64,000 nucleotides of DNA from an uncultured delta proteobacterium (lineage in GTDB: Bacteria; Desulfobacterota; Binatia; UBA9968): assembly GCA_963737905.1 (NCBI GenBank), contig CAVTUQ010000014.1, forward strand, positions 96,001 through 160,000, read 5' to 3'. Both the position numbers and the translations under genes were made by a program. A model generated the notes under the pieces. It did no database searches, had not been told where the DNA came from, and was given only the letters and a program-made list of their open reading frames with translations. Of this stretch, positions 1 to 64,000 are shown one piece after another. Position 1 is the first letter of the stretch; each line of letters starts with the position of its first letter.

Positions 1-1780
<1,780 letters not shown>

Positions 1781-1985
1781 GGTCTCCTCATCTGCAAAAA
1801 TAGCCTAAGGGCAAATACTTTCCCACCCCTAGGCTATTTCCGTGTAAAATATTTAAAACTCGTTGAAATCTAGCCGATTACCTATTGTGAGTCAAGGTAC
1901 TTCGGCTGCCAAATTCGTGCAAACGACAAGCTTGGCAGCGAACAGCTCCGGACATTGTGCTCGGGCTCATTCACTTAGCGATGCT

Positions 1986-2684
1986 ATGAATAAGAAAGTA
2001 TTTGGAACTGCCCTAGTCACCATCTTTTCCGCTCTTATCTTTAGCGAAGCCGTCGCCGGATCGATTACCGGAGAGGTCAAGTTTACCGATGATCCGCTTA
2101 CGATGCCGGCCATCAAAGTCAGTAAAGATCAAGATTATTGCGGCGAGACCCTGCCTAACGAGACCTACCTCGTTGGCTCGGAAGGTGGGCTCAAAAACGT
2201 CGTTGTATTCATTGAGACTGCAGCAAGCTACGCGGCAGGAGACCCGCAAAAGGAAAATATTCTTAGTAATACCGGTTGTCGTTACTCTCCCCGAATTCTA
2301 GCGATGCAAAAAGGAGAGAAACTCCAAGTAAAAAACAACGATCCAAAGCTGCACATACCTCACTCCTATCGCGAAGATAGGACCGTTTTCAACTTATCGT
2401 TGCCTTTCAAGGGCACCACGATCGACGCCACCCCAAGGATCAGACAAGCAGGAGTCCTCAAAGTCGTGTGCGATACACACGCGTGGATGCTGGCCTACAT
2501 TCATATCTTCGATCACCCCTATTTCGCCGTGACCGACGAGCGCGGAATGTTTACCATTTCCAACCTTGCCGCCGGCAGCTACGTCCTCAAGGCCTGGCAC
2601 GAAGACGCGGGAGTTAGAAGCCAAGAAATTACCGTCCCCGAAGATGGAGATGTCCGAACCGTTTTTGAGTTTACAAAGAGATAA
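1986..2684 (+). CDS. Secreted cupredoxin-like / carboxypeptidase-regulatory-like domain protein
   Basis: Signal peptide, GLKNVVVFI, HIPH...CDTHAWM, HPYFAVTDERGMFTISNL..G.Y.L.AWHE. Confidence 0.75.
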   Translation: MNKKVFGTALVTIFSALIFSEAVAGSITGEVKFTDDPLTMPAIKVSKDQDYCGETLPNETYLVGSEGGLKNVVVFIETAASYAAGDPQKENILSNTGCRYSPRILAMQKGEKLQVKNNDPKLHIPHSYREDRTVFNLSLPFKGTTIDATPRIRQAGVLKVVCDTHAWMLAYIHIFDHPYFAVTDERGMFTISNLAAGSYVLKAWHEDAGVRSQEITVPEDGDVRTVFEFTKR

Positions 2685-2964
2685 TCAGGTCTTTCATAAT
2701 GGACTCGCAGATTAATGAGTATTCAGGAGCTTTGGTCCCAGATTACCTAGGAACTGTAGACAAAGTTGCCAGCCAGTAGACGGCGTCTACACCAATAAAT
2801 AATAATGCTTTTCAGATAGTTAGATGCATTTACTTGAAAGCTGACGCTGACGGTGAAGCATTCGGATGTTCATCATCTTGCGAGGACATTTTCTTAAGTT
2901 GGATCGTTAAAAAATAACTCCGTTACTTCAATAACTTATTGTAAATCAGAAAAATATGATCAAT

Positions 2965-2980
2965 TGGCATAACGGTTGCT
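2965..2980 (+). promoter_or_regulatory. sigma54 (-24/-12) promoter
   Basis: TGGCATAACGGTTGCT = GG-N10-GC upstream of the receiver gene at 3054. Confidence 0.65.
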
Positions 2981-3053
2981 CAAGGGGAACTACAGATTCA
3001 CTACCGAAAGAGGACGAAAATGGGAAAAGTAATCGAGATTTTTTTACACGCCC

Positions 3054-3488
3054 ATGGGTGGAACTTCCATGGGCAGTGAAATGATTCTTTTCGTGGAGGA
3101 CGAAACGCAGCAGCTAAAGTACATGCAGCGGCTGCTTGAGCGAGAAGGGTACAGGGTGCTGGGGGCCCAAGACGGCATTGAGGCGGTGGAATTATATCGG
3201 CGTTACAGCAACGAGATCGATCTCGTTGTCCTGGACTTGAGACTGCCGAAGTTAAGCGGATGGGACGCCTTTCAGGAAATGAAAAGAGAGGATCCACAAC
3301 TGAAAGCACTCGTCGCCAGCGCCTATGTTACACCGGAAGTAAAATCGGCGATAGAAAGCGGAGAGCTGCTCGGTCTGTTTGTCAAACCCTATTCGATGGA
3401 GACTTTTCTCACGAGAATTTCGGACGCCATTCGCAAACCGTCTGAATTGCGCAAAGAGTGCAGTCGGGGATGGCGAGAGAGATCTTAG
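3054..3488 (+). CDS. Stand-alone response regulator receiver protein
   Basis: ILFVEDE, LVVLDLRLPKLSG, ASAY, FVKPY. Confidence 0.9.
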   Translation: MGGTSMGSEMILFVEDETQQLKYMQRLLEREGYRVLGAQDGIEAVELYRRYSNEIDLVVLDLRLPKLSGWDAFQEMKREDPQLKALVASAYVTPEVKSAIESGELLGLFVKPYSMETFLTRISDAIRKPSELRKECSRGWRERS

Positions 3489-3508
3489 GGTGCCGCGGGC
3501 AGCTCACT

Positions 3509-3745
3509 CTAGCGACCTGCCACCCGCTGTATTAGCTCTCTTGTCACCTGATCGGCAAGCTGATTCAAAGCTGTCTGTGTGAGGTCGGTCCTGTGAGGAG
3601 ATTGGGTGACCTCGATTTCTCTGAGTTGGTCGTAGGACTCCATATCTTTCAGATGGACAACAGCCAGGATGCTTTCGGGATTTTCGCTCCTCCCCACGTC
3701 CTGAGTAACAAACGTTTCGAACCCTTTGCGCATCACAGTCGCCAT
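3509..3745 (-). CDS. Small hypothetical protein
   Basis: ORF with GGAG before the ATG at 3745; sigma54-like site CGGCCCCGCGCTTGCT at 3901-3916 (-). Confidence 0.45.
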   Translation of the reverse strand: MATVMRKGFETFVTQDVGRSENPESILAVVHLKDMESYDQLREIEVTQSPHRTDLTQTALNQLADQVTRELIQRVAGR

Positions 3746-4213
3746 CTCCGGTTCAAGAGAGAATAGAGACCTCGGATGGCCACATACGTGGTTATCACTG
3801 AGAAAACTTGCGCCCTTAGAGACTGATAGTCGGGCTTTTTCCCTCTTAGTGTAAAGAATCTTAGCACATTCGTTAGGCCACTGAGTGGCTACCAAGAGAT
3901 AGCAAGCGCGGGGCCGTTACAGATTCCAATGTGGAGCTATGTCAAGAACCGCAGAAACACCCAACCGTTCTATCGTGGCAGGTATAAGAATACCCGAAGC
4001 TATAGATAATGGTTGAACGATGGGTGATTTAGCCCGCGAATGTCACGGCCTATCCTGCAGAACGATCTAGCAGTAGATTCATCATTCAGCACTGTAAGAC
4101 ATTTCACAACTGGCGCGTGTTTCATTTGGGAGACCACAATCGAAATCCCTTGCACCAAAGCCTCTTCGACTCTTCACGTCCACGCATTCGAGTTTCTAAT
4201 GTTCCTCAGAATA

Positions 4214-4618
4214 TCAGATCGAAGGCGTCACAGCATTCACAGGAATGAGTGATTGATCGGTAAATTCCTCGATTGTCTCTTTTAATATCTGTGATGAGAC
4301 CGGTTTCAGTAAATACGTTTTGATACCCGCTTTCGAAGCCTTTTCCCGCCAAAGTTCAGACATCCACGCCGTAAGCGCGACGATAGGAATGTGAGAGGTT
4401 TTGGGATTCTGTTTAAGCAGCGCGCTTGTTTTGATTCCGTCAACGTCCGGCAGCTTCAAATCCATAAAAATGAGGGCCGGCTTCTCGGCCTTCGCAAATG
4501 CAATGGCGTCTTTGCTGTTCTGGGCCGTTATCACGTGATATCCGATTTTTGTTAGCAACAAACCCAGGATCTCGCGGCAGTCATGGTGATCTTCGACAAT
4601 GAGAATTTTCTTTTTCAT
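4214..4618 (-). CDS. Stand-alone receiver protein (DivK-like)
   Basis: KILIVEDH, IFMDLKLPDVDG, IPIVALTA, YLLKPV. Confidence 0.9.
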   Translation of the reverse strand: MKKKILIVEDHHDCREILGLLLTKIGYHVITAQNSKDAIAFAKAEKPALIFMDLKLPDVDGIKTSALLKQNPKTSHIPIVALTAWMSELWREKASKAGIKTYLLKPVSSQILKETIEEFTDQSLIPVNAVTPSI

Positions 4619-4861
4619 GTACGTTCCATTTATATTTGCGGCTGCTGTTCCATTATTCAGGAATGCTGAACATAAAACCGTTTTAGGAAATAGCACAAGA
4701 TTCGTCTGATGGGAAGGGAATTCGAGCCCTTTACCCGTCCTGGCCAGTTGTCTTTGCCACCTGCTCTTCTTGCGCCGGCAATCCTAGCCGTGAATAGCCC
4801 GCCGGCTCTTGGAGAGCCGCGCGAAATCGTATACTTTCATGGGCTCGATGACATATACAGT

Positions 4862-6748
4862 ATGGACGCAGCGCACACGTTTCTACCGCTTCTGATCGTC
4901 TTATTGATCGCTTTTGTCGTGCCGATCTTACTATCGCGGCTAAAGCGCGTGTCGATTCCAATCGTTGTCGGCGAAATCCTTGCGGGGATGGTAGTAGGTC
5001 GCAGCGGCATCGCGGTGGTCCCGCCGGGCGATCCGCTGCTAATCATGCTCGCCGATTTTGGCATCGTATTCTTGATGTTCTTGTCTGGAATGGAGATCGA
5101 TTTTCACAGCCTGCGCTCCCGCGTGCCGTCAACCGATCCCCGCGGCGGCCGCGGCCTCGGCGTATTACCCATCGCATTGTTACATTTCGGGCTCACCTTG
5201 GTGCTGGCCGGCGCCGCGGCCTACGTTTTGGTCCGCTTCGGATTGGCTAACAATATTTGGATCGTCGCTCTTATCTTGTCGACGACCTCGCTGGGTGTCG
5301 TCGTTCCGGTACTCAAGGAGGCCAATCTCATCACCCAACGCCTTGGCCAGTGTATCTTGGTGACCGCCGTCATCGCCGACTTCGTGACCATGCTCCTGAT
5401 CACCGTCGCGGTGGCGATTCTTTCCCATGGACTGACTTCCGACATTTTGCTCATCGTCTTGCTGTTCGTGGCCTTTGTCTTGATGTATCGCTTCGGCACG
5501 ATCTTCAACAAAGTCCCGGCGTTGCGGCGCACCATCGAAGAACTGAGCCACGCCACCGCCCAGATCAAAGTGCGCGCGGCGTTTACCGTTATGCTCGCCT
5601 TTATCGCGCTCTCCGAGACGCTGGGCTCCGAAGTCATACTCGGCGCCTTTTTGGCCGGCGCGACAATCGGCCTCTTGCGCACCGTGCAGGATGCTGAGCT
5701 CGCCCATCAACTGGAAGCGATCGGTTACGGGTTTTTCATACCGATATTTTTCGTCAAAGTCGGTGTCGAGTTCAATTTGCCGGTCCTTTTGGCGTCGCCG
5801 GGTGCTCTGCTGTTGGTTCCCTTTCTCCTGATGGGCGCAATTCTGGTAAAAGTGATTCCGGCGCTGACCTTCGTGGTAAATTTTTCGCTCCGGGAATCCC
5901 TGGCGGCCGGCATCATACTGTCGGCACGTTTATCGCTGATCATCGCCGCCGCAGCTATCGGCAAGCGCCTCGGCGTGATCGGCGAATCGGTGAATGCGGC
6001 GATTATTCTGGTCGCAGTCGTCACGGTCACGGTGGCCCCGTTGATTTTCGTCCGACTGATACCGGGCACCCGACGCTCCCAACTCCGGCGCATCATCGTC
6101 GCCGGCGCCGAAGAGTTGGGGTTGGAGGTGGCGGCGCGGCTCAAAGCCCACCTCGAACCGCTCTTGCTGGTCGATATGGACGCGGAGCGGATCGCGCGCG
6201 CGTCGAGCAAAGGCTTCGATGCTTTGTGTTGTTCCGTCGAACACGAAGACCGGCATATGAGAACCGTTTGCGAATCCTCGCGCGCGTTGGTGTGCACCTA
6301 CGAGGATCCTGAGTTGGCCTATCGCGTGTGCGAGTTAGCCAAGAATGTTTACAAGGTTCCCCATGTCGTCGCTCAGGTGACCGATCCGAGCGCGCGAGAC
6401 CGCTTTGACTCTCTTGGGATTACGACCATGAATGCCGCTCTCGATGGACCTGCGCTGCTAACTCTGCTCACGCGCACGCCGGCCCTTTACGCCTTGCTTT
6501 CGCGCACCGACGACGACAAAGAAGTGTGCGAAGTCGTGGTGACGAATACCCGAGACTTGGACAAGCCGTTGCGGCAATTGGAGCTTTCCGGTGGATTGCT
6601 GGCCTTGGCGATCCGAAGGGACGGCGAGCTGTTGGTGCCGCACGGCAACACCAGGCTCTGCCGCAACGATCGATTGACGTTGGTGGGCTCCATCGAAGAT
6701 ATCGAGCTTGCCAAGCAACGGTTCGCTGAACGCGAGGAGAGCAAATAA
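4862..6748 (+). CDS. CPA2 cation:proton antiporter with TrkA-N and TrkA-C (RCK) domains
   Basis: Many TM helices, FLMFLSGMEID, LSTTSLGVVVPVLKE, GFFIPIFFV; C-terminal LAIRRDGELLVPHGNTRL. Confidence 0.9.
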   Translation: MDAAHTFLPLLIVLLIAFVVPILLSRLKRVSIPIVVGEILAGMVVGRSGIAVVPPGDPLLIMLADFGIVFLMFLSGMEIDFHSLRSRVPSTDPRGGRGLGVLPIALLHFGLTLVLAGAAAYVLVRFGLANNIWIVALILSTTSLGVVVPVLKEANLITQRLGQCILVTAVIADFVTMLLITVAVAILSHGLTSDILLIVLLFVAFVLMYRFGTIFNKVPALRRTIEELSHATAQIKVRAAFTVMLAFIALSETLGSEVILGAFLAGATIGLLRTVQDAELAHQLEAIGYGFFIPIFFVKVGVEFNLPVLLASPGALLLVPFLLMGAILVKVIPALTFVVNFSLRESLAAGIILSARLSLIIAAAAIGKRLGVIGESVNAAIILVAVVTVTVAPLIFVRLIPGTRRSQLRRIIVAGAEELGLEVAARLKAHLEPLLLVDMDAERIARASSKGFDALCCSVEHEDRHMRTVCESSRALVCTYEDPELAYRVCELAKNVYKVPHVVAQVTDPSARDRFDSLGITTMNAALDGPALLTLLTRTPALYALLSRTDDDKEVCEVVVTNTRDLDKPLRQLELSGGLLALAIRRDGELLVPHGNTRLCRNDRLTLVGSIEDIELAKQRFAEREESK

Positions 6749-6952
6749 TCCGCCTGACGGTTGGAGAACAGTCGGTCTCGAAAATATTTCGCTTATCTCC
6801 GACACGGCGGAATGCAGCTCCGCGGTGAAATTATTTGCGACAAGCATTGGGAACCTGTGGGCTTTGCTCACTTCAGACAAGTTTGACACGAAATAACGCG
6901 CCTCGATCCAGGCTGTTGTGGTTGTTTTGGAATTCAGAGTATAGAGAAAGAA

Positions 6953-8089
6953 ATGAGTACCGGCATGAAATCTTCGATGCCAAGACAGGCGGCAATTGCG
7001 ATCAATGATCTTTTGGATGCTTGTGCTGAAATCAAACCCGGCCAGCAAGTATTAATTGTTGCGGCATCAGACGGGCTAACTGGGGGACATAATCTTGTCG
7101 ACGAAGCGACCATTGCCTGGATTCAGGCGGCTGTGCAACAGCGCAGAGCCTATCCCTCCGTGTTGTGGGTCGATGTTCCAAGTCGGGTTCATGAATGGCG
7201 AGTTCCGCCGATAGTTAAAGCCGCGTTGGGCGGTACGGATGTGATGATAAATCACGCTTTTGACTTGCCCTTTGAAGAGCTGTACGAGTTCCGTGACGTG
7301 GTTGCCGAAAATCACGTAGTGATGGTCCGAAACATGGCGACCACGGTAAATTTGCTTGCAAGCGATTGGGCTCAAACCCCCTATGAGTTGGTTTCGGCAA
7401 TTCGGATTCGCACCGCTCAGACATTTTCGGAAGGACTCCCATGGCTTTTGACTCATCCGAATGGCACGCATTTGACCGGCAAAATTAGTCCCCCCATACC
7501 GCCTGGGAGGCGCTACGCGGACCGACGGACCGAGGGATTCTATCGTCCCTTCCCCGAGGGCGTATTTAGCCCCATTAACCTGTTGGAAACCGACGGCACT
7601 TTGGTGTTCGACAAAACGTCTCCATGGTGGGCTCGTTATATCGGCGTACCTTGCCATTTTGAGCACCCCGTCCGCTTGACTGTGAAAAAGAATCGCATTC
7701 AAAAGTTTGCCGGTGGTAGCGAAGCGAAGGCGATGGAACGATTCATAGCCGGTATGGCCGAGCGAGTGGGCGAGACGATGTACGACACTTTTGCCCTGCA
7801 CGGTGGGGTCCATCCCCAGGCGAAGATCGCGTCTCACCAATGTTCCAACGATTTTTATCGGGAGTTCATCGAGCATCACCATTCAAGTAACTTACATCTT
7901 CACCTCGGGGTCGTTCCCCCCCAGCACCGAGCCAAGTATCCCTATTTCGTCCACGTAACGGGAGATCTGCAGGGCGCAACTTTACAGGTGGGCGAGCAAA
8001 TCGTCTATCAAGATGGCGGATTAAAGACTCTGGATTTCGACGAGATCAAGTCGATTGCAGCGCGTTATCCCGATAGGCCTGGCCTATAA
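6953..8089 (+). CDS. M29-aminopeptidase-fold / NicX-like metalloenzyme, function unknown
   Basis: IKPGQQVLIV N-terminus, NGTHLTG, FPEG, DGTLVFD, HGGVHP, His-rich C-terminus HLHLG..HVTGDL..ATLQVG. Confidence 0.55.
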   Translation: MSTGMKSSMPRQAAIAINDLLDACAEIKPGQQVLIVAASDGLTGGHNLVDEATIAWIQAAVQQRRAYPSVLWVDVPSRVHEWRVPPIVKAALGGTDVMINHAFDLPFEELYEFRDVVAENHVVMVRNMATTVNLLASDWAQTPYELVSAIRIRTAQTFSEGLPWLLTHPNGTHLTGKISPPIPPGRRYADRRTEGFYRPFPEGVFSPINLLETDGTLVFDKTSPWWARYIGVPCHFEHPVRLTVKKNRIQKFAGGSEAKAMERFIAGMAERVGETMYDTFALHGGVHPQAKIASHQCSNDFYREFIEHHHSSNLHLHLGVVPPQHRAKYPYFVHVTGDLQGATLQVGEQIVYQDGGLKTLDFDEIKSIAARYPDRPGL

Positions 8090-8092
8090 CGA

Positions 8093-9175
8093 ATGGAGCA
8101 AAAAAATCTTTCATTACCACGATGTCAACGCGATTCATCAACGAAGAGAGGGATTAGCATGCAGTTTTCAATTTGCATTCTGAAGATGGAATGGCTCCGT
8201 CCCAACCGGCTGGTCGTGCCCGCAATGATAGTTTTGTTCTGTTTGTTAATCCCTTGGCCGTCGGGTGCCATGGAAAAGGTGATCATCTCTCATTCCGTGC
8301 AATTGTCGGCCACGGTCGCGCCCCTTTTTTATGGAATCCATCGGGGTTTCTTCAAAGATGAGAATATCGATCTCGAATACCGCATTCTAAAGACCGAGCT
8401 TGGCGTGACGGCGATGCTTAACGGTGAAGTGGATTATGTCTACAGCGCCGGAACCGGGATTAGGGCAGCCATGAGAGGTATTCCGATCCGCGTTCTGTCA
8501 TTTGATTTGGACAGACTCACTCACTACCTCATGGGTCGCCCAGAAATTAGATCGGGGGCCGATTTAAAAGGTAAGATCGTGGGAGTAAGCTCGTTCGGGG
8601 CCTCGGCCGATATATCCGCCAGGGCCTGCTTGAGGTCATTGGGTGTAGACTTGAAAAACGATGTGACCATTGTCTCCATGGGGTCGGCATCGATCCGCTA
8701 TAAAGCGCTCAAGAATGGATCGGTTGCGGCTATTCCGGTCCCGCTGCCAGAAAATATTCCTATAAAGAAAGAAGGATTCAATGAGCTGTGCTACGCGGGG
8801 CGGCTTTTTAAAGGAGCCGTTTCAGGTCTCGTAGCTTCGACTCAAAAAATGCAAAACAAGCCCGAACAGGTCAAGGGAATGCTCCGGGGGCTTCTCAAGA
8901 CCTCGCGATCCTTATCGAAAGAGAAGAGCCAGTTTGTGGACTTTCTCGTCTCTCGTATCAAACTTGAGCGTGACGCCGCGGAAGAAACAGCCACCGTATT
9001 GATCGAAAGTCAGACCACGGACGGCATGATTCAGGGAGATGATCTTCAGGCCGTCATCGACGCGGAGAGGCGAATCGCTGAAATAAGAAAACCAATTAAG
9101 CCGTCCGATGTAGTCGACTACAGCTTACTTCGAGGGATTCTCGGCGAGGAGAAGAGCGCCGCGGGTTCGAGATAA
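8093..9175 (+). CDS. ABC-type substrate-binding protein, NMT1/THI5/SsuA family
   Basis: GFFKDENID, AMLNGEVD, DLKGKIVGVSSFGAS, DVVDYSLL; start uncertain. Confidence 0.85.
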   Translation: MEQKNLSLPRCQRDSSTKRGISMQFSICILKMEWLRPNRLVVPAMIVLFCLLIPWPSGAMEKVIISHSVQLSATVAPLFYGIHRGFFKDENIDLEYRILKTELGVTAMLNGEVDYVYSAGTGIRAAMRGIPIRVLSFDLDRLTHYLMGRPEIRSGADLKGKIVGVSSFGASADISARACLRSLGVDLKNDVTIVSMGSASIRYKALKNGSVAAIPVPLPENIPIKKEGFNELCYAGRLFKGAVSGLVASTQKMQNKPEQVKGMLRGLLKTSRSLSKEKSQFVDFLVSRIKLERDAAEETATVLIESQTTDGMIQGDDLQAVIDAERRIAEIRKPIKPSDVVDYSLLRGILGEEKSAAGSR

Positions 9176-9202
9176 CCCGCAGCGGATTCAAGGCCCTGAC
9201 TG

Positions 9203-9931
9203 TCAGACCGCTCGGAGCGTGTACGCACTAGCGGCGCGGTAGGCGCAATCTATCTTGTAAGATGCTGCCGCGCCTTCCAAAGCTGTGCGGTAGGCGGCTG
9301 CATCCGTGATATGGGGAACAATCGCTTCCCATATTGAATCTGCATGATCGACATCTGCTTCGACGTGAACATTGGTGGACGCCAAGCGGTCGCGCTTCAC
9401 GCCTGCTTCGTTGATCAACTTGTCGCGCCATCGCTTGGAGACTCCCCCGCCCGGAACAATATGATCGCTGTTACGCCTTTCAAGAGCATGAAACGCCGTC
9501 AATACACCGAGCCAGGGAAAAGTCGCCGCGATATGCAGCCATCCGTAAAACGCAGATACGATTAGGGGAGGCAATTCATACAGCCTGACGTTTTCCCCCG
9601 TTATTCCGAAAGCGGCGGCTTCTTTAAGCTGTAAAGTTTGATGATCGGAGCCACCCCGAGGGTCGAACGAAAGTTCATCCTTCTCGTGTTCCCAGATGGT
9701 TTTTTTGATCTCGTAGGGCGAGCGCGCCTGCACGTAGCCCCAACAGTCACGTCGATTGACGCCGTAATAGATAGTCAGAATCGCGTTGATGCGCGCCCGC
9801 TCTAGGGTCAAAGGTGTCGAGTAAAGGAGCTGAAATTCCGGAGTTTCGTGCTGCGCAATGGCCATCGTCGTAAGCTCCCGATCCAATTCAACGGCGAGCC
9901 CGCTCTTCACGGTTCGAGTAGACCTAAGCAT
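9203..9931 (-). CDS. Heme-oxygenase-like diiron enzyme (CADD/PqqC/TenA superfamily)
   Basis: Metal-ligand pattern HEKDEL...DH, ALE, HVEADVDH. Confidence 0.75.
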   Translation of the reverse strand: MLRSTRTVKSGLAVELDRELTTMAIAQHETPEFQLLYSTPLTLERARINAILTIYYGVNRRDCWGYVQARSPYEIKKTIWEHEKDELSFDPRGGSDHQTLQLKEAAAFGITGENVRLYELPPLIVSAFYGWLHIAATFPWLGVLTAFHALERRNSDHIVPGGGVSKRWRDKLINEAGVKRDRLASTNVHVEADVDHADSIWEAIVPHITDAAAYRTALEGAAASYKIDCAYRAASAYTLRAV

Positions 9932-10276
9932 GAAAATTCTCCTGTCGACAATCTAACTAAACATACGCGACTCGTATTGTGGCGTGTCTCATGACACTGG
10001 CGGAATCTTTTATCTCATCTGAAACTGCTCTTCTTTTGTATCTAGCAACCTGCACTATGTCAAAGCCTCCCAGTCGAAGCGTCGCGCGTTGGAACTTGGC
10101 ACTCCGGCAGCTTTTTATAAAAGCGTTGCTAATCGTGCGTATCCACCCTACTCCGATACTTAGTCTGTCCAGTTCGGATGTCGCCCTAGTCCAACTGAAA
10201 TCTAGAGCTTTCGATCAAGCTATCAAACATGCTATAGGGAAGCGTTTTCAATGGTCGGAGTTCTACAAGGGCGGCT

Positions 10277-10630
10277 ATGCCAAAAAAGATCCTCGTGGTT
10301 GATAACGAACTTCACAGTCGGAAACTCATTGCTCATTTCTTGAACGAGGAAAGCTACGAGGTGGACGAAGCCGACGATGGTGTAAGCGCGCTCGAGTTAC
10401 TGGCAACGAAGGACTTTGATCTCATGATTTGCGATGTGGTAATGCCTCGCCTTAGCGCATTCGAAGTCATCCATCGCATGAAGTCGCGGTTGCTATCGAC
10501 TTCAATCATACTCATCACAGGTCATCCCTATTTGCTTGCAGAACAAGGGCTCGGAGCCTTACCGTGTTTTACGAAGCCTTTTAACATGTATGATCTGTTA
10601 CACAAGGTAAAAGAAATATTAAGTAAATGA
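10277..10630 (+). CDS. Stand-alone receiver protein
   Basis: KILVVDNE, DLMICDVVMP, ILITG, FTKPF. Confidence 0.9.
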   Translation: MPKKILVVDNELHSRKLIAHFLNEESYEVDEADDGVSALELLATKDFDLMICDVVMPRLSAFEVIHRMKSRLLSTSIILITGHPYLLAEQGLGALPCFTKPFNMYDLLHKVKEILSK

Positions 10631-10824
10631 ATCCTTGTCATCGACAAAGGGCGACGCGAAAAATAATTACCTAAGGCTATTCTAGGTGGATCGCTGGGAT
10701 GTCCCCATTCGCTAGGGAAGCCGATTCTCATTTGCTTGCCGTGTGGCGCCGCATTTGGCGCATGGGTTGTCCTCAAAAAACCTTTTTGGGACACCGGTAT
10801 TTACCGGTCTAGGTTTTGACTCTC

Positions 10825-11028
10825 TCATCTGGGCGTGGCGCGGGAGAGCTTCCATAGCCAGAGGCTCAAGCCACCTAATATTACGAACGCAAGCACGCTT
10901 GGCCAGAGCGGCATCTGGTGTCCAGCAACAAGCACCTCGGGTTGTATCACCAAGCGCAACAACTGCGCTAAGCTCATCAGTCCGAAAATGATGCTTGCGA
11001 CTCGCAATCCCAGGATTTGTGAGTTCAT
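10825..11028 (-). CDS. Small two-TM membrane protein
   Basis: AGGAG RBS; two hydrophobic helices. Confidence 0.7.
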   Translation of the reverse strand: MNSQILGLRVASIIFGLMSLAQLLRLVIQPEVLVAGHQMPLWPSVLAFVILGGLSLWLWKLSRATPR

Positions 11029-11593
11029 GCTCCTGTCCTTTCGCTTGTTTCGAGGACGTGCAGTCGTCGCCTAACCACCGCCTCCCGGACCCCGCCCGGC
11101 ATGTGGTCCCCGCAGGCCCGTCGCCGGAGGTCCATTGTCGATTTGGTGCTCCCCCGAACGACTAGAGTCGAGAGCCAGCAGACCAATCCGCGAGAGCGAT
11201 TCCCGTCGTAATCATAGGTATTGAAGGATGTTCGGAAAACCAAACGTGTCCTGAAACCACTTGATGAAAAAGAAGCAAACCTCTTGTAAGAACTAGAAGC
11301 CGATACTAAGAAAAGGCGTTATATGAATGAGTTTTTATTGCTTGCCGTAATACTGATCTATGTCGCCATTCGTTACTGACCGACGCCCAACCCTGGCAAT
11401 GCTTCGCGCCATAGCTGACCCACAACATCCTGGGCGTCTTTGCAGCGTCCTCACCTTGGCCGCACAAGAAACCGCCCTCTCGTGCGGCCGCCGGTGTCAC
11501 GCTTTCCTAGATTTTAGCTTGAGGAATGTTTCTCCTAAAGCCTAATTGCCCGACCGAAATTCACAACAATCGGTCAGGCAGCTTGGTCGTCAG

Positions 11594-11791
11594 CTAATTC
11601 AACTTACTTTTGTGAGGAACTTGGTACCATTTCGCAAGACGTAGCCGCTGTTGAAAATAAGTACCCTTGGGCCACTTCCAGTTCTGGCGCGGCAGATGCT
11701 CGCCGCGGTAAGCTGCTCCGTTCACTTTGCTCTGTAAAAACACGAGCTGCCAAAAGCTAGGTTTTTCCAAATTCCTTTCATGGGTTTTCAT
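11594..11791 (-). CDS. Small basic hypothetical protein
   Basis: AGGAG RBS; sigma54 site TGGCATCGGCGTTGCC at 11847-11862 (-). Confidence 0.55.
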   Translation of the reverse strand: MKTHERNLEKPSFWQLVFLQSKVNGAAYRGEHLPRQNWKWPKGTYFQQRLRLAKWYQVPHKSKLN

Positions 11792-12165
11792 TTGCTTTCT
11801 CCTTTCAGCCAACTCCATTGATGAGGGACTTCAGGCAGTAGACCATGGCAACGCCGATGCCATTAGGCAATTAGCAAGCTTTTGGAAGGTTTTGGAGCTT
11901 CTGGTTAGACAGGGACGCTCAAAGGTTTGCGCGTGAAGGATTCTCCTACATCGCCTGAGAGTAAAGTTAAGACACTCCACCGAGCCGATGTAAGCACACC
12001 TCATTCGCGAATTGCCGCAACCGCAAGCCAGAGGCTTTGTGAATCCAAAACCTTGGAGGCTCGGCGATACAGACAGTTTTTCAGTTTTTCTGGGGCAACT
12101 AAGATCTAAGATTTGCAAGGGGGGAGAAAACGAGAGAAGACGCACGCCCTTTAGGCTGATGAGGA

Positions 12166-12197
12166 CTCAGCCAGAGGCTGATCAGCCGTCGGCTGAG
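12166..12197. repeat. REP-like near-perfect palindrome
   Basis: CTCAGCCagaGGCTGATCAGCCgtcGGCTGAG. Confidence 0.6.
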
Positions 12198-12582
12198 ACC
12201 GGTGCGGACCAATCCGACACCGATTGATTAAGACAGGGGCGCGTAACTAAAGATTACGGACCAGGCGAGTTGAAAGAGAGGAAGGAATTTATTTCTTACG
12301 AAGCATCGTTGCTTCTCGACCTGCCTTTAATGGGCGATCCCCTGTGCTCGCTTTCACAAATGAAAAGTAGCCTCTCCCCTTTATTCCCCTCTGGCCATTC
12401 ACCATGGTTACTAGGGGCATAAAGTATAGACTCAGGCCTGAACATCCCGCTGGGAATTTCAAGCGGATGATGGTTCGATTACGTGCTCTGACCCTAAGTC
12501 CTATGCTTTATTGCGCTCTCGGGGTTTTGCCCTGAACCCTTCTCAATCAAAAAGTTTCGCCAGTGCGTCAGTCTCCGCACGG

Positions 12583-14169
12583 CTAACGTCCATCGTCGTG
12601 ATGGCGGTCACGATCGCGCCGATCTTCGCAAACGAAGTTCGCCGCATCATCGATGCTGCCAGACCCCACGTACCGCGCCACTTGCGGGTAAGCACAGATG
12701 GGACGTGTGCGGGTCACCGCGCCGGCAGTAACCCTGGAGGCAATGATCTCCTCCGGGGCCGTGCCCTCCTCGACCCAATCCTCAAGCGCGCTCACCAGGT
12801 CCAACGTATTGGGCCCTCCAGGGTTGGCTCCGCCACAATGTCCCACATTGGGCAATAGGAAGAGTCGGACGAAATCCTCCGTTTTGTCCGGGTGACGCCG
12901 GTTACGATCGGCTTTGGTCCGAATCCTGTTGTAGTAATCAATGGTGTCCACCGGGTTTGGCAGTGGGTCGGATTCACCATGCCACACGATCATCTTGCCG
13001 CCACGCTTATTGAAGGCGGTCAGATCTGGGTTGTCCGCGTTGTGGATGAACTCTAGTGTCTCACCATCGAACTCCTTGTTGAGCGTATATTCGACGTCTC
13101 TGTCGAAAGTGAAGGTCGTGAAGTTATAGTTGGGATCTTCGAAGACCGTATTCTGAAAGAACGTGGTGTATTGTGGATTTGGCACGTCCCCGATCGATTG
13201 TCCCTGATCGAGTTCGCTCGTCCTCGGCACCCCTGGATAGACCTGTTCGCCCGTGGCCAGGTTCACCGGTGGCCCGGCGTACATACATTGGAGGGTTTCG
13301 ACCTGGGGCGCGGTGAGACACGTCGGGTTGTCGGCACCGGTGCAGAGCAAACTCTTGGGCTGGAACTTGCAGCGCCGCGGGTCGTCGACCTGGCCGTCCA
13401 CAAGACCGTCCAGGTGGTCGCAGGCCGCTATTACCGCCTTGAAGATTGCCGGCAGCTTGCCGACCGGGATGGCGTGCGCGCCGGTCGGATCCTCATGATT
13501 GCACTGCCAGGTCCAGACATGCCGCGATCGCAGTTGGAGCACCCGGTAGACAGGTGAGCCAGCGATGATGCCATCGTAGTCGTCGGGGTAGCGCTGGGCC
13601 TCCATGAACGCCTGCCGGCCGCCAGTCGAGCACCCGTTGAAGTAGGAACGCTCGGGATCGGCTCCGTAGAAGCCGTTGATGATCGCTTTGGACTTCAACG
13701 TGAGCTCGTGAATCGATCGATAGCCGTAGTCCTTGATCTGCTGCGCGTTGGTCCACCAGGGATCGCCAGGGGCGTTGGAGCTGTGCCCAGTGTCCGTAGA
13801 TGCTGTGGCATAATTGCGACTGAGCGCGGTTTGCATGTCCGAGAAGCTAATCGATCCGGCCAGGCCGCCGTTGCCGACTGCCTGGAATTTCCCGTTCCAG
13901 TCTACCGTCGGTATCCAGACTTCGAAGAGGATCGCCGGCGTTATGACCCCTCTCACCCGACAGATGGGAAGCGCAATATTGCCGACCGGGGACGGATTCG
14001 GGCCCGCTGGCAGGGACTCGACAAGCATGATGGTTGTTTCGGGTAAGTTCAGGGCCGCGAATGTCTCGAGGGTGCAGGGCGCAGTCGTAGCTGCGACCGG
14101 CTCCGGAGCGAGCGCGCCCGTTGCAATCATGGCGATGGAGAGAACAATGAGAAAGAAGCGGCGACTCAT
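12583..14169 (-). CDS. Secreted tannase/feruloyl esterase family hydrolase, copy A
   Basis: Signal peptide, WNGKFQAVGNGG, TDTGH, GCSTGG nucleophile, HGESD, GHCGG, RPICAYP. Confidence 0.93.
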   Translation of the reverse strand: MSRRFFLIVLSIAMIATGALAPEPVAATTAPCTLETFAALNLPETTIMLVESLPAGPNPSPVGNIALPICRVRGVITPAILFEVWIPTVDWNGKFQAVGNGGLAGSISFSDMQTALSRNYATASTDTGHSSNAPGDPWWTNAQQIKDYGYRSIHELTLKSKAIINGFYGADPERSYFNGCSTGGRQAFMEAQRYPDDYDGIIAGSPVYRVLQLRSRHVWTWQCNHEDPTGAHAIPVGKLPAIFKAVIAACDHLDGLVDGQVDDPRRCKFQPKSLLCTGADNPTCLTAPQVETLQCMYAGPPVNLATGEQVYPGVPRTSELDQGQSIGDVPNPQYTTFFQNTVFEDPNYNFTTFTFDRDVEYTLNKEFDGETLEFIHNADNPDLTAFNKRGGKMIVWHGESDPLPNPVDTIDYYNRIRTKADRNRRHPDKTEDFVRLFLLPNVGHCGGANPGGPNTLDLVSALEDWVEEGTAPEEIIASRVTAGAVTRTRPICAYPQVARYVGSGSIDDAANFVCEDRRDRDRHHDDGR

Positions 14170-14218
14170 AAGGCACCTCCTACTTTTGGTTGAAGTTTTA
14201 TTTTGGACAAGCGGGCTC

Positions 14219-14261
14219 GTCCAATATTATTTTTCAATGACGGCCATCGGTTTTCCTTATG
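14219..14261 (-). promoter_or_regulatory. LysR-type promoter (T-N11-A box plus TTGGAC -35)
   Basis: CATAAGGAAAACCGATG-N5-CATTGAAAAATAATA-TTGGAC; homologous sites at 16021, 32353 and 32474. Confidence 0.7.
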
Positions 14262-14465
14262 GCGGATAAGTTCAAAGCAGTCCGCAACCGATCCTACTGA
14301 GACTGCAACCCGCACTTTGCCACTCATCGTTGCACCCGATAATCGCAAATGTAAAACTCAACAACTCAAGACACGATTCGTTTTACAGGGATTTGAAAAA
14401 GATGATAAGGACTCACAAAGAGCAAAACGATGCGAGCTAACCACATCGTAAGGAGGGTGGCATCT

Positions 14466-15542
14466 ATGCATCCAGCTAAACCCCATACGATCTACGGAGT
14501 CCATGGAGGATGGGCTTGGTCGATTTTTCTGATTCCTGCACTTTTATTTGCCGTGCCGTATGTCCGTGCTCAGAGTACGGCGAGCGAGCCTCTGGCAGAG
14601 GTAAATCGGGAGACGATCACCACCGAGGAACTGAACCGCGCCCTCGGCTCCAGGCTCTCGCAGCTTGAAGAGCAGATTTACAATCTCAAAAGTAGAGAAC
14701 TCGATGCCCTAATCGCGCAACGCCTTTTAGCCCAGGAAGCGGCAAAACGGGGGATTTCGGTACCGACGTTGTTGGACGCGGAGGTAACGGCGAAAGTCGG
14801 GTTGGTCACCGAAAAGGAGATCGAAGACTTTTATCAAGCGAACAAGGCCCGCATACGCGGAGACGAAGGCGACACACGGCAAAAAATTCGTGCCTTCCTT
14901 CAACAACAGAAGTTAGCCGCTCAGCGGGATTTTTTTGTCCAATCGTTGCGCTCGCACGGTAAGGTTGTTGTCCACCTTCAGCCTTCCCCCGTCATTCGCG
15001 TTGATATAGCGGTCGAGAGTGCACCCATTCGCGGTGCGACCGAGGCTCCGGTGACTCTTGTGGAATTCTCCGACTTTGAGTGCCCGTTCTGCAAGCAAAC
15101 GCAGGCGACGCTAAAACAGCTGCTTGATCGCTATCCGGGCAAGCTGCGGCTCGCCTACCGGGATTTTCCGCTGGAGGCAATTCATCCGCAGGCGCGCCGC
15201 GCCGCAGAGGCCACCCGGTGCGCCCAGGACCAGGGGAAGTTTTGGGACTATCACGACATTCTTTTTACAGAGGCCCCTAAACTGGCTCCCGATGATTTAA
15301 AGCGATACGCTGCGCAGGTCGGGCTCGACGTCATAAAGTTCGAAACCTGCTTATCACACGGTGTCCATATAGCCGCGGTGCAACAAGACATTGATGATGG
15401 TAACCGCCTCGGCATTACCGGCACCCCGGCTTTCTTCATCAACGGACGACCCTTGCAAGGCGCCCAGCCTCTCGAGGCTTTCGCGCGAGTGATTGAGGAC
15501 GAGCTCACGCGCTTAGCGACTTCGCAGAGCCGCCCTCGTTAA
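14466..15542 (+). CDS. DsbA-family thioredoxin with SurA-N-like N-terminal domain
   Basis: VEFSDFECPFC, YRDFPL..IHPQA, GITGTPAFFING. Confidence 0.9.
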   Translation: MHPAKPHTIYGVHGGWAWSIFLIPALLFAVPYVRAQSTASEPLAEVNRETITTEELNRALGSRLSQLEEQIYNLKSRELDALIAQRLLAQEAAKRGISVPTLLDAEVTAKVGLVTEKEIEDFYQANKARIRGDEGDTRQKIRAFLQQQKLAAQRDFFVQSLRSHGKVVVHLQPSPVIRVDIAVESAPIRGATEAPVTLVEFSDFECPFCKQTQATLKQLLDRYPGKLRLAYRDFPLEAIHPQARRAAEATRCAQDQGKFWDYHDILFTEAPKLAPDDLKRYAAQVGLDVIKFETCLSHGVHIAAVQQDIDDGNRLGITGTPAFFINGRPLQGAQPLEAFARVIEDELTRLATSQSRPR

Positions 15543-16020
15543 ATCGTCAATCGGTGTTCGATAAACGCGATCCGTTACGACCCAATATGGATACTCGTGC
15601 GGCTATAGTCCTTATCTCTTCCTTCTTGATACATGTCCACCTGAGTCGTTCCAAGTTAAAACCATAGAGAGTTTTAGTTTGAGTTCCGCGCCACGGTCTC
15701 GGGTTTTCCATTCCATTCAAAACTTGGAAATAGGCACGGAAGACTTTACAACTGCAAAGCTCGGAGATGATCTTGGAGAGCTCACGGTCGCGCCCGGTTC
15801 AACCGCCTTGCTCCCATTCCAGCTGTTCCGCGAGCCATACGCGAGCACGAGGCAATGCGCTCGCGCATCACGCTGCCGGTGTTCGTCGCACGGCATTGAG
15901 GCGCTTAGCAAAATCGGCCAGAGATCCAATTAGGGCTTCCCGTCAAGCCTGCACTTTAGCGCCGGCAGAGGCCATGCCGTGAAAAGTTGAATGGCTAGCC
16001 ACCAGCCTCATACCACTAGC

Positions 16021-16063
16021 CATAAGAAAAGCTAATGCCGGCCATTCAAGAATAATATTAGAC
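16021..16063 (+). promoter_or_regulatory. LysR-type promoter
   Basis: CATAAGAAAAGCTAATG-N5-CATTCAAGAATAATA-TTAGAC, gapless match to the 14219 site. Confidence 0.7.
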
Positions 16064-16114
16064 GTCGCCCGTTGCTCCTCCATATATTCAAGAAAAATTC
16101 GGCGGAGGTGAGTC

Positions 16115-17725
16115 ATGCATCGTCACTTCAAGTTTCCTGTCGTCTCGGCGGTTCTGCTCGTGATTGCAGTGTTTGTCTCAACCCCGGCCGGAGCAGACGA
16201 CTTTCGGAATCATCGGCCGCATCAGATTTCGTGCGGGGATCTTGCGAACCTCAACCTCCCGGACACCATCATCATGTCGGCGGAAGAAGTTCCGGCCGGC
16301 CCGTTCCCCTTCGGCAATGTGGCACCGACCTGCTCGTCGGACATCGCCTCACCGCAGCTGCCGGCGTTCTGCCGCGTCCAGGGCACGATCGGGCCGGGGC
16401 AGATCAACTTCGAGGTGTGGCTGCCGCTCGAGGGCTGGAACGGCAAGTTCGAGGGCCTCGGCAACCACGGCTTCGCCGGAAACATTGAATACTCAGATAT
16501 GGGCCCCGAGCTCGTGAAGGGATATGCGGTAGCCGGTACCGATACCGGCCACGCCGGCAGCGCTCCTCTCCCCTGGATGCAGAATGAGCAGCAAATCAAC
16601 GATTATGGCTCTCGCGGCATCCACGAGATGACCGTGAAGAGTAAGGCCATCATCGAGGCGTTCTACGGCAAGCCGCCGAAGTACTCTTACTTCAACGGCT
16701 GCTCGACCGGTGGCAAAGAAGGATTGATGGAAGCGCAGCGCTATCCCAAGGATTACGACGGCATCAACGTGGGAGGCTCCGCCAACTTCGCGCAGATCCA
16801 CAACCGCGTGCAGTACGTGTGGAACGGGCAGGTAACGTTCGGCAGGGGGGTACCGCTTGCGGGCTCTACGCTCGCGCTCATCAATGACGCGGCCGTGGCG
16901 GCGTGCGACGATCTCGACGGCGTCGTGGACGGCGTAATCGATGATCCGCGTAGCTGCCCCTTTGAGCCGGCGAGCCTTCTGTGCAGTTCTGGTCAAGACC
17001 CCAATACCTGCCTGACAGCGGCGCAGGTCGACGCGGTGGAAAAGGTTTACGAGGGGCCGCGCAACCCGAGAACCGGCGAGGAGATCTATCCGGGCCTGGT
17101 GCGCGGCAGCGAGCGCGGCTGGGGCGGGCACACCGCTGGGCCGAACATCTTCAGCACGGCTGATCAGTTCTTCAAATTCATGGTGTACAACGATCCGAAT
17201 TGGGATTACAGGACGTTCGATTTCGACAGCGACCTCGCTTATACCGACGCGAACTTCTCGCAACTGCTCGACGCGATCGATCCCGACCTTAGCGCTTTCA
17301 GGAAGCACGGCGGCAAGATCCTATACTCCCATCTCTGGAGTAGCACGACTCACACGGCAACCCGCAGCATCGAGTATTACGAGGACGTCGTGTCCTTTCT
17401 CCGCGGACGGAGAGATCGTCGCGACGAGGCCCTCGAGAAGACACGGGAGTTCTTCCGGCTGTTCATGGCGCCGAGCGGAAGCGGCAGCAACGGGCCCGAC
17501 ACTTTCGACTCGCTTCCCTATCTCGAGCGATGGGTCGAGCGAGGCATCCCCCCAAAGAGCATCCTCGCTTCGCACAAGACCAGCGACGTAGTGGATCGTA
17601 CGCGACCCCTCTGCCCGTATCCCGAGGTTGCCGTGTACAAGGGTAGCGGCAACACCGATGAGGCGGCGAACTTCGTTTGCCGAGACCCGCGCGACCGCGA
17701 CCGCCATCACGACGACGGACGCTGA
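16115..17725 (+). CDS. Secreted tannase/feruloyl esterase family hydrolase with atypical C-terminal catalytic motifs
   Basis: WNGKFEGLGNHG, TDTGH, GCSTGG, RPLCPYP; usual HGxxD and GHCxGG replaced by HLWSSTTH and APSGSGSNGP. Confidence 0.9.
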   Translation: MHRHFKFPVVSAVLLVIAVFVSTPAGADDFRNHRPHQISCGDLANLNLPDTIIMSAEEVPAGPFPFGNVAPTCSSDIASPQLPAFCRVQGTIGPGQINFEVWLPLEGWNGKFEGLGNHGFAGNIEYSDMGPELVKGYAVAGTDTGHAGSAPLPWMQNEQQINDYGSRGIHEMTVKSKAIIEAFYGKPPKYSYFNGCSTGGKEGLMEAQRYPKDYDGINVGGSANFAQIHNRVQYVWNGQVTFGRGVPLAGSTLALINDAAVAACDDLDGVVDGVIDDPRSCPFEPASLLCSSGQDPNTCLTAAQVDAVEKVYEGPRNPRTGEEIYPGLVRGSERGWGGHTAGPNIFSTADQFFKFMVYNDPNWDYRTFDFDSDLAYTDANFSQLLDAIDPDLSAFRKHGGKILYSHLWSSTTHTATRSIEYYEDVVSFLRGRRDRRDEALEKTREFFRLFMAPSGSGSNGPDTFDSLPYLERWVERGIPPKSILASHKTSDVVDRTRPLCPYPEVAVYKGSGNTDEAANFVCRDPRDRDRHHDDGR

Positions 17726-17765
17726 TCAGCCGGGCCGCGAAACGGTATCGCTACGAGCACAGGAG

Positions 17766-18017
17766 GAGACGATCGCTGGTCTGAGTCGATCGCGATCGGC
17801 AGCGAGGGATTTGGTTGAGCAAGTGAAAAATGAATTGGGCTTCAGAGCACAACATCGCCAGGTTGCCGTGGCGGACGGTTTGTATACTCTTCGAGAGCCG
17901 GTGCCGCCTTATGGCGACCATTTCGATAGGGAAAATGAGACTCTAAGGCCAAATAACACCGTTCCCTGGCAAACAAACCTTGAAACAACAGAGGCTTAGC
18001 CTGGTCCGACCCCAACG
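17766..18017 (+). mobile_element. Y1-transposase 3'-end remnant, family C, copy 1
   Basis: Encodes DDRWSESIAIGSEGFVEQVK.ELG...LREP..PY...; ends GGTCCGACCCCAACG; near-identical to copies at 26603, 30293 and 35750. Confidence 0.8.
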
Positions 18018-18105
18018 CCAGGTGGGGAGACATCGGCGCTGGAGCCCAGATATCCAACGGAATACGGAGTGCAATCGTGTCGATCGGTGTGATTGTCTCT
18101 TCCAT
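18018..18105 (-). pseudogene. 5' stub of an enolase-superfamily (mandelate racemase/MLE-like) gene, cut at the element end
   Basis: MEETITPIDTIALRIPLDIWAPAPM resembles MR/MLE N-termini; reading stops at the repeat junction. Confidence 0.4.
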
Positions 18106-18284
18106 AGTCTCATGATTCAAAGCAGGAATTCCTGAAAATGTCGAGCGACATCACTACCCGGCGGCGCGGCATGTTCCCGGCTATCCTGCGTTAGTATAAT
18201 TAGGCAATGGTAGACAGTAATGCTATGACGCTAATGTTAATGCTTCTTCTGAAACAGGTTGAACCGATTGGACAGCTGGAACGT

Positions 18285-19274
18285 CTATTTTCCCCTTCCC
18301 TTCCTCTCCTGCGCCAGCTGCTCAAGAAAAGATAAATCCAACAACTCGTTCACGTTGAGTTTCATCCCGGAGAGATTTTTGTCGTTGGCGATGACATTTT
18401 CCATCGCTTTAGCCGTAACGATAGGCAGTCCCGGCGTTACCCGGCTATAAACCATGCGGGTTTCCTCCAGCTCTTCGGTGTTGTTGGAGCGGTAGTATTC
18501 ACCAAGGTATTTGAGCACGCGGTCCTTGTTTTTATTGTCGCGATAAAAATCCATCCCATCGGCCAAACCGCGCATAAAATTCATCACCGTCTGCCGGTCG
18601 GATCGAATGAACGACCATGTTGTGACCGGTCCGGCGACAGTGTATTCGAAGTCTTCCTTTGAGAAGTCGAGAAAGATCGGATAATTCGCTTTACGCGCTT
18701 TCAGCGTAAATGGCGATTGCAGCAGGGTCGCTTGAACTTGCCCGGAAACGAGCGCCGTCCAACGGTCGCCCTGTCCACCAGCACCGACAATCTGCACATC
18801 TTTATCCGGCGTTAACCCCAAGCGCCGAAGCGCTAACCGGGCAATAAAATCCGTGCTGGAGCCCAATTGACTGACCGCAAGTCTCTTGCCCTTGAGATCT
18901 TCCGGCTGTTTGATCAATGGATGCGCCGCCAAAATGTAATCCAAGCGATTACCGACCGCGCCGATAAATTGTAACTCCTTCGCCCCCTGCGCCCACGCAG
19001 CCACCACCGTCGAAGCGCCCTGTAATTGCATCAGCAGATCACCGGAGAGCGCCGCCTGAATGCCCATCAACCCGCCGCGTATGTAGATCGGCTCGAGCTT
19101 TAACCTGTACTTTTCAAACGAACCCGCGCGATACGCAACCCAAAAGTAACTAGACGAACCACCAAGAGGATACCCGACCTTGAGTTCTCTCATCTTGGTA
19201 CTCTGGGCAAAAACAAAGTTCGGAAGAAGAACGAAAATGCAGCACATCAGATATAAAAGTCTTTTAATTTTCAT
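18285..19274 (-). CDS. ABC-type substrate-binding protein, NMT1/THI5 family
   Basis: Signal peptide, QAALSGD, DLKGKRLAVSQLGSSTD, ALVSGQVQAT, LLDLSFL. Confidence 0.88.
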   Translation of the reverse strand: MKIKRLLYLMCCIFVLLPNFVFAQSTKMRELKVGYPLGGSSSYFWVAYRAGSFEKYRLKLEPIYIRGGLMGIQAALSGDLLMQLQGASTVVAAWAQGAKELQFIGAVGNRLDYILAAHPLIKQPEDLKGKRLAVSQLGSSTDFIARLALRRLGLTPDKDVQIVGAGGQGDRWTALVSGQVQATLLQSPFTLKARKANYPIFLDFSKEDFEYTVAGPVTTWSFIRSDRQTVMNFMRGLADGMDFYRDNKNKDRVLKYLGEYYRSNNTEELEETRMVYSRVTPGLPIVTAKAMENVIANDKNLSGMKLNVNELLDLSFLEQLAQERKGRGK

Positions 19275-19555
19275 TTCACCTCCGCAGGGGGGGACAAGAG
19301 CGGGTTCAGTCCAAAATCGGCAATCAAAAAATCAAAATTCGACGTTGCTTCGAAAGTAGGTGCTAAGGTGAGTTTTCAGCTGAGAATCAAGCCTTTGGAT
19401 GATGAAGAACCGAAGGTGCTGTTTAGCGACGCTAAAAGAATGTGCTCAACCTCTTGGTCCGCCGCCAAGCATAAAACCCCGGCGCGTCAATGGCATGGCA
19501 AGAAGAGAATTTCCCCATCTGCTGTATGCCCGCGCTTTTCAAAAAGGCCGCCCAA

Positions 19556-19770
19556 TGGCCTTGGCCAACGGGATGGTGTCAGGAAACCTTCGCACCGGAG
19601 TCTTGCCGTAGCACTCTCGATAGCAAGATCATGCTCTTCAAAAAAACAGCAGCACTCGGTCATTCCGGTCATTGAGGATATCCTTAGCCGTAATCGGAGT
19701 CTTACAATCATAGAGTTTGGCAAAGGCCACCTTGCTGTAAGTATCAATGAATGTCTGGTTGATATCCGCC
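19556..19770 (-). pseudogene. IS481-family transposase fragment, internally deleted
   Basis: Reverse strand reads QTFIDTYSKVAFAKLYDCKTPITAKDILNDR...FFEEHD and CYGKTP...DTIPLAK. Confidence 0.7.
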
Positions 19771-19805
19771 TGCGCCTTCCAGGTGTACCAGTCCGATCAC
19801 TGGCC

Positions 19806-21634
19806 TTAGCGGTGGCCTCCCCGATCGCCCCCATCGTGCTTGCCGTCGTCCCTGTGATCTTCACGGTGGCCGGCGCCCTTCCCGATCCTCCCTACGCAGC
19901 GAAAGTTGGCGGCATCGTTGATATCACCGGAACCCTTATAACGGGCCTGTTTCGGATACGGGCAGAGCGGACGGCTGCGTGATTCCACTCCAAAGTAGCC
20001 GGGGTCGCTCGCCGTTGCTACAACGCTATCCGGCGCGACGCCGTTTTCTACCCAATTGACAACCTCTGGAAACATCTCGAAGTCATCCGTTGAAGGCCCA
20101 CCACTACAGTGATTCATGCCCGGCACCACAAACATTCTTGCAAATTTGGCGACATTACCGCTCTCCTTGGCATTCACATCGTTGTACCAGTCAATTGTTG
20201 CGTTAACTGAAAACGCGCCGTCCGCTCCACCTTGGTAAACGATCAATTTGCCGCCGTGAGCCTTAAACCCAGACAGGTCGGTGGAGTCGATTGATCCCAG
20301 ATCAGCCGCCGACACCGTATATATCCCCGCTGTTTCGTTTACCCTCTCAAGAAAGGTATCAAAATCGAAACTTAGCTGGAACGGAACACAGTCGTTGGCG
20401 GTAACAAAAGGCAGCACCGGATAGGCAGTATACCTAAGCGCGGATGATGCACAGCTCCTAGTTACCCTCTGGGCATTGTTGGTAGTCGCGTTAAAGGAAC
20501 GAAGCACCCAAGAGCGCCAGCCTTGGTTAAAGGTCGAACCTGACTGACCACCGATACCCGGATCCCACGGCCAGTCGGAATACAGCTGCGTTCCTTGAGA
20601 GTCCTTCATCCCAGCCATCACGGTCTGGAGCGCCTCAACCTGATTCACCGCTAGGCAACTGCTGGTTTTCGCTTCCGTGCACGTCAGCGCTGCCAATTCG
20701 GTGTTCACCAATTGTGACGTACATGCCGGCATGTTGTCGACAATACCGTCTTCAAGCCCATCCAGCCTGTCGCACGCCGCTAAAACGGCATTCCTTATCA
20801 ATAGCAGATCCTGGTCGGTGTAGGTCTTGTTGATAAGCGGGTTGCCGGCGGAGTCAAAACTCGTCGCAATCTTAGCGAACACTTGTGTGGCATAAGCGCC
20901 ATTAGCCGACGAGAATGCCGCAGAATCCGGGATCGCCTGTGACGATGCCGTCGAAATGTTCGGAAACGTCTGCGCCATCAACATCCCCTCCGCCCCACCT
21001 TCGGAACACCGACAAAATAGGAAAATTTGGGCTTCTTTCCATAATAGAGGTAAAACGAACTCTTTACCCACTCGAACGGTCTGGTCATAAGAGTTGTAAG
21101 AGAAATCGATTCTGCCTGTGGATCGATGGAGAATACGTTAGTCCGCCTACATTGGGATCGTTTTGGTCGCACTATCATGTCCGGAATCCGTCCGATCGTG
21201 ACGAAGCCTTGCGGCAAAACACTCGTCGGATCTACAACGGTACCGTTCTCCGCCGCCACCGCCCATGTAGAATCGCTCGTTCCACGCGGTGGGCATGCGG
21301 ACACGGAACTTGATAGCGTAAATCTGTCCACCCACACCTACGCGCTCGTTGATCTTGCCATCGATAAGGCAATGCTCTGGCAGACTCTGGGTAGCCGCGG
21401 TAAGGACGCCGACGTGATAACGACCTTATTTATCGTGAGGCTGGTAAACGCGCTAAGGGAACTGCAGCCGATAATCGGAGTTCGGTAGCGTGTGAGTCTC
21501 TGGAGGTGCCCCGCGATGATCGTCGGATCGCCCTCATTCGCTCCACCGCTTTGAGCAGTACCAGGGACTCTCCATCATGATAATGGCCGCGGCAAGAAAC
21601 CCGAGTAGTCTCACTTGAGTAGAGAAATAGTCAC
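19806..21634 (-). CDS. MHETase-like tannase-family esterase; multiple frameshifts in the 5' third, probably sequencing errors
   Basis: Frames stitch to LPEHCLIDGKINER...YAIKFRVRMPTAWNERFYMGGGG, CSEGG, NQGWRSW.L.SFN..NNAQRV, GADGAFS, VPGMNHCSGGP, PGYFGV..RSRPLCPYP; GGGGGAG RBS before GTG at 21634. Confidence 0.85.
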
Positions 21635-21881
21635 GGTGATCTCCCCCTTGTTTTCATATTCCTCCTTTTCATTTGTTATCCGAGAGCATCTCAGCTTTTT
21701 GTCAGTAGAACGATCGTCAATTTTGCTCCGCTCTCCTCATTTTTTTCCGTCGTTGCGTATATCCTGCTACAGTAAATGAATCTTCTGTCCACTACATTTT
21801 TACTTAACTTTATCTTTTGGATTGTTCCTATTCCTGCGTTTGGGTATAGTCTCCGTCGATTGATCCGGGGACTAGGACATA

Positions 21882-22740
<859 letters not shown>

Positions 22741-23134
22741 ACGTTGCCTGCAGGACTCTCCTCAAGGCGATATGATGGTCCGGGCGGAAGAACTCCGGGT
22801 CGAGCCAAGGCAATTCATCGATTTCACAACATTAAGATGAAATAAACCCGAATTCCGCAGTAGAAACAATTTAAGGCGGTGCATTGACGGGAGAATGAGG
22901 CGATAAGAGAGGTATCGGAGTCACTATCTTTTGGGATGTGTGTGTGTTTGTTCGTTTAGATTCCATTCCAACTGCGCCGCAATCGGCAGTCCCTCCGCAA
23001 GCGGCGCAAAAATTCCTGGAGCCTTGGAGTCTTGCTTCTTGCAATCAATCCTCGCATAGGCTTTCGCTCTCCGCAGGCAACGGGAGTCTTGGAAATCAGC
23101 GCTCGGGATAAGGCTTGTGGTCTTCATTATTCCA

Positions 23135-23748
23135 AGACTGGCGACGATCTTTTTAATCCGATCTTTGAAGTTCATCTCCTTTCCATCTTAGACTCTACGA
23201 TCCGGCATTTCCAACTCACGGTTACATAACCGTTGGTTCCGAAATATTCCTCTATCTCCGGCAAAGTTCGATCGCGAGACAGTCCGGCATCCACGGCATT
23301 GGAAATGGAGTATCTCCGTTGCCACGGCGTGCTTGTAAACTCTCACGGTTTTCACCTTGATGAAATACTCAGTCATTTGGTCAGCGGAAGGCAACGCCCA
23401 TGAAAAATATTCCGAGTTTGTTCAGCCGGAATCGCACCCCTTCAATCTTGGACAGTCTTCAGGCCCAGAGTCTCTTGGGCCTCGAAGGTTTTGCGGAGGG
23501 GCTCCGACACCTGGTCTCGGAAAAACAACAGATTCGAACGGTACCGAAGGGCAACGATTCGTAGGAATCTGACTTGGAGAAGCTATTTTCACAGAGCCCA
23601 GGCAAAGCATCCAGGGATCGGCTCATCGCCCAAGCTGTTACAGGCACGGCTATAGCCAAATGGAGTTGCAACCTTCCTGCGCCTCCACTATTCGACAATC
23701 AGCCGAATCCTCGCCGCCAACAGAAGCGCAAATCTAAAGACCTGACCT
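23135..23748. mobile_element. Composite remnant of two back-to-back Y1-transposase 3' ends (A on -, B on +), copy 1
   Basis: Homologous to 41860-42469; + strand encodes RHWKWS...TLDEILSH...EKYSEFVQ...LHYSTISRIL; ends AAAGACCTGACC. Confidence 0.75.
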
Positions 23749-24047
23749 GTGTCCCTGTATCTCGATTAAACTAATCTCATATTCCAAGATCCGACCCCTA
23801 GCACCCAAACGTTACTTCTGCTCGATCTGCTTCCGATCACGTCCACCTGCCAGCGCCAGTTGACACAACGTCACCTCATTGGATAATGTCCGTTTCAAAT
23901 CGGGGGTAGGAGAACCTGCCTGCCTTCTCTGATGTTGCTTTGGGCTCTCGAACGCGATCTCGCATGTGTGGTCGCAGGCATTTTTAAATCTTCGTTGGCT
24001 GACCCCCAAAAAGCGAGTTCCTATCATTCAGCGTGTAGAAGCGAGAC

Positions 24048-25036
24048 ATGGCCGCCATCTATTTCCACGGCGAGTTCTCATTAGGAGGGGAGGGCCTTCA
24101 GATCCTCGACGAGTTGCGCAAGCGTTTCGGGCGGGACACGTTGACGACTCGACTCGACCGGCGAGGACCACGAGTCTCGATGATGAGTGATGCCATTGCG
24201 TCCGTTGTGGCGGCGATCGTCTACATCATCGAGCCGGGAACTAAAAAGAAGGACCTCGAATCCGTGTTGCGCCCCGAGCGCACGCGTCCGCTAACGGCCT
24301 CAGAGATCATTAATAGCGATTTCCGTCCGGGCGATTTAGATCCGGCCAACCTCCCTTACTTGCTGGATCGCGATCACATCCTGGACCTCGAGATCCCTGT
24401 TATTGCAGTGCTTGTTGGCGGCGTGAACTCGAATGTCTTGCCTATCTACAAGCGCATCACGCCAATCACCCTTACTGAGAAATCTTGGGCGCATAGGGTA
24501 GCGAGCGTCGTGTCGGCGCTTGAGATGCTCGTGAGCGTCCCGCAGCTTCGCGGGACTTCGAACGACTCCTTGGCAACACTGCTCGAGAGGCGCAAGCCCG
24601 AGCCCGTCAAGCCCGACAAACCCCGCGCCGCGCACGAAGTGTTCGTCAGCTACGCCTTCAAGGACCAGGCGTTCGCTGACGCAATGGTGCGCGCCCTCGA
24701 GGAGAAAGGCATCCCCTGCTGGATCGCATCGCGAGACGTGCCGAAGGCGAGTCCTACGCGAAGCGAATTCCGGGCGCGATTCGCTCAAGCCGGCTAATCG
24801 TCGTGGTGGTCTCCGAGCACTCGAACCCATCGGAGGACGTGCTCAGCGAGGTCACACTCGCGAAGAACGCGAACGTGCCGAGGCTGCCGCTACTGATCGA
24901 TAATTCACCTCTCGACGACGGGCTCGCATACTTCTTCAGCCACCCCGTTCGTCTGTACGCGGCGGGCATGGGGCGCGCCGCCGCCATCGTCGCGCTCGTG
25001 GAGGAGGTGAAGCGCCACCTGCGACGGAATTTTTGA
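24048..25036 (+). CDS. TIR-domain protein (degenerate TIR-like N-domain plus TIR_2 C-domain); frameshift near 24750
   Basis: VFVSYAFKD..FADAMVRALEEKGIPCWIASRD, VVVSEHSNPSEDVLSEV (catalytic Glu), LPLLID. Confidence 0.8.
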
Positions 25037-25271
25037 GTTCTCGAGTGGCGGGACTTCAAAGCAAATTCCTATTATTCTTCACGAGAAAGAGGCAGGGGTC
25101 AGCTCTTTGGACTATGACATCAATGCTTCAAGCTCCCACACCCAACGCTCCGCCTAGCAGAAGACAGATTTTTGGGATCAGGTCTGAGTTTAGACTTTAG
25201 GAACGCAGGTTTGGGGGTAAGGCACTTTAACTCCGCTTATCGGAAAACGCTCGTGTAGAAAGTGCGGCCGC

Positions 25272-25537
25272 GTCTTGGAGTTGAATACTGGCTGCGAAGT
25301 TTTCAATTCGATCTTTGAACTTCATCTCCTTCGCATCTTACACTCTACAACCCGGCAGTTCCAACTCACGGTTGCATAACCGTTGGTTCCGAAATATTCC
25401 TCTATCTCCGGCAACGTTCGATCGCAACAGCGCCGAACCAGGTACATCGCCACCTTCCCGCTTCATTCTCCCGGCCCCTTAGACAGGGTTTGCTGAGAAA
25501 CTCCGACATTGGTGACAGAAAAGCAACAGATTCGAGA
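25272..25537. mobile_element. Composite Y1 A/B remnant, copy 2, with a different internal junction
   Basis: Shares GAGTTGAATACT..GTTCGATCGC with the other copies, extends A to RGRENEA.KVAMYLVRRC, then joins B at GFAEKLRH..TEKQQIREI. Confidence 0.7.
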
Positions 25538-25741
25538 GATACGAAGCGGTGTCGCTCACTCTGGTCGAACCAACGTAACGGATTGATCTCGTGATCTAAA
25601 GCTCTAATATGGCTTCTATAAACTTTTAAGAGTGGTTTTTGGTAGCGAAAAGCACGATCTAAGGCAGTGCAGCGATGCGGCGCCAACCGGCATTTGGTGC
25701 CCGGCCTTGTCTGGCGTATCACCCATCGCTGTCACATTTTT

Positions 25742-25832
25742 AAAAGGCGCATTGTGAATGGTTGAAGTAGGATTGAGCGCAGACATCGCGCGACGAGACG
25801 ATCGCTGGTCTGAGTCGATCGCGATCGGCAGC
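25742..25832 (+). mobile_element. Family C remnant, partial (5' part only)
   Basis: Matches 30293-30383. Confidence 0.7.
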
Positions 25833-25946
25833 ATTAGCCTAACTAAATCCCATCCACATGGACGCATGACCCGCATAAGTAACAGCACGGTTGGATACGG
25901 AATACCTGGCAGTCATTAAACAGGCGTAGAGAATCTACCGAACCAG

Positions 25947-26324
25947 TTAGACTTTTGCGGGGAGCAACCTGCGAACGGCCGCGATTAAGGCGGCTGCATC
26001 TATAGGTTTCTGAATAAACTCTGCGAAGTCTTCCAAAATAACCTTTCCCGAACCGGCGGAAAGATACCCTGAAATGACTATTATCGGCATGTTCGGCCAT
26101 CTGGCACGAATTTGGTGGATCAGATTGACTCCATGAAGTCCGGGGAGAACAAGGTCAACGATTACTAGATCAAAGGCTTCCTGAGTAAGTACTTCGGCTC
26201 CCGTAGTAAGTATTTCCAAGGCTTGGTCCCCGTTTTGTGCTTCGGCTACTTGGTAACCTTCGGCTCGCAAAATCTGAGTAAACGCGCGCCGACTCAGAGA
26301 GTCGTCTTCAACAAAAAGAATCAT
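25947..26324 (-). CDS. Stand-alone receiver protein
   Basis: ILFVEDD, DLVIVDLVLPGLHG, IVISG, IQKPI. Confidence 0.9.
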   Translation of the reverse strand: MILFVEDDSLSRRAFTQILRAEGYQVAEAQNGDQALEILTTGAEVLTQEAFDLVIVDLVLPGLHGVNLIHQIRARWPNMPIIVISGYLSAGSGKVILEDFAEFIQKPIDAAALIAAVRRLLPAKV

Positions 26325-26602
26325 TTTCGGTCTAAGTTAGCTGTTTCACCTTCGGACATCCGCAGACTCGTCTATATGCTCATTCATTGATCCTTTAACA
26401 TCGTGCTGTCAACGAAGTCGTTGTCCTTGTTCAACCGTTAGGCTAAGTGACGTCTGATTATAAGCCATCTTGAGTCTAATGCCAGCTGGGGCACAGTCAA
26501 CCTCTTTTTTGTTTAATTCTATCGAACAAGGCTCCTAGAATCGGTTACCTAGAATTCTCTTAACCTTTAGAAAGCATCCCAAACATCCTCATGTTCTGCA
26601 GG

Positions 26603-26855
26603 CGAGACAATCGCTGGTCTGAGTCAATCGCGATCGGCAGCGAGGGATTTGTTGAGCAAGTGAAAATTGAATTGGGCTTCAGAGCACAACATCGCCAGGT
26701 TGCGGTGGCGGACGGTTTGTATACTCTTCGAGAGCCGGTGCCGCCTTATGGCGACCATTTCGATAGGGAAAATGAGGCTCTAAGGCCAAATAACACCGTT
26801 CCCTGGCAAACAAACCTTGAAACAACAGAGGCTTAGCCTCGGTCCGACCCCAACG
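26603..26855 (+). mobile_element. Y1-transposase 3'-end remnant, family C, copy 2
   Basis: Near-identical to 17766-18017 with the same 3' end. Confidence 0.8.
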
Positions 26856-27093
26856 TCCCGACGTGTCTGATCCCCGCGGATCGGGTCCTCGGAGAATTCA
26901 ATAAAAAGCTTTAGCGAACCGACTTGATGAGGGTTCGCGTCGCTACAATAACGTGGAAGGCCAAAAGCATGGATACACTCCCCGGTGAAGAATTCAGGAG
27001 TACAATGTTTTTGCGTCCCAATCAGTGACTCGTTTTTTTCCTTTTTCCAAATGGAATAAGCTCGGGACCGCATCGTTAAGCGCGGCTCCTATC

Positions 27094-29109
27094 CTAGTTC
27101 TGATCAATCCTTACCGCCGCCGTTTGCCGCACAAAGCCGGGAGGACGGCCGTGCTTGGAACGAATTTCTAACCAACCATCGCGGGAATCGACAACATTGA
27201 TTTTAATTCCCGGTTTAATGTTGGCGATCAGCCGTGAGGTATCGCTCGGCTCCCTGTAAACTTGGGTTGACCGAGATATTTTGTATGTACCCTGGACACG
27301 TCTCCGTATTTGTTTGGGAAATTCATTAGCTCCCGACGCAGGACTTGATCTTTGGAGCGTTTCTGAGCCAGCCTCGATTGGGATCGATTGCTCAATAGTC
27401 ACGGTTTCAGGCGCGACGGCTAGTTCTTTCGACCCGGAAGGCTTGTTGGAGCCTGTGTTCAGGGCGCCGACAGCGACGGTGGCCACGATTGCAATCGCAC
27501 CCGTGGCCGCAATCATTCCGACGCGCCGTGTTCGCTTTCCTGGAGTCTGGATGAGCGGTTTGATTTCTTCGTCGTTTGCCACGTGGACCCTGGCCGCCGA
27601 GTCGTCCGAACTCAAATCGATGGGATTGCTACTCTTATCACCTAGGCCATCGATCAGGGAATTCGCTTCCGAGACTGCCACTTGCTGCGCTTGTAATTCC
27701 ACGAGGTGCTGCCGAAAGGTGCTAACCTGCGTTTGGGTTTCCTCACTCTCTACGGGCCGTTCCTGCGATCGCGAAATTTCTTCTTCAAGTCGGCGATTTT
27801 CCTCACTTAGCTCCTCGCACATGCGCTCCATTCCCGCCAACCGTTCGCAAGTCGCATCTAGCTCTTGAACTTTTACTTTCCCCGTATCGAGCTCCCGTTG
27901 CAAGTCCGCGACTTGTGTTTTCAGCTTGTCTTGCTCCTCGTTCAAGATCATTTCCCGAGATTCAACCATGCCTAGTTGTTCCTGTGTGGCCTCCAATTCA
28001 CGGACTCGCGCTTGGCCTTCTTCTGCTTGTCGTTTCAACTCGACAACTTCGTTTTGCAGTCGCGCATAACATTCGGCGGACTCCTGATTCTGCCATGCGG
28101 ATTCGCTAAGCCGGGTTTCGCTCGTTTGAAGCTGGTTTTGCAGAGACGCAATCTCTTCGCGCAGCTGCTGATTTTCGAAATTGACGCCACCTAGGCGCTG
28201 TTGCTTGGCCTCAAGCTCTCTTATGGCTTCTTGGCTTGCTTGCAGCTGATTGCTCAGTTCGCTGACCTCGGTTTGGAGTCTCGAATTGTGCTCGGTAATC
28301 TCCCGGGCCTGAGTGACTGCTTCATTACAACGGCTTGCGGTCGTTCCTAGTTGTGTTTTTACGCTTGCTATTTCCTCTCGAAGCGCTTGGTTCTCGGTGT
28401 GCAACTGCTGATTCTCGGATTGAATACCAGGCATGTGATCCTGTAGTGTTCGGAGTTCTTCTACGGTCTGTTCGCTCGCCGCGAGCTGACTTGAAAGCGA
28501 GTTCATCATCTCCAGCAGCTCGTTGTTTTTCATCGTCAGTTTATCCATTTGCTGTCTTGATTCGGCGAGGTCAGATTCTAGTTGTAAATCGCGATCAGCA
28601 ACCTCCTTGTACTGACTGGCAGTTGTGTTAAGCAGCGATTCGCTCGTTTGAAGCTGGTTTCGGAGGTTCTCAATCTCCTCGCGCAGCTGCTGGTTTTCCA
28701 AATTGACGCCACCTAGGCGCTGTTGCTCGGCCTCAAGCGCCTTGATGGTTTCTTGGCTTGCTTGCAACTGCTGTTCTAGCTCGCCAGCGCTCATTAGCTG
28801 GCGTTGCTCGCACTGAAGCTCCTCCACCATTCTTTTGCTGTCTTCAAGTTCGCTTGACAGGGAGGCGATCTTTTCGATGAGGTACTTGTTTCTCGTCGTT
28901 AATTCCGCGGATGGATGCGTTTCAGAGTCTTGAGCATCGGAGGTCGGACATAGCTGGCCAATGATGGCGCGGATGCGATGATTGCGTCGGAGTTTCTCTA
29001 ACTCGCGTCGCTGTTTTCTAAGCTCGCGCTCGGCAGCCAGCAGAAGTATCCCTAGAACTATCATGGCTGCGGCGGCGAACATAAGCAGCCAGGCTAACAG
29101 GGTTTCCAT
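27094..29109 (-). CDS. Membrane-anchored long coiled-coil protein with second TM and C-terminal SH3b-like domain
   Basis: N-terminal TM, about 450 aa heptad-rich region with internal repeat, TM IAATGAIAIVATVAVGAL, VYREPS..SRLIANIKPG.KINVVDSRDGWLEI....PPGFV. Confidence 0.8.
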   Translation of the reverse strand: METLLAWLLMFAAAAMIVLGILLLAAERELRKQRRELEKLRRNHRIRAIIGQLCPTSDAQDSETHPSAELTTRNKYLIEKIASLSSELEDSKRMVEELQCEQRQLMSAGELEQQLQASQETIKALEAEQQRLGGVNLENQQLREEIENLRNQLQTSESLLNTTASQYKEVADRDLQLESDLAESRQQMDKLTMKNNELLEMMNSLSSQLAASEQTVEELRTLQDHMPGIQSENQQLHTENQALREEIASVKTQLGTTASRCNEAVTQAREITEHNSRLQTEVSELSNQLQASQEAIRELEAKQQRLGGVNFENQQLREEIASLQNQLQTSETRLSESAWQNQESAECYARLQNEVVELKRQAEEGQARVRELEATQEQLGMVESREMILNEEQDKLKTQVADLQRELDTGKVKVQELDATCERLAGMERMCEELSEENRRLEEEISRSQERPVESEETQTQVSTFRQHLVELQAQQVAVSEANSLIDGLGDKSSNPIDLSSDDSAARVHVANDEEIKPLIQTPGKRTRRVGMIAATGAIAIVATVAVGALNTGSNKPSGSKELAVAPETVTIEQSIPIEAGSETLQRSSPASGANEFPKQIRRRVQGTYKISRSTQVYREPSDTSRLIANIKPGIKINVVDSRDGWLEIRSKHGRPPGFVRQTAAVRIDQN

Positions 29110-29371
29110 AATATTCCTCCTATACCAACTTCGTCGCCGGTGACTCGAAAATATTCTCTAAGCCGTTTCTTGAGGAGCTGAATTTCTTGCCGCTGGTGTT
29201 GAGCAATGTTCTAGGGGGGAGCAATGGATCTGCCATCCGGCTAAGCACCCCTAAGAGTCCGCTTAAAAAAAATCGTGACCGCGACTTGTCTGACTGCGAG
29301 CGTGAGGCCGCCTTTGCTGGCGCTGGCGACAAGCAGCAGGTCTTCGATAACTGCATGAAGGCTAGGGGCTA

Positions 29372-29578
29372 TTAGTAGGAGCCCTCGTCACAGCAGGGAG
29401 ATTGCCCGCCGGAGACCGATCGTTGACCCGAACCCGCCCCGGCCGTCCCCGAAACCGCCTTTTTTAACGCTCTCCCGAGGTCCTGTAGATCTTCCCCTAT
29501 GCCACGAGTCGTTGCGCATCCTTCCAAGGTTAATACGGCCAAAAGCAACGCCCAGAGGGGCGACGTCTTCCTTTTCAT
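29372..29578 (-). CDS. Entericidin EcnA/B-like lipoprotein
   Basis: Lipobox LEGC then ATTRGIGEDLQDLGRAL; sigma54 site TGGCATATCCATTGCT at 29773-29788 (-). Confidence 0.75.
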   Translation of the reverse strand: MKRKTSPLWALLLAVLTLEGCATTRGIGEDLQDLGRALKKAVSGTAGAGSGQRSVSGGQSPCCDEGSY

Positions 29579-30292
29579 TTTGCCTCCAGGTGAATCTATA
29601 GCGCCGGGTGAATGGAGGATCGACTTTTCGTTTCTTCGTTCCGTTCTTGACAGTAGATCGTTCCAGTCTGGCTAAATAGAAAAATGGTCGACAATAAAAA
29701 TAAAATAAAACGATATTTTCTGGTCACGATTGCCTCGGGTGCTTACCATGCAGTCCTCCCAATTCTCTAAGGAGCAATGGATATGCCACCCGGCTAGACA
29801 TTGCCAACACGACGATTTTTGCGGTTTTACAAAGCAGGTCGGCCATTCAAGCTTGAAGAATTTACCTGACCAGCGAAAATTTCGGCCTGTTCTAATGGAC
29901 TCGCCACCCCTCTCTGAAATTTTCCCCCGTAACAGGGGATTACTATCCAGACGGGTTGACGAGCCCCTTCGAACTGATCCCAAGAAAATTCACTTGCTTA
30001 GCCTCGTTTAGATCGGCGGCATTGGCGTTGCTCAGGAAAACATGCATATCACGCTGCCACAGCTGGCAGGTTTATAGGCGTTAGGACGGAGCGGATATTT
30101 TCAGTAAGGGGATTAGAGACACACGACCAGCACGCCGTAGGAGATGGCATACGGAGTCGCGCGAGAGGACTTTGCACAAATCCGCAGTGCGACAAAGACG
30201 CAGATTCTATTTTTCTAACTGCCCAGTGTCGGGTACAACCCGGAAGAAGAAAACCAGCTATTAGAAAAACTGCATTGCCAAGCCGTATAACA

Positions 30293-30596
30293 AAAAGGCG
30301 CATCGTGAATGGGTCGAAGCAGGATCGAGCGGAGACATAGTGCGACGAGACGATCGCTAGTCTGAGTCGATCGGGTTCGGCAGCGAGGGATCGGTTGAGC
30401 AAGTGAAAATTGAATTGGGCTTCAGAGCACAACATCGCCAGGTTTGTGGGGACGGTTTGTATACTCTTCGCGAGCCAGTGTCGCCTTATGGCGACCATTT
30501 CGATAGGGAAAATGAGGCTCTAAGGCCAAATAATACCGTTCCCTGGCAAACAAATCTTGAAACCAACAGAGGCTTAGCCTGGTCCGACCTCCAACG
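30293..30596 (+). mobile_element. Y1-transposase 3'-end remnant, family C, copy 3 (longest)
   Basis: AHREWVEAG...RRDDR.SES...; ends GGTCCGACCTCCAACG. Confidence 0.8.
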
Positions 30597-30704
30597 TTTT
30601 TTCCGTTTGTGGGACCTAAGTCCTATGCTTTAGTGCGCTCTCGGGGTTTTGCCCTGAACCCTTCCCAATCAAAGAGTTTCGCCAGTGCGTCAGTCTCCGC
30701 ACGG

Positions 30705-32291
30705 CTAGCGTCCATCGTCGTGATGGCGGTCACGATCGCGTCGATCTTCGCAAACGAAGTTCGCCGCATCATCGATGCTGCCAGACCCCACGTACCGCGC
30801 CACTTGCGGGTAAGCACAGATGGGACGTGTGCGGCTCACCGCGCCGGCAGTAACCCTGGAGGCAATGATCTCCTCCGGGGCCGTGCCCTCCTCGACCCAA
30901 TCCTCAAGCGCGCTCACCAGGTCCAACGTATTGGGCCCTCCAGGGTTGGCTCCGCCACAATGTCCCACATTGGGCAATAGGAAGAGTCGGACGAAATCCT
31001 CCGTTTTGTCCGGGTGACGCCGGTTACGATCGGCTTTGGTCCGAATCCTGTTGTAGTAATCAATGGTGTCCACCGGGTTTGGCAGTGGGTCGGATTCACC
31101 ATGCCACACGATCATCTTGCCGCCACGCTTATTGAAGGCGGTCAGATCTGGGTTGTCCGCGTTGTGGATGAACTCTAGTGTCTCACCATCGAACTCCTTG
31201 TTGAGCGTATATTCGACGTCTCTGTCGAAAGTGAAGGTCGTGAAGTTATAGTTGGGATCTTCGAAGACCGTATTCTGAAAGAACGTGGTGTATTGTGGAT
31301 TTGGCACGTCCCCGATCGATTGTCCCTGATCGAGTTCGCTCGTCCTCGGCACCCCTGGATAGACCTGTTCGCCCGTGGCCAGGTTCACCGGTGGCCCGGC
31401 GTACATACACTGGAGGGTTTCGACCTGGGGCGCGGTGAGACACGTCGGGTTGTCGGCACCGGTGCAGAGCAAACTCTTGGGCTGGAACTTGCAGCGCCGC
31501 GGGTCGTCGACCTGGCCGTCCACAAGACCGTCCAGGTGGTCGCAGGCCGCTATTACCGCCTTGAAGATTGCCGGCAGCTTGCCGACTGGGATGGCGTGCG
31601 CGCCGGTCGGATCCTCATGATTGCACTGCCAGGTCCAGACATGCCGCGATCGCAGTTGGAGCACCCGGTAGACAGGTGAGCCAGCGATGATGCCATCGTA
31701 GTCGTCGGGGTAGCGCTGGGCCTCCATGAACGCCTGCCGGCCGCCAGTCGAGCACCCGTTGAAGTAGGAACGCTCGGGATCGGCTCCGTAGAAGCCGTTG
31801 ATGATCGCTTTGGACTTCAACGTGAGCTCGTGAATCGATCGATAGCCGTAGTCTTTGATCTGCTGCGCGTTGGTCCACCAGGGATCGCCAGGGGCGTTGG
31901 AGCTGTGCCCAGTGTCCGTAGATGCTGTGGCATAATTGCGACTGAGCGCGGTTTGCATGTCCGAGAAGCTGATCGATCCGGCCAGGCCGCCGTTGCCGAC
32001 TGCCTGGAATTTCCCGTTCCAGTCTACCGTCGGTATCCAGACTTCGAAGAGGATCGCCGGCGTTATGACCCCTCTCACCCGACAGATGGGAAGCGCAATA
32101 TTGCCGACCGGGGACGGATTCGGGCCCGCTGCCAGCGACTCAACTAGCGTGATGGTCGTTTCCGGTAAGTTGAGGGCCGCGAAAGTCTCGAGGGTACAAG
32201 GCGCGGTCGTAGCTGTGGACGGCGTCGGCGCGAGCGCGACCGTCACAACCAAGGCAGTGGAGAGAACAATGAGAAAAAAGCGGCGACTCAT
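30705..32291 (-). CDS. Secreted tannase/feruloyl esterase, copy B (duplicate of 12583-14169)
   Basis: Near-identical protein except signal peptide and N-terminus. Confidence 0.93.
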   Translation of the reverse strand: MSRRFFLIVLSTALVVTVALAPTPSTATTAPCTLETFAALNLPETTITLVESLAAGPNPSPVGNIALPICRVRGVITPAILFEVWIPTVDWNGKFQAVGNGGLAGSISFSDMQTALSRNYATASTDTGHSSNAPGDPWWTNAQQIKDYGYRSIHELTLKSKAIINGFYGADPERSYFNGCSTGGRQAFMEAQRYPDDYDGIIAGSPVYRVLQLRSRHVWTWQCNHEDPTGAHAIPVGKLPAIFKAVIAACDHLDGLVDGQVDDPRRCKFQPKSLLCTGADNPTCLTAPQVETLQCMYAGPPVNLATGEQVYPGVPRTSELDQGQSIGDVPNPQYTTFFQNTVFEDPNYNFTTFTFDRDVEYTLNKEFDGETLEFIHNADNPDLTAFNKRGGKMIVWHGESDPLPNPVDTIDYYNRIRTKADRNRRHPDKTEDFVRLFLLPNVGHCGGANPGGPNTLDLVSALEDWVEEGTAPEEIIASRVTAGAVSRTRPICAYPQVARYVGSGSIDDAANFVCEDRRDRDRHHDDGR

Positions 32292-32352
32292 AAGGCACCT
32301 CCTACTTTTTTGGTGGGATAGCTTCAAGTTTTATTGTAGAAGAAGCGGGCTC

Positions 32353-32395
32353 GTCCAATATTATTTTTCAATGACGGCCATCGGTTTTCCTTATG
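32353..32395 (-). promoter_or_regulatory. LysR-type promoter for tannase copy B
   Basis: Identical to 14219-14261. Confidence 0.7.
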
Positions 32396-32473
32396 CCGCG
32401 TCAAGTTCCGGTATTGTGTAAAATAGAAGTTCGCGCTCCGATTGATTTTTCCTCATTACCTATTTCTACTCGT

Positions 32474-32516
32474 CAGAAATAAAACTTATAGCTGACATTA
32501 GAAAAATATATTGGAC
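32474..32516 (+). promoter_or_regulatory. LysR-type promoter for the hydrolase at 32572
   Basis: CAGAAATAAAACTTATA-N5-CATTAGAAAAATATA-TTGGAC, gapless match to the other sites. Confidence 0.6.
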
Positions 32517-32571
32517 GGCCGGCAATCTTCTAGATAAAAAGGCAGTCTCACTCCCGAAAGGAAGCACAAAC

Positions 32572-34110
32572 ATGTACGAAATCAAAATAGACAGATCACT
32601 GTTCATCCTAGCCATAGTTTTGGCTTTTGGTTTGCTCTGCTTTTCCGCATCGCAGGCCCAGCTCCAGCCGACCACAAATGTCGTTGTCACCGACAATCTT
32701 AACAGCGACGGCAATATCAACGTGAACGCGGCGCGCTTGCGACGACCCAGCACCGACGTGTTGGGAAAGGCGCACATCGGCATCTTCGTCATGCATTCTT
32801 TCTCCGGTTACCAGAATTTTTCAGTTTGCAATGGATTGGCCCAGCGGGGTTTTACGACCTTGTGTGCCGACAGCATATGGACGGGACGTCAGGACCAATT
32901 TTACGGCTTTGAGCAGCATGCTCCGGGAATCAGAGCGGGAATCAACTACTTGCGAAACCTTCCCGCTGATCCGGCAACGGGTCTACCGGCCATCTCAAAG
33001 GTCATTCTTTGGGGCCACAGCGCAGGCTCGGCCATGATGTCGTTCTATCAGAACGTCGCGGAAAACGGTCCACGGATTGCCTGCCAGGGACGGGAAAAAA
33101 TCCTTCCCTGCGTTGATACGAACCTACGCAACTTGCCCAAGGCAGACGGGTTGATGTTGTTCGACCCGCAGGAAGGGCCCGACGTATGGTTCTTCAATGT
33201 AGACCCGGCGGTGATTAACAACGCTTGTACTGTCCGGGATCCGCGGTTGGACATGTTCCTCCCCGAGAACGGCTTGACCAGTAACGAGTCCGGGACCTAC
33301 AGCAAGCAATTCTTGAACAGATTTTTCAAGGAGCAAGCCGAACGAAATCGCGATCTACTTGAAGTAGCGCAGGACTTGTTGCGTGCAAAAAGACTGATTA
33401 CCGGCAACCCTGACGAGATGGGCGACGATATACCGTTCACGATCGTTGGCACCACAGATGCGCGGCCATGGAACTATGATTTAAACTTGCGCCACATCAC
33501 CAAGAAGCCGCACGTCTTTCTGTCCCGCGATGGCACGAACAAGTTCCAGATCGTGGAAACCGTTCGAGTTCCCAACGGAGATGCTGAATCAGGCTTGGAT
33601 TGTGCCACTTCGACGCAGACTGTCAACGTGCATATCTGGCTTGGCGCGAAAGCTTTGCGTACCACTGACCAACAAAAAGATGGCAAAGATCATAAAAAAG
33701 ACCACCGGAACAAACACGATGAGATCTACAATCAGACCGAAAATGATATTCTTGGTATCGATTGGGATTCAACCGCCACAAATCCTTACACCAACCTCAA
33801 GGGAGTCGGAAAACATCCAAATGACAATCAGAAGACAACACCACTGCTGATTATCTCCAACGGCGCTTATTACTTTATCGTTCCCGGGGAGATTTACTAT
33901 GATATAGCGTACAGCAAGGACAAAACGTACGCTATATCAGAAGGTGCCGTGCACGGCGGTGGACCCTGCGCCGACTGCACGCGCGTAATCCTCAACAATC
34001 CCGACCTGGCAACTGCCGAGGCCAATGCTTACTGGACCGACCCACAAGGGAACGGCCCACTCGAAAGATCCTTCAACTTCATGGCTGACTGGTTGACCGC
34101 GAGGTATTAG
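32572..34110 (+). CDS. Secreted alpha/beta hydrolase, uncharacterised family
   Basis: Signal peptide, GIFVMHS, LWGHSAGS nucleophile elbow, EGAVHG His motif. Confidence 0.8.
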   Translation: MYEIKIDRSLFILAIVLAFGLLCFSASQAQLQPTTNVVVTDNLNSDGNINVNAARLRRPSTDVLGKAHIGIFVMHSFSGYQNFSVCNGLAQRGFTTLCADSIWTGRQDQFYGFEQHAPGIRAGINYLRNLPADPATGLPAISKVILWGHSAGSAMMSFYQNVAENGPRIACQGREKILPCVDTNLRNLPKADGLMLFDPQEGPDVWFFNVDPAVINNACTVRDPRLDMFLPENGLTSNESGTYSKQFLNRFFKEQAERNRDLLEVAQDLLRAKRLITGNPDEMGDDIPFTIVGTTDARPWNYDLNLRHITKKPHVFLSRDGTNKFQIVETVRVPNGDAESGLDCATSTQTVNVHIWLGAKALRTTDQQKDGKDHKKDHRNKHDEIYNQTENDILGIDWDSTATNPYTNLKGVGKHPNDNQKTTPLLIISNGAYYFIVPGEIYYDIAYSKDKTYAISEGAVHGGGPCADCTRVILNNPDLATAEANAYWTDPQGNGPLERSFNFMADWLTARY

Positions 34111-34309
34111 AAGCGCTGCGATTAAGTCCGTCGCTCGAATCTTCGATGAATGGGTAATTCGCGATTTTTGTTAGGAGAGGCAGAGATTTATCATAAAACG
34201 TGTTTCGCCAGGTTCAATTGGAAGCGAAAAAGAGACAGACACAAAAGAGACTGTCCCCTTAACTTTCCCTTAGCACCACAAATTGTCGAGTTGAAAAGAG
34301 GTTCAAAGG

Positions 34310-35641
34310 ATGAAAACAACAATACATTCATTAGCCGTCCTCGCAATAGTGAGCGTTCTTTCTCTCGCTCCCTCGCATTCGGCGTTCGCCCAAAGTAATC
34401 CCATCTACATTCAATTTTCTCCCGGGGCAGTGAAGGGCGCGCTGTACCGACCTGATAGTGAGCCGGCGCCCCATGTTGGCATACTGGTCATCCATCGCAC
34501 ATCGAACGTTATGGGAAGCCTGACGTGTACCGAATTGGCCACCAGAGGATTTATGGTGCTTTGCATGAACCCGCGTTCCGACAACAATGAGGCTCTAGTG
34601 ATCTGGGAGACCCTAGCACTCGATGTAAAATCGGGCATTGGATTCCTCAGAAAACAACCCGGCATTACCAAAGTTCTTCTTCTGGGCGGCAGCGGTGGCG
34701 GGCCCACGACTAGTTTCTATCAGGCCGTTGCAGAGAATGGGCCTTCCTATTGTCAAGGACCTAATAAGATCATCCAGTGCGGTAATGAACTCGCTGGCTT
34801 GCCGCCTGCAGATGGCATAGTTTTTAGAGACGCCCATCCTGGAAATCCAGTGATCGCGGGAGTAAGAAATATTAATCCGGCAGTTGTCAACGACCGCGCG
34901 ATTTACAATCGCAATGCCCCCGTTAGATTAAATCCAAACCTAGATCCTTTCGATCCCAAAAACGGCTACAATCCTAACGGAGCATCCACCTACTCTGAGT
35001 CGTTCAAAAAGAGGTATTCCGCCGGACAGGCGGAGCGAATGAACACGTTAATCGATCTGGCTTTGCAACGCTTGCATGAGATTGAGTCGAGCGACAATCC
35101 CACAGATGACGATGTATTCATTATTCGAAGGGGCGATAATGCAAAACTTTTCCAACTGGATCTGAGCATCCTTCATAGTACGGTAAAGCCGCAGAAATTG
35201 CTGAAGAACGATGGTACCATCATAACCCAAATCGTCGAAAGCGTAAGGGTGCCCGCTCCCGAACTCGCCCAGCTAAACCCGGCATTCAACGGTGGCACGC
35301 TGTTCTTGACGGTCCGGTCCTTCTTAAGTGCAAATGCGATTCGGGCCTGGGATTCTATCGACGGAATCGATCACTGCTCAAGCAACAATTCAACCGTATG
35401 TGCCGTTCAAAGTATTTCTGTCCCGGTTCTATTCGCCACTATGCAAGGACATTACTTTATACGCGATAACGAAATCCACTATGACCTAGCAAAGAGCAAA
35501 GATAAGGACCTCATTGTCATAGAAGGAGCAACGCATGGAATCACACCCTGCATGCCTTGTGAGCAATTTCCAGGGCAATATTCAAATTCCGTGAAGAACT
35601 TTTTTGATTATGTAGCCGCTTGGATCAATGCAAGATTTTAA
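34310..35641 (+). CDS. Secreted alpha/beta hydrolase, paralog of 32572
   Basis: Signal peptide AFA, LLGGSGGG, SFYQAVAENGP..CQG..KI..C shared with the paralog, IEGATHG. Confidence 0.82.
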   Translation: MKTTIHSLAVLAIVSVLSLAPSHSAFAQSNPIYIQFSPGAVKGALYRPDSEPAPHVGILVIHRTSNVMGSLTCTELATRGFMVLCMNPRSDNNEALVIWETLALDVKSGIGFLRKQPGITKVLLLGGSGGGPTTSFYQAVAENGPSYCQGPNKIIQCGNELAGLPPADGIVFRDAHPGNPVIAGVRNINPAVVNDRAIYNRNAPVRLNPNLDPFDPKNGYNPNGASTYSESFKKRYSAGQAERMNTLIDLALQRLHEIESSDNPTDDDVFIIRRGDNAKLFQLDLSILHSTVKPQKLLKNDGTIITQIVESVRVPAPELAQLNPAFNGGTLFLTVRSFLSANAIRAWDSIDGIDHCSSNNSTVCAVQSISVPVLFATMQGHYFIRDNEIHYDLAKSKDKDLIVIEGATHGITPCMPCEQFPGQYSNSVKNFFDYVAAWINARF

Positions 35642-35749
35642 CATTATCGCCCAAGTTACACCTCACATCTCCCCATCAAATCCGCTTGGATTTGATGGGG
35701 AGTCATGTCACTTCCACTCTTTCCTTTTTGTTTCTCGCCTGCGGTCTGC

Positions 35750-35958
35750 GCGGTCGGCAGCGAGGGCAAGTGAAATTGAATGGGCTTCAGAGCACAACCT
35801 CGCCGAGTTGCAGTGGCGGACGGTTTGTATACTCTTCGAGAACCGGTGCCGCCTTATGGCGACCATTTCGATAGGGAAATTGAGGCTCTAAGGCCAAATA
35901 ACACCGTTCCCTGGCAAACAAACCTTGAAACAACGGAGGCTTAGCCTGGTCCGACCTC
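35750..35958 (+). mobile_element. Y1-transposase 3'-end remnant, family C, copy 4 (degenerate)
   Basis: Matches the other copies with indels; ends GGTCCGACCTC. Confidence 0.75.
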
Positions 35959-36095
35959 ACCGTCAGGTACCAGCACTCGATCAGCTTTTCCCTGGCCGCC
36001 TGTTGCACTCCGCTTCCCCCCTGTGTCAAATAAACGCAACAATCGATCTTTAAACTCCATCGTCGCCGGGTGACAAAAAAAGCGAGAAGCGTGAA

Positions 36096-36698
36096 GTGAT
36101 TGCGATCGCTCTCTTATTGGCCCTTTTCTTTTCCGGCTGTATTAACATTGCTGACGTAAACACCGCGTTTCGCCGCATTGATCGGGTATGGCAACTTGAA
36201 TACCAGCGTAGCGAAGATGAGCTTCGTTGGCGCGTCATAGAGGCCGACTTGCCGACGGCCTACCTCGCGGTAAGGCTGACCTTTATTGAACTTGGCTTGC
36301 CCATTCAGGAAGAATCTCTCAAGGATCGTATCATTATTGCAGAAAATGAAGCACCAGCGCCGTTGACTCTGGAGGAATGGAAAGACGTTGCCAAGCAAGA
36401 AAATATCAAACTCCGCGATATTGCACCTTGGTACATGACAATAAGCGACGATCCGAAAAAATATATCGTCACAGTGAAGGCCACGTTGCATAGCTACCAA
36501 GACCGGGCGTTGGTTTTGTTGGACTATACGCTAGATGCTCCTGAATTGAGAAGGCAGGGCGTGATTCCTAACAAGTACGCGCCGCCAACGGCGGTTAAAA
36601 TTGCAACAAATAAATTTTGGCTAGCTTTGAAAAAGCAACTTGAGCATATGAACGTGAAAGAGCCAAGGCGTCGCCAAGAAAAAGAATTTGAGATTTAA
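36096..36698 (+). CDS. Hypothetical lipoprotein
   Basis: Lipobox FSGC; 200-aa ORF. Confidence 0.7.
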   Translation: MIAIALLLALFFSGCINIADVNTAFRRIDRVWQLEYQRSEDELRWRVIEADLPTAYLAVRLTFIELGLPIQEESLKDRIIIAENEAPAPLTLEEWKDVAKQENIKLRDIAPWYMTISDDPKKYIVTVKATLHSYQDRALVLLDYTLDAPELRRQGVIPNKYAPPTAVKIATNKFWLALKKQLEHMNVKEPRRRQEKEFEI

Positions 36699-36740
36699 AC
36701 ACCTGCCATCCCCGCCGCAACATTGAAATCGCCATCTTTG

Positions 36741-36992
36741 TTTAGTTTTGCTTCCTACGCTCTTTGATCTGCCGCTGTCGAACGCTTTCAAACCCACGTA
36801 GTTCATCTAGTAGCCACACGTGCGTTTTGATCTTCTTTTCAAGTAAGCGTTGATTCTCTTCTAGTTTCTCGATTTGGTTTTGCATCGTCTTTAACTGTTG
36901 GCGTAGCTGCACCTGCTCCTCTTAGCTTAATTGTGCTCGAATCTCGACCGGCGCGCCAATAGCAGCATTGCAATTATGACTCCAACCCTCAT
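36741..36992 (-). CDS. Small secreted coiled-coil protein, frameshifted
   Basis: MRVGVIIAMLLLA... joins KEQVQLRQQLKTMQNQIEKLEENQRLLEKK...KQN* across indels. Confidence 0.35.
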
Positions 36993-37063
36993 CTTCTCTG
37001 CACCTATCGCCTTCGTCGCTCGCCAATAAAATGTTTTTCCGCATCACGAAAAGCCGTTTAAGG

Positions 37064-37768
37064 TTATGGCAGTGAATCCTTGTCAAAGGATTGAATTGGT
37101 CTGACGTTTGGTTCAATAATTTCGCAAAACTCTAAAGAATCGGGTTTTTTCATACAGTGGGCACGCTTAATAAAATAAGTGTAGTGATCTGCTAGCTGGA
37201 TTCCCCATGCCTCTTTAGAGTCTGCAAATAAAATCGGTTCTATCAAGTGATTGAATTTAGCCTTTGTTTGCATAACCTTGGTCTTACGATACAACCGCAA
37301 GGAATCTTTAAACATCGCTTCTCTTTGTGATTTGTCGGCAATTATAGTTCCGACTTCACCAGGGGCGCTGCCGCAAAACCAAGTTTCTATTCCCGTTAGA
37401 CACATAACCAATGCTAGATCTTCCGGTTTTATACCGAGGTCTGGATAAAGACTGTTAAAGAACCCGCGTTCCACAAAAGCTGCGTATATTGGTAGTTTGT
37501 GGCGAGCAATCAGCCCTAATACTTCCTTTTGAAGCGATACGCGGTTTTCTCTGCCCCATCGCTGAAAAGCATCTGTCCCCCAAAACAAGTCACGGGCCTT
37601 CAACTCTGTGTCTTCTGAAAGCTCGGGAAAATCTTTTCTCACGTCTAAGAGATCGGCTTCAAAACTCTTCCACTGTTCATCGCCGTTAATAACCACTCCA
37701 GCAACCACAGTGAAGGGTTCCTGATTTGGATCCCCAACGCCGCTCTCGTCGATATAAACAAGGCGCAT
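37064..37768 (-). CDS. DUF3800-like (RNase H-fold) protein
   Basis: LVYIDESG, VVAGV, ELKA, IIAD, DSK...GIQLAD. Confidence 0.8.
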   Translation of the reverse strand: MRLVYIDESGVGDPNQEPFTVVAGVVINGDEQWKSFEADLLDVRKDFPELSEDTELKARDLFWGTDAFQRWGRENRVSLQKEVLGLIARHKLPIYAAFVERGFFNSLYPDLGIKPEDLALVMCLTGIETWFCGSAPGEVGTIIADKSQREAMFKDSLRLYRKTKVMQTKAKFNHLIEPILFADSKEAWGIQLADHYTYFIKRAHCMKKPDSLEFCEIIEPNVRPIQSFDKDSLP

Positions 37769-38097
37769 TATCTTTTGCGCATGTGTTAGGTTCGCAGTTC
37801 TAACCTGCTCGGTCCAATCATACATTTGTATACCCCTTTCGGCGTATCCGTCAAATAAAACGGGCGTCCCAGTTCGGCAACGGCGCGTCGGGATCGATGT
37901 GATAACTATTCGCTATACATTGGTGGTGGCTTCCCAAATCAAGATTTCAGGGATAGTCATTGCGGGGTAGGATTTAGAAGCCTTTGATACGTCGCCCTCT
38001 CTTCTGAAATCTGCTGCATAAACTCTTCTCGCGTAATCAGCCCCTTCTCGATCAACAGCTTCGCCAGTGCATCCGTCTGAGAGTGTGGGCGGAAGTG

Positions 38098-38730
38098 TTA
38101 GTTTGTCGTTTCGGGTCCTCGACAGGCTTTGACAAACGCAGTTCCAAGAGGGGTAAGTCTGATGTTCCTAAAAAGGGTCAAATCGGGTCGCCAAAAATTA
38201 GTGAACGGCAAGTCTATAAGAGCAAGGCGCTCTCCAAGATTCATACATATAACGGGAAGTTCGTTTTCCGGTAGGTTGGCTTCTAGGACCAGGTTGTGCT
38301 CAGAGTCGGGACTTTCCTGTTCCCAAACATATAAGGTGTCCAGTAGTCGAGCCTCCGGTGGCGTTATTTCTGCCAAAACTTTTGGAAATATCGGATGTAC
38401 AGGTGTGCCAGCCGCTGCCGTTGCTAATAGCCCTGCCCATTTTGTGGCTAAATCACCGTCGTTTTCCAAGGATGCGTATTGGACGATTGGAACCAGAAGA
38501 GTCAGTTCAACAGTTGTTGGCGCAATTTTCTTTTCTGAAAGGCGACGCTGGACTTCAGTTATTAACCGCTCAATATTTTGAGAACGTAATAAATTTATGC
38601 GGTCCGCAAGTTTTTCACCGTAAGCGTCTGCAACCGGACCAAGTAAACGAAGGAATAGTTCACGAGCTTCACGCGTGAGTCGTTCAATGGATTCTGCAAT
38701 TTTGCCTAAGCCAATTAAATCATCAGCCAT
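38098..38730 (-). CDS. Abi-alpha (DUF4393-like) family protein
   Basis: PIVQYASLE...L..KWAGLLA.A....VHPIFPKVLAEITPPEARLL and IRLTPLG..FV.AC. Confidence 0.7.
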   Translation of the reverse strand: MADDLIGLGKIAESIERLTREARELFLRLLGPVADAYGEKLADRINLLRSQNIERLITEVQRRLSEKKIAPTTVELTLLVPIVQYASLENDGDLATKWAGLLATAAAGTPVHPIFPKVLAEITPPEARLLDTLYVWEQESPDSEHNLVLEANLPENELPVICMNLGERLALIDLPFTNFWRPDLTLFRNIRLTPLGTAFVKACRGPETTN

Positions 38731-38934
38731 TTCGCGCTCTCGCGTCATCCTAGAAATGCCTGAGCGATGAATAAGATGCTGCACCTATAACGCCACGAGA
38801 GGCTGCTAGTCAAGATTGCAGTAATAATAGCTCGTTTCATCGAATGGTTGGCGTCGCCAAAAGCTTCTCGTCATCATCTTTGACTTTCTATAATAAAATG
38901 CCGACTGAAGGCTCCGAAACCGTCAAGAGTTTCA

Positions 38935-39188
38935 GCGGAATCAGCTCACCGAACTTGCCAGCACTGACTTTGAGTCGTGGGCTAAAGAAAGTTTAGAGAT
39001 TGCGGCGAAGTTTGCTTACCGTAACGGGGGGCGGATTGGGATTCCGAAGGGCGGGGCTATGGACTGCACGATGGTAGCAGCGGCTTCCGTTCTTCCTGTG
39101 GGCTACGTTGTTAGCGCAAGCCGGATTGCTGATAGACGGATGATTCTCGCCGGATATCGGTCGGCGGATTTGTTGACGCGAATTGTAG
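38935..39188 (+). pseudogene. C-terminal fragment of an S1/P1 nuclease
   Basis: FESWAKESLEIAAKFAY...LPVGYV..ASRIADRRMILAGYR.ADLL. Confidence 0.6.
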
Positions 39189-39650
39189 GCCAGGCAGGTT
39201 TCAACAACTCTTTTTAAAAGTTCCGAATCTGGATGGCATCGGCGTCCTTATCAGCGCGTCTTTCGAACCCTGCCCTAACGCTTTCTTTTAGTAAACGATG
39301 TTTACGTTTGCGTATACTATTGTTACAACGCTCATATCCTAATGTAGACAGCCCCGACTCCTGGCCGTGATTTGATCGCAATAGCTCGTCTTCCGCCGAA
39401 GCAGCGATTAAGAAGAACGACACAGTAATCCCTCACGCGCTTAGGTTCGACAATACATAAGGTCGAAGCGCTGAACAGCACTAAATTCTTCTAACGATTT
39501 CGTGATGTTCAGGTGGTGATAGCTGTTCCAAAGAAGACCTGCACACAGCTTTGTTCTTTCTTCGTCTTACACTGTCCCATTCTTAATTTCTGCTGGCGAT
39601 TCTGCGATTAGACCGTCTTATGGTTGAAATTAATATGAAGCTTTTTTTAC

Positions 39651-39666
39651 CGGCATACTGTTTGCG
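39651..39666 (+). promoter_or_regulatory. sigma54-like promoter
   Basis: CGGCATACTGTTTGCG upstream of 39791. Confidence 0.5.
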
Positions 39667-39790
39667 ACTTCGCTCGGCTCAGTTCATGAACACACGATAG
39701 CTACAACGAACTGAGCATATTGTGATCATAATCGAAAACAGCGGCTAGGTTTAATGGAGATCAATTAACAGACCAGAAAGGAGATCAACA

Positions 39791-40542
39791 ATGTTTCGTG
39801 AATCTATAAGAAAGGTTATTCCGGCAGTTACTATGGCGGCACTCATATCGGCAGGTTGCGCAAGTAGCAAGCTAGTTAACGTCCCAACTGAAGCTCCAGC
39901 GGATCTAGGATTTAAAGCATCCAATCAAGAGATGGAGACTCAGGTGCATTACATCATTCAGCCAGATGGACCGGGATCATGGGTTAAGGGTGCCAAGTGG
40001 ATTGAATTCAAAGTAAGTCTAAGAACGCTAAGGAATCGGATATATCACTCGAAAAGTTCGATCTTATTGATCACCGCGGAGTTTATTTGGGATCAGACTA
40101 CGCTTCGTTGATCCAACTACAGTCTAAAACCGATTCCTCTGCTCAAATGTATGACAGCGCAATGACAAGCTCAGTACTCACGACCGCCGGATCGGCCATA
40201 GCCATGACAGGTGCCATGGCTGGCGGTGGGGCAGGAATGGCGATCATGCCACTCATTGGAGGATTAGGTCAGCTAGGGTCGATGAGTTCACTCATGGGAC
40301 AAAATTCGGCAGTTTCAGAAATGAAGGACCGCGAAGCAATAGAGATGGAATTTAATAAGCATCAGCTGGAGACACCTGTTAGGCTCAGTGGTAAGGCTGC
40401 AATAGATGGTAGTCTGTTTTTCCCAGTGACTTCGCAACCAAGAGCTCTGATAGTCCACTACCGCAATGGTAAGGGGCCTGTACAGTTGAAGCTTGTCTTT
40501 GAGAAACTCTCGAGCGCAGACTCTACGCACAGCGAAAAATAG
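39791..40542 (+). CDS. Hypothetical lipoprotein with Gly-zipper-like segment; frameshift near 40030
   Basis: AGGAG RBS, lipobox SAGC; two overlapping ORFs. Confidence 0.6.
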
Positions 40543-40583
40543 GTCCCGTATCCAAGGTACTAGAGTTTCTAGGGAGGAATACC

Positions 40584-41630
40584 ATGAAAACCAAAAAACA
40601 CTTGATCTATCATCGGATAATGAGGGTTTTTGTTTTGTCGAGTCTTTTGCTTTTCGGACGAGCTATTTTTCTGCCGCCGCTCGCGGGCGCAGTCCCTATC
40701 TGGTGGGAAATCCAAATTAAAGACAACGGCCTTAATCTTACTGCAAAAGAGCTAAAGACTATCCGTGACGAGTTGGTCTCGGGGTTGCGAATTTGAGATA
40801 CAAAGGTACGGATGGCAGTGCTTAATGCCGCCAGACCCTGATGACCTGGCTTATATTGACGGCCGACGGCCTCGGGGGATCCACTTAACTGTCGAGCTCT
40901 CCGAAGATGACTTCGATTGGACAACCCTGGGCCAACCTTTGACCGCTAAGCTGACAATGGGAATTGACGAGGGACTTAATAACAACAAGAACCTTAAGTG
41001 GGAATCGGAAAGAACAGCTAAGGTCCCGGACGGCCTCATCGATCCAGACAATCGCGGCATAGCTATGGGAGGTCATGTCCGGGCGAATCTCGTAAAACTG
41101 TTCGAGAGGAAGCCCCGAAACTACCGTCGGAAAAGTGTACCCCAAAGGCCCCAAAGGTGAAGGCAAAAGTGAAGCGCACTCGAGTCGGTGTGGTCGTGGA
41201 CGATCACTGGGAAGCCGAAGGACAACTAACTCTCGACGAAAACGGGAGCTTCGTCACAGTGATTCCCGCGTCCTACCGATACAATACTAGCTATGCTGCC
41301 TGCCCCCAGTCCGGCGCTGGTCAGGCATCGATAACACTTATGGGAGCGTACGACGCCGCAGACAACAAGCTGGTTCTAAGTTTGGCTCTTGAGAACGCTC
41401 TTGCTCCCTCGGGAATTGCCTATTGGTTCCCGTGCAGCATTTCGCGGTTTCCGGTGCATTCCGATTTGCACGAGGTGTCGATTGCATTGGAAGACGGTGC
41501 CCATTCGATTTCCAGTGGACATTTTGCCGGGGAAACGTGGGAAATATCTCTCGATTTAAGCTATGACACGGACGAGTCGACCGAATTCCCCCTCATCATG
41601 ATGCATGATGGATTTGAAGGATGGCGATAA
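40584..41630 (+). CDS. Hypothetical secreted protein split into three frames
   Basis: GGAGG RBS, signal peptide, consecutive overlapping ORFs at 40584, 40765 and 41157. Confidence 0.45.
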
Positions 41631-41674
41631 GGCCAGATATACCGGCCCGAAGTAACCCAGCTATTGATCGCTTT

Positions 41675-41780
41675 GGTGACGGGGTGACACCGGGTGACGG
41701 GGTTTTTAGAAAGTCCCCCTATGAAGATGATTTATAGAAAGTTATCAAAAACAGCGTCACTACCTATCACCTGTCACCCG
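41675..41780. repeat. Iteron-like structure: GGTGAC x3, AT-rich core, inverted (G/A)TCAC x3
   Basis: Seen directly; TAGAAAGT also occurs twice in the core. Confidence 0.65.
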
Positions 41781-41859
41781 CAAGCGGTTTCCCCCGTTTG
41801 CGATAGTGGGAGAAGCATAGTCACTCAACACGTTCTTCGAATAGTGTCGAATAGTGTTA

Positions 41860-42469
41860 GGGGTCAAGTCTAGAGTTGAATACTTGCTGCGATCTTTTCA
41901 ATCCGATCTTTGAACTTCATCTCCTTCGCCATCTTAGATTCTACGACCCGGCCGTTCCAACTCACGGTTGCATAACCATTGGGTCCGAAATATTCCGCGA
42001 TCTCCGGCAAAGTTCGATCGCGAGACAGTCCGGCATCCACGGCATTGGAAATGGAGTAGCTCCGGTGCCACGGCAGGGCTTGTACAGTCTCGCTGGTGTT
42101 TCACCGTTGATGAAATACTCAGTCATTTCGTCAGCGGAAGGCAACGCCCAGGAAAAGTATTGCGAGTTTGTTCAGGCCGGGATCGGCAACCCTTCAATTT
42201 GGGACGATCTTGAGGCCAGAGTCTCCTGGGAACCGAAGGGTTTGCGGAGGGGCTGCGACACCTGGTGACAGAAAGCAATAGATTCGAGATACCGACGGGT
42301 CAACGATTCGTAGGGCGGCGGAGTTTGGAGAAGCTGTTTTCTACGAGAAGCTCAGGCAAAGCATCCAGGGACCGGCTCGTCGCCGAAGCCAATACAGCGC
42401 ACGGTTATAGCGAGATGGAGGTGGCAAGCTTCCTGGGCCTACATTATTCGACGATCAGTCGAATCCTCG
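41860..42469. mobile_element. Composite Y1 A/B remnant, copy 3
   Basis: Starts GGGGTCAAGTCT; - strand RTLPEIAEYFG.NGYATVSWN.RVVESKM...; + strand HWKWSS.ATAGL...TVDEILSHF...HGYSEMEVASFLGLHYSTISRIL. Confidence 0.8.
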
Positions 42470-42483
42470 TGATTCCGTGGACC

Positions 42484-43681
42484 TTACTCCCTAGCAAGTT
42501 CACGCCACTTAACTACTGCTGGCTCAATAATTCTCTTGTCAAGATTGTCAGTGTTCTTCATCTTGATACGCAAACGTAGGCAGAACCCATGGGAATGTTG
42601 TCAAGTTTTCCGGGAGACTAACGAATTCTCTCTCTCCGGCGAGCACTAATGGCTGAACGGGTAGCGAAGGAAACCCTGGCACGATGTTGTGGAGTTCAGC
42701 TCGAACTTCGGTAGCATCAGTGACGTCGGCCACCACAAACTTAGCAAGGCCCGCGAGTATTTTTACTGTCTCGGTCACGTCCCGGTTTCGAGGGATCGTG
42801 AAGTCAAAGACAATCGGCACTAAATCCTTTCCTCGAAGCGCCTTGCGGATAGCGTCTAGCACCTTTTTTCGTTCATGAGTGAATCGACCAAGTATCAGAA
42901 CGACTTTAGAGGTCACTGTGTCTATCACTTCACGGATCTTCTTATTGTTAAGCAGCAGATAAATAAACTGCGCTACCTCGAGGTTATCTGCAGTTATTTC
43001 GGCAGCACCGGGAGGAGAAATAATTAGATTCGACTGAATGGCTCCCTCTAAGTTCACTTCCCACGCTGAAACGCCATAAACCAAACAATCCGAAAGATTC
43101 GCTTTCTCAAAATTAGCTCGAACAATTCTTGTCCCAGTAAGGTTCGCGCCTGTGAGATCGGCGCCGCAGAAGATTGCTCCATCGAGATCTGCCTCGCTAA
43201 GATTGGTCCCATGAAGGGTTGCTCCGGTGAGATTCGCATCGCGGAGGTTGGATCCGCTTAGATCCAGCCCGCTGAGGTTTATCTCCCAAGTTCTGCCCCG
43301 CGAAAATTAGTGTCGCCGAAGCGTGCGTTCGAAAGATTAGCCCCTGTAAGAATCGCGTCGCTGAGATTCGTTCCGTGGAGATCGGTCCCTCCCCAGATTG
43401 GCGCGTACGAGTCTTGCTTTTTCTAAAGTTGCGCCCCGGAGTTTCGCATCACCAAAGTCTGCCTCGTCCAACTCCGAACTGCTAAGGTCTGCTCCAGTTA
43501 AGTCCGCACTATTCAGTTTTGCGCCCCGAAGGTCTACACCATGAAGCCTAGCCGTAACAAGATATTGCCCGCTCAGATCTGGTCTCTCCCCCCGCTCGCG
43601 GGCCGCGGCGACTCGTTTAGTAACAGAATCCTTTAGTTGGTCATTCTTCCAGGGATGTGGCAGCATCTCATGTATTTCCAT
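42484..43681 (-). CDS. Pentapeptide-repeat protein with C-terminal TIR/NDT-like domain; several frameshifts
   Basis: A(D/N)LxG repeats, then VYGVSAW, VVLILGRFT.ERK.VLDAIR, PIVFDF, FVVADVTD...RAEL. Confidence 0.75.
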
Positions 43682-43997
43682 CCTGTCAATTACCTCTCTG
43701 GTTTTGGAGTGTAGGACTCGTCTATCGTTTCACCGAGACCACGATCGCAAACCTAGTTACTGGGTACTACTCAAATACCACAGTCAAACTCAGTTTACGC
43801 TACCACTTCCTAACCAAGGGAAAAGGGGAAAAAAGGGGACACCTTATTGAAGGCAGATCAACAGGCGTCTACCGTGAAAAATCGAGGTCTTTAGCTGAGA
43901 CGTTGCTCCGCTTGTCGAACGCCATGCCTGGGGGAGAATAAATGGCACGCGAACCTTTTCTTGACTAGGATGGAGCCGGTTGATATAGCGTCGTCCG

Positions 43998-44655
43998 ATG
44001 CCTTGAAGAGCACGCATCGCGCCGGGCGAAATAGTTTACCATGTCCCTAACCGGGCCAACGGACGAAACGAACTCTTTCATAAGTCGGAAGACTATTCTG
44101 CATTCGAGAGAATCATAATTGCAACCATGCATCGCTCTCCCATTCGGCTGCTGGCATACTGCTTGATGCCCAATCACTGGCACATGGTTCTCTGGCCGAG
44201 GAAAGATGGTGAGATGACCGAGTTTCTTCGCTGGTTGACAACCACGCACAGCCAACGTCTGCATGCACATCGACACACGAGCGGTTATGGGCACATTTAT
44301 CAGGGCCGATTTAAAAGTTTTCCCATTGAACAAGATGAGTCTTTGCTAGTTGTGCTACGCTACGTTGAACGTAATGCGTTGCGGGCAAAGCTCGTCGAGC
44401 GTGCGCAGGATTGGCGCTGGTGCAGTTTATGGCGCCGCATTAATGGGGATCAACAATTCGTGCTGAGTAGGGGGCCCGTTGAGACTCCAACGGACTGGAT
44501 CGATGGGTGAATGGACCGCAGACCGCAGCCGAACTCGAGGCATTGCGGAAATCCGGGAATCATGAACGCCATACGGCTCGGAAAACTGGAGGATGAGGAT
44601 CGCCAACATGTGCATTTGGGAATTTACTCTTCACTCCGCGGTAGACCTAGAAAAG
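43998..44655 (+). mobile_element. Near-complete Y1/HUH (IS200-like, RAYT-type) transposase with an early stop and frameshifts
   Basis: MP*RARIAPG..YHV.NR, AYCLMPNHWH (HUH), GHIYQGRFKS, RYVERNALRA (catalytic Tyr), WRWCS, terminal RGRPRK. Confidence 0.88.
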
Positions 44656-44677
44656 ACCCCTTTACTCTACTCTTGAT

Positions 44678-45031
44678 CTACAGACCAGTAAACTGGTCGT
44701 ATTTTTTTGGATGCTTTGCCATAAAAAAGCGTAGCTTCTGAGCTAACTCTAATCTTTCCTTTTCAGTTAGCGCCTGTCCAGATTCACTTGTCATGTTAAG
44801 AGGCACACCAGAATCGCGCCACTGCCACTTTTCCTTTGGATCAATTCGCAATAGACCGCTAGTCGTATCGTATAGCAGGCCGATGTCAGCGACTTTGCCT
44901 ATCTTTCCGCCAGTTTGGTAACGGAGAATATCGAATTGGGCGAGGTAGCTTATCCGAGCACCATCCTGAAATAGGTAAGGTGAGTTGAAATAAATCGCAT
45001 TAAGCGCGGCTCGAAGTAATTTAAGCATCAT
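44678..45031 (-). CDS. Putative immunity protein for the RHS toxin
   Basis: 117-aa ORF starting 7 nt after the RHS stop; AT-richer than the RHS core. Confidence 0.65.
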   Translation of the reverse strand: MMLKLLRAALNAIYFNSPYLFQDGARISYLAQFDILRYQTGGKIGKVADIGLLYDTTSGLLRIDPKEKWQWRDSGVPLNMTSESGQALTEKERLELAQKLRFFMAKHPKKYDQFTGL

Positions 45032-45037
45032 ATTGTC

Positions 45038-48000
45038 CTATTTTATAGGAATATTACGCCAAAGAAGAATTGGTTTTTCAATGTTTGTCCATACCCAACC
45101 AGCATTGCGTATCACTGCTTGTACTGATCCGGTTGCGTTTCCTGCAAAGGTTGCCGAAGCTACCGTCCAAATTCCTTGCCAAACGATATCCGGAAGTCGG
45201 ACCTGATAACCAAATTGTAGAGTTTCGATCACATGCCCGATTGGGGTTGCCCCAATGGTCGTCCCAAGCTCTTGAGCGGCAGTTCGGGCGCCTTCTTTAA
45301 AACCCGACCAAGGGACGGAATTTGCCCCGGCATTTAAGCCCGCACTCCAGCCGATTCCAATGCCCAAAGCTAAACCCGTGTGTTTTCCTGCTGCATACGC
45401 TGTACTACATTGATCCACTACATCGCTCAGACCAATCGACGCCACCAATTCTTGCCGCAAGAGCTGTGAGATTGGAATCGCGCTATGCCCCAGAACTCTT
45501 TGCGTGAAGTTCCCCAAGTTCATGAAACCGCCCGACAAAAAGTCGCCTGTTCCGGCAGAGAAGTTAGAAACGTTGTCTAACCAATCAAGTCCATAAGGAT
45601 CGACTCGCCCGACTGGATTATTACCAACGAAACCATAGAAATTGAGGCCGGCCGCAAAACCATTTGGATCCTCACTGCTAAACCGCCCGGTCGCAGGATC
45701 ATAGAATCTGGCGCGGAAGTAAAGTAATCCGGTTTCTGAGTCCAACTCCCTTGCCGTAAACGTATATGGCTGAACAAAGTTTGCATCCAGTTGCGACTCG
45801 ATCTTTCCAAACGAAGAATAGCTGTAGCGCTGCACCACGGTTCCGCTTTGGTTCGTTATTTCCGTGATCGAGCTTAGGCCATCGGCATGGTAGAAGAACG
45901 GCTGAGCGTTCTTCTCCATGATCAGCGGTTCGTCGATCCCAGGGCCGTGGGTGTAGCGAGCGACGATACTGTTGGCACCGTTCAGTTCGAGCAGGATGTC
46001 TTCGTTGTCGTACACGTATCGCGTCGTTGTTGTGCCCGCATCGATTACTTCCTTTTCTACCCTCCTCCCTAAACCATCGTACTTGTAGTTCACCGTCTTG
46101 GTTGCAGTCATTACCCTAGCTAGCTTATTTTCGGCATCATACTCGTAAGTGGTGACCGCTCCGCCGATTTTCGCGGTCTTTCGGGTAGTATTCCCATTGT
46201 TGTCGTACTGGTAGGTGAAGTTAGCGTCTTCCAGAAGTTGATTCGCTTGATTGAACGTCGAAGCACCATTCTGGTTAGAGTTCCCCCTGTTGCCCACGGC
46301 ATCGTAGGTATAGTTTTCCAACGGATTTGACGGCAGCGGGTTAATCGCTTGGACCAGGCGATTTAAGGCATCGTACGTGTAGTTTGCCGTCCCATTGTTG
46401 TCAGCCTTGGAATTCCGATTCCCCACTTTGTCGTAGGTGTATGTAAAAGAATTGATCGTTGTGGCTCCGAGTTGATGAGCGATATTTAAAAGCTGCGACG
46501 CCGCGTCGTAGGTGTAGTTCGTCACTGTGCCGTTGGCATGGGTCATCGAAGTTCTTCGCCCAAGCGCATCGTAGGTAAAAGTCGTCGTCTGGCCCTTGTT
46601 GTTGGTCATCGATGTCAGCCGGTTCAAAGCGTCGTAGCTGTAGGTTGTCAGCCCGGTCGGATCGATCATCGAAGTGCGATTGCCGTTTAAGTCATACGTA
46701 TAGATGGGATCCAAATCGTCCAATTTTGGATTGGGGAATAGGGATGAAGAAGAGGTGCTGCATGGCGAGATAGAGGTTCGCATGAATTTCGGATTTCGAG
46801 TCTCGCTGCCCAAGTTCGAAGGCGGGAGCAACCATTCTTGGTTGCCGGCGGTCGCCAATGGACGTGAGACCTGTCGATGAGTCGGGTCGCCTCCGCCTTC
46901 ATTACCGGCGGCTGCTCAACGGTCGGCGCCAACAGGGCGAGCTGTTGTTCCGTATGGATAGTGCCGCTCTGGCCGTTGGGGGCACCTGATCCTATGCCAC
47001 CGGTGGCAGTGACTTGGGTGACAAGACTAAACGCCGTGACATCCGCGTAATATAGGGCTATCCTCCCACCACCTCCTCCACCACCACCCGACAACGTAGC
47101 CGCGCTCCCGTTCGCGCTCATCGACCCTGTCCCAGAAAGAGTACCAACATCAATGCGTATTCCCCCACCACTCCCTCCAGCAGCGGAGCCGCCACCTGCA
47201 GGCGGGCCGCCATTGGCCCAGATGGCTCCATTTAGCACAAGCGTCTGCGCTACAATGCGAATCAACCCGCCGCCATTGCCTGCATCGGCGCCATTAAAAC
47301 CACCGCCACCACTGCCGACATCGTTGGGATTTCTCAAATCCCCATAAACCGGATTTGAAGCTCCTCCACCTAGACCTCCATAACTTCCTCCGGCGCCTGA
47401 GCCGCTGCCCAACTGAAATCCCTGCGTCATTCCAGTCGTGTTGCTCGGGTTCCCCGGTTGTCCTCCGCCCAAAAACCCTCGACCGGTTACGTCCATACGA
47501 CTCGTCGCATCGATGGTGAGAGAGTTGACATTGAGAAGTAGTTTTCGAAGAACACTTGCAGTAGTCGGCGGATGGGTGACAACGCTGTTATCGGCAAGCT
47601 GAAGGGACGTGGAAGCATTGACCTCAATCGACTCCAAAGTGCTTCTGGTGGTTAATTGAATCGTGGACGCAAACAATTGGTTCAAGGCGAGTAAACGGCT
47701 ATCAGTTACAATCTGAATATCATTCACAACATTCAATAAACTATCGACCTTGGCCTTTGCACCGCGCCGAATCTTTACGGCCGTAAAATTCAATGAAGCG
47801 GCCGGAATTGCAAAAACCGGCGTCGTTTCATTAGGGGCAATCAGATTATTGTTATCGACTATGAGTTCTCCCCTCTCTCTTCCCGAACCCTGTAAATAGA
47901 CCGTACCGGCACCGCCATTGGTTGAACCCCCGCCAAACGTCGCGCCAAAAGCACTGACATTCCCAAAATTAAAAGTCGTTGCATTTTGATAATACACAGC

Positions 48001-51000
48001 GACTCTGCCTCCACCTCCCCCACCTCCTCCCGACGATAAAGCCGCACTACCGTTTACGCTAATCGACCCGGTTCCAGAGAGCGTCCCGACATCAATCCGT
48101 ATCCCGCCTCCACTGCCTCCAGCCCCAGCACCACTAGCCGGACCTCCGTTGGCTCGAATCGCTCCATCGAGTGCAATTGTCTGCGCTACAATGCGAACCA
48201 ATCCGCCACCATTGCCTGCTCGGCCACCACTGAAGCTACCGCCTCCACTACCGATATCGTTGGGATTCTTAAAATCTCCATAAGCTGGATTCGTGTTCCC
48301 ACCGCCCAGACCTCCGTAACTCGCGCCATTCCCTGAACCGTTAACGGCCTGAAAGCCAAGCGTCATGCCATTAGTCGGGCTCGGGTTCCCTGGCTGCCCT
48401 CCACCCAAAAACCCCCGACCTGTCACGTCTATGCGACTCGTCGTGTCGATAGCGAGAGAATTAACAGTGAAATCCAATTTGAAAGCCGCCGCAGCGGTCG
48501 TAGGTTCATGCGTGATGACAGCATTGTTGGTGACCGCGACTGAAGCAGCGGTGAGTGGTTTTGTAAGAGTCAGTGTCGAACTCCCGGAGACTTCTAGATT
48601 AGCAGCAAGATTGATTTGATCGTCGATCTTGACATTCGTAGTACGCCGAACCCGTAGATTACTGAGCGCCAGTAACCCGGAAGCTTGTGGAAGAATCGGT
48701 GTGGCTACCGCAACAAGATTATTATTGTCGACTATGAGTTCTCCGTTCTCTCTTCCCGAACCCTGTAAATAGACCGTCCCGGCACCGCCATTGGTTGAAC
48801 CCCCGCCAAACGTCGCGCCAAAAGCGCTGACATTCCCAAAATTAAAAGTCGTTGCATTTTGATAATACACAGCAACTCTGCCCCCTCCTCCCCCACCTCC
48901 TCCCGACGATAAAGCCGCACTACCGTTTACGCTCATCGACCCGGTTCCAGAGAGCGTCCCGACATCAATCCGTATCCCGCCTCCGCTCCCCCCAGCCCCA
49001 GCACCATTAGCCGGACCTCCGTTGGCCCGAATCGCTCCATCGAGTGCGATCGTCTGCGCCACGATACGAACCTGGCCGCCCCCGTTACCTCCCTGATTTC
49101 CACTGAAGGCGCCACCGCCACTACCCACGTCATTCGGATTCCTGAAATCCCCGTAGAGCGAGTTCGTATTCCCGTTGAAAACACCGCCCAGACCTCCGTA
49201 ACTCGCGCCATTCCCTGAACCGTTAACGGCTTGAAAGCCAAGCGTCATGCCATTAGTCGGACTCGGGTTGCCTGGCTGACCTCCACCCAGAAATCCCCGA
49301 CCCGTCACGTCTATGCGACTGGTGGCATCAATCTGGAGGGTCCCGGTTACTAGGATATCTAGTTTCTTTACGGTGCTCGATGTGGTCCCGCTCTGCGTAA
49401 GGATGGCTCCGTTGAGTAACACGAGATTGGCAAATGTATGAGATCCGTCAATCGTCAGGGTTTTGCCGCTAACCTGGATTGTTCTTCCATCGAATTGTCT
49501 ATTGTTCGCATCGATCAAAGTATCGGTGTTTATGGGGACGACAGTTTCTGCAAGCGTCGCTTCCGTGCCTGAAGTCGAAGAGAGTAGCCGGTTTGCCAGA
49601 TCATATTGGTTCACGACTGCAACTACGGGGTTGGTCACTGTTGTAAGATTTCCAACGGAGTCATAGCTAAACATCGTAACCTGCGCGCCGACCTCGCTGG
49701 ATGTGGCCGGACGCGTCTTGCTGATTAAACGATTTAGCGCGTCGTAGTCGAGAGTCACCGTCTCTCCATTGCGGTTGGTGGTAGAAGTGAGATTCCCGTT
49801 GGTATCGTAAACGAAGCTCTCCGACAGACCCAAAGGATTTGTCGCGGAGGTGAGGCGATCCAAACCGTCGTAGGCGAAAGTGGTCGTTTGATTTTTCGCG
49901 TCTCTGACCTGTGTAAGGTTTCCTTTTGGGTCGTAGCTGTACTGGGTAATCTTTAGAGCCGCGTCCAAGACGGAGATAAGGCGGTTCATCGGATCATAGA
50001 CAAACTCCGTAGCTCTGTTCTCCCCATCTGTGGACTTAAGGACATTGCCGGCATTGTCGTAAGCCAAGGCTGTAACGTCGCCCTTGGGATTGGTCGTGGT
50101 TACGAGATTACCCTTGCCGTCATAAGTAAAACTTGTGGTGGTTTGAATCGGAGTTCCAAACGCAGATGTAATAGAGGTTACAAGGCCGCGGATATCGTAT
50201 GACACCTGGGTCCGGTTCCCCAAGGCGTCGATGATCTCGACCGGGTTACCTTTCTCGTCATAGTTGATCGTCGTCGTGTTCCCCTTGGGATCACGAATGG
50301 TTCTCACTTGGTTGAAGCTCGGCTCATAAGTAAACGTCGTCGTTGCGCCGAGCGGATCTGTCGAACTCAGCAGATTGCCCTTGGCATCGTAGGTCATCGT
50401 TGTAATTGCGCCATTGGAACGAGTGATCCGGGTCGGATTACCGTTTGCGTCGCGCTGGGTTGCAGTCGTGTGCCCTAGAGCGTCGGTCTGGGCGACGATT
50501 TGGCCCAAGGAGTCCAGAGTGAATCGACTCGGATTTCCCTTCCCATCGGTGAGCGTAGCAGCGGCATTCTGGCTCAGGACGATGGGCGCGGGATGGGTGG
50601 GAGTGCCCTGCCCGTTTGCGATATCGGCGAGCCCACGGATTTTACTCGAGGTTAAAGAGCGTGTCTCGCCTGTGGGACGGGTCGATTGGGAAAACCTACC
50701 GGCAAAATCGTATAGGTAGGTGGTGCTGTTTCCCCTTTCGTCGGTGCCCTGGATAACATGCCCTTTATCGTCGTAGCCATAGCTCACGAAACTGCCGTCC
50801 GGATGGGTTGTGCGGATGAGATACCCGGAGGAGTCATACTGAAATTGGGTCTGTCTGCCTGATGGATCCGTAATTCGCTGAAGCTTCGCTCCGGCATAGA
50901 CCAATGCAGTGACAAGTCCGGCCGGATCGGTAACTGCGGTCAGCCTATTGCCCGCATCATAGCTATAGTTGGTCGTGTTACCGCTGCGATCGACCACAGA

Positions 51001-54000
51001 AGTTTGATGACCTTGGGAATTGAAATTAGCTCTAGTTCCGTCTTTGAACGTCCGCGTGAACGTGCCATCGGGATTCTTGATCAACATGGAGAAGTCTCGC
51101 GGCGGCGAGGTAAATGTGTCCGGCCCGCCGGAGAAGAATAGAGCCGTGCCGTCTCCGCTCGTCAGCAACAGAGTGCCGTCGGCCTGTGGATGAAGCTGCT
51201 GCAGGCCTGTAACGGCCCAGCCTGCACCCATGGGGCTGCTCTTTCGATTCACGACGATTACATTACCGCTTGCAATCCCACCGATAGACGAATTCAGATA
51301 GTTGCTAAAAACCGTCGCCTGGTAAGGATAGCGGCCGGACACCAGGTTGGATGCATCAAACTGGATGGAAAGACGAGAGATAGAATCGGCATCTTCAGGA
51401 AGGGAACGGGCGTCGGTGAAGACTTCGCCGCCTTGCTGGACGCCCCCGACGACCAGCCGTGTCGAATAGCTATTCGGAACCGCAGCGCGGACATTTAGCG
51501 TCGTATCCAATGTTATGATCGGCCTGGGATCAGCAGTTATGGAGCTGTAGGTGAGCGAGAGGCTCCGGTTTTGGCTGAGCGAGCGATAAGAAGGTAAATT
51601 GTGGGTAATGTAGAGACTTCCCTCTTCTAGATTAGCCTCGGAACCTACCGCGGTGCGGCAAGATCCGCAAAAATTGCTTCCTTGATTCGGTGTTGGTACC
51701 GGACTGCTCGCCAATGGAAAATGCCAGGCGCTGGCCGTGACTCCTCCCTCGACGGTGATGATACTCTGGCCATCGGCAGAGATCGCCGTCTTGCCCACAA
51801 TATTAAAAGTCCCTGTGTCAGGGCTCAAAGACCAAAGGTTGAGCTCGTTTCCTGGCAGCATGCCGTCCGCATTGGGGAAAGTCAGACGGGCTGGTGGATT
51901 GAACCTGATACCGGCGGGCTGGATTGTGATCGCCATTCCGGGCCTTAACTCCTCCGGCCTCGACTCCGGGCGACCGTAGTCAGGCACCGGATTGACCGAC
52001 AGCTTGCCATTGAACGGCGTACCGTCGGCATTCCGCGCGGAGCCAGCTAGTATAGTTAGCTCAACTCCGGGAAGATTCGAGTTGGTCACTACGGTATTGA
52101 AGTTGGAACTCACCTGGACTTCGGATTCGACATCGACGTCAGGAAGAGTAATAGGAGAACCGAGTTCGTTTAGAACACCATCAATCAAGTTCACTGACAC
52201 GGCAAGAATCGCGAACACACCAAGATGGGCTTCTCTCCCATTGACAATGAGTTGCTGCTTGCCCGAAGGAATCCCGGTAATAGTGAAGTATCCGTTGTTG
52301 GCGGAAAACCCTGTCTGCCCAGTGGCTTTTAGGGTTACCTTGACGTTGCCCAGGGGCGATTGGTTCAGGTTGTAAACTTTGCCTCTGACCGCGGTCGTCC
52401 CGCCAGGCGGAGGATTCGGGACGGTAATGGTAATTGTCTCCGAGGTGGAGATTTGGCCGCTCAAGGCAGTGAAAGTGAGCTGATAGCTACCGACCTGCAG
52501 CATATCCGGCGTGAACGTGAAAACACCCGTTGCAGAGGTGAAATTTGCGTGATTCGGCAGCGGCAGTGGAGACACGAACAAACTCACCGGACCGCCGCTC
52601 GAATTCGTGGCACTGACAGTGAACTTGAGCGTTTGGCCGAGGTTGACAGTTTTATTGCCGATGGGATTAAGAACCAGGCCGCCCACCGCGATCGTGGCTG
52701 TTGTCTGGGAGACGGCGGTAGCACCGAGAGCGTCAGTAACAGTGAGAGTGACCCCGAAGGTTCCGGCCGTCCCGTAAACGTGGGTCGGTGTAGCACCTGT
52801 GGCCGCACCGCCGTCGTCAAAGTTCCAATTGAAAGTGACGCCATCTCCATCGGGGTCGGTGCCGGAACCAGAGAATTGAATCGGCACTCCGACATTGCCG
52901 ACGTAAGGACCGCCGGCATTAGCTGTAGGCGCGTGGTTGACGTGAATGACGGTGATGGTGACCGTAGACGGAGTACTGTATAGCTGTCCGTCATTCACGA
53001 CGAGCTGAAAAACATATTCCCCGAGACTGAGTGGCGTAAATGTCGGCCTTACAGTAGTCGCTCCGCTGAGGTTCGCGTTTCCTCCAGGCTGAGCAATGAT
53101 CGTCCATTGATAGGCTAACGTCGCCCCCTCAGGATCGCTGCTTTGACTCCCGTCCAGGGTAACGAGCTGACCGCCAAATACAGTCCGATTCGCACCGGCA
53201 TGGGCAAGCGGTGGCGCATTGGGAAACTCGAAGGCGCCGGCATCGAAGGACGCCACCCGATCGGCGTTGCCGTCCGCCGGGCGGATGCCTTCGATTGCGA
53301 AGTCCGCCTCAAAGATCGGATTGAACGTCGGGTTGAACCCGAGTGTCCGCGGGTCGATCCCGACATCGATAGCAAAAGAATTTACCCTCAGACTGAAATC
53401 ATCGTCCTCGCTGTTGGGCAAATTGTCCGGGCCGTTTAGGTTTACAAAAAGATTCGACGCCACGTTGCAGCCTGGAAGCGCAGCCACGCCCACACCCTCG
53501 GTTCCCTGTGGTGTGAAATTTCCGGAATCCGTGGTGTCCAGAACCGGTCCGTTGATCTCACCAAGCGTGTTGCCACAGACAAGATTGTTGCGTAATTTGA
53601 TACCCGCAGGTTGAGGGCTATTGGAACTCTCTCTTTTAACGCCAAATCTTCCGCCGGTTGATCCGGACGCCGTACCGTTTTTATTGATGATATTGTTGGC
53701 GATCGTAACGACGTGATTTCTCGTCACGTCGATACCGTTCCACTGGTTGCCGTAAATAGTGTCGTTGATAATGTAATGTGGCCCACCCTCGGCGTCCTCA
53801 AAGGCAATACCGTTGCGGCCGTTGCTATAGATTAAATTGTTCACGATCATCGTGCCCGGATTACCCCGCGCGATGGTTATACCGCCGTTGCACGAGCTGC
53901 TGCCGTTGCCAAAAATGCGGTTGAGCTCGATGTGGATGTCTTGATTGGCATTGTTACCGCCCATCATAGAGATCGCTTGCGCACCGGTTCCGGTAATCGT

Positions 54001-54381
54001 CAAGCCGCGTAGGGTTACGAATTTCGATTGTTTGAATCGGATCGCCCATTTCTCGGTACATTGCGGACCCGGCGCGCCGGTTAGGACAACTTGTCCGGGC
54101 GGAAGCGCTGGATCCGCTTCAATGACAATACGATCAAACTCGGTTGCATTGGGAAATTTATTTTTCTCGATCGCGACTTGTTCAGGATAGGTGCCGGTTT
54201 GGATGCGGACGATATCGCCGGGCTGTGCGACATCAACGGCGTCTTGAATCGTGGTGTAACAGGGAGCCTGTCCACCGCAGGCAGGATCCGTGCGACTGAC
54301 GAAGATGATGCTCTGTTGCGACTCTACCGGCCGCGGACAGAACAATATGAAGAAGGTCACAAAGCCTAGGAGTTTTCTCAC
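45038..54381 (-). CDS. Giant secreted RHS/YD-repeat polymorphic toxin (about 3100 aa), one frameshift near 46860
   Basis: Signal peptide, pectin-lyase-like beta-helix, 2 PKD (ANAGGPY, WNFDDG), Ig, carboxypeptidase-regulatory-like domain, YD repeats, RHS core YFRARFYDP..GRF.SEDP...NPV..VDPYGL. Confidence 0.9.
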
Positions 54382-54882
54382 AGTCGCCTCCCGATGTTGA
54401 ATTAAGGAGTCAAATCAAACCGGCTTATGAACCCCCAAAATGGCGGCCGAATATATTGATCGAGTATCTAGGGTGTCAATAGGGCCTGCGAGAAATTAGC
54501 CCACTGAAGACAAAAAAAGGTTGCAGCTCTCATTGCGGTACAGGGTGGAGAGCAATCGGCTATTCTAACTTTTCGTTCGCATGCCAAGCGACTGTAAGCT
54601 TGACTTACATTTCACAGCTGCAAAAGTCGTGAAGATCTCGCCGGTGCGACTCCACGCGGCTACGTCTGAAAGCGTTTAGAAAGTAAAATGAAATTACATT
54701 TGGATCATCGTAAATTCACCAACTCCACAAGCAAGTTATAGCCGCGGAAGGTGCCGACTGAAATCACTGTATGACGACTTTACAACCGCTGCCGGAATTA
54801 TCTTTTCTAACTCCTTGTGTTTGCACGCAAAATAAATGGTTGCGCTTTTGCTTTCGAGAACCTGGAAGGATTCTTCCTTGTT

Positions 54883-55182
54883 ATGGAGCTCCGCACCCAC
54901 CCGCTTATGTCCTACCGCGGCCGTCCGAACTGGCCTCCCCGTTGGGTTTGGCTTGGTGGAAAGAAAAACGAGCGCCCGACAGGCGAAGTCGGTGTTCTGA
55001 AAGAGGTAAGCAAATACTCGCTTTTGTCGTCGGACGGTTTAACCCTGGTGATAGAATATAATGAAAGCGCGTATATGGGTTTGCTGTTGTTTGACGATTT
55101 TGGAGTTTCCCGGAAGATCCACGATCTCTTCAAGACCCTTCGGGATCGCCCTATCGCGGAAATTGGTAGCCTGGATATATAA
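54883..55182 (+). CDS. Hypothetical protein
   Basis: 99-aa ORF with NWPPRW motif; sigma54-like TGGTTGCGCTTTTGCT at 54837-54852. Confidence 0.6.
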   Translation: MELRTHPLMSYRGRPNWPPRWVWLGGKKNERPTGEVGVLKEVSKYSLLSSDGLTLVIEYNESAYMGLLLFDDFGVSRKIHDLFKTLRDRPIAEIGSLDI

Positions 55183-55211
55183 GCCAACCAACTTTACATC
55201 TATCTGTCAGA

Positions 55212-55628
55212 TCATGTTCCGGTTTTCGCGATGACTCGTGGCTGGGATCTCTTTGGGTGGCTTCCATGTTCCGCTTGGGCAGAATGATTCTTGAGCTTTG
55301 CTTCCTTCCAGCACAGGAGCCCCTGACGTATGTAATCGGGATAGAGTTCTAAGGTTTCACAGATATTCTCAAAAGAGAAAAACCAATCACTATTTTTTTC
55401 CAGAATCCACTCTTCGGCTTCTTGAAATAATCTTTTTTCTCTCTCGCGCTGTGCAAGCGCATACTTCTGGAAACATTCAATCGCGCTATCCAGAACCGCA
55501 AGCATCAGCGCTTCTTCTCCCTCACGGATCTGTTTTTTGTACAGTTTCTCAATCGCTCCACGGTCCACTGGATCGAGTGAAGACCATCCGTCAGTGAGGG
55601 ATCTTTCATAATTGTTTCTTCTCAACAT
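55212..55628 (-). CDS. Conserved-looking hypothetical protein (LMLAVL...AEEWI...FSFENICETL...YIRQGL)
   Basis: 138-aa ORF; sigma54 site TGGCATGACTTCTGCG at 55694-55709 (-). Confidence 0.7.
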   Translation of the reverse strand: MLRRNNYERSLTDGWSSLDPVDRGAIEKLYKKQIREGEEALMLAVLDSAIECFQKYALAQREREKRLFQEAEEWILEKNSDWFFSFENICETLELYPDYIRQGLLCWKEAKLKNHSAQAEHGSHPKRSQPRVIAKTGT

Positions 55629-55925
55629 AGGTGTGGGTGCCTTTAAAGTGTGGGCATCTGCTTATGGCAGAATGTCAGCCCAAGCGACTCAAGCGCAGAA
55701 GTCATGCCATGGGCAACGACGACAGCCTGGCAAATTCTGTCCCGTCTTTTCAGTGCTGATCGCTTGGGAAAGCAGGCGGCTCGGACCCTGACCTGGGTCG
55801 CGATTTTCAAGACAGGCAAAGTTGCCGGAAATCGGTTTCCCGGCGCCGATGTTTCGGCTCTCCCTACAACCTTGACGGAATCACCAAAGCAGGGGACAAT
55901 ACGTCGCTAAGAACGGAGGCCCACA

Positions 55926-56222
55926 ATGCAGCTAAAATTTGCCATAGAAGAGGCGACGCCCTCGACGGCGCACAAGTCAACGGCCCAATACAGCATCGTG
56001 GCTTCTTGCAACAAATGCGCTGGAATGCATGACATGGGGATCTCTGTCACGATGGAAAATGGCCCCGCCAGCAAGCAGAGCATCGGCGAACTCTATGATG
56101 GAAAAAGCCTTCCAAAATCCCTAGCAAACCTTACCCAAAATAGCGTTACATGCCCCAAGACCGGTAGGCAGTCTACCCAGAGAAACAACCATCAAATCTT
56201 TTTAGTGCCAACGAAGAATTGA
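55926..56222 (+). CDS. Small Cys-containing hypothetical protein
   Basis: GGAGG RBS; CNKC..H and CPKTG. Confidence 0.65.
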   Translation: MQLKFAIEEATPSTAHKSTAQYSIVASCNKCAGMHDMGISVTMENGPASKQSIGELYDGKSLPKSLANLTQNSVTCPKTGRQSTQRNNHQIFLVPTKN

Positions 56223-56265
56223 TCGAACGCCCCGGTTCGTTATCGTTCCTTGCCGCCAGGGAGGC

Positions 56266-56499
56266 TTATCTATCGCGGTTGACCTGGTATTTGCGGACAG
56301 GTTTTATCGGAGTTCGCGCTTTCCCTCTGACAACCAGCGCCCAAGCAATCTGGTAATTGCAATGCTTGCACCAGCCGCTCACCGCCCGGATCGAAGAGCG
56401 GTATGAAAGTCGAGACACTATGACGCCGAAATAACCGGCGCACTTGGGACAGCTTCGGGCGAGATATCTTGCCGCTTGGGGTGCAGGAACGGTTTTCAT
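56266..56499 (-). CDS. Zinc-ribbon-like small protein
   Basis: CPKC and CKHC; sigma54-like TGGTGTGCGTTTTGCT at 56513-56528 (-). Confidence 0.55.
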   Translation of the reverse strand: MKTVPAPQAARYLARSCPKCAGYFGVIVSRLSYRSSIRAVSGWCKHCNYQIAWALVVRGKARTPIKPVRKYQVNRDR

Positions 56500-56734
56500 A
56501 CGCAGGCAAGAGAGCAAAACGCACACCACAGGAAAAGTCTGGAAACGCGCCGCACTTTAGCGACAGAGTTAGAACAATTTGACAGCCTCTGGCGTCAAAT
56601 TGTCAATCAATGGCAATATCGGGTCTTCTCTCTGGCTCGCTCAGCAAACGCGTAGATCTTTTCTCTTGCTGGAATCACAACTCGTTGCTGCTGCGAGAGG
56701 GAGAAGAAGAATAGTAAAGTATGTAAACCGAACG

Positions 56735-57106
56735 CTAAGGCAGGATGAACTTTTCTATCGTGGCTTTCATCAACTCCATTGAAACCGGCTTTTCCAAGTA
56801 ATCCACCATTCCTATCCTCAGCACCTTTCCTTTCCACTGTCTGGAACTCCAAGCCGTTTGAGCAACGATCGGAATATGCGCCGTGTTGGGATTCCCTTTT
56901 ACAGCCTTGGCGGCATCCATACCGGAGATATCAGGGAGATCGAGATCCATCAGGATCAGGTCGGGTTTTTCGGAAGTCGCCTTTTCTATTGCCTCTGCTC
57001 CATTTGCAGCCTCTATCGTGTCATAGCCGCAAAAACGCTTCAGTATGGCAACAAGAATGGTTCGCGAGTCATCACGGTCTTCAACGACCAGGATTCTTTT
57101 GCTCAT
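56735..57106 (-). CDS. Stand-alone receiver protein (DivK-like)
   Basis: RILVVED, PDLILMDLDLPDISG, IPIVAQTA, YLEKPV. Confidence 0.9.
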   Translation of the reverse strand: MSKRILVVEDRDDSRTILVAILKRFCGYDTIEAANGAEAIEKATSEKPDLILMDLDLPDISGMDAAKAVKGNPNTAHIPIVAQTAWSSRQWKGKVLRIGMVDYLEKPVSMELMKATIEKFILP

Positions 57107-57179
57107 GGAGTCGTTCTTCTATTAAGATCGAACCGCATCAGCGAGAATTTGAGCGCTCCTGACACGAGCGCGGGTTACA

Positions 57180-57866
57180 CTAGGATTGCGCCAATTCCTT
57201 TGCCCCGACAACGATGATCGCGGTGTCTTTAGTCGGCATCTCCAACACCGTCATGAAGATGTGAGGCATACCTTCCATGCGAATGCCTTGAGTGATCTCG
57301 ACAGAAATTCCTACCTTCAGCGGTTGCGCGATTTTAACCGCCTTGACTTGGCTGTTCGGTGACGTCCCGGTCACTTCGAATACGATGGCGTCGTTGGTTA
57401 TTTGGAGAATTTTCAGCTCGAGCTGATTTTCGCCTTTGACCGAATAATTGAAAACAAACTGTTGCGTTGATTGACCCGCGAGACTTATGGGTCGTATGGA
57501 TGGATTTCTAAACCCCAGGGCAGCCGCCTTCGACCGATAGAGGTTCGTTTCGAGAGACACCACTCTTTCGGTTAGGTTACTGGTTCTCTCTTCTAATTTC
57601 GCCAAGAGAACTTTTGCGTCGGCAAGCGCTGTGCTTGCATCCTGGGTAGCGGGGAGGTTTTTTTTCTTCGCTTGAGCACGAATTAGGACGTCATTGTTTA
57701 CATACCCGTAGAATAGCGAAACGATGCCTATAGTCGCTGCGACCAGGAGACCGGCGGCGGTCACATACTTTAGAATATTTAGTTTTTTACGGGCCTGTGG
57801 GGACCTCGCCTGGTCGTGAAGAAACTCGGGCGGATCGAACTCAAACTCTACTTCCGGCTGGCTCAT
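57180..57866 (-). CDS. Single-TM hypothetical protein with coiled coil
   Basis: GAGG RBS; TM; sigma54 site TGGCATTGCCATTGCT at 57899-57914 (-). Confidence 0.7.
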   Translation of the reverse strand: MSQPEVEFEFDPPEFLHDQARSPQARKKLNILKYVTAAGLLVAATIGIVSLFYGYVNNDVLIRAQAKKKNLPATQDASTALADAKVLLAKLEERTSNLTERVVSLETNLYRSKAAALGFRNPSIRPISLAGQSTQQFVFNYSVKGENQLELKILQITNDAIVFEVTGTSPNSQVKAVKIAQPLKVGISVEITQGIRMEGMPHIFMTVLEMPTKDTAIIVVGAKELAQS

Positions 57867-58172
57867 AGCAACACCTCGCAGGCTCCAGTTCCCAGGTGAG
57901 CAATGGCAATGCCAGGGTGCAAGGTATCGTTTTTCTTGAGAAAAGGAAGGGAACTTGAGAAGATTTTGGACAAAAATGTGAACTAATGGACAGAAAGGGC
58001 CAGAATTCTCGCCGCCTTTCTGTTGAGATTCAACTTTATCCGATGTTCCACCTTGATCATTCCTCGTTTTGGTCCTTAGCTATAACTATAGTCAAAGGCG
58101 GGAGTAACGAAGTCATGGACTTCGGAGGCATTGTAGCTCAAGGCCTCCACGAATTAACGCTTGAATAAGGAC

Positions 58173-58859
58173 TTATCCGGGTGGCTCTATATTTTTCTTT
58201 TGCTCCAACCATTTCTCCAGATAGCGCCCTGCCACATCGCGTCCCCCCAAACCAAAAGCCAAGGCAAGCGCGAGACAAACCGCGCCGAAGACCAAGATGA
58301 ATGCCCAGATCACAATCTCCGAGGCGATATCCAGAATCTCAAAGATACCCGCCACGACAAAAATAACTGTCCCCAGGTAGGCCACCCGGCCGATCGAAGC
58401 CGCTTGCTCTAGTCCTGCGTTAGCACAAGAAGTTCGAACGACCGTGTCAAGAAAATTCGCGAAATACAGCCCGAGAATCAGCACTACGAGGGCGGCGACG
58501 ATCTTCGGAATATATAGATAGATCGTGTGTAGGGTATCGGTGGCCCCGCTAAGGTTAAGGGTTTCCAAAGTGGTTACGATGGCGATCAAAAAAAGAAACC
58601 AAAAGACCAGCAGCCCGACGATGTCGGAGGCCGTTTGTTTGATTCCGCCCCGTTCAAGCGCGTGCTTGATACCCGCACGATCGGCAAGTGTATCGAACTG
58701 GCATACCCTGAGGACGCGCACAACGATTCTTTTGATGATGTTGCAGAAGGCCCAGCCCACTACGATGAGAGCCACAGAAAACAAAAGGTTCGGCAAAAAC
58801 ACGGCTATCTTGGTGACAAAGGCATCCCAAAAGCCGGTCACGGTAACCACGGGATTCAT
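58173..58859 (-). CDS. CmpX/MscS-type TM-helix repeat membrane protein
   Basis: FLPNLL, YIPKIVAA, LALALAFGLGGRD; AGGAGG RBS. Confidence 0.85.
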   Translation of the reverse strand: MNPVVTVTGFWDAFVTKIAVFLPNLLFSVALIVVGWAFCNIIKRIVVRVLRVCQFDTLADRAGIKHALERGGIKQTASDIVGLLVFWFLFLIAIVTTLETLNLSGATDTLHTIYLYIPKIVAALVVLILGLYFANFLDTVVRTSCANAGLEQAASIGRVAYLGTVIFVVAGIFEILDIASEIVIWAFILVFGAVCLALALAFGLGGRDVAGRYLEKWLEQKKNIEPPG

Positions 58860-59049
58860 AGTTTCCTCCTTGGCAGCGGGCTCGCTGATTGAAATTACTA
58901 AATAGGGGTCTCGCGCAAAAATTGTCAACCCTTACGCAATACAAGGCAGCCGCCGCCGTGACCGGCACTTGAATCCGAGACGAGCGACAACTATATTCGG
59001 TCAACTCCTTTTCCGTCAGTTCGATATTTGCACTCTTAGGAAATTCACG

Positions 59050-59767
59050 TTGCACCTTACCGTTCGCCAACTCGCGAAAGCCTATGGACTACTGTGGGCG
59101 CTTAGGGATGTCAGTTTTGACTTGCCGGCCGGAGAAATCGTAGCTTTGCTAGGGCCTAACGGGGCGGGCAAGACCTCGCTGCTGAAGCTTCTCGCCGGGC
59201 TGATTTCTCCGACCACGGGCGAGATCGTTCTCGACGGCTCGAACTTTAGCCGCACGGCCACCGTTCAACGGTCAGCTATAGGATTCTTGGCTCCCGGCGA
59301 GCATCTTTATGAAAACTTGACGGTGCGTGAAAATCTCGTTTTCTTCACTTCCCTTTACAAAAAGACCCAAGCGATCGCTCATATCGATTTCACTCTGGAG
59401 GAGGTCGGCCTGAAGCACCGTTCCGAAGAATACGTCGCCGCACTTTCCAGTGGGATGAAATGCCGTCTTTCTATCGCTAAATGGAAACTCCTTCGAGCCC
59501 GGACTGTTGCTGCTCGATGAGCCCTACGGCGTCTTGGACGGTAGCGGCATCGATCTGTTGGAGAGCTTCTTGAGAGCGCAGCGTCATAAAGGAAGTGTCA
59601 CTATTATCGCCTCGCATCATGTGGCCCGGGTGCTGAACCTATGTACGCGCGCAGTGATCCTTCACCAAGGAAGATTAACCTTTAACGAGGCCCGCCAGCA
59701 GCCCTGGGATAGCTTTGCGCATGCCTTTGGAGAATTCCTGCCCCACGGGGAGTCATGGACTTCCTAA
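59050..59767 (+). CDS. ccmA: Heme exporter ATP-binding protein; 1-nt frameshift near 59493
   Basis: GPNGAGKT Walker A, LSSGM signature, LLLDEPY in the next frame; first gene of the ccm operon. Confidence 0.88.
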
Positions 59768-60432
59768 GCCAAATTTTCCTGCTGCTCAAAAAGGATCTCC
59801 TTTTGGAGATGCGCCGGCGGGAAAGTCTCTTGACTATGTTTTTTTTCGGCACGCTGCTGCTATTCGTTTTTCATTTTTCTTTCGATCTCGTGCCCGAACG
59901 GGTGGCGGAGATGGCGCCGGCTCTGCTCTGGCTGGCGTTTCTCTTCACCGGCACATTGGGACTCGGGCAACTTTTCGAGGGCGAGCGTGACAACCATTGC
60001 CTCGAGGCCCTGTTGCTTTCGCCCATGGATCGCGGCGCACTTTTTCTCGCCAAAACGGGCTTCAATTTTATCCTGATGGTCCTCGTGGAAATCGTCGTCA
60101 TTCCTCTGTTCTGGATTCTCTTCAACCTTCGATCCTGGGATGTTATTCCTTTGCTGTTTCTCGTCACTTTGCTAGGAACCGTCGGTTTCTGCGTCTTAGG
60201 CACCCTGTTATCGGCGGTCACTCTAAAGTCGAGAGCCCGGGAGCTTTTGCTGCCCTTGGTGTTGTTCCCGCTTATGATCCCCGTGATCTTGGGGACGATT
60301 CGCTGCATGGAGGCCGTCCTTCGCGCCGGCGAACTTGGCGATGCGTTACCCTGGTTGCGTCTTTTAGTGGGATTTGATGTGATATTTCTGACAGCGGGAG
60401 TCTTGATTTTTGATTGGGTTATCGAAGTCTAA
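59755..60432 (+). CDS. ccmB: Heme exporter permease
   Basis: KDLLLE.R, LLWLAFLF, RELLLPLVLFPLMIPVI. Confidence 0.93.
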   Translation: MDFLSQIFLLLKKDLLLEMRRRESLLTMFFFGTLLLFVFHFSFDLVPERVAEMAPALLWLAFLFTGTLGLGQLFEGERDNHCLEALLLSPMDRGALFLAKTGFNFILMVLVEIVVIPLFWILFNLRSWDVIPLLFLVTLLGTVGFCVLGTLLSAVTLKSRARELLLPLVLFPLMIPVILGTIRCMEAVLRAGELGDALPWLRLLVGFDVIFLTAGVLIFDWVIEV

Positions 60433-60434
60433 CT

Positions 60435-61139
60435 ATGGCTGAAATCTCGAACACCGCGCGCAACAGCAAAGGTTATCTCGGTGCGTTGGCTTTGATCAGT
60501 GTTCTATTCGGGCTCTACTGGGGGCTATTTCGGGCGCCGCCCGACGCCTACCAGGGCGAAGTGCAGCGCATCATGTATCTCCATATCCCAAGCATTCTGA
60601 CAGCCTATCTGTCCTTCTTCCTGGTTTTCATCGGAAGTTGCCTCTATTTATGGAAAAGAGAAAAAAGGGATGATATTTTGGCTTATTCCGCCGCGGAGAT
60701 CGGCGTTTTGTTCACTTTACTGACGATCATCGAGGGTTCGATTTGGGGTAAACCCACCTGGGGGGTTTGGTGGACATGGGATGCACGATTGACCCTGACG
60801 GCGATCTTGCTTTTGATTTTTGCCGGATATCTTATGTTGCGATCACTCACCGAAGATGAAAATCGCGCGGCCTCCGCTGCCGCCGTGTTGGGGATTATCG
60901 GTTTCCTCGACATTCCCTTGATCCACATGTCCGTCTACTGGTGGCGCACCTTGCATCAGCCACCGTCCATCCTGCGCCCGGACAAGGCCCCGTGGGATAA
61001 CGTTCATCCAGCGATGCTGACCGCCCTTGCGATCAACTTCGTCGGCTTTATGCTCCTGTACTTTTACTTGCTCTCTCAGCGTTTCCGGCTTGGAGAAACA
61101 AGGGAAAAAATCAAGGCGCGCTTGCTCAGGGACAACTGA
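60435..61139 (+). CDS. ccmC: Heme exporter / cytochrome c biogenesis protein
   Basis: RIMYLHIP, WGKPTWGVWWTWDARLT (WWD), SVYWWRTLHQ. Confidence 0.95.
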   Translation: MAEISNTARNSKGYLGALALISVLFGLYWGLFRAPPDAYQGEVQRIMYLHIPSILTAYLSFFLVFIGSCLYLWKREKRDDILAYSAAEIGVLFTLLTIIEGSIWGKPTWGVWWTWDARLTLTAILLLIFAGYLMLRSLTEDENRAASAAAVLGIIGFLDIPLIHMSVYWWRTLHQPPSILRPDKAPWDNVHPAMLTALAINFVGFMLLYFYLLSQRFRLGETREKIKARLLRDN

Positions 61140-61294
61140 TGGGCGCGTGGGGATTTGTCTTTTTAGCTTATGGGATTGTTTGGGGTGCGATCTTGATTTA
61201 CTGGCTTGCGCTCAAGCGCCGGCTTCGCCGCGCGGAGACGGAACTGGCGCAATTGGGGAACCCTCAGGAGTCACAAAAAAATGCGCAAACGTAG
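61139..61294 (+). CDS. ccmD: Heme exporter protein D (missed by the ORF track)
   Basis: MGAWGFVFLAYGIVWGAILIYWLALKRRLRRAE..., overlapping ccmC stop and ccmE start. Confidence 0.85.
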   Translation: MGAWGFVFLAYGIVWGAILIYWLALKRRLRRAETELAQLGNPQESQKNAQT

Positions 61295-61727
61295 GCGTTT
61301 CATCATTGGCGGTTTGATCATTCTCGCCGCTCTCGCCTACATCATATATGGCGGCATGCAGCAGGCTATCGTCTATTTCGTTACGCCGTCGGAATTGAAG
61401 GCCAAGGAGAGCGCTTCCAACGACAAGTTTTTGCGCATGGGCGGGATGGTGGTCGCGGGATCGCTGCAAAAAGACGTCAAGAATCTCACCTATCGTTTTG
61501 ACTTGACCGACGGCAGCACATCTTTCCCGGTTTTCTTCCGTGGCGTACCCCCGGACCTCTTCACCGAAGGAAAAGGCGCAGTGGTGGAGGGTCGCATCGG
61601 TGCCGATGGCGTCTTTCAGGCTACCACCATTATGGCCAAGCATGCCGAAGAATACAGTCCCCACATCGAGGGTAAGGACGGCTATCCGAAAAGCTTTGTC
61701 CCTGGAAAAGAGTCGACCCCGCAGTGA
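61281..61727 (+). CDS. ccmE: Heme chaperone
   Basis: YFVTPSE, RMGGMV..GS, PDLFTEGKGAVVEG, AKHAEEY (HxxxY). Confidence 0.95.
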   Translation: MRKRRRFIIGGLIILAALAYIIYGGMQQAIVYFVTPSELKAKESASNDKFLRMGGMVVAGSLQKDVKNLTYRFDLTDGSTSFPVFFRGVPPDLFTEGKGAVVEGRIGADGVFQATTIMAKHAEEYSPHIEGKDGYPKSFVPGKESTPQ

Positions 61728-63685
61728 CCGCTACTCTCGGCCATACTTCCATCCTCCTGGCCTTGCTGTTCGCGGTCTGGGGAATTGTCAGCCCGATTCT
61801 CGGCGCTCGGGGCGATCACCGGCGCTACGCGGTCTCCACTCGCCTCGCCATTCTGGCGCAATTCGTCTTGGTTACGTTGGCAGCGGCCTCCTTGATCTAC
61901 GCCCTCGTCACGACGGACTTCTCGATCCGCTATGTGGCGTTCAACACGACGCGGGCAACTCCGGTTTACTATCGTGTCACTGGTTTGTGGGGCGCCCTCG
62001 AAGGTTCGCTGCTGCTTTGGGAGTGGATTCTCATTATCTTCTCCGGCCTAGTGGCCTGGATCTACCGTGACCGTCAACCTGAAACGATGCCATGGGTGCT
62101 GATGATCTTTTCCATCGTCTCCGCCTTCTTTCTTGTCGTCGTCGCCTTCGTTTCCAATCCTTTCGAAACTATCTCGCCGGTGCCGCTGGACGGCCGCGGT
62201 CTCAATCCGTTGCTTGAAGACGCCAATATGATGACCCACCCGCCGCTTCTCTACACCGGTTTCGTCGGGCTCACGGTACCCTATGCCTTCGCCATGGCGG
62301 CATTGATTCGTGGCAAACTCGATGAGGCCTGGATCGTTGCCACCCGGCGCTGGACCATCACGGCTTGGTTCTTCCTGACGGCCGGTAATCTCGTGGGGGC
62401 TTGGTGGTCCTATCATGTCCTCGGCTGGGGCGGCTATTGGGCGTGGGATCCGGTGGAGAATGCCGCCTTCATGCCCTGGCTGCCGGCCACTGCTTTTCTC
62501 CATTCGGTACAGGTTCAAGAGCGCCGGCGGATGCTTAAAGTTTGGAACCTCTCGTTAATTATCATCGCCTTCGCCTTGACGATCTTCGGAACTTTTCTAA
62601 CGCGATCGGGAATCCTGTCTTCGATTCATGCTTTTTCCTCCGGACCTGTCGGGGGTGTTTTTCTCGGATTTCTTTCTTTTGTGTTGCTCGCATCCTTTGG
62701 CCTCTTGGCCTTTCGGGCCGACCTCCTTAGAGGACAGCCGGAAGTCGATTCCATGGTCAGCCGGGAGTCGGCCTTTCTTTTGAACAACATCGTTCTGGTA
62801 TCGGCCCTCTTTACCATCTTTCTCGGGACAATTTTTCCCTTGCTCTCGGAGGCGATCGCCGGCACGCAGGTCAGCGTCGGCGCGCCCTACTTTAACTCGG
62901 TCATTGTGCCATTGTTTCTTTTGCTGGTTTTTCTCATGGGCGTGGGGCCGATGATCGCCTGGCGCAAGGCCTCCTGGGACAACCTCAAACGGAACTTTCT
63001 CTGGCCGGCTTCGGGTGCACTCCTTTTAGGGGTCGCATTGTTTTTCTGGAGGGTCCGAGACTTCTTACCGCTGCTGGGGTTCACTTTGCTGGCTTTCGTG
63101 GCTCTTACAATCTTTTATGATACCGCACTGGCTTTGCGTGCGCGCCGCCGCATCGCCGGCGAAGGTATGATTGCCGGGTTGGTAACGCTGGCGAGACGCA
63201 ACCAACGCCGTTACGGAGGTCTGGTCATCCATCTCGGCGTCGTATTGGTTGTCCTGGGTATTGCCGGCTCCATGACTTACAGTGTCGAACGCGAGGCCAC
63301 GATGAACCTCAAAGAGAACTTGAATATAGGTCACTATGTTATTAAATTTGAAGGTCTCAAAGGTTCACAGCAACCGACGCACTTTCGCGTCGAGGGCTTG
63401 TTCCGGGTGTTCCATCAAGGCGAGGAATGGGGCGTCCTATCGCCGGCCTTGAAGTTTTTTCCATCGCAGCAAGCGCCGGTTGGACGCGCCGTGCACCGAA
63501 GCACGATTAGCGACGACCTCTATCTGATCCTGTCAGGCTTCAGCGAGTTGGACAAAAACCAAGCCACATTGAAAGTATTGGTTCGTCCTCTGGTTATGTG
63601 GATCTGGATCGGCGGATTTGTCATCGCCCTGGGAACCCTGCTTGCAATCCTGCCGCTGGGAAGAACTTCGCCGGAGGAAGCTTAA
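61724..63685 (+). CDS. ccmF: Cytochrome c heme lyase
   Basis: GRGLNPLL, HPPLLY.G, LGWGGYWAWDPVENA, TRSGILSSIHAF. Confidence 0.96.
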   Translation: MTATLGHTSILLALLFAVWGIVSPILGARGDHRRYAVSTRLAILAQFVLVTLAAASLIYALVTTDFSIRYVAFNTTRATPVYYRVTGLWGALEGSLLLWEWILIIFSGLVAWIYRDRQPETMPWVLMIFSIVSAFFLVVVAFVSNPFETISPVPLDGRGLNPLLEDANMMTHPPLLYTGFVGLTVPYAFAMAALIRGKLDEAWIVATRRWTITAWFFLTAGNLVGAWWSYHVLGWGGYWAWDPVENAAFMPWLPATAFLHSVQVQERRRMLKVWNLSLIIIAFALTIFGTFLTRSGILSSIHAFSSGPVGGVFLGFLSFVLLASFGLLAFRADLLRGQPEVDSMVSRESAFLLNNIVLVSALFTIFLGTIFPLLSEAIAGTQVSVGAPYFNSVIVPLFLLLVFLMGVGPMIAWRKASWDNLKRNFLWPASGALLLGVALFFWRVRDFLPLLGFTLLAFVALTIFYDTALALRARRRIAGEGMIAGLVTLARRNQRRYGGLVIHLGVVLVVLGIAGSMTYSVEREATMNLKENLNIGHYVIKFEGLKGSQQPTHFRVEGLFRVFHQGEEWGVLSPALKFFPSQQAPVGRAVHRSTISDDLYLILSGFSELDKNQATLKVLVRPLVMWIWIGGFVIALGTLLAILPLGRTSPEEA

Positions 63686-63686
63686 A

Positions 63687-64000
63687 ATGCCGTGGCGGCG
63701 GCTCGCTATTACGGTCTTGATTATCTCGCCGGTTCTCTGGCTGCTTGCTTTCGGTTTTACGCGCGACGCCCGTTACATCACCTCGCCTTTGGTGGCCAAA
63801 GAGGCCTCGCCGTTTGCTGTGACCCTTTTCGATGGCCGCAAAATCAGCCTCAGCGAGCTGCGCGGCAAAGCGATCTTTCTAAATTTCTGGGCCTCCTGGT
63901 GCACCCCTTGCCGAGAAGAGGCAAAGGACCTCGAAGCTGCCTGGCAGCGCATCAAAGACAAGAATATGGTTTTTCTCGGCATTGCGCTTCAAGACACGGA
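63687..64000 (+). CDS. ccmG: Thiol-disulfide oxidoreductase CcmG/TlpA-like; runs off the window end
   Basis: TM anchor, LRGKAIFLNFWASWCTPCREE. Confidence 0.85.
   Translation, partial: MPWRRLAITVLIISPVLWLLAFGFTRDARYITSPLVAKEASPFAVTLFDGRKISLSELRGKAIFLNFWASWCTPCREEAKDLEAAWQRIKDKNMVFLGIALQDT

Follow-up and report, generated by a model that had tools for sequence, protein, structure and literature searches.

The esterase gene and its surroundings

The window, by which we mean the whole 64,000 nt stretch of DNA analysed, contains on its minus strand a gene for a tannase-family (PF07519) serine esterase, which lies divergent from a lysR-family regulator gene (Table 1). Both an esterase related to MHETase and the divergent arrangement had been put forward in the original prediction, made from the sequence by eye, and both are borne out. 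The protein is homologous along its length to MHETase of Ideonella (Piscinibacter) sakaiensis, with equivalents of the catalytic Ser, Asp and His, of Arg411, Trp397 and Phe495, and of the lid segment retained. All motifs on which the prediction relied are found on the minus strand within 19806–21634, namely YAIKFRVRMPTAWNERFY (21320–21267), CSEGG (21008–20994), PLINKTYTDQDL (20840–20805), NQGWRSWVLRSFNATTNNAQRV (20528–20463), DGAFS (20222–20208), VPGMNHCSGGP (20126–20094) and PGYFGVESRSRPLCPYP (20003–19953), and the MHETase motifs that it quoted are all present in a 603-aa ORF of P. sakaiensis 201-F6 (locus L120). The GTG start at 21634–21632 agrees with the MTISLL start of the relative P0006; an alternative GTG in the same frame (MRLLGF...) occurs about 20 nt further downstream. 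Gene callers give just 390 aa (P0001) of the uninterrupted 3′ frame.

Table 1. Features at the esterase locus, in window coordinates
Feature	Position	Strand	Remark
Whole esterase gene as it should read, ~590 codons plus stop	19806..21634	-	Whole-frame PF07519 280.8 bits, 2 internal stops
Uninterrupted 3′ frame, 421 codons	19806..21071	-	Nucleophile motif, entire lid region, Asp/His part
Codon equivalent to Ser225 (nucleophile)	21003..21005	-	In C-S-E-G-G
Codon equivalent to Trp397	20508..20510	-	
Codon equivalent to Arg411	20466..20468	-	AGG; same column in three alignments
Codon equivalent to Asp492	20220..20222	-	ADGAFS; followed by Ala494 and Phe495 equivalents
Codon equivalent to His528	20109..20111	-	MNHCSGG; followed by Cys529 equivalent
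Gly/His/Asp/Arg-rich C-terminal tail, 29 residues	19809..19895	-	After last conserved Cys; common to relatives P0002–P0006
Lesion zone	20918..21613	-	Window-private 1-nt deletions and one extra base
Window-private 64-nt stretch	21499..21562	-	Signal-peptide/N-terminal region
Divergent lysR-family regulator gene	21882..22740	+	HTH part 21882–22064
Run of 424 T	22266..22689	+	At place of ~455 nt of ordinary lysR sequence in relatives L127, L150
NMT1/SsuA-like periplasmic substrate-binding protein gene	18285..19274	-	Downstream neighbour
Two Pfam-less alpha/beta-hydrolases (512 aa and 443 aa)	32572..35641	+	

The 421-aa ORF scores 236 bits against the Pfam Tannase model (cut-off 29.8). A phmmer search with it against PDB sequences places MHETase chains (EC 3.1.1.102; PDB 6QZ1–6QZ4, 6QG9–6QGB, 6JTT/6JTU, 8EKG) as the six best of 12 matches, with E-values of 7e-107 to 1e-105, and chain residues ~197–601 align at E ~1e-106. 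The similarity far exceeds chance, and an identity of 48% leaves no doubt about the fold. The next-best PDB matches are fungal feruloyl esterases, at E 1e-20. These tannase-family enzymes, AoFaeB (3WMT) and FoFaeC (6FAT), have the same fold and the same CS-D-HC catalytic arrangement but give only partial alignments with the ORF (E 1e-18 to 1e-20), and according to Palm 2019 they do not conserve the residues of the lid pocket.

That the host is not a member of the Burkholderiales, as had been stated, is supported: its isocitrate dehydrogenase is 87–88% identical to those of Binatia and Syntrophobacteraceae MAGs and a neighbouring protein is 75% identical to one of ‘Candidatus Binatus’. The genes beside the esterase give no clue to its substrate. 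The NMT1/SsuA-like gene is not conserved next to the esterase in relatives, whose contigs diverge at ~19730–19760. Orthologs of the alpha/beta-hydrolase pair (48–54% identity) directly flank the MHETase-like gene in the relatives L127 and L128. A neighbouring alpha/beta-hydrolase has no PDB sequence match at E up to 1, and a fold search with it returns only generic esterases and lipases at TMq ~0.4, cinnamoyl and chlorogenate esterases among them, so that it offers no hint of a substrate either. The window also contains three intact tannase paralogs; NCBIfam has no family for these or for the relative P0002, and Rfam gives no match in the window at gathering thresholds.

Frame-breaking lesions and the poly-T run

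The frameshifts implied by the original prediction are present in the deposited sequence, both by frameshift-aware alignment and by DNA alignment to relatives. Alignment to the intact relative P0002 gives 12 frameshifts between 21511 and 20922, and DNA alignment to five relatives adds one more near 21613 as well as the 64-nt private insert, of which there is no second copy elsewhere in the genome; one relative has 27 different letters at about its place. Approximately 14 frame-breaking lesions occupy the 5′ 700 nt of the gene; the 3′ 1100 nt are free of them, with the frame unbroken from 19806 to 20917. The window-private 1-nt deletions are situated at 21485, 21408, 21250 (2 nt), 21192, 21163, 21143, 21115, 21011, 20960, 20927, 20918 and ~21613, and the one extra base at 21057. 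Similar damage is seen in the lysR gene, with five window-private 1-nt deletions at 22044–22194 and its middle replaced by the poly-T, after which the frame resumes and runs to a C-terminal end (...DFLHQLKRLH-stop) matching the LysR of L127. Among the 46 contigs, and leaving aside poly-G runs on contig C26, the poly-T is the sole homopolymer that reaches 15 nt.

One reading of these lesions is that the inactivation was genuine and recent: the gene would be a pseudogene, its frameshifts biological in origin and its enzyme no longer made. The number of lesions in the deposited sequence favours this, as does the cleanliness of the remaining assembly, in which open frames of at least 100 aa cover 95% of the median 5-kb bin, with coverage below 60% in only 4 of 1321 bins; for the esterase locus itself this measure is uninformative, because the poly-T reads as a long open frame. 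The intact state of the three paralogs indicates that errors are not general, and these nearby genes could make a damaged copy dispensable. Moreover, the deletion sites are not homopolymers and share no sequence motif beyond an excess of missing C.

Under neutral decay, however, indels would be expected throughout the gene, whereas the probability that all lesions fall in the 5′ 700 of 1810 nt is ~2e-6 under uniform placement. Private substitutions are not raised in the lesion zone: there are 20 per 600 nt in it and 35 per 1100 nt in the clean zone, an equal density, and Fisher's test of indels versus substitutions by zone gives p 9e-6. On the gene strand, C accounts for 12 of the 17 bases lost, which also argues against a pseudogene. 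Finally, the lesions are confined to 20918–21613 and 22044–22194, beside the poly-T, and we see no plausible natural event by which like lesions would run on into lysR and end at 424 T in place of ~455 nt. The low-quality zone is not uniform, as the ~480 nt between the two clusters (21564–22040) carry no window-private indels.

Contigs 85–99% identical to the window, from four soil runs of three studies, carry the letters missing from it, and related soil contigs have inserted letters at 21142, 21247, 21249 and 21407. What these contigs establish is the intactness of the relatives and not the nature of the window's lesions. A run search gave no sequencing run with half of the sampled words, the best share being 0.22. 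The most likely explanation is that the lesions and the poly-T are together an artefact of assembly (or basecalling). Real frameshifts had been named in the original prediction as a ground for refutation, and on this point the evidence favours an artefact. On that account the organism probably carries an intact esterase gene, and an inactivated one is unlikely. The frameshift-aware alignment to P0002 is the sole basis on which continuing purifying selection in the lesion zone may be claimed. The case also calls for caution with the MAG's ‘broken’ gene, probably an assembly artefact that gene callers have rendered as a truncated protein.

Pocket residues, relatives and phylogeny

The esterase belongs to a PF07519 subfamily with eight near-full-length relatives (P0002–P0009; 76–84% identical, 585–654 aa) and shorter fragments, for example P0010 and P0012, all of them metagenome-derived. 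The subfamily is known so far just from soil metagenomes and the present Binatia-like MAG. Among GTDB species genomes we found no relative above 47% identity (six loci confirmed from 50 pattern-matched stretches), and 40 relatives of the genome that were sampled all lack the gene, one of them giving a weak partial match (E 2e-9). As small word shares, the subfamily is present in soil sequencing runs of 14 studies, its habitat being soil and rhizosphere; contigs were compared for four runs from three of these studies.

With MHETase the esterase has in common Ser225/Asp492/His528, the Cys224–Cys529 pair, Glu226, Gly132, Trp397, Arg411, Ala494 and Phe495, and MHETase residues ~250–470, which cover the large lid domain that interrupts the alpha/beta-hydrolase core in this family, align to it with few gaps. 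The tannase family has five conserved disulfides. P0002 has Cys in all ten Cys columns of MHETase outside the lipobox; two of these columns fall in the frameshifted part of the window. The Arg411 equivalent is encoded exactly where the original prediction had placed it. Its reading of F415/S416 as S/C is reproduced in the pairwise HMMER alignment, but other alignments disagree: over three alignments positions 415/416/419 read S/C/S, S/A/A or R/S/S, so that within the 411–419 loop only R411 is securely assigned. In MHETase, Ser416 and Ser419 keep Arg411 in place.

There are clear differences from MHETase as well. Position 131 is Gly in all eight relatives (Ser131 in MHETase), the window reading GGGGG beside the 2-nt deletion, and position 254 is Arg in the relatives (Leu254 in MHETase), the window codon falling at two 1-nt deletions. 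An Arg254 in the pocket lacks a precedent among characterised enzymes. Position 415 is Ser or Arg according to the alignment used, 398 is Val, 424 is Tyr or Thr, and there is one extra residue in the 412–420 loop in addition to the C-terminal tail. Both proteins are secreted, the esterase with a Sec-type signal and without a lipobox Cys, MHETase with a lipoprotein signal.

The subfamily thus combines Arg or Lys at 411, Trp397 and Ala494-Phe495 with Gly131, Arg254 and Ser415. A basic residue at 411 is rare family-wide (Arg in 3 and Lys in 5 of 124 50%-cluster representatives), and Lys411 is found in 102 of 102 closer homologs. Among the sequences examined, Arg411, Trp397, Ala494-Phe495 and Glu226 occur together only in MHETase, its 73%-identical relative P0123 and five of nine subfamily members, the other four having Lys411. 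This co-occurrence speaks for a true MHETase, that is, a dedicated terephthalate-monoester hydrolase, arisen in or transferred to a soil Binatia-like bacterium, that works as in I. sakaiensis; the Lys411 in four of the eight database relatives speaks against one.

The overall relationship is also against it. The window ORF is 46.4% identical to MHETase (182/392) and P0002 48.5% (268/553), values no higher than the 47.5–48.6% of four Burkholderiales homologs, and at least 119 database proteins outscore MHETase against the ORF, the MHETase score being taken from the structure-database search. Knott et al. give identities to MHETase below 53% across most of the family and 73–81% for two validated homologs. 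In both maximum-likelihood trees (FastTree, 105 rows; IQ-TREE quick, 44 rows) the subfamily nests among Lys411 homologs, in a clade from which MHETase is excluded, with support of 99 and 95 respectively; by an AU test of the constrained clade, subfamily and MHETase may still be sisters (p-AU 0.39). The description of the protein as ‘close’ to MHETase is therefore overstated, and so, given these trees together with Leu254→Arg, Ser131→Gly and the loss of Phe415, is its placement in ‘the MHETase clade’; the tree that had been proposed as a check answers against the latter as far as topology goes, and leaves the sister relationship statistically admissible. At ~47% identity, conservation of a few pocket residues is not enough to call a protein a MHETase.

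The basic-411 clade offers two points of comparison. The nearest named sequences are uncharacterised Burkholderiales Lys411 homologs (Paraburkholderia caledonica and caribensis, and a plasmid of Variovorax sp. SRS16), at 50–55% identity, which have Gly131, Glu226, Trp397 and a basic 411 in common with the subfamily but differ from it in having Lys411 throughout (102/102), Leu or Ile at 254, mostly Ser at 494, Val or Ile at 495, and no His-rich tail. The characterised marine enzyme Mle046 (WP_097374464.1; Celeribacter/Pacificitalea manganoxidans plasmid pDY25-B) has Gly131, Ser415, Ala494, Phe495, Trp397 and Glu226 as in the subfamily, and by its own paper is 46.9% identical to MHETase, a distance similar to that of the esterase, and also has a Sec signal. 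It is 46% identical to P0002, has Lys rather than Arg at 411 and Phe rather than Arg at 254, and pairs in the tree with h_P0113 instead of the subfamily. Its gene has a TRAP transporter as neighbour and is part of a Tn7-type transposon carried by a conjugative plasmid.

Proposed substrates and alternatives

We propose, with a probability of about 0.6 and judging from sequence comparison, that the gene is intact in the organism, the lesions and poly-T being assembly errors, and that it encodes a Sec-secreted, LysR-linked PF07519 esterase for monoesters of para-substituted aromatic acids, for which MHET would be at best a side substrate. Hydrolysis would proceed in the canonical two steps through an acyl-enzyme, as has been described for MHETase. 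Its lid would form the acyl pocket, with the Trp397 and Ala494-Phe495 equivalents packing against the aromatic ring and the Arg411 equivalent, or Lys in half of the eight relatives, binding a group that is anionic or strongly polar and stands para to the scissile ester. Palm (2019) describes what these residues do in MHETase, where R411 binds the carboxylate of terephthalate and F415, L254, W397 and F495 wrap the ring. The divergent LysR regulator probably controls the esterase gene, judging from its position, which is conserved in L127. The substrate proposal is built on the alignment to MHETase.

Because of Ser131→Gly, Leu254→Arg and the loss of Phe415, MHET would be at best a low-affinity side substrate, as for Mle046, and not a dedicated one. 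In MHETase itself S131G is reported to leave ~3% of the efficiency (Knott 2020), and the F415S variant, as cited by Knott et al., has greatly reduced activity. On the other side, G131 and S415 do not preclude turnover of MHET: a Hydrogenophaga homolog with both is active according to Knott et al., and the Mle046 paper reports a Km of 2.6 mM and a kcat of 81 per s. As Mle046, with a similar residue set, is active, weak MHET hydrolysis by the esterase is plausible by analogy. The 46.9% identity of Mle046 to MHETase also shows that high identity is no absolute criterion.

A second possibility is an esterase of the general feruloyl or tannin type, with plant phenolic esters such as ferulate, gallate or chlorogenate as its substrates, in which the residues in common with MHETase are family background and there is no preference for a para anion. 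Relatives are named ‘feruloyl esterase’ or ‘tannase/feruloyl esterase family’ at source, but these are automatic annotations and not tests. Knott et al. group MHETase with ferulic acid esterases of proteobacteria, and the soil and rhizosphere habitat and the two alpha/beta-hydrolases beside the gene in relatives, with their cinnamoyl and chlorogenate esterase fold matches, are in keeping with such a role. However, the basic 411, rare in the family, is fixed as Lys or Arg in the clade, which points to a specific anionic or polar partner, and MHETase is reported by Palm (2019) to be inactive on coumarate, caffeate, chlorogenate and p-hydroxybenzoate esters. We therefore think a generic esterase rather improbable.

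It is also conceivable, though doubtful, that the subfamily is an independent, naturally occurring lineage of para-carboxy-aromatic (terephthalate-type) monoester hydrolases of uncultured soil bacteria, in which a MHETase-like Arg411/Trp397/Phe495 pocket carries Arg254 as a second basic residue and operates in a LysR-controlled multi-esterase module, together with the two alpha/beta-hydrolases (from a Pfam-less, uncharacterised family) that adjoin the gene in relatives, on aromatic polyesters or their natural counterparts. Such a module would be analogous to the PETase/MHETase pair and unrelated to it in origin.

A dedicated MHETase role is unlikely, and a true MHETase working as in I. sakaiensis very much so, in view of the distances, trees and residue changes above, the missing lipobox Cys, the occurrence in the soil runs and the surroundings of the gene. 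In I. sakaiensis a Rieske oxygenase alpha-subunit gene, which we take to be TphA2, lies ~1.8 kb from the MHETase gene on one contig, whereas no terephthalate genes lie beside the esterase. No terephthalate-dioxygenase-like gene was found in the genome (MAG 87% complete): its best match to that alpha subunit is 28% identical over 410 aa, and neither of its two PF00848 genes comes anywhere near the cut-off of any NCBIfam equivalog.

If intact orthologs were to hydrolyse terephthalate monoesters, MHETase-type chemistry would extend beyond the Proteobacteria into abundant uncultured soil bacteria, and engineering would gain a naturally occurring Arg411 scaffold whose lid differs (Arg254, Ser415).

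The esterase gene and its distance from MHETase

The original prediction placed a close MHETase-like esterase, of the MHETase clade, at window 19806–21634; the gene is on the minus strand. Its sequence observation is confirmed, as each quoted motif is found where it had been placed, the codon equivalent to Arg411 (20466–20468) is AGG as stated, and the MHETase motifs cited for comparison all occur in the 603-aa MHETase encoded by the Piscinibacter sakaiensis 201-F6 locus (L120), a gene we located among species genomes by means of a short degenerate pattern drawn from the PDB-search alignment. In a profile search the open 3′ frame (the window ORF) scores 236 bits against Pfam Tannase PF07519, with a cut-off of 29.8. 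Searched against PDB sequences it has 12 matches at E ≤0.001. Chains of Ideonella sakaiensis MHETase take the first six places (E 7e-107 to 1e-105; alignment over chain residues of about 197–601), and fungal feruloyl esterases come next, at E 1e-20 and weaker.

The label 'close MHETase-like, of the MHETase clade' nevertheless overstates the case. In a joint alignment MHETase shares 46.4% identity with the window ORF (182/392) and 48.5% with P0002, an intact near-full-length relative (268/553), values level with those of the four Burkholderiales homologs P0011, P0018, P0048 and P0052 (47.5–48.6%). A database search lists at least 119 other proteins whose score against the window ORF is 389 bits or higher; the MHETase chains score about 360 bits in the PDB search, although comparison between these different searches is rough. 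As described by Knott et al. (2020, PMC7568301), the similarity of MHETase to most members of a set of 6,671 family sequences is below 53%, and two biochemically confirmed MHETase homologs are 81% and 73% identical to it.

The nearest relatives are eight near-full-length proteins (P0002–P0009; 76–84% identity, 585–654 aa) together with shorter subfamily fragments such as P0010 and P0012, all from metagenome sources only and carrying automatic labels at most as names. A GTDB scan with one genome per species gave no relative above 47% identity (six loci confirmed from 50 pattern-matched stretches), and JGI metagenomes gave 28 loci, five of them in the subfamily (L125–L128 and L150). Among 50%-identity cluster representatives, 11,017 family members reach E ≤0.001, the best of them only 51% identical to P0002. 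The window esterase is a new member of a known enzyme family, within which it belongs to a small, unnamed subfamily from soil.

In a FastTree tree of 105 rows, sampled from every third listed hit of 540–720 aa and from representatives P0121–P0185 of 500–760 aa, with two window paralogs as outgroup, the subfamily forms a nine-row clade (support 100) nested in a 43-row clade of Lys411 homologs (support 99), outside which fall MHETase and its 73%-identical relative P0123. A quick IQ-TREE tree of 44 rows, after removal of 10 near-duplicate rows, agrees, placing the subfamily in a 33-row clade without MHETase (SH-aLRT 95). Membership of the MHETase clade thus runs against both maximum-likelihood trees, although an AU test does not reject a constraint uniting the subfamily, MHETase and P0123 (logL difference 6.5, p-AU 0.39), and because this joint clade is not rejected, a position outside the MHETase branch is our best estimate and is not demonstrated.

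Pocket residues and possible activity on MHET

In MHETase the ring is surrounded by Phe415, Leu254 and Trp397, with Phe495 from the core, and the free carboxylate is bound by Arg411, which Ser416, Ser419 and the backbone of Gly258 hold in place (Palm et al. 2019, PMC6461665). Our alignments indicate that the subfamily keeps Ser225, Asp492, His528, Cys224, Cys529, Glu226, Gly132, Trp397, Ala494 and Phe495 (MHETase numbering), and has Gly for Ser131, Arg for Leu254 and Val for Trp398. Position 411 is Arg in the window, P0002, P0003, P0004 and P0007, and Lys in P0005, P0006, P0008 and P0009. Lys411 is found in all 102 closer homologs, and 124 cluster representatives of 480–800 aa include only three with Arg and five with Lys; a basic residue here marks this part of the tannase family. 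Among the sequences examined Arg411, Trp397 and Phe495 occur together only in MHETase, P0123 and five of the nine subfamily members, a combination that is the real kernel of the original idea. The residue reading was largely right. Positions 415/416/419, read there as S/C with the serine at 419 conserved, vary with the alignment (S/C/S, S/A/A or R/S/S across three) because the 412–420 loop has one residue more in the subfamily. The pocket partly resembles that of MHETase. The column of the MHETase lipobox Cys18 is Phe, and inspection of the intact relatives suggests that they begin with a Sec signal peptide that has an Ala-x-Ala-type site.

Weak activity has precedents. One is Mle046, which is 46.9% identical to MHETase, turns over MHET with a Km of 2.6 mM and a kcat of 81 per s, and is reported to leave BHET uncleaved (PMC8351946). 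Its gene, fetched from plasmid pDY25-B (NZ_CP021406.1; PMC7666164), encodes Gly131, Lys411, Ser415, Ala494, Phe495 and Trp397 in a protein 46% identical to P0002. About 20-fold lower efficiency than that of MHETase is reported for a Hydrogenophaga homolog that has Gly131 and Ser415 (Knott et al. 2020, PMC7568301). Since the window enzyme shares this type of residue set, detectable MHET turnover would by analogy be plausible, at near even odds; a dedicated, high-affinity MHETase role is unlikely.

MHETase genes about 99% identical to the I. sakaiensis copy are present in further Burkholderiales records, namely Xenophilus aerolatus (CP166702.1, L104), a Rubrivivax MAG (L115) and a Piscinibacter MAG (L108). 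The first two have 7–8 differences and Gly at position 131, where Ser is described as important for MHET affinity (Knott et al. 2020, PMC7568301), and the third differs at one residue.

The two PF00848 genes of the window's genome fall far under every NCBIfam equivalog cut-off. The best match in this genome to the Rieske oxygenase alpha-subunit gene on the I. sakaiensis MHETase contig, which we take to be TphA2, is 28% over 410 aa. As this 6.7-Mb MAG (46 contigs, 6.7% contamination) is only 87% complete, absence of a terephthalate-type oxygenase is not proven.

Frame breaks in the esterase gene and the poly-T run in lysR

Frameshift-aware alignment to P0002 places 12 frameshifts at 21511–20922 and none downstream. 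Window-private changes were taken from a DNA alignment with five subfamily loci, and within 19806–20917 they include a single indel, which inserts 3 nt in frame at 20166–20168. Private substitutions are equally dense in the lesion zone (20 per ~600 nt) and in the clean zone (35 per ~1100 nt), with a Fisher p of 9e-6 for indels versus substitutions across the two, and confinement of all 14 lesions to the 5′ 700 of 1810 nt has a probability of about 2e-6 under uniform placement. The missing base is C on the gene strand in 12 of 17 cases, and the letters missing at 21142, 21247, 21249 and 21407 are present in 85–99%-identical contigs from four soil runs of three studies. The three window paralogs are intact and the rest of the assembly appears sound. 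We put at roughly 0.8 the probability that the breaks reflect locally poor consensus in a long-read-type assembly rather than gene decay; in the organism itself the gene is probably whole, with the damage confined to the assembly. A search of the genome for a second copy of the 64-nt insert found none, and a search for reads of the source sample likewise found none, the best run having a word share of 0.22. A related contig has 27 other letters around 21480–21572, about where the insert lies.

Features in and around the esterase gene
Feature	Position	Strand	Remark
Tannase-family esterase gene	19806–21634	-	only 3′ two-thirds is one open frame
Open 3′ part of esterase gene	19806–21071	-	421 codons
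Charged tail of MHETase-like esterase	19809–19895	-	
Window-private 1-nt deletions	21485, 21408, 21192, 21163, 21143, 21115, 21011, 20960, 20927, 20918	-	DNA alignment
Window-private 2-nt deletion	21250	-	DNA alignment
Window-private extra base (n=1)	21057	-	DNA alignment
Window-private 64-nt insert, signal-peptide region	21499–21562	-	DNA alignment
Further deletion, seventh codon	near 21613	-	
Run of exactly 424 T inside lysR gene	22266–22689		lesions end here
Intact tannase-family paralog 1	12583–14169	-	
Intact tannase-family paralog 2	16115–17725	+	
Intact tannase-family paralog 3	30705–32327	-	
Repeat of ~250–290 nt, four copies	17766–18017, 26569–26860, 30346–30597, 35749–35964		90–100% identical
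Putative secreted alpha/beta-hydrolase, window ortholog	32572–34110		
Putative secreted alpha/beta-hydrolase, window ortholog	34310–35641		

Lesions of the same type extend beyond the esterase gene: they cross the intergenic region and reach the divergent lysR gene, where five 1-nt deletions lie at 22044–22194. The divergent arrangement is also present in the metagenome locus L127, and where the window has the poly-T, ordinary lysR sequence of about 455 nt stands in both L127 and L150 (436 nt between the matching flanks). The frame leaving the run ends in DFLHQLKRLH and a stop, and the LysR of L127 in DFLRELKRLH and a stop. As the frame resumes after the run, and given the length found in the relatives, the poly-T replaces real sequence of near-equal length. 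Across the 46 contigs the only homopolymers of at least 15 nt are this run and poly-G runs on contig C26 (102946–103041). The 424-T run is almost certainly artefactual, produced in assembly or basecalling.

Neighbouring genes

The genome has four PF07519 genes, none of them more than 20 kb from this window. Paralogs 1 and 3 are 98% identical and belong to a segmental duplication that spans their flanks (12493–12792/30615–30914 and 14196–14264/32330–32398); the three paralogs share only 35–38% identity with the MHETase-like gene, whose pocket residues they lack. The cluster looks acquired, because the tannase family is missing from all 40 sampled relatives of the genome, and a search of these 40 for the esterase found nothing bar one weak partial match (E 2e-9). 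The genome's isocitrate dehydrogenase is 87–88% identical to those of Binatia and Syntrophobacteraceae MAGs, and one neighbouring protein shares 75% identity with a protein of 'Candidatus Binatus'. Past the last conserved Cys each of the four tannase-family proteins carries a short His/Asp/Arg(/Gly) tail of high charge (...RDRDRHHDDGR in the paralogs), which occurs in 21 of 9,459 stop-free frames of at least 150 aa, the 17 outside the tannase genes being non-coding-looking.

In L127 and L128 the esterase is directly adjoined by two paralogous alpha/beta-hydrolases (L127 5407–8299, L128 43–3015), about 450 and 478 aa long, and the window orthologs of this pair, 48–54% identical, adjoin another tannase paralog. 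Searches with the pair matched neither a Pfam family nor any PDB sequence. The family has at least 3,437 members in soil bacteria (Binatus, Acidobacteria, Bryobacteraceae), and a confident model (pLDDT 89.6) matches generic esterases and lipases only.

The four repeat copies each lie just 3′ of a gene. No further copy was found in the 6.7-Mb genome and no match in Rfam, and the repeat could be a modular-duplication remnant or a local mobile or regulatory element. Downstream, defence/toxin-type genes (24048–24797, 37064–38784 and 45038–54381) encode proteins with a TIR domain and of the DUF3800 and Abi_alpha types, as well as an RHS/YD-repeat protein of 2,564 aa that contains PKD domains and precedes a second RHS-repeat ORF. 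The genes in these three intervals suggest a variable genomic island.
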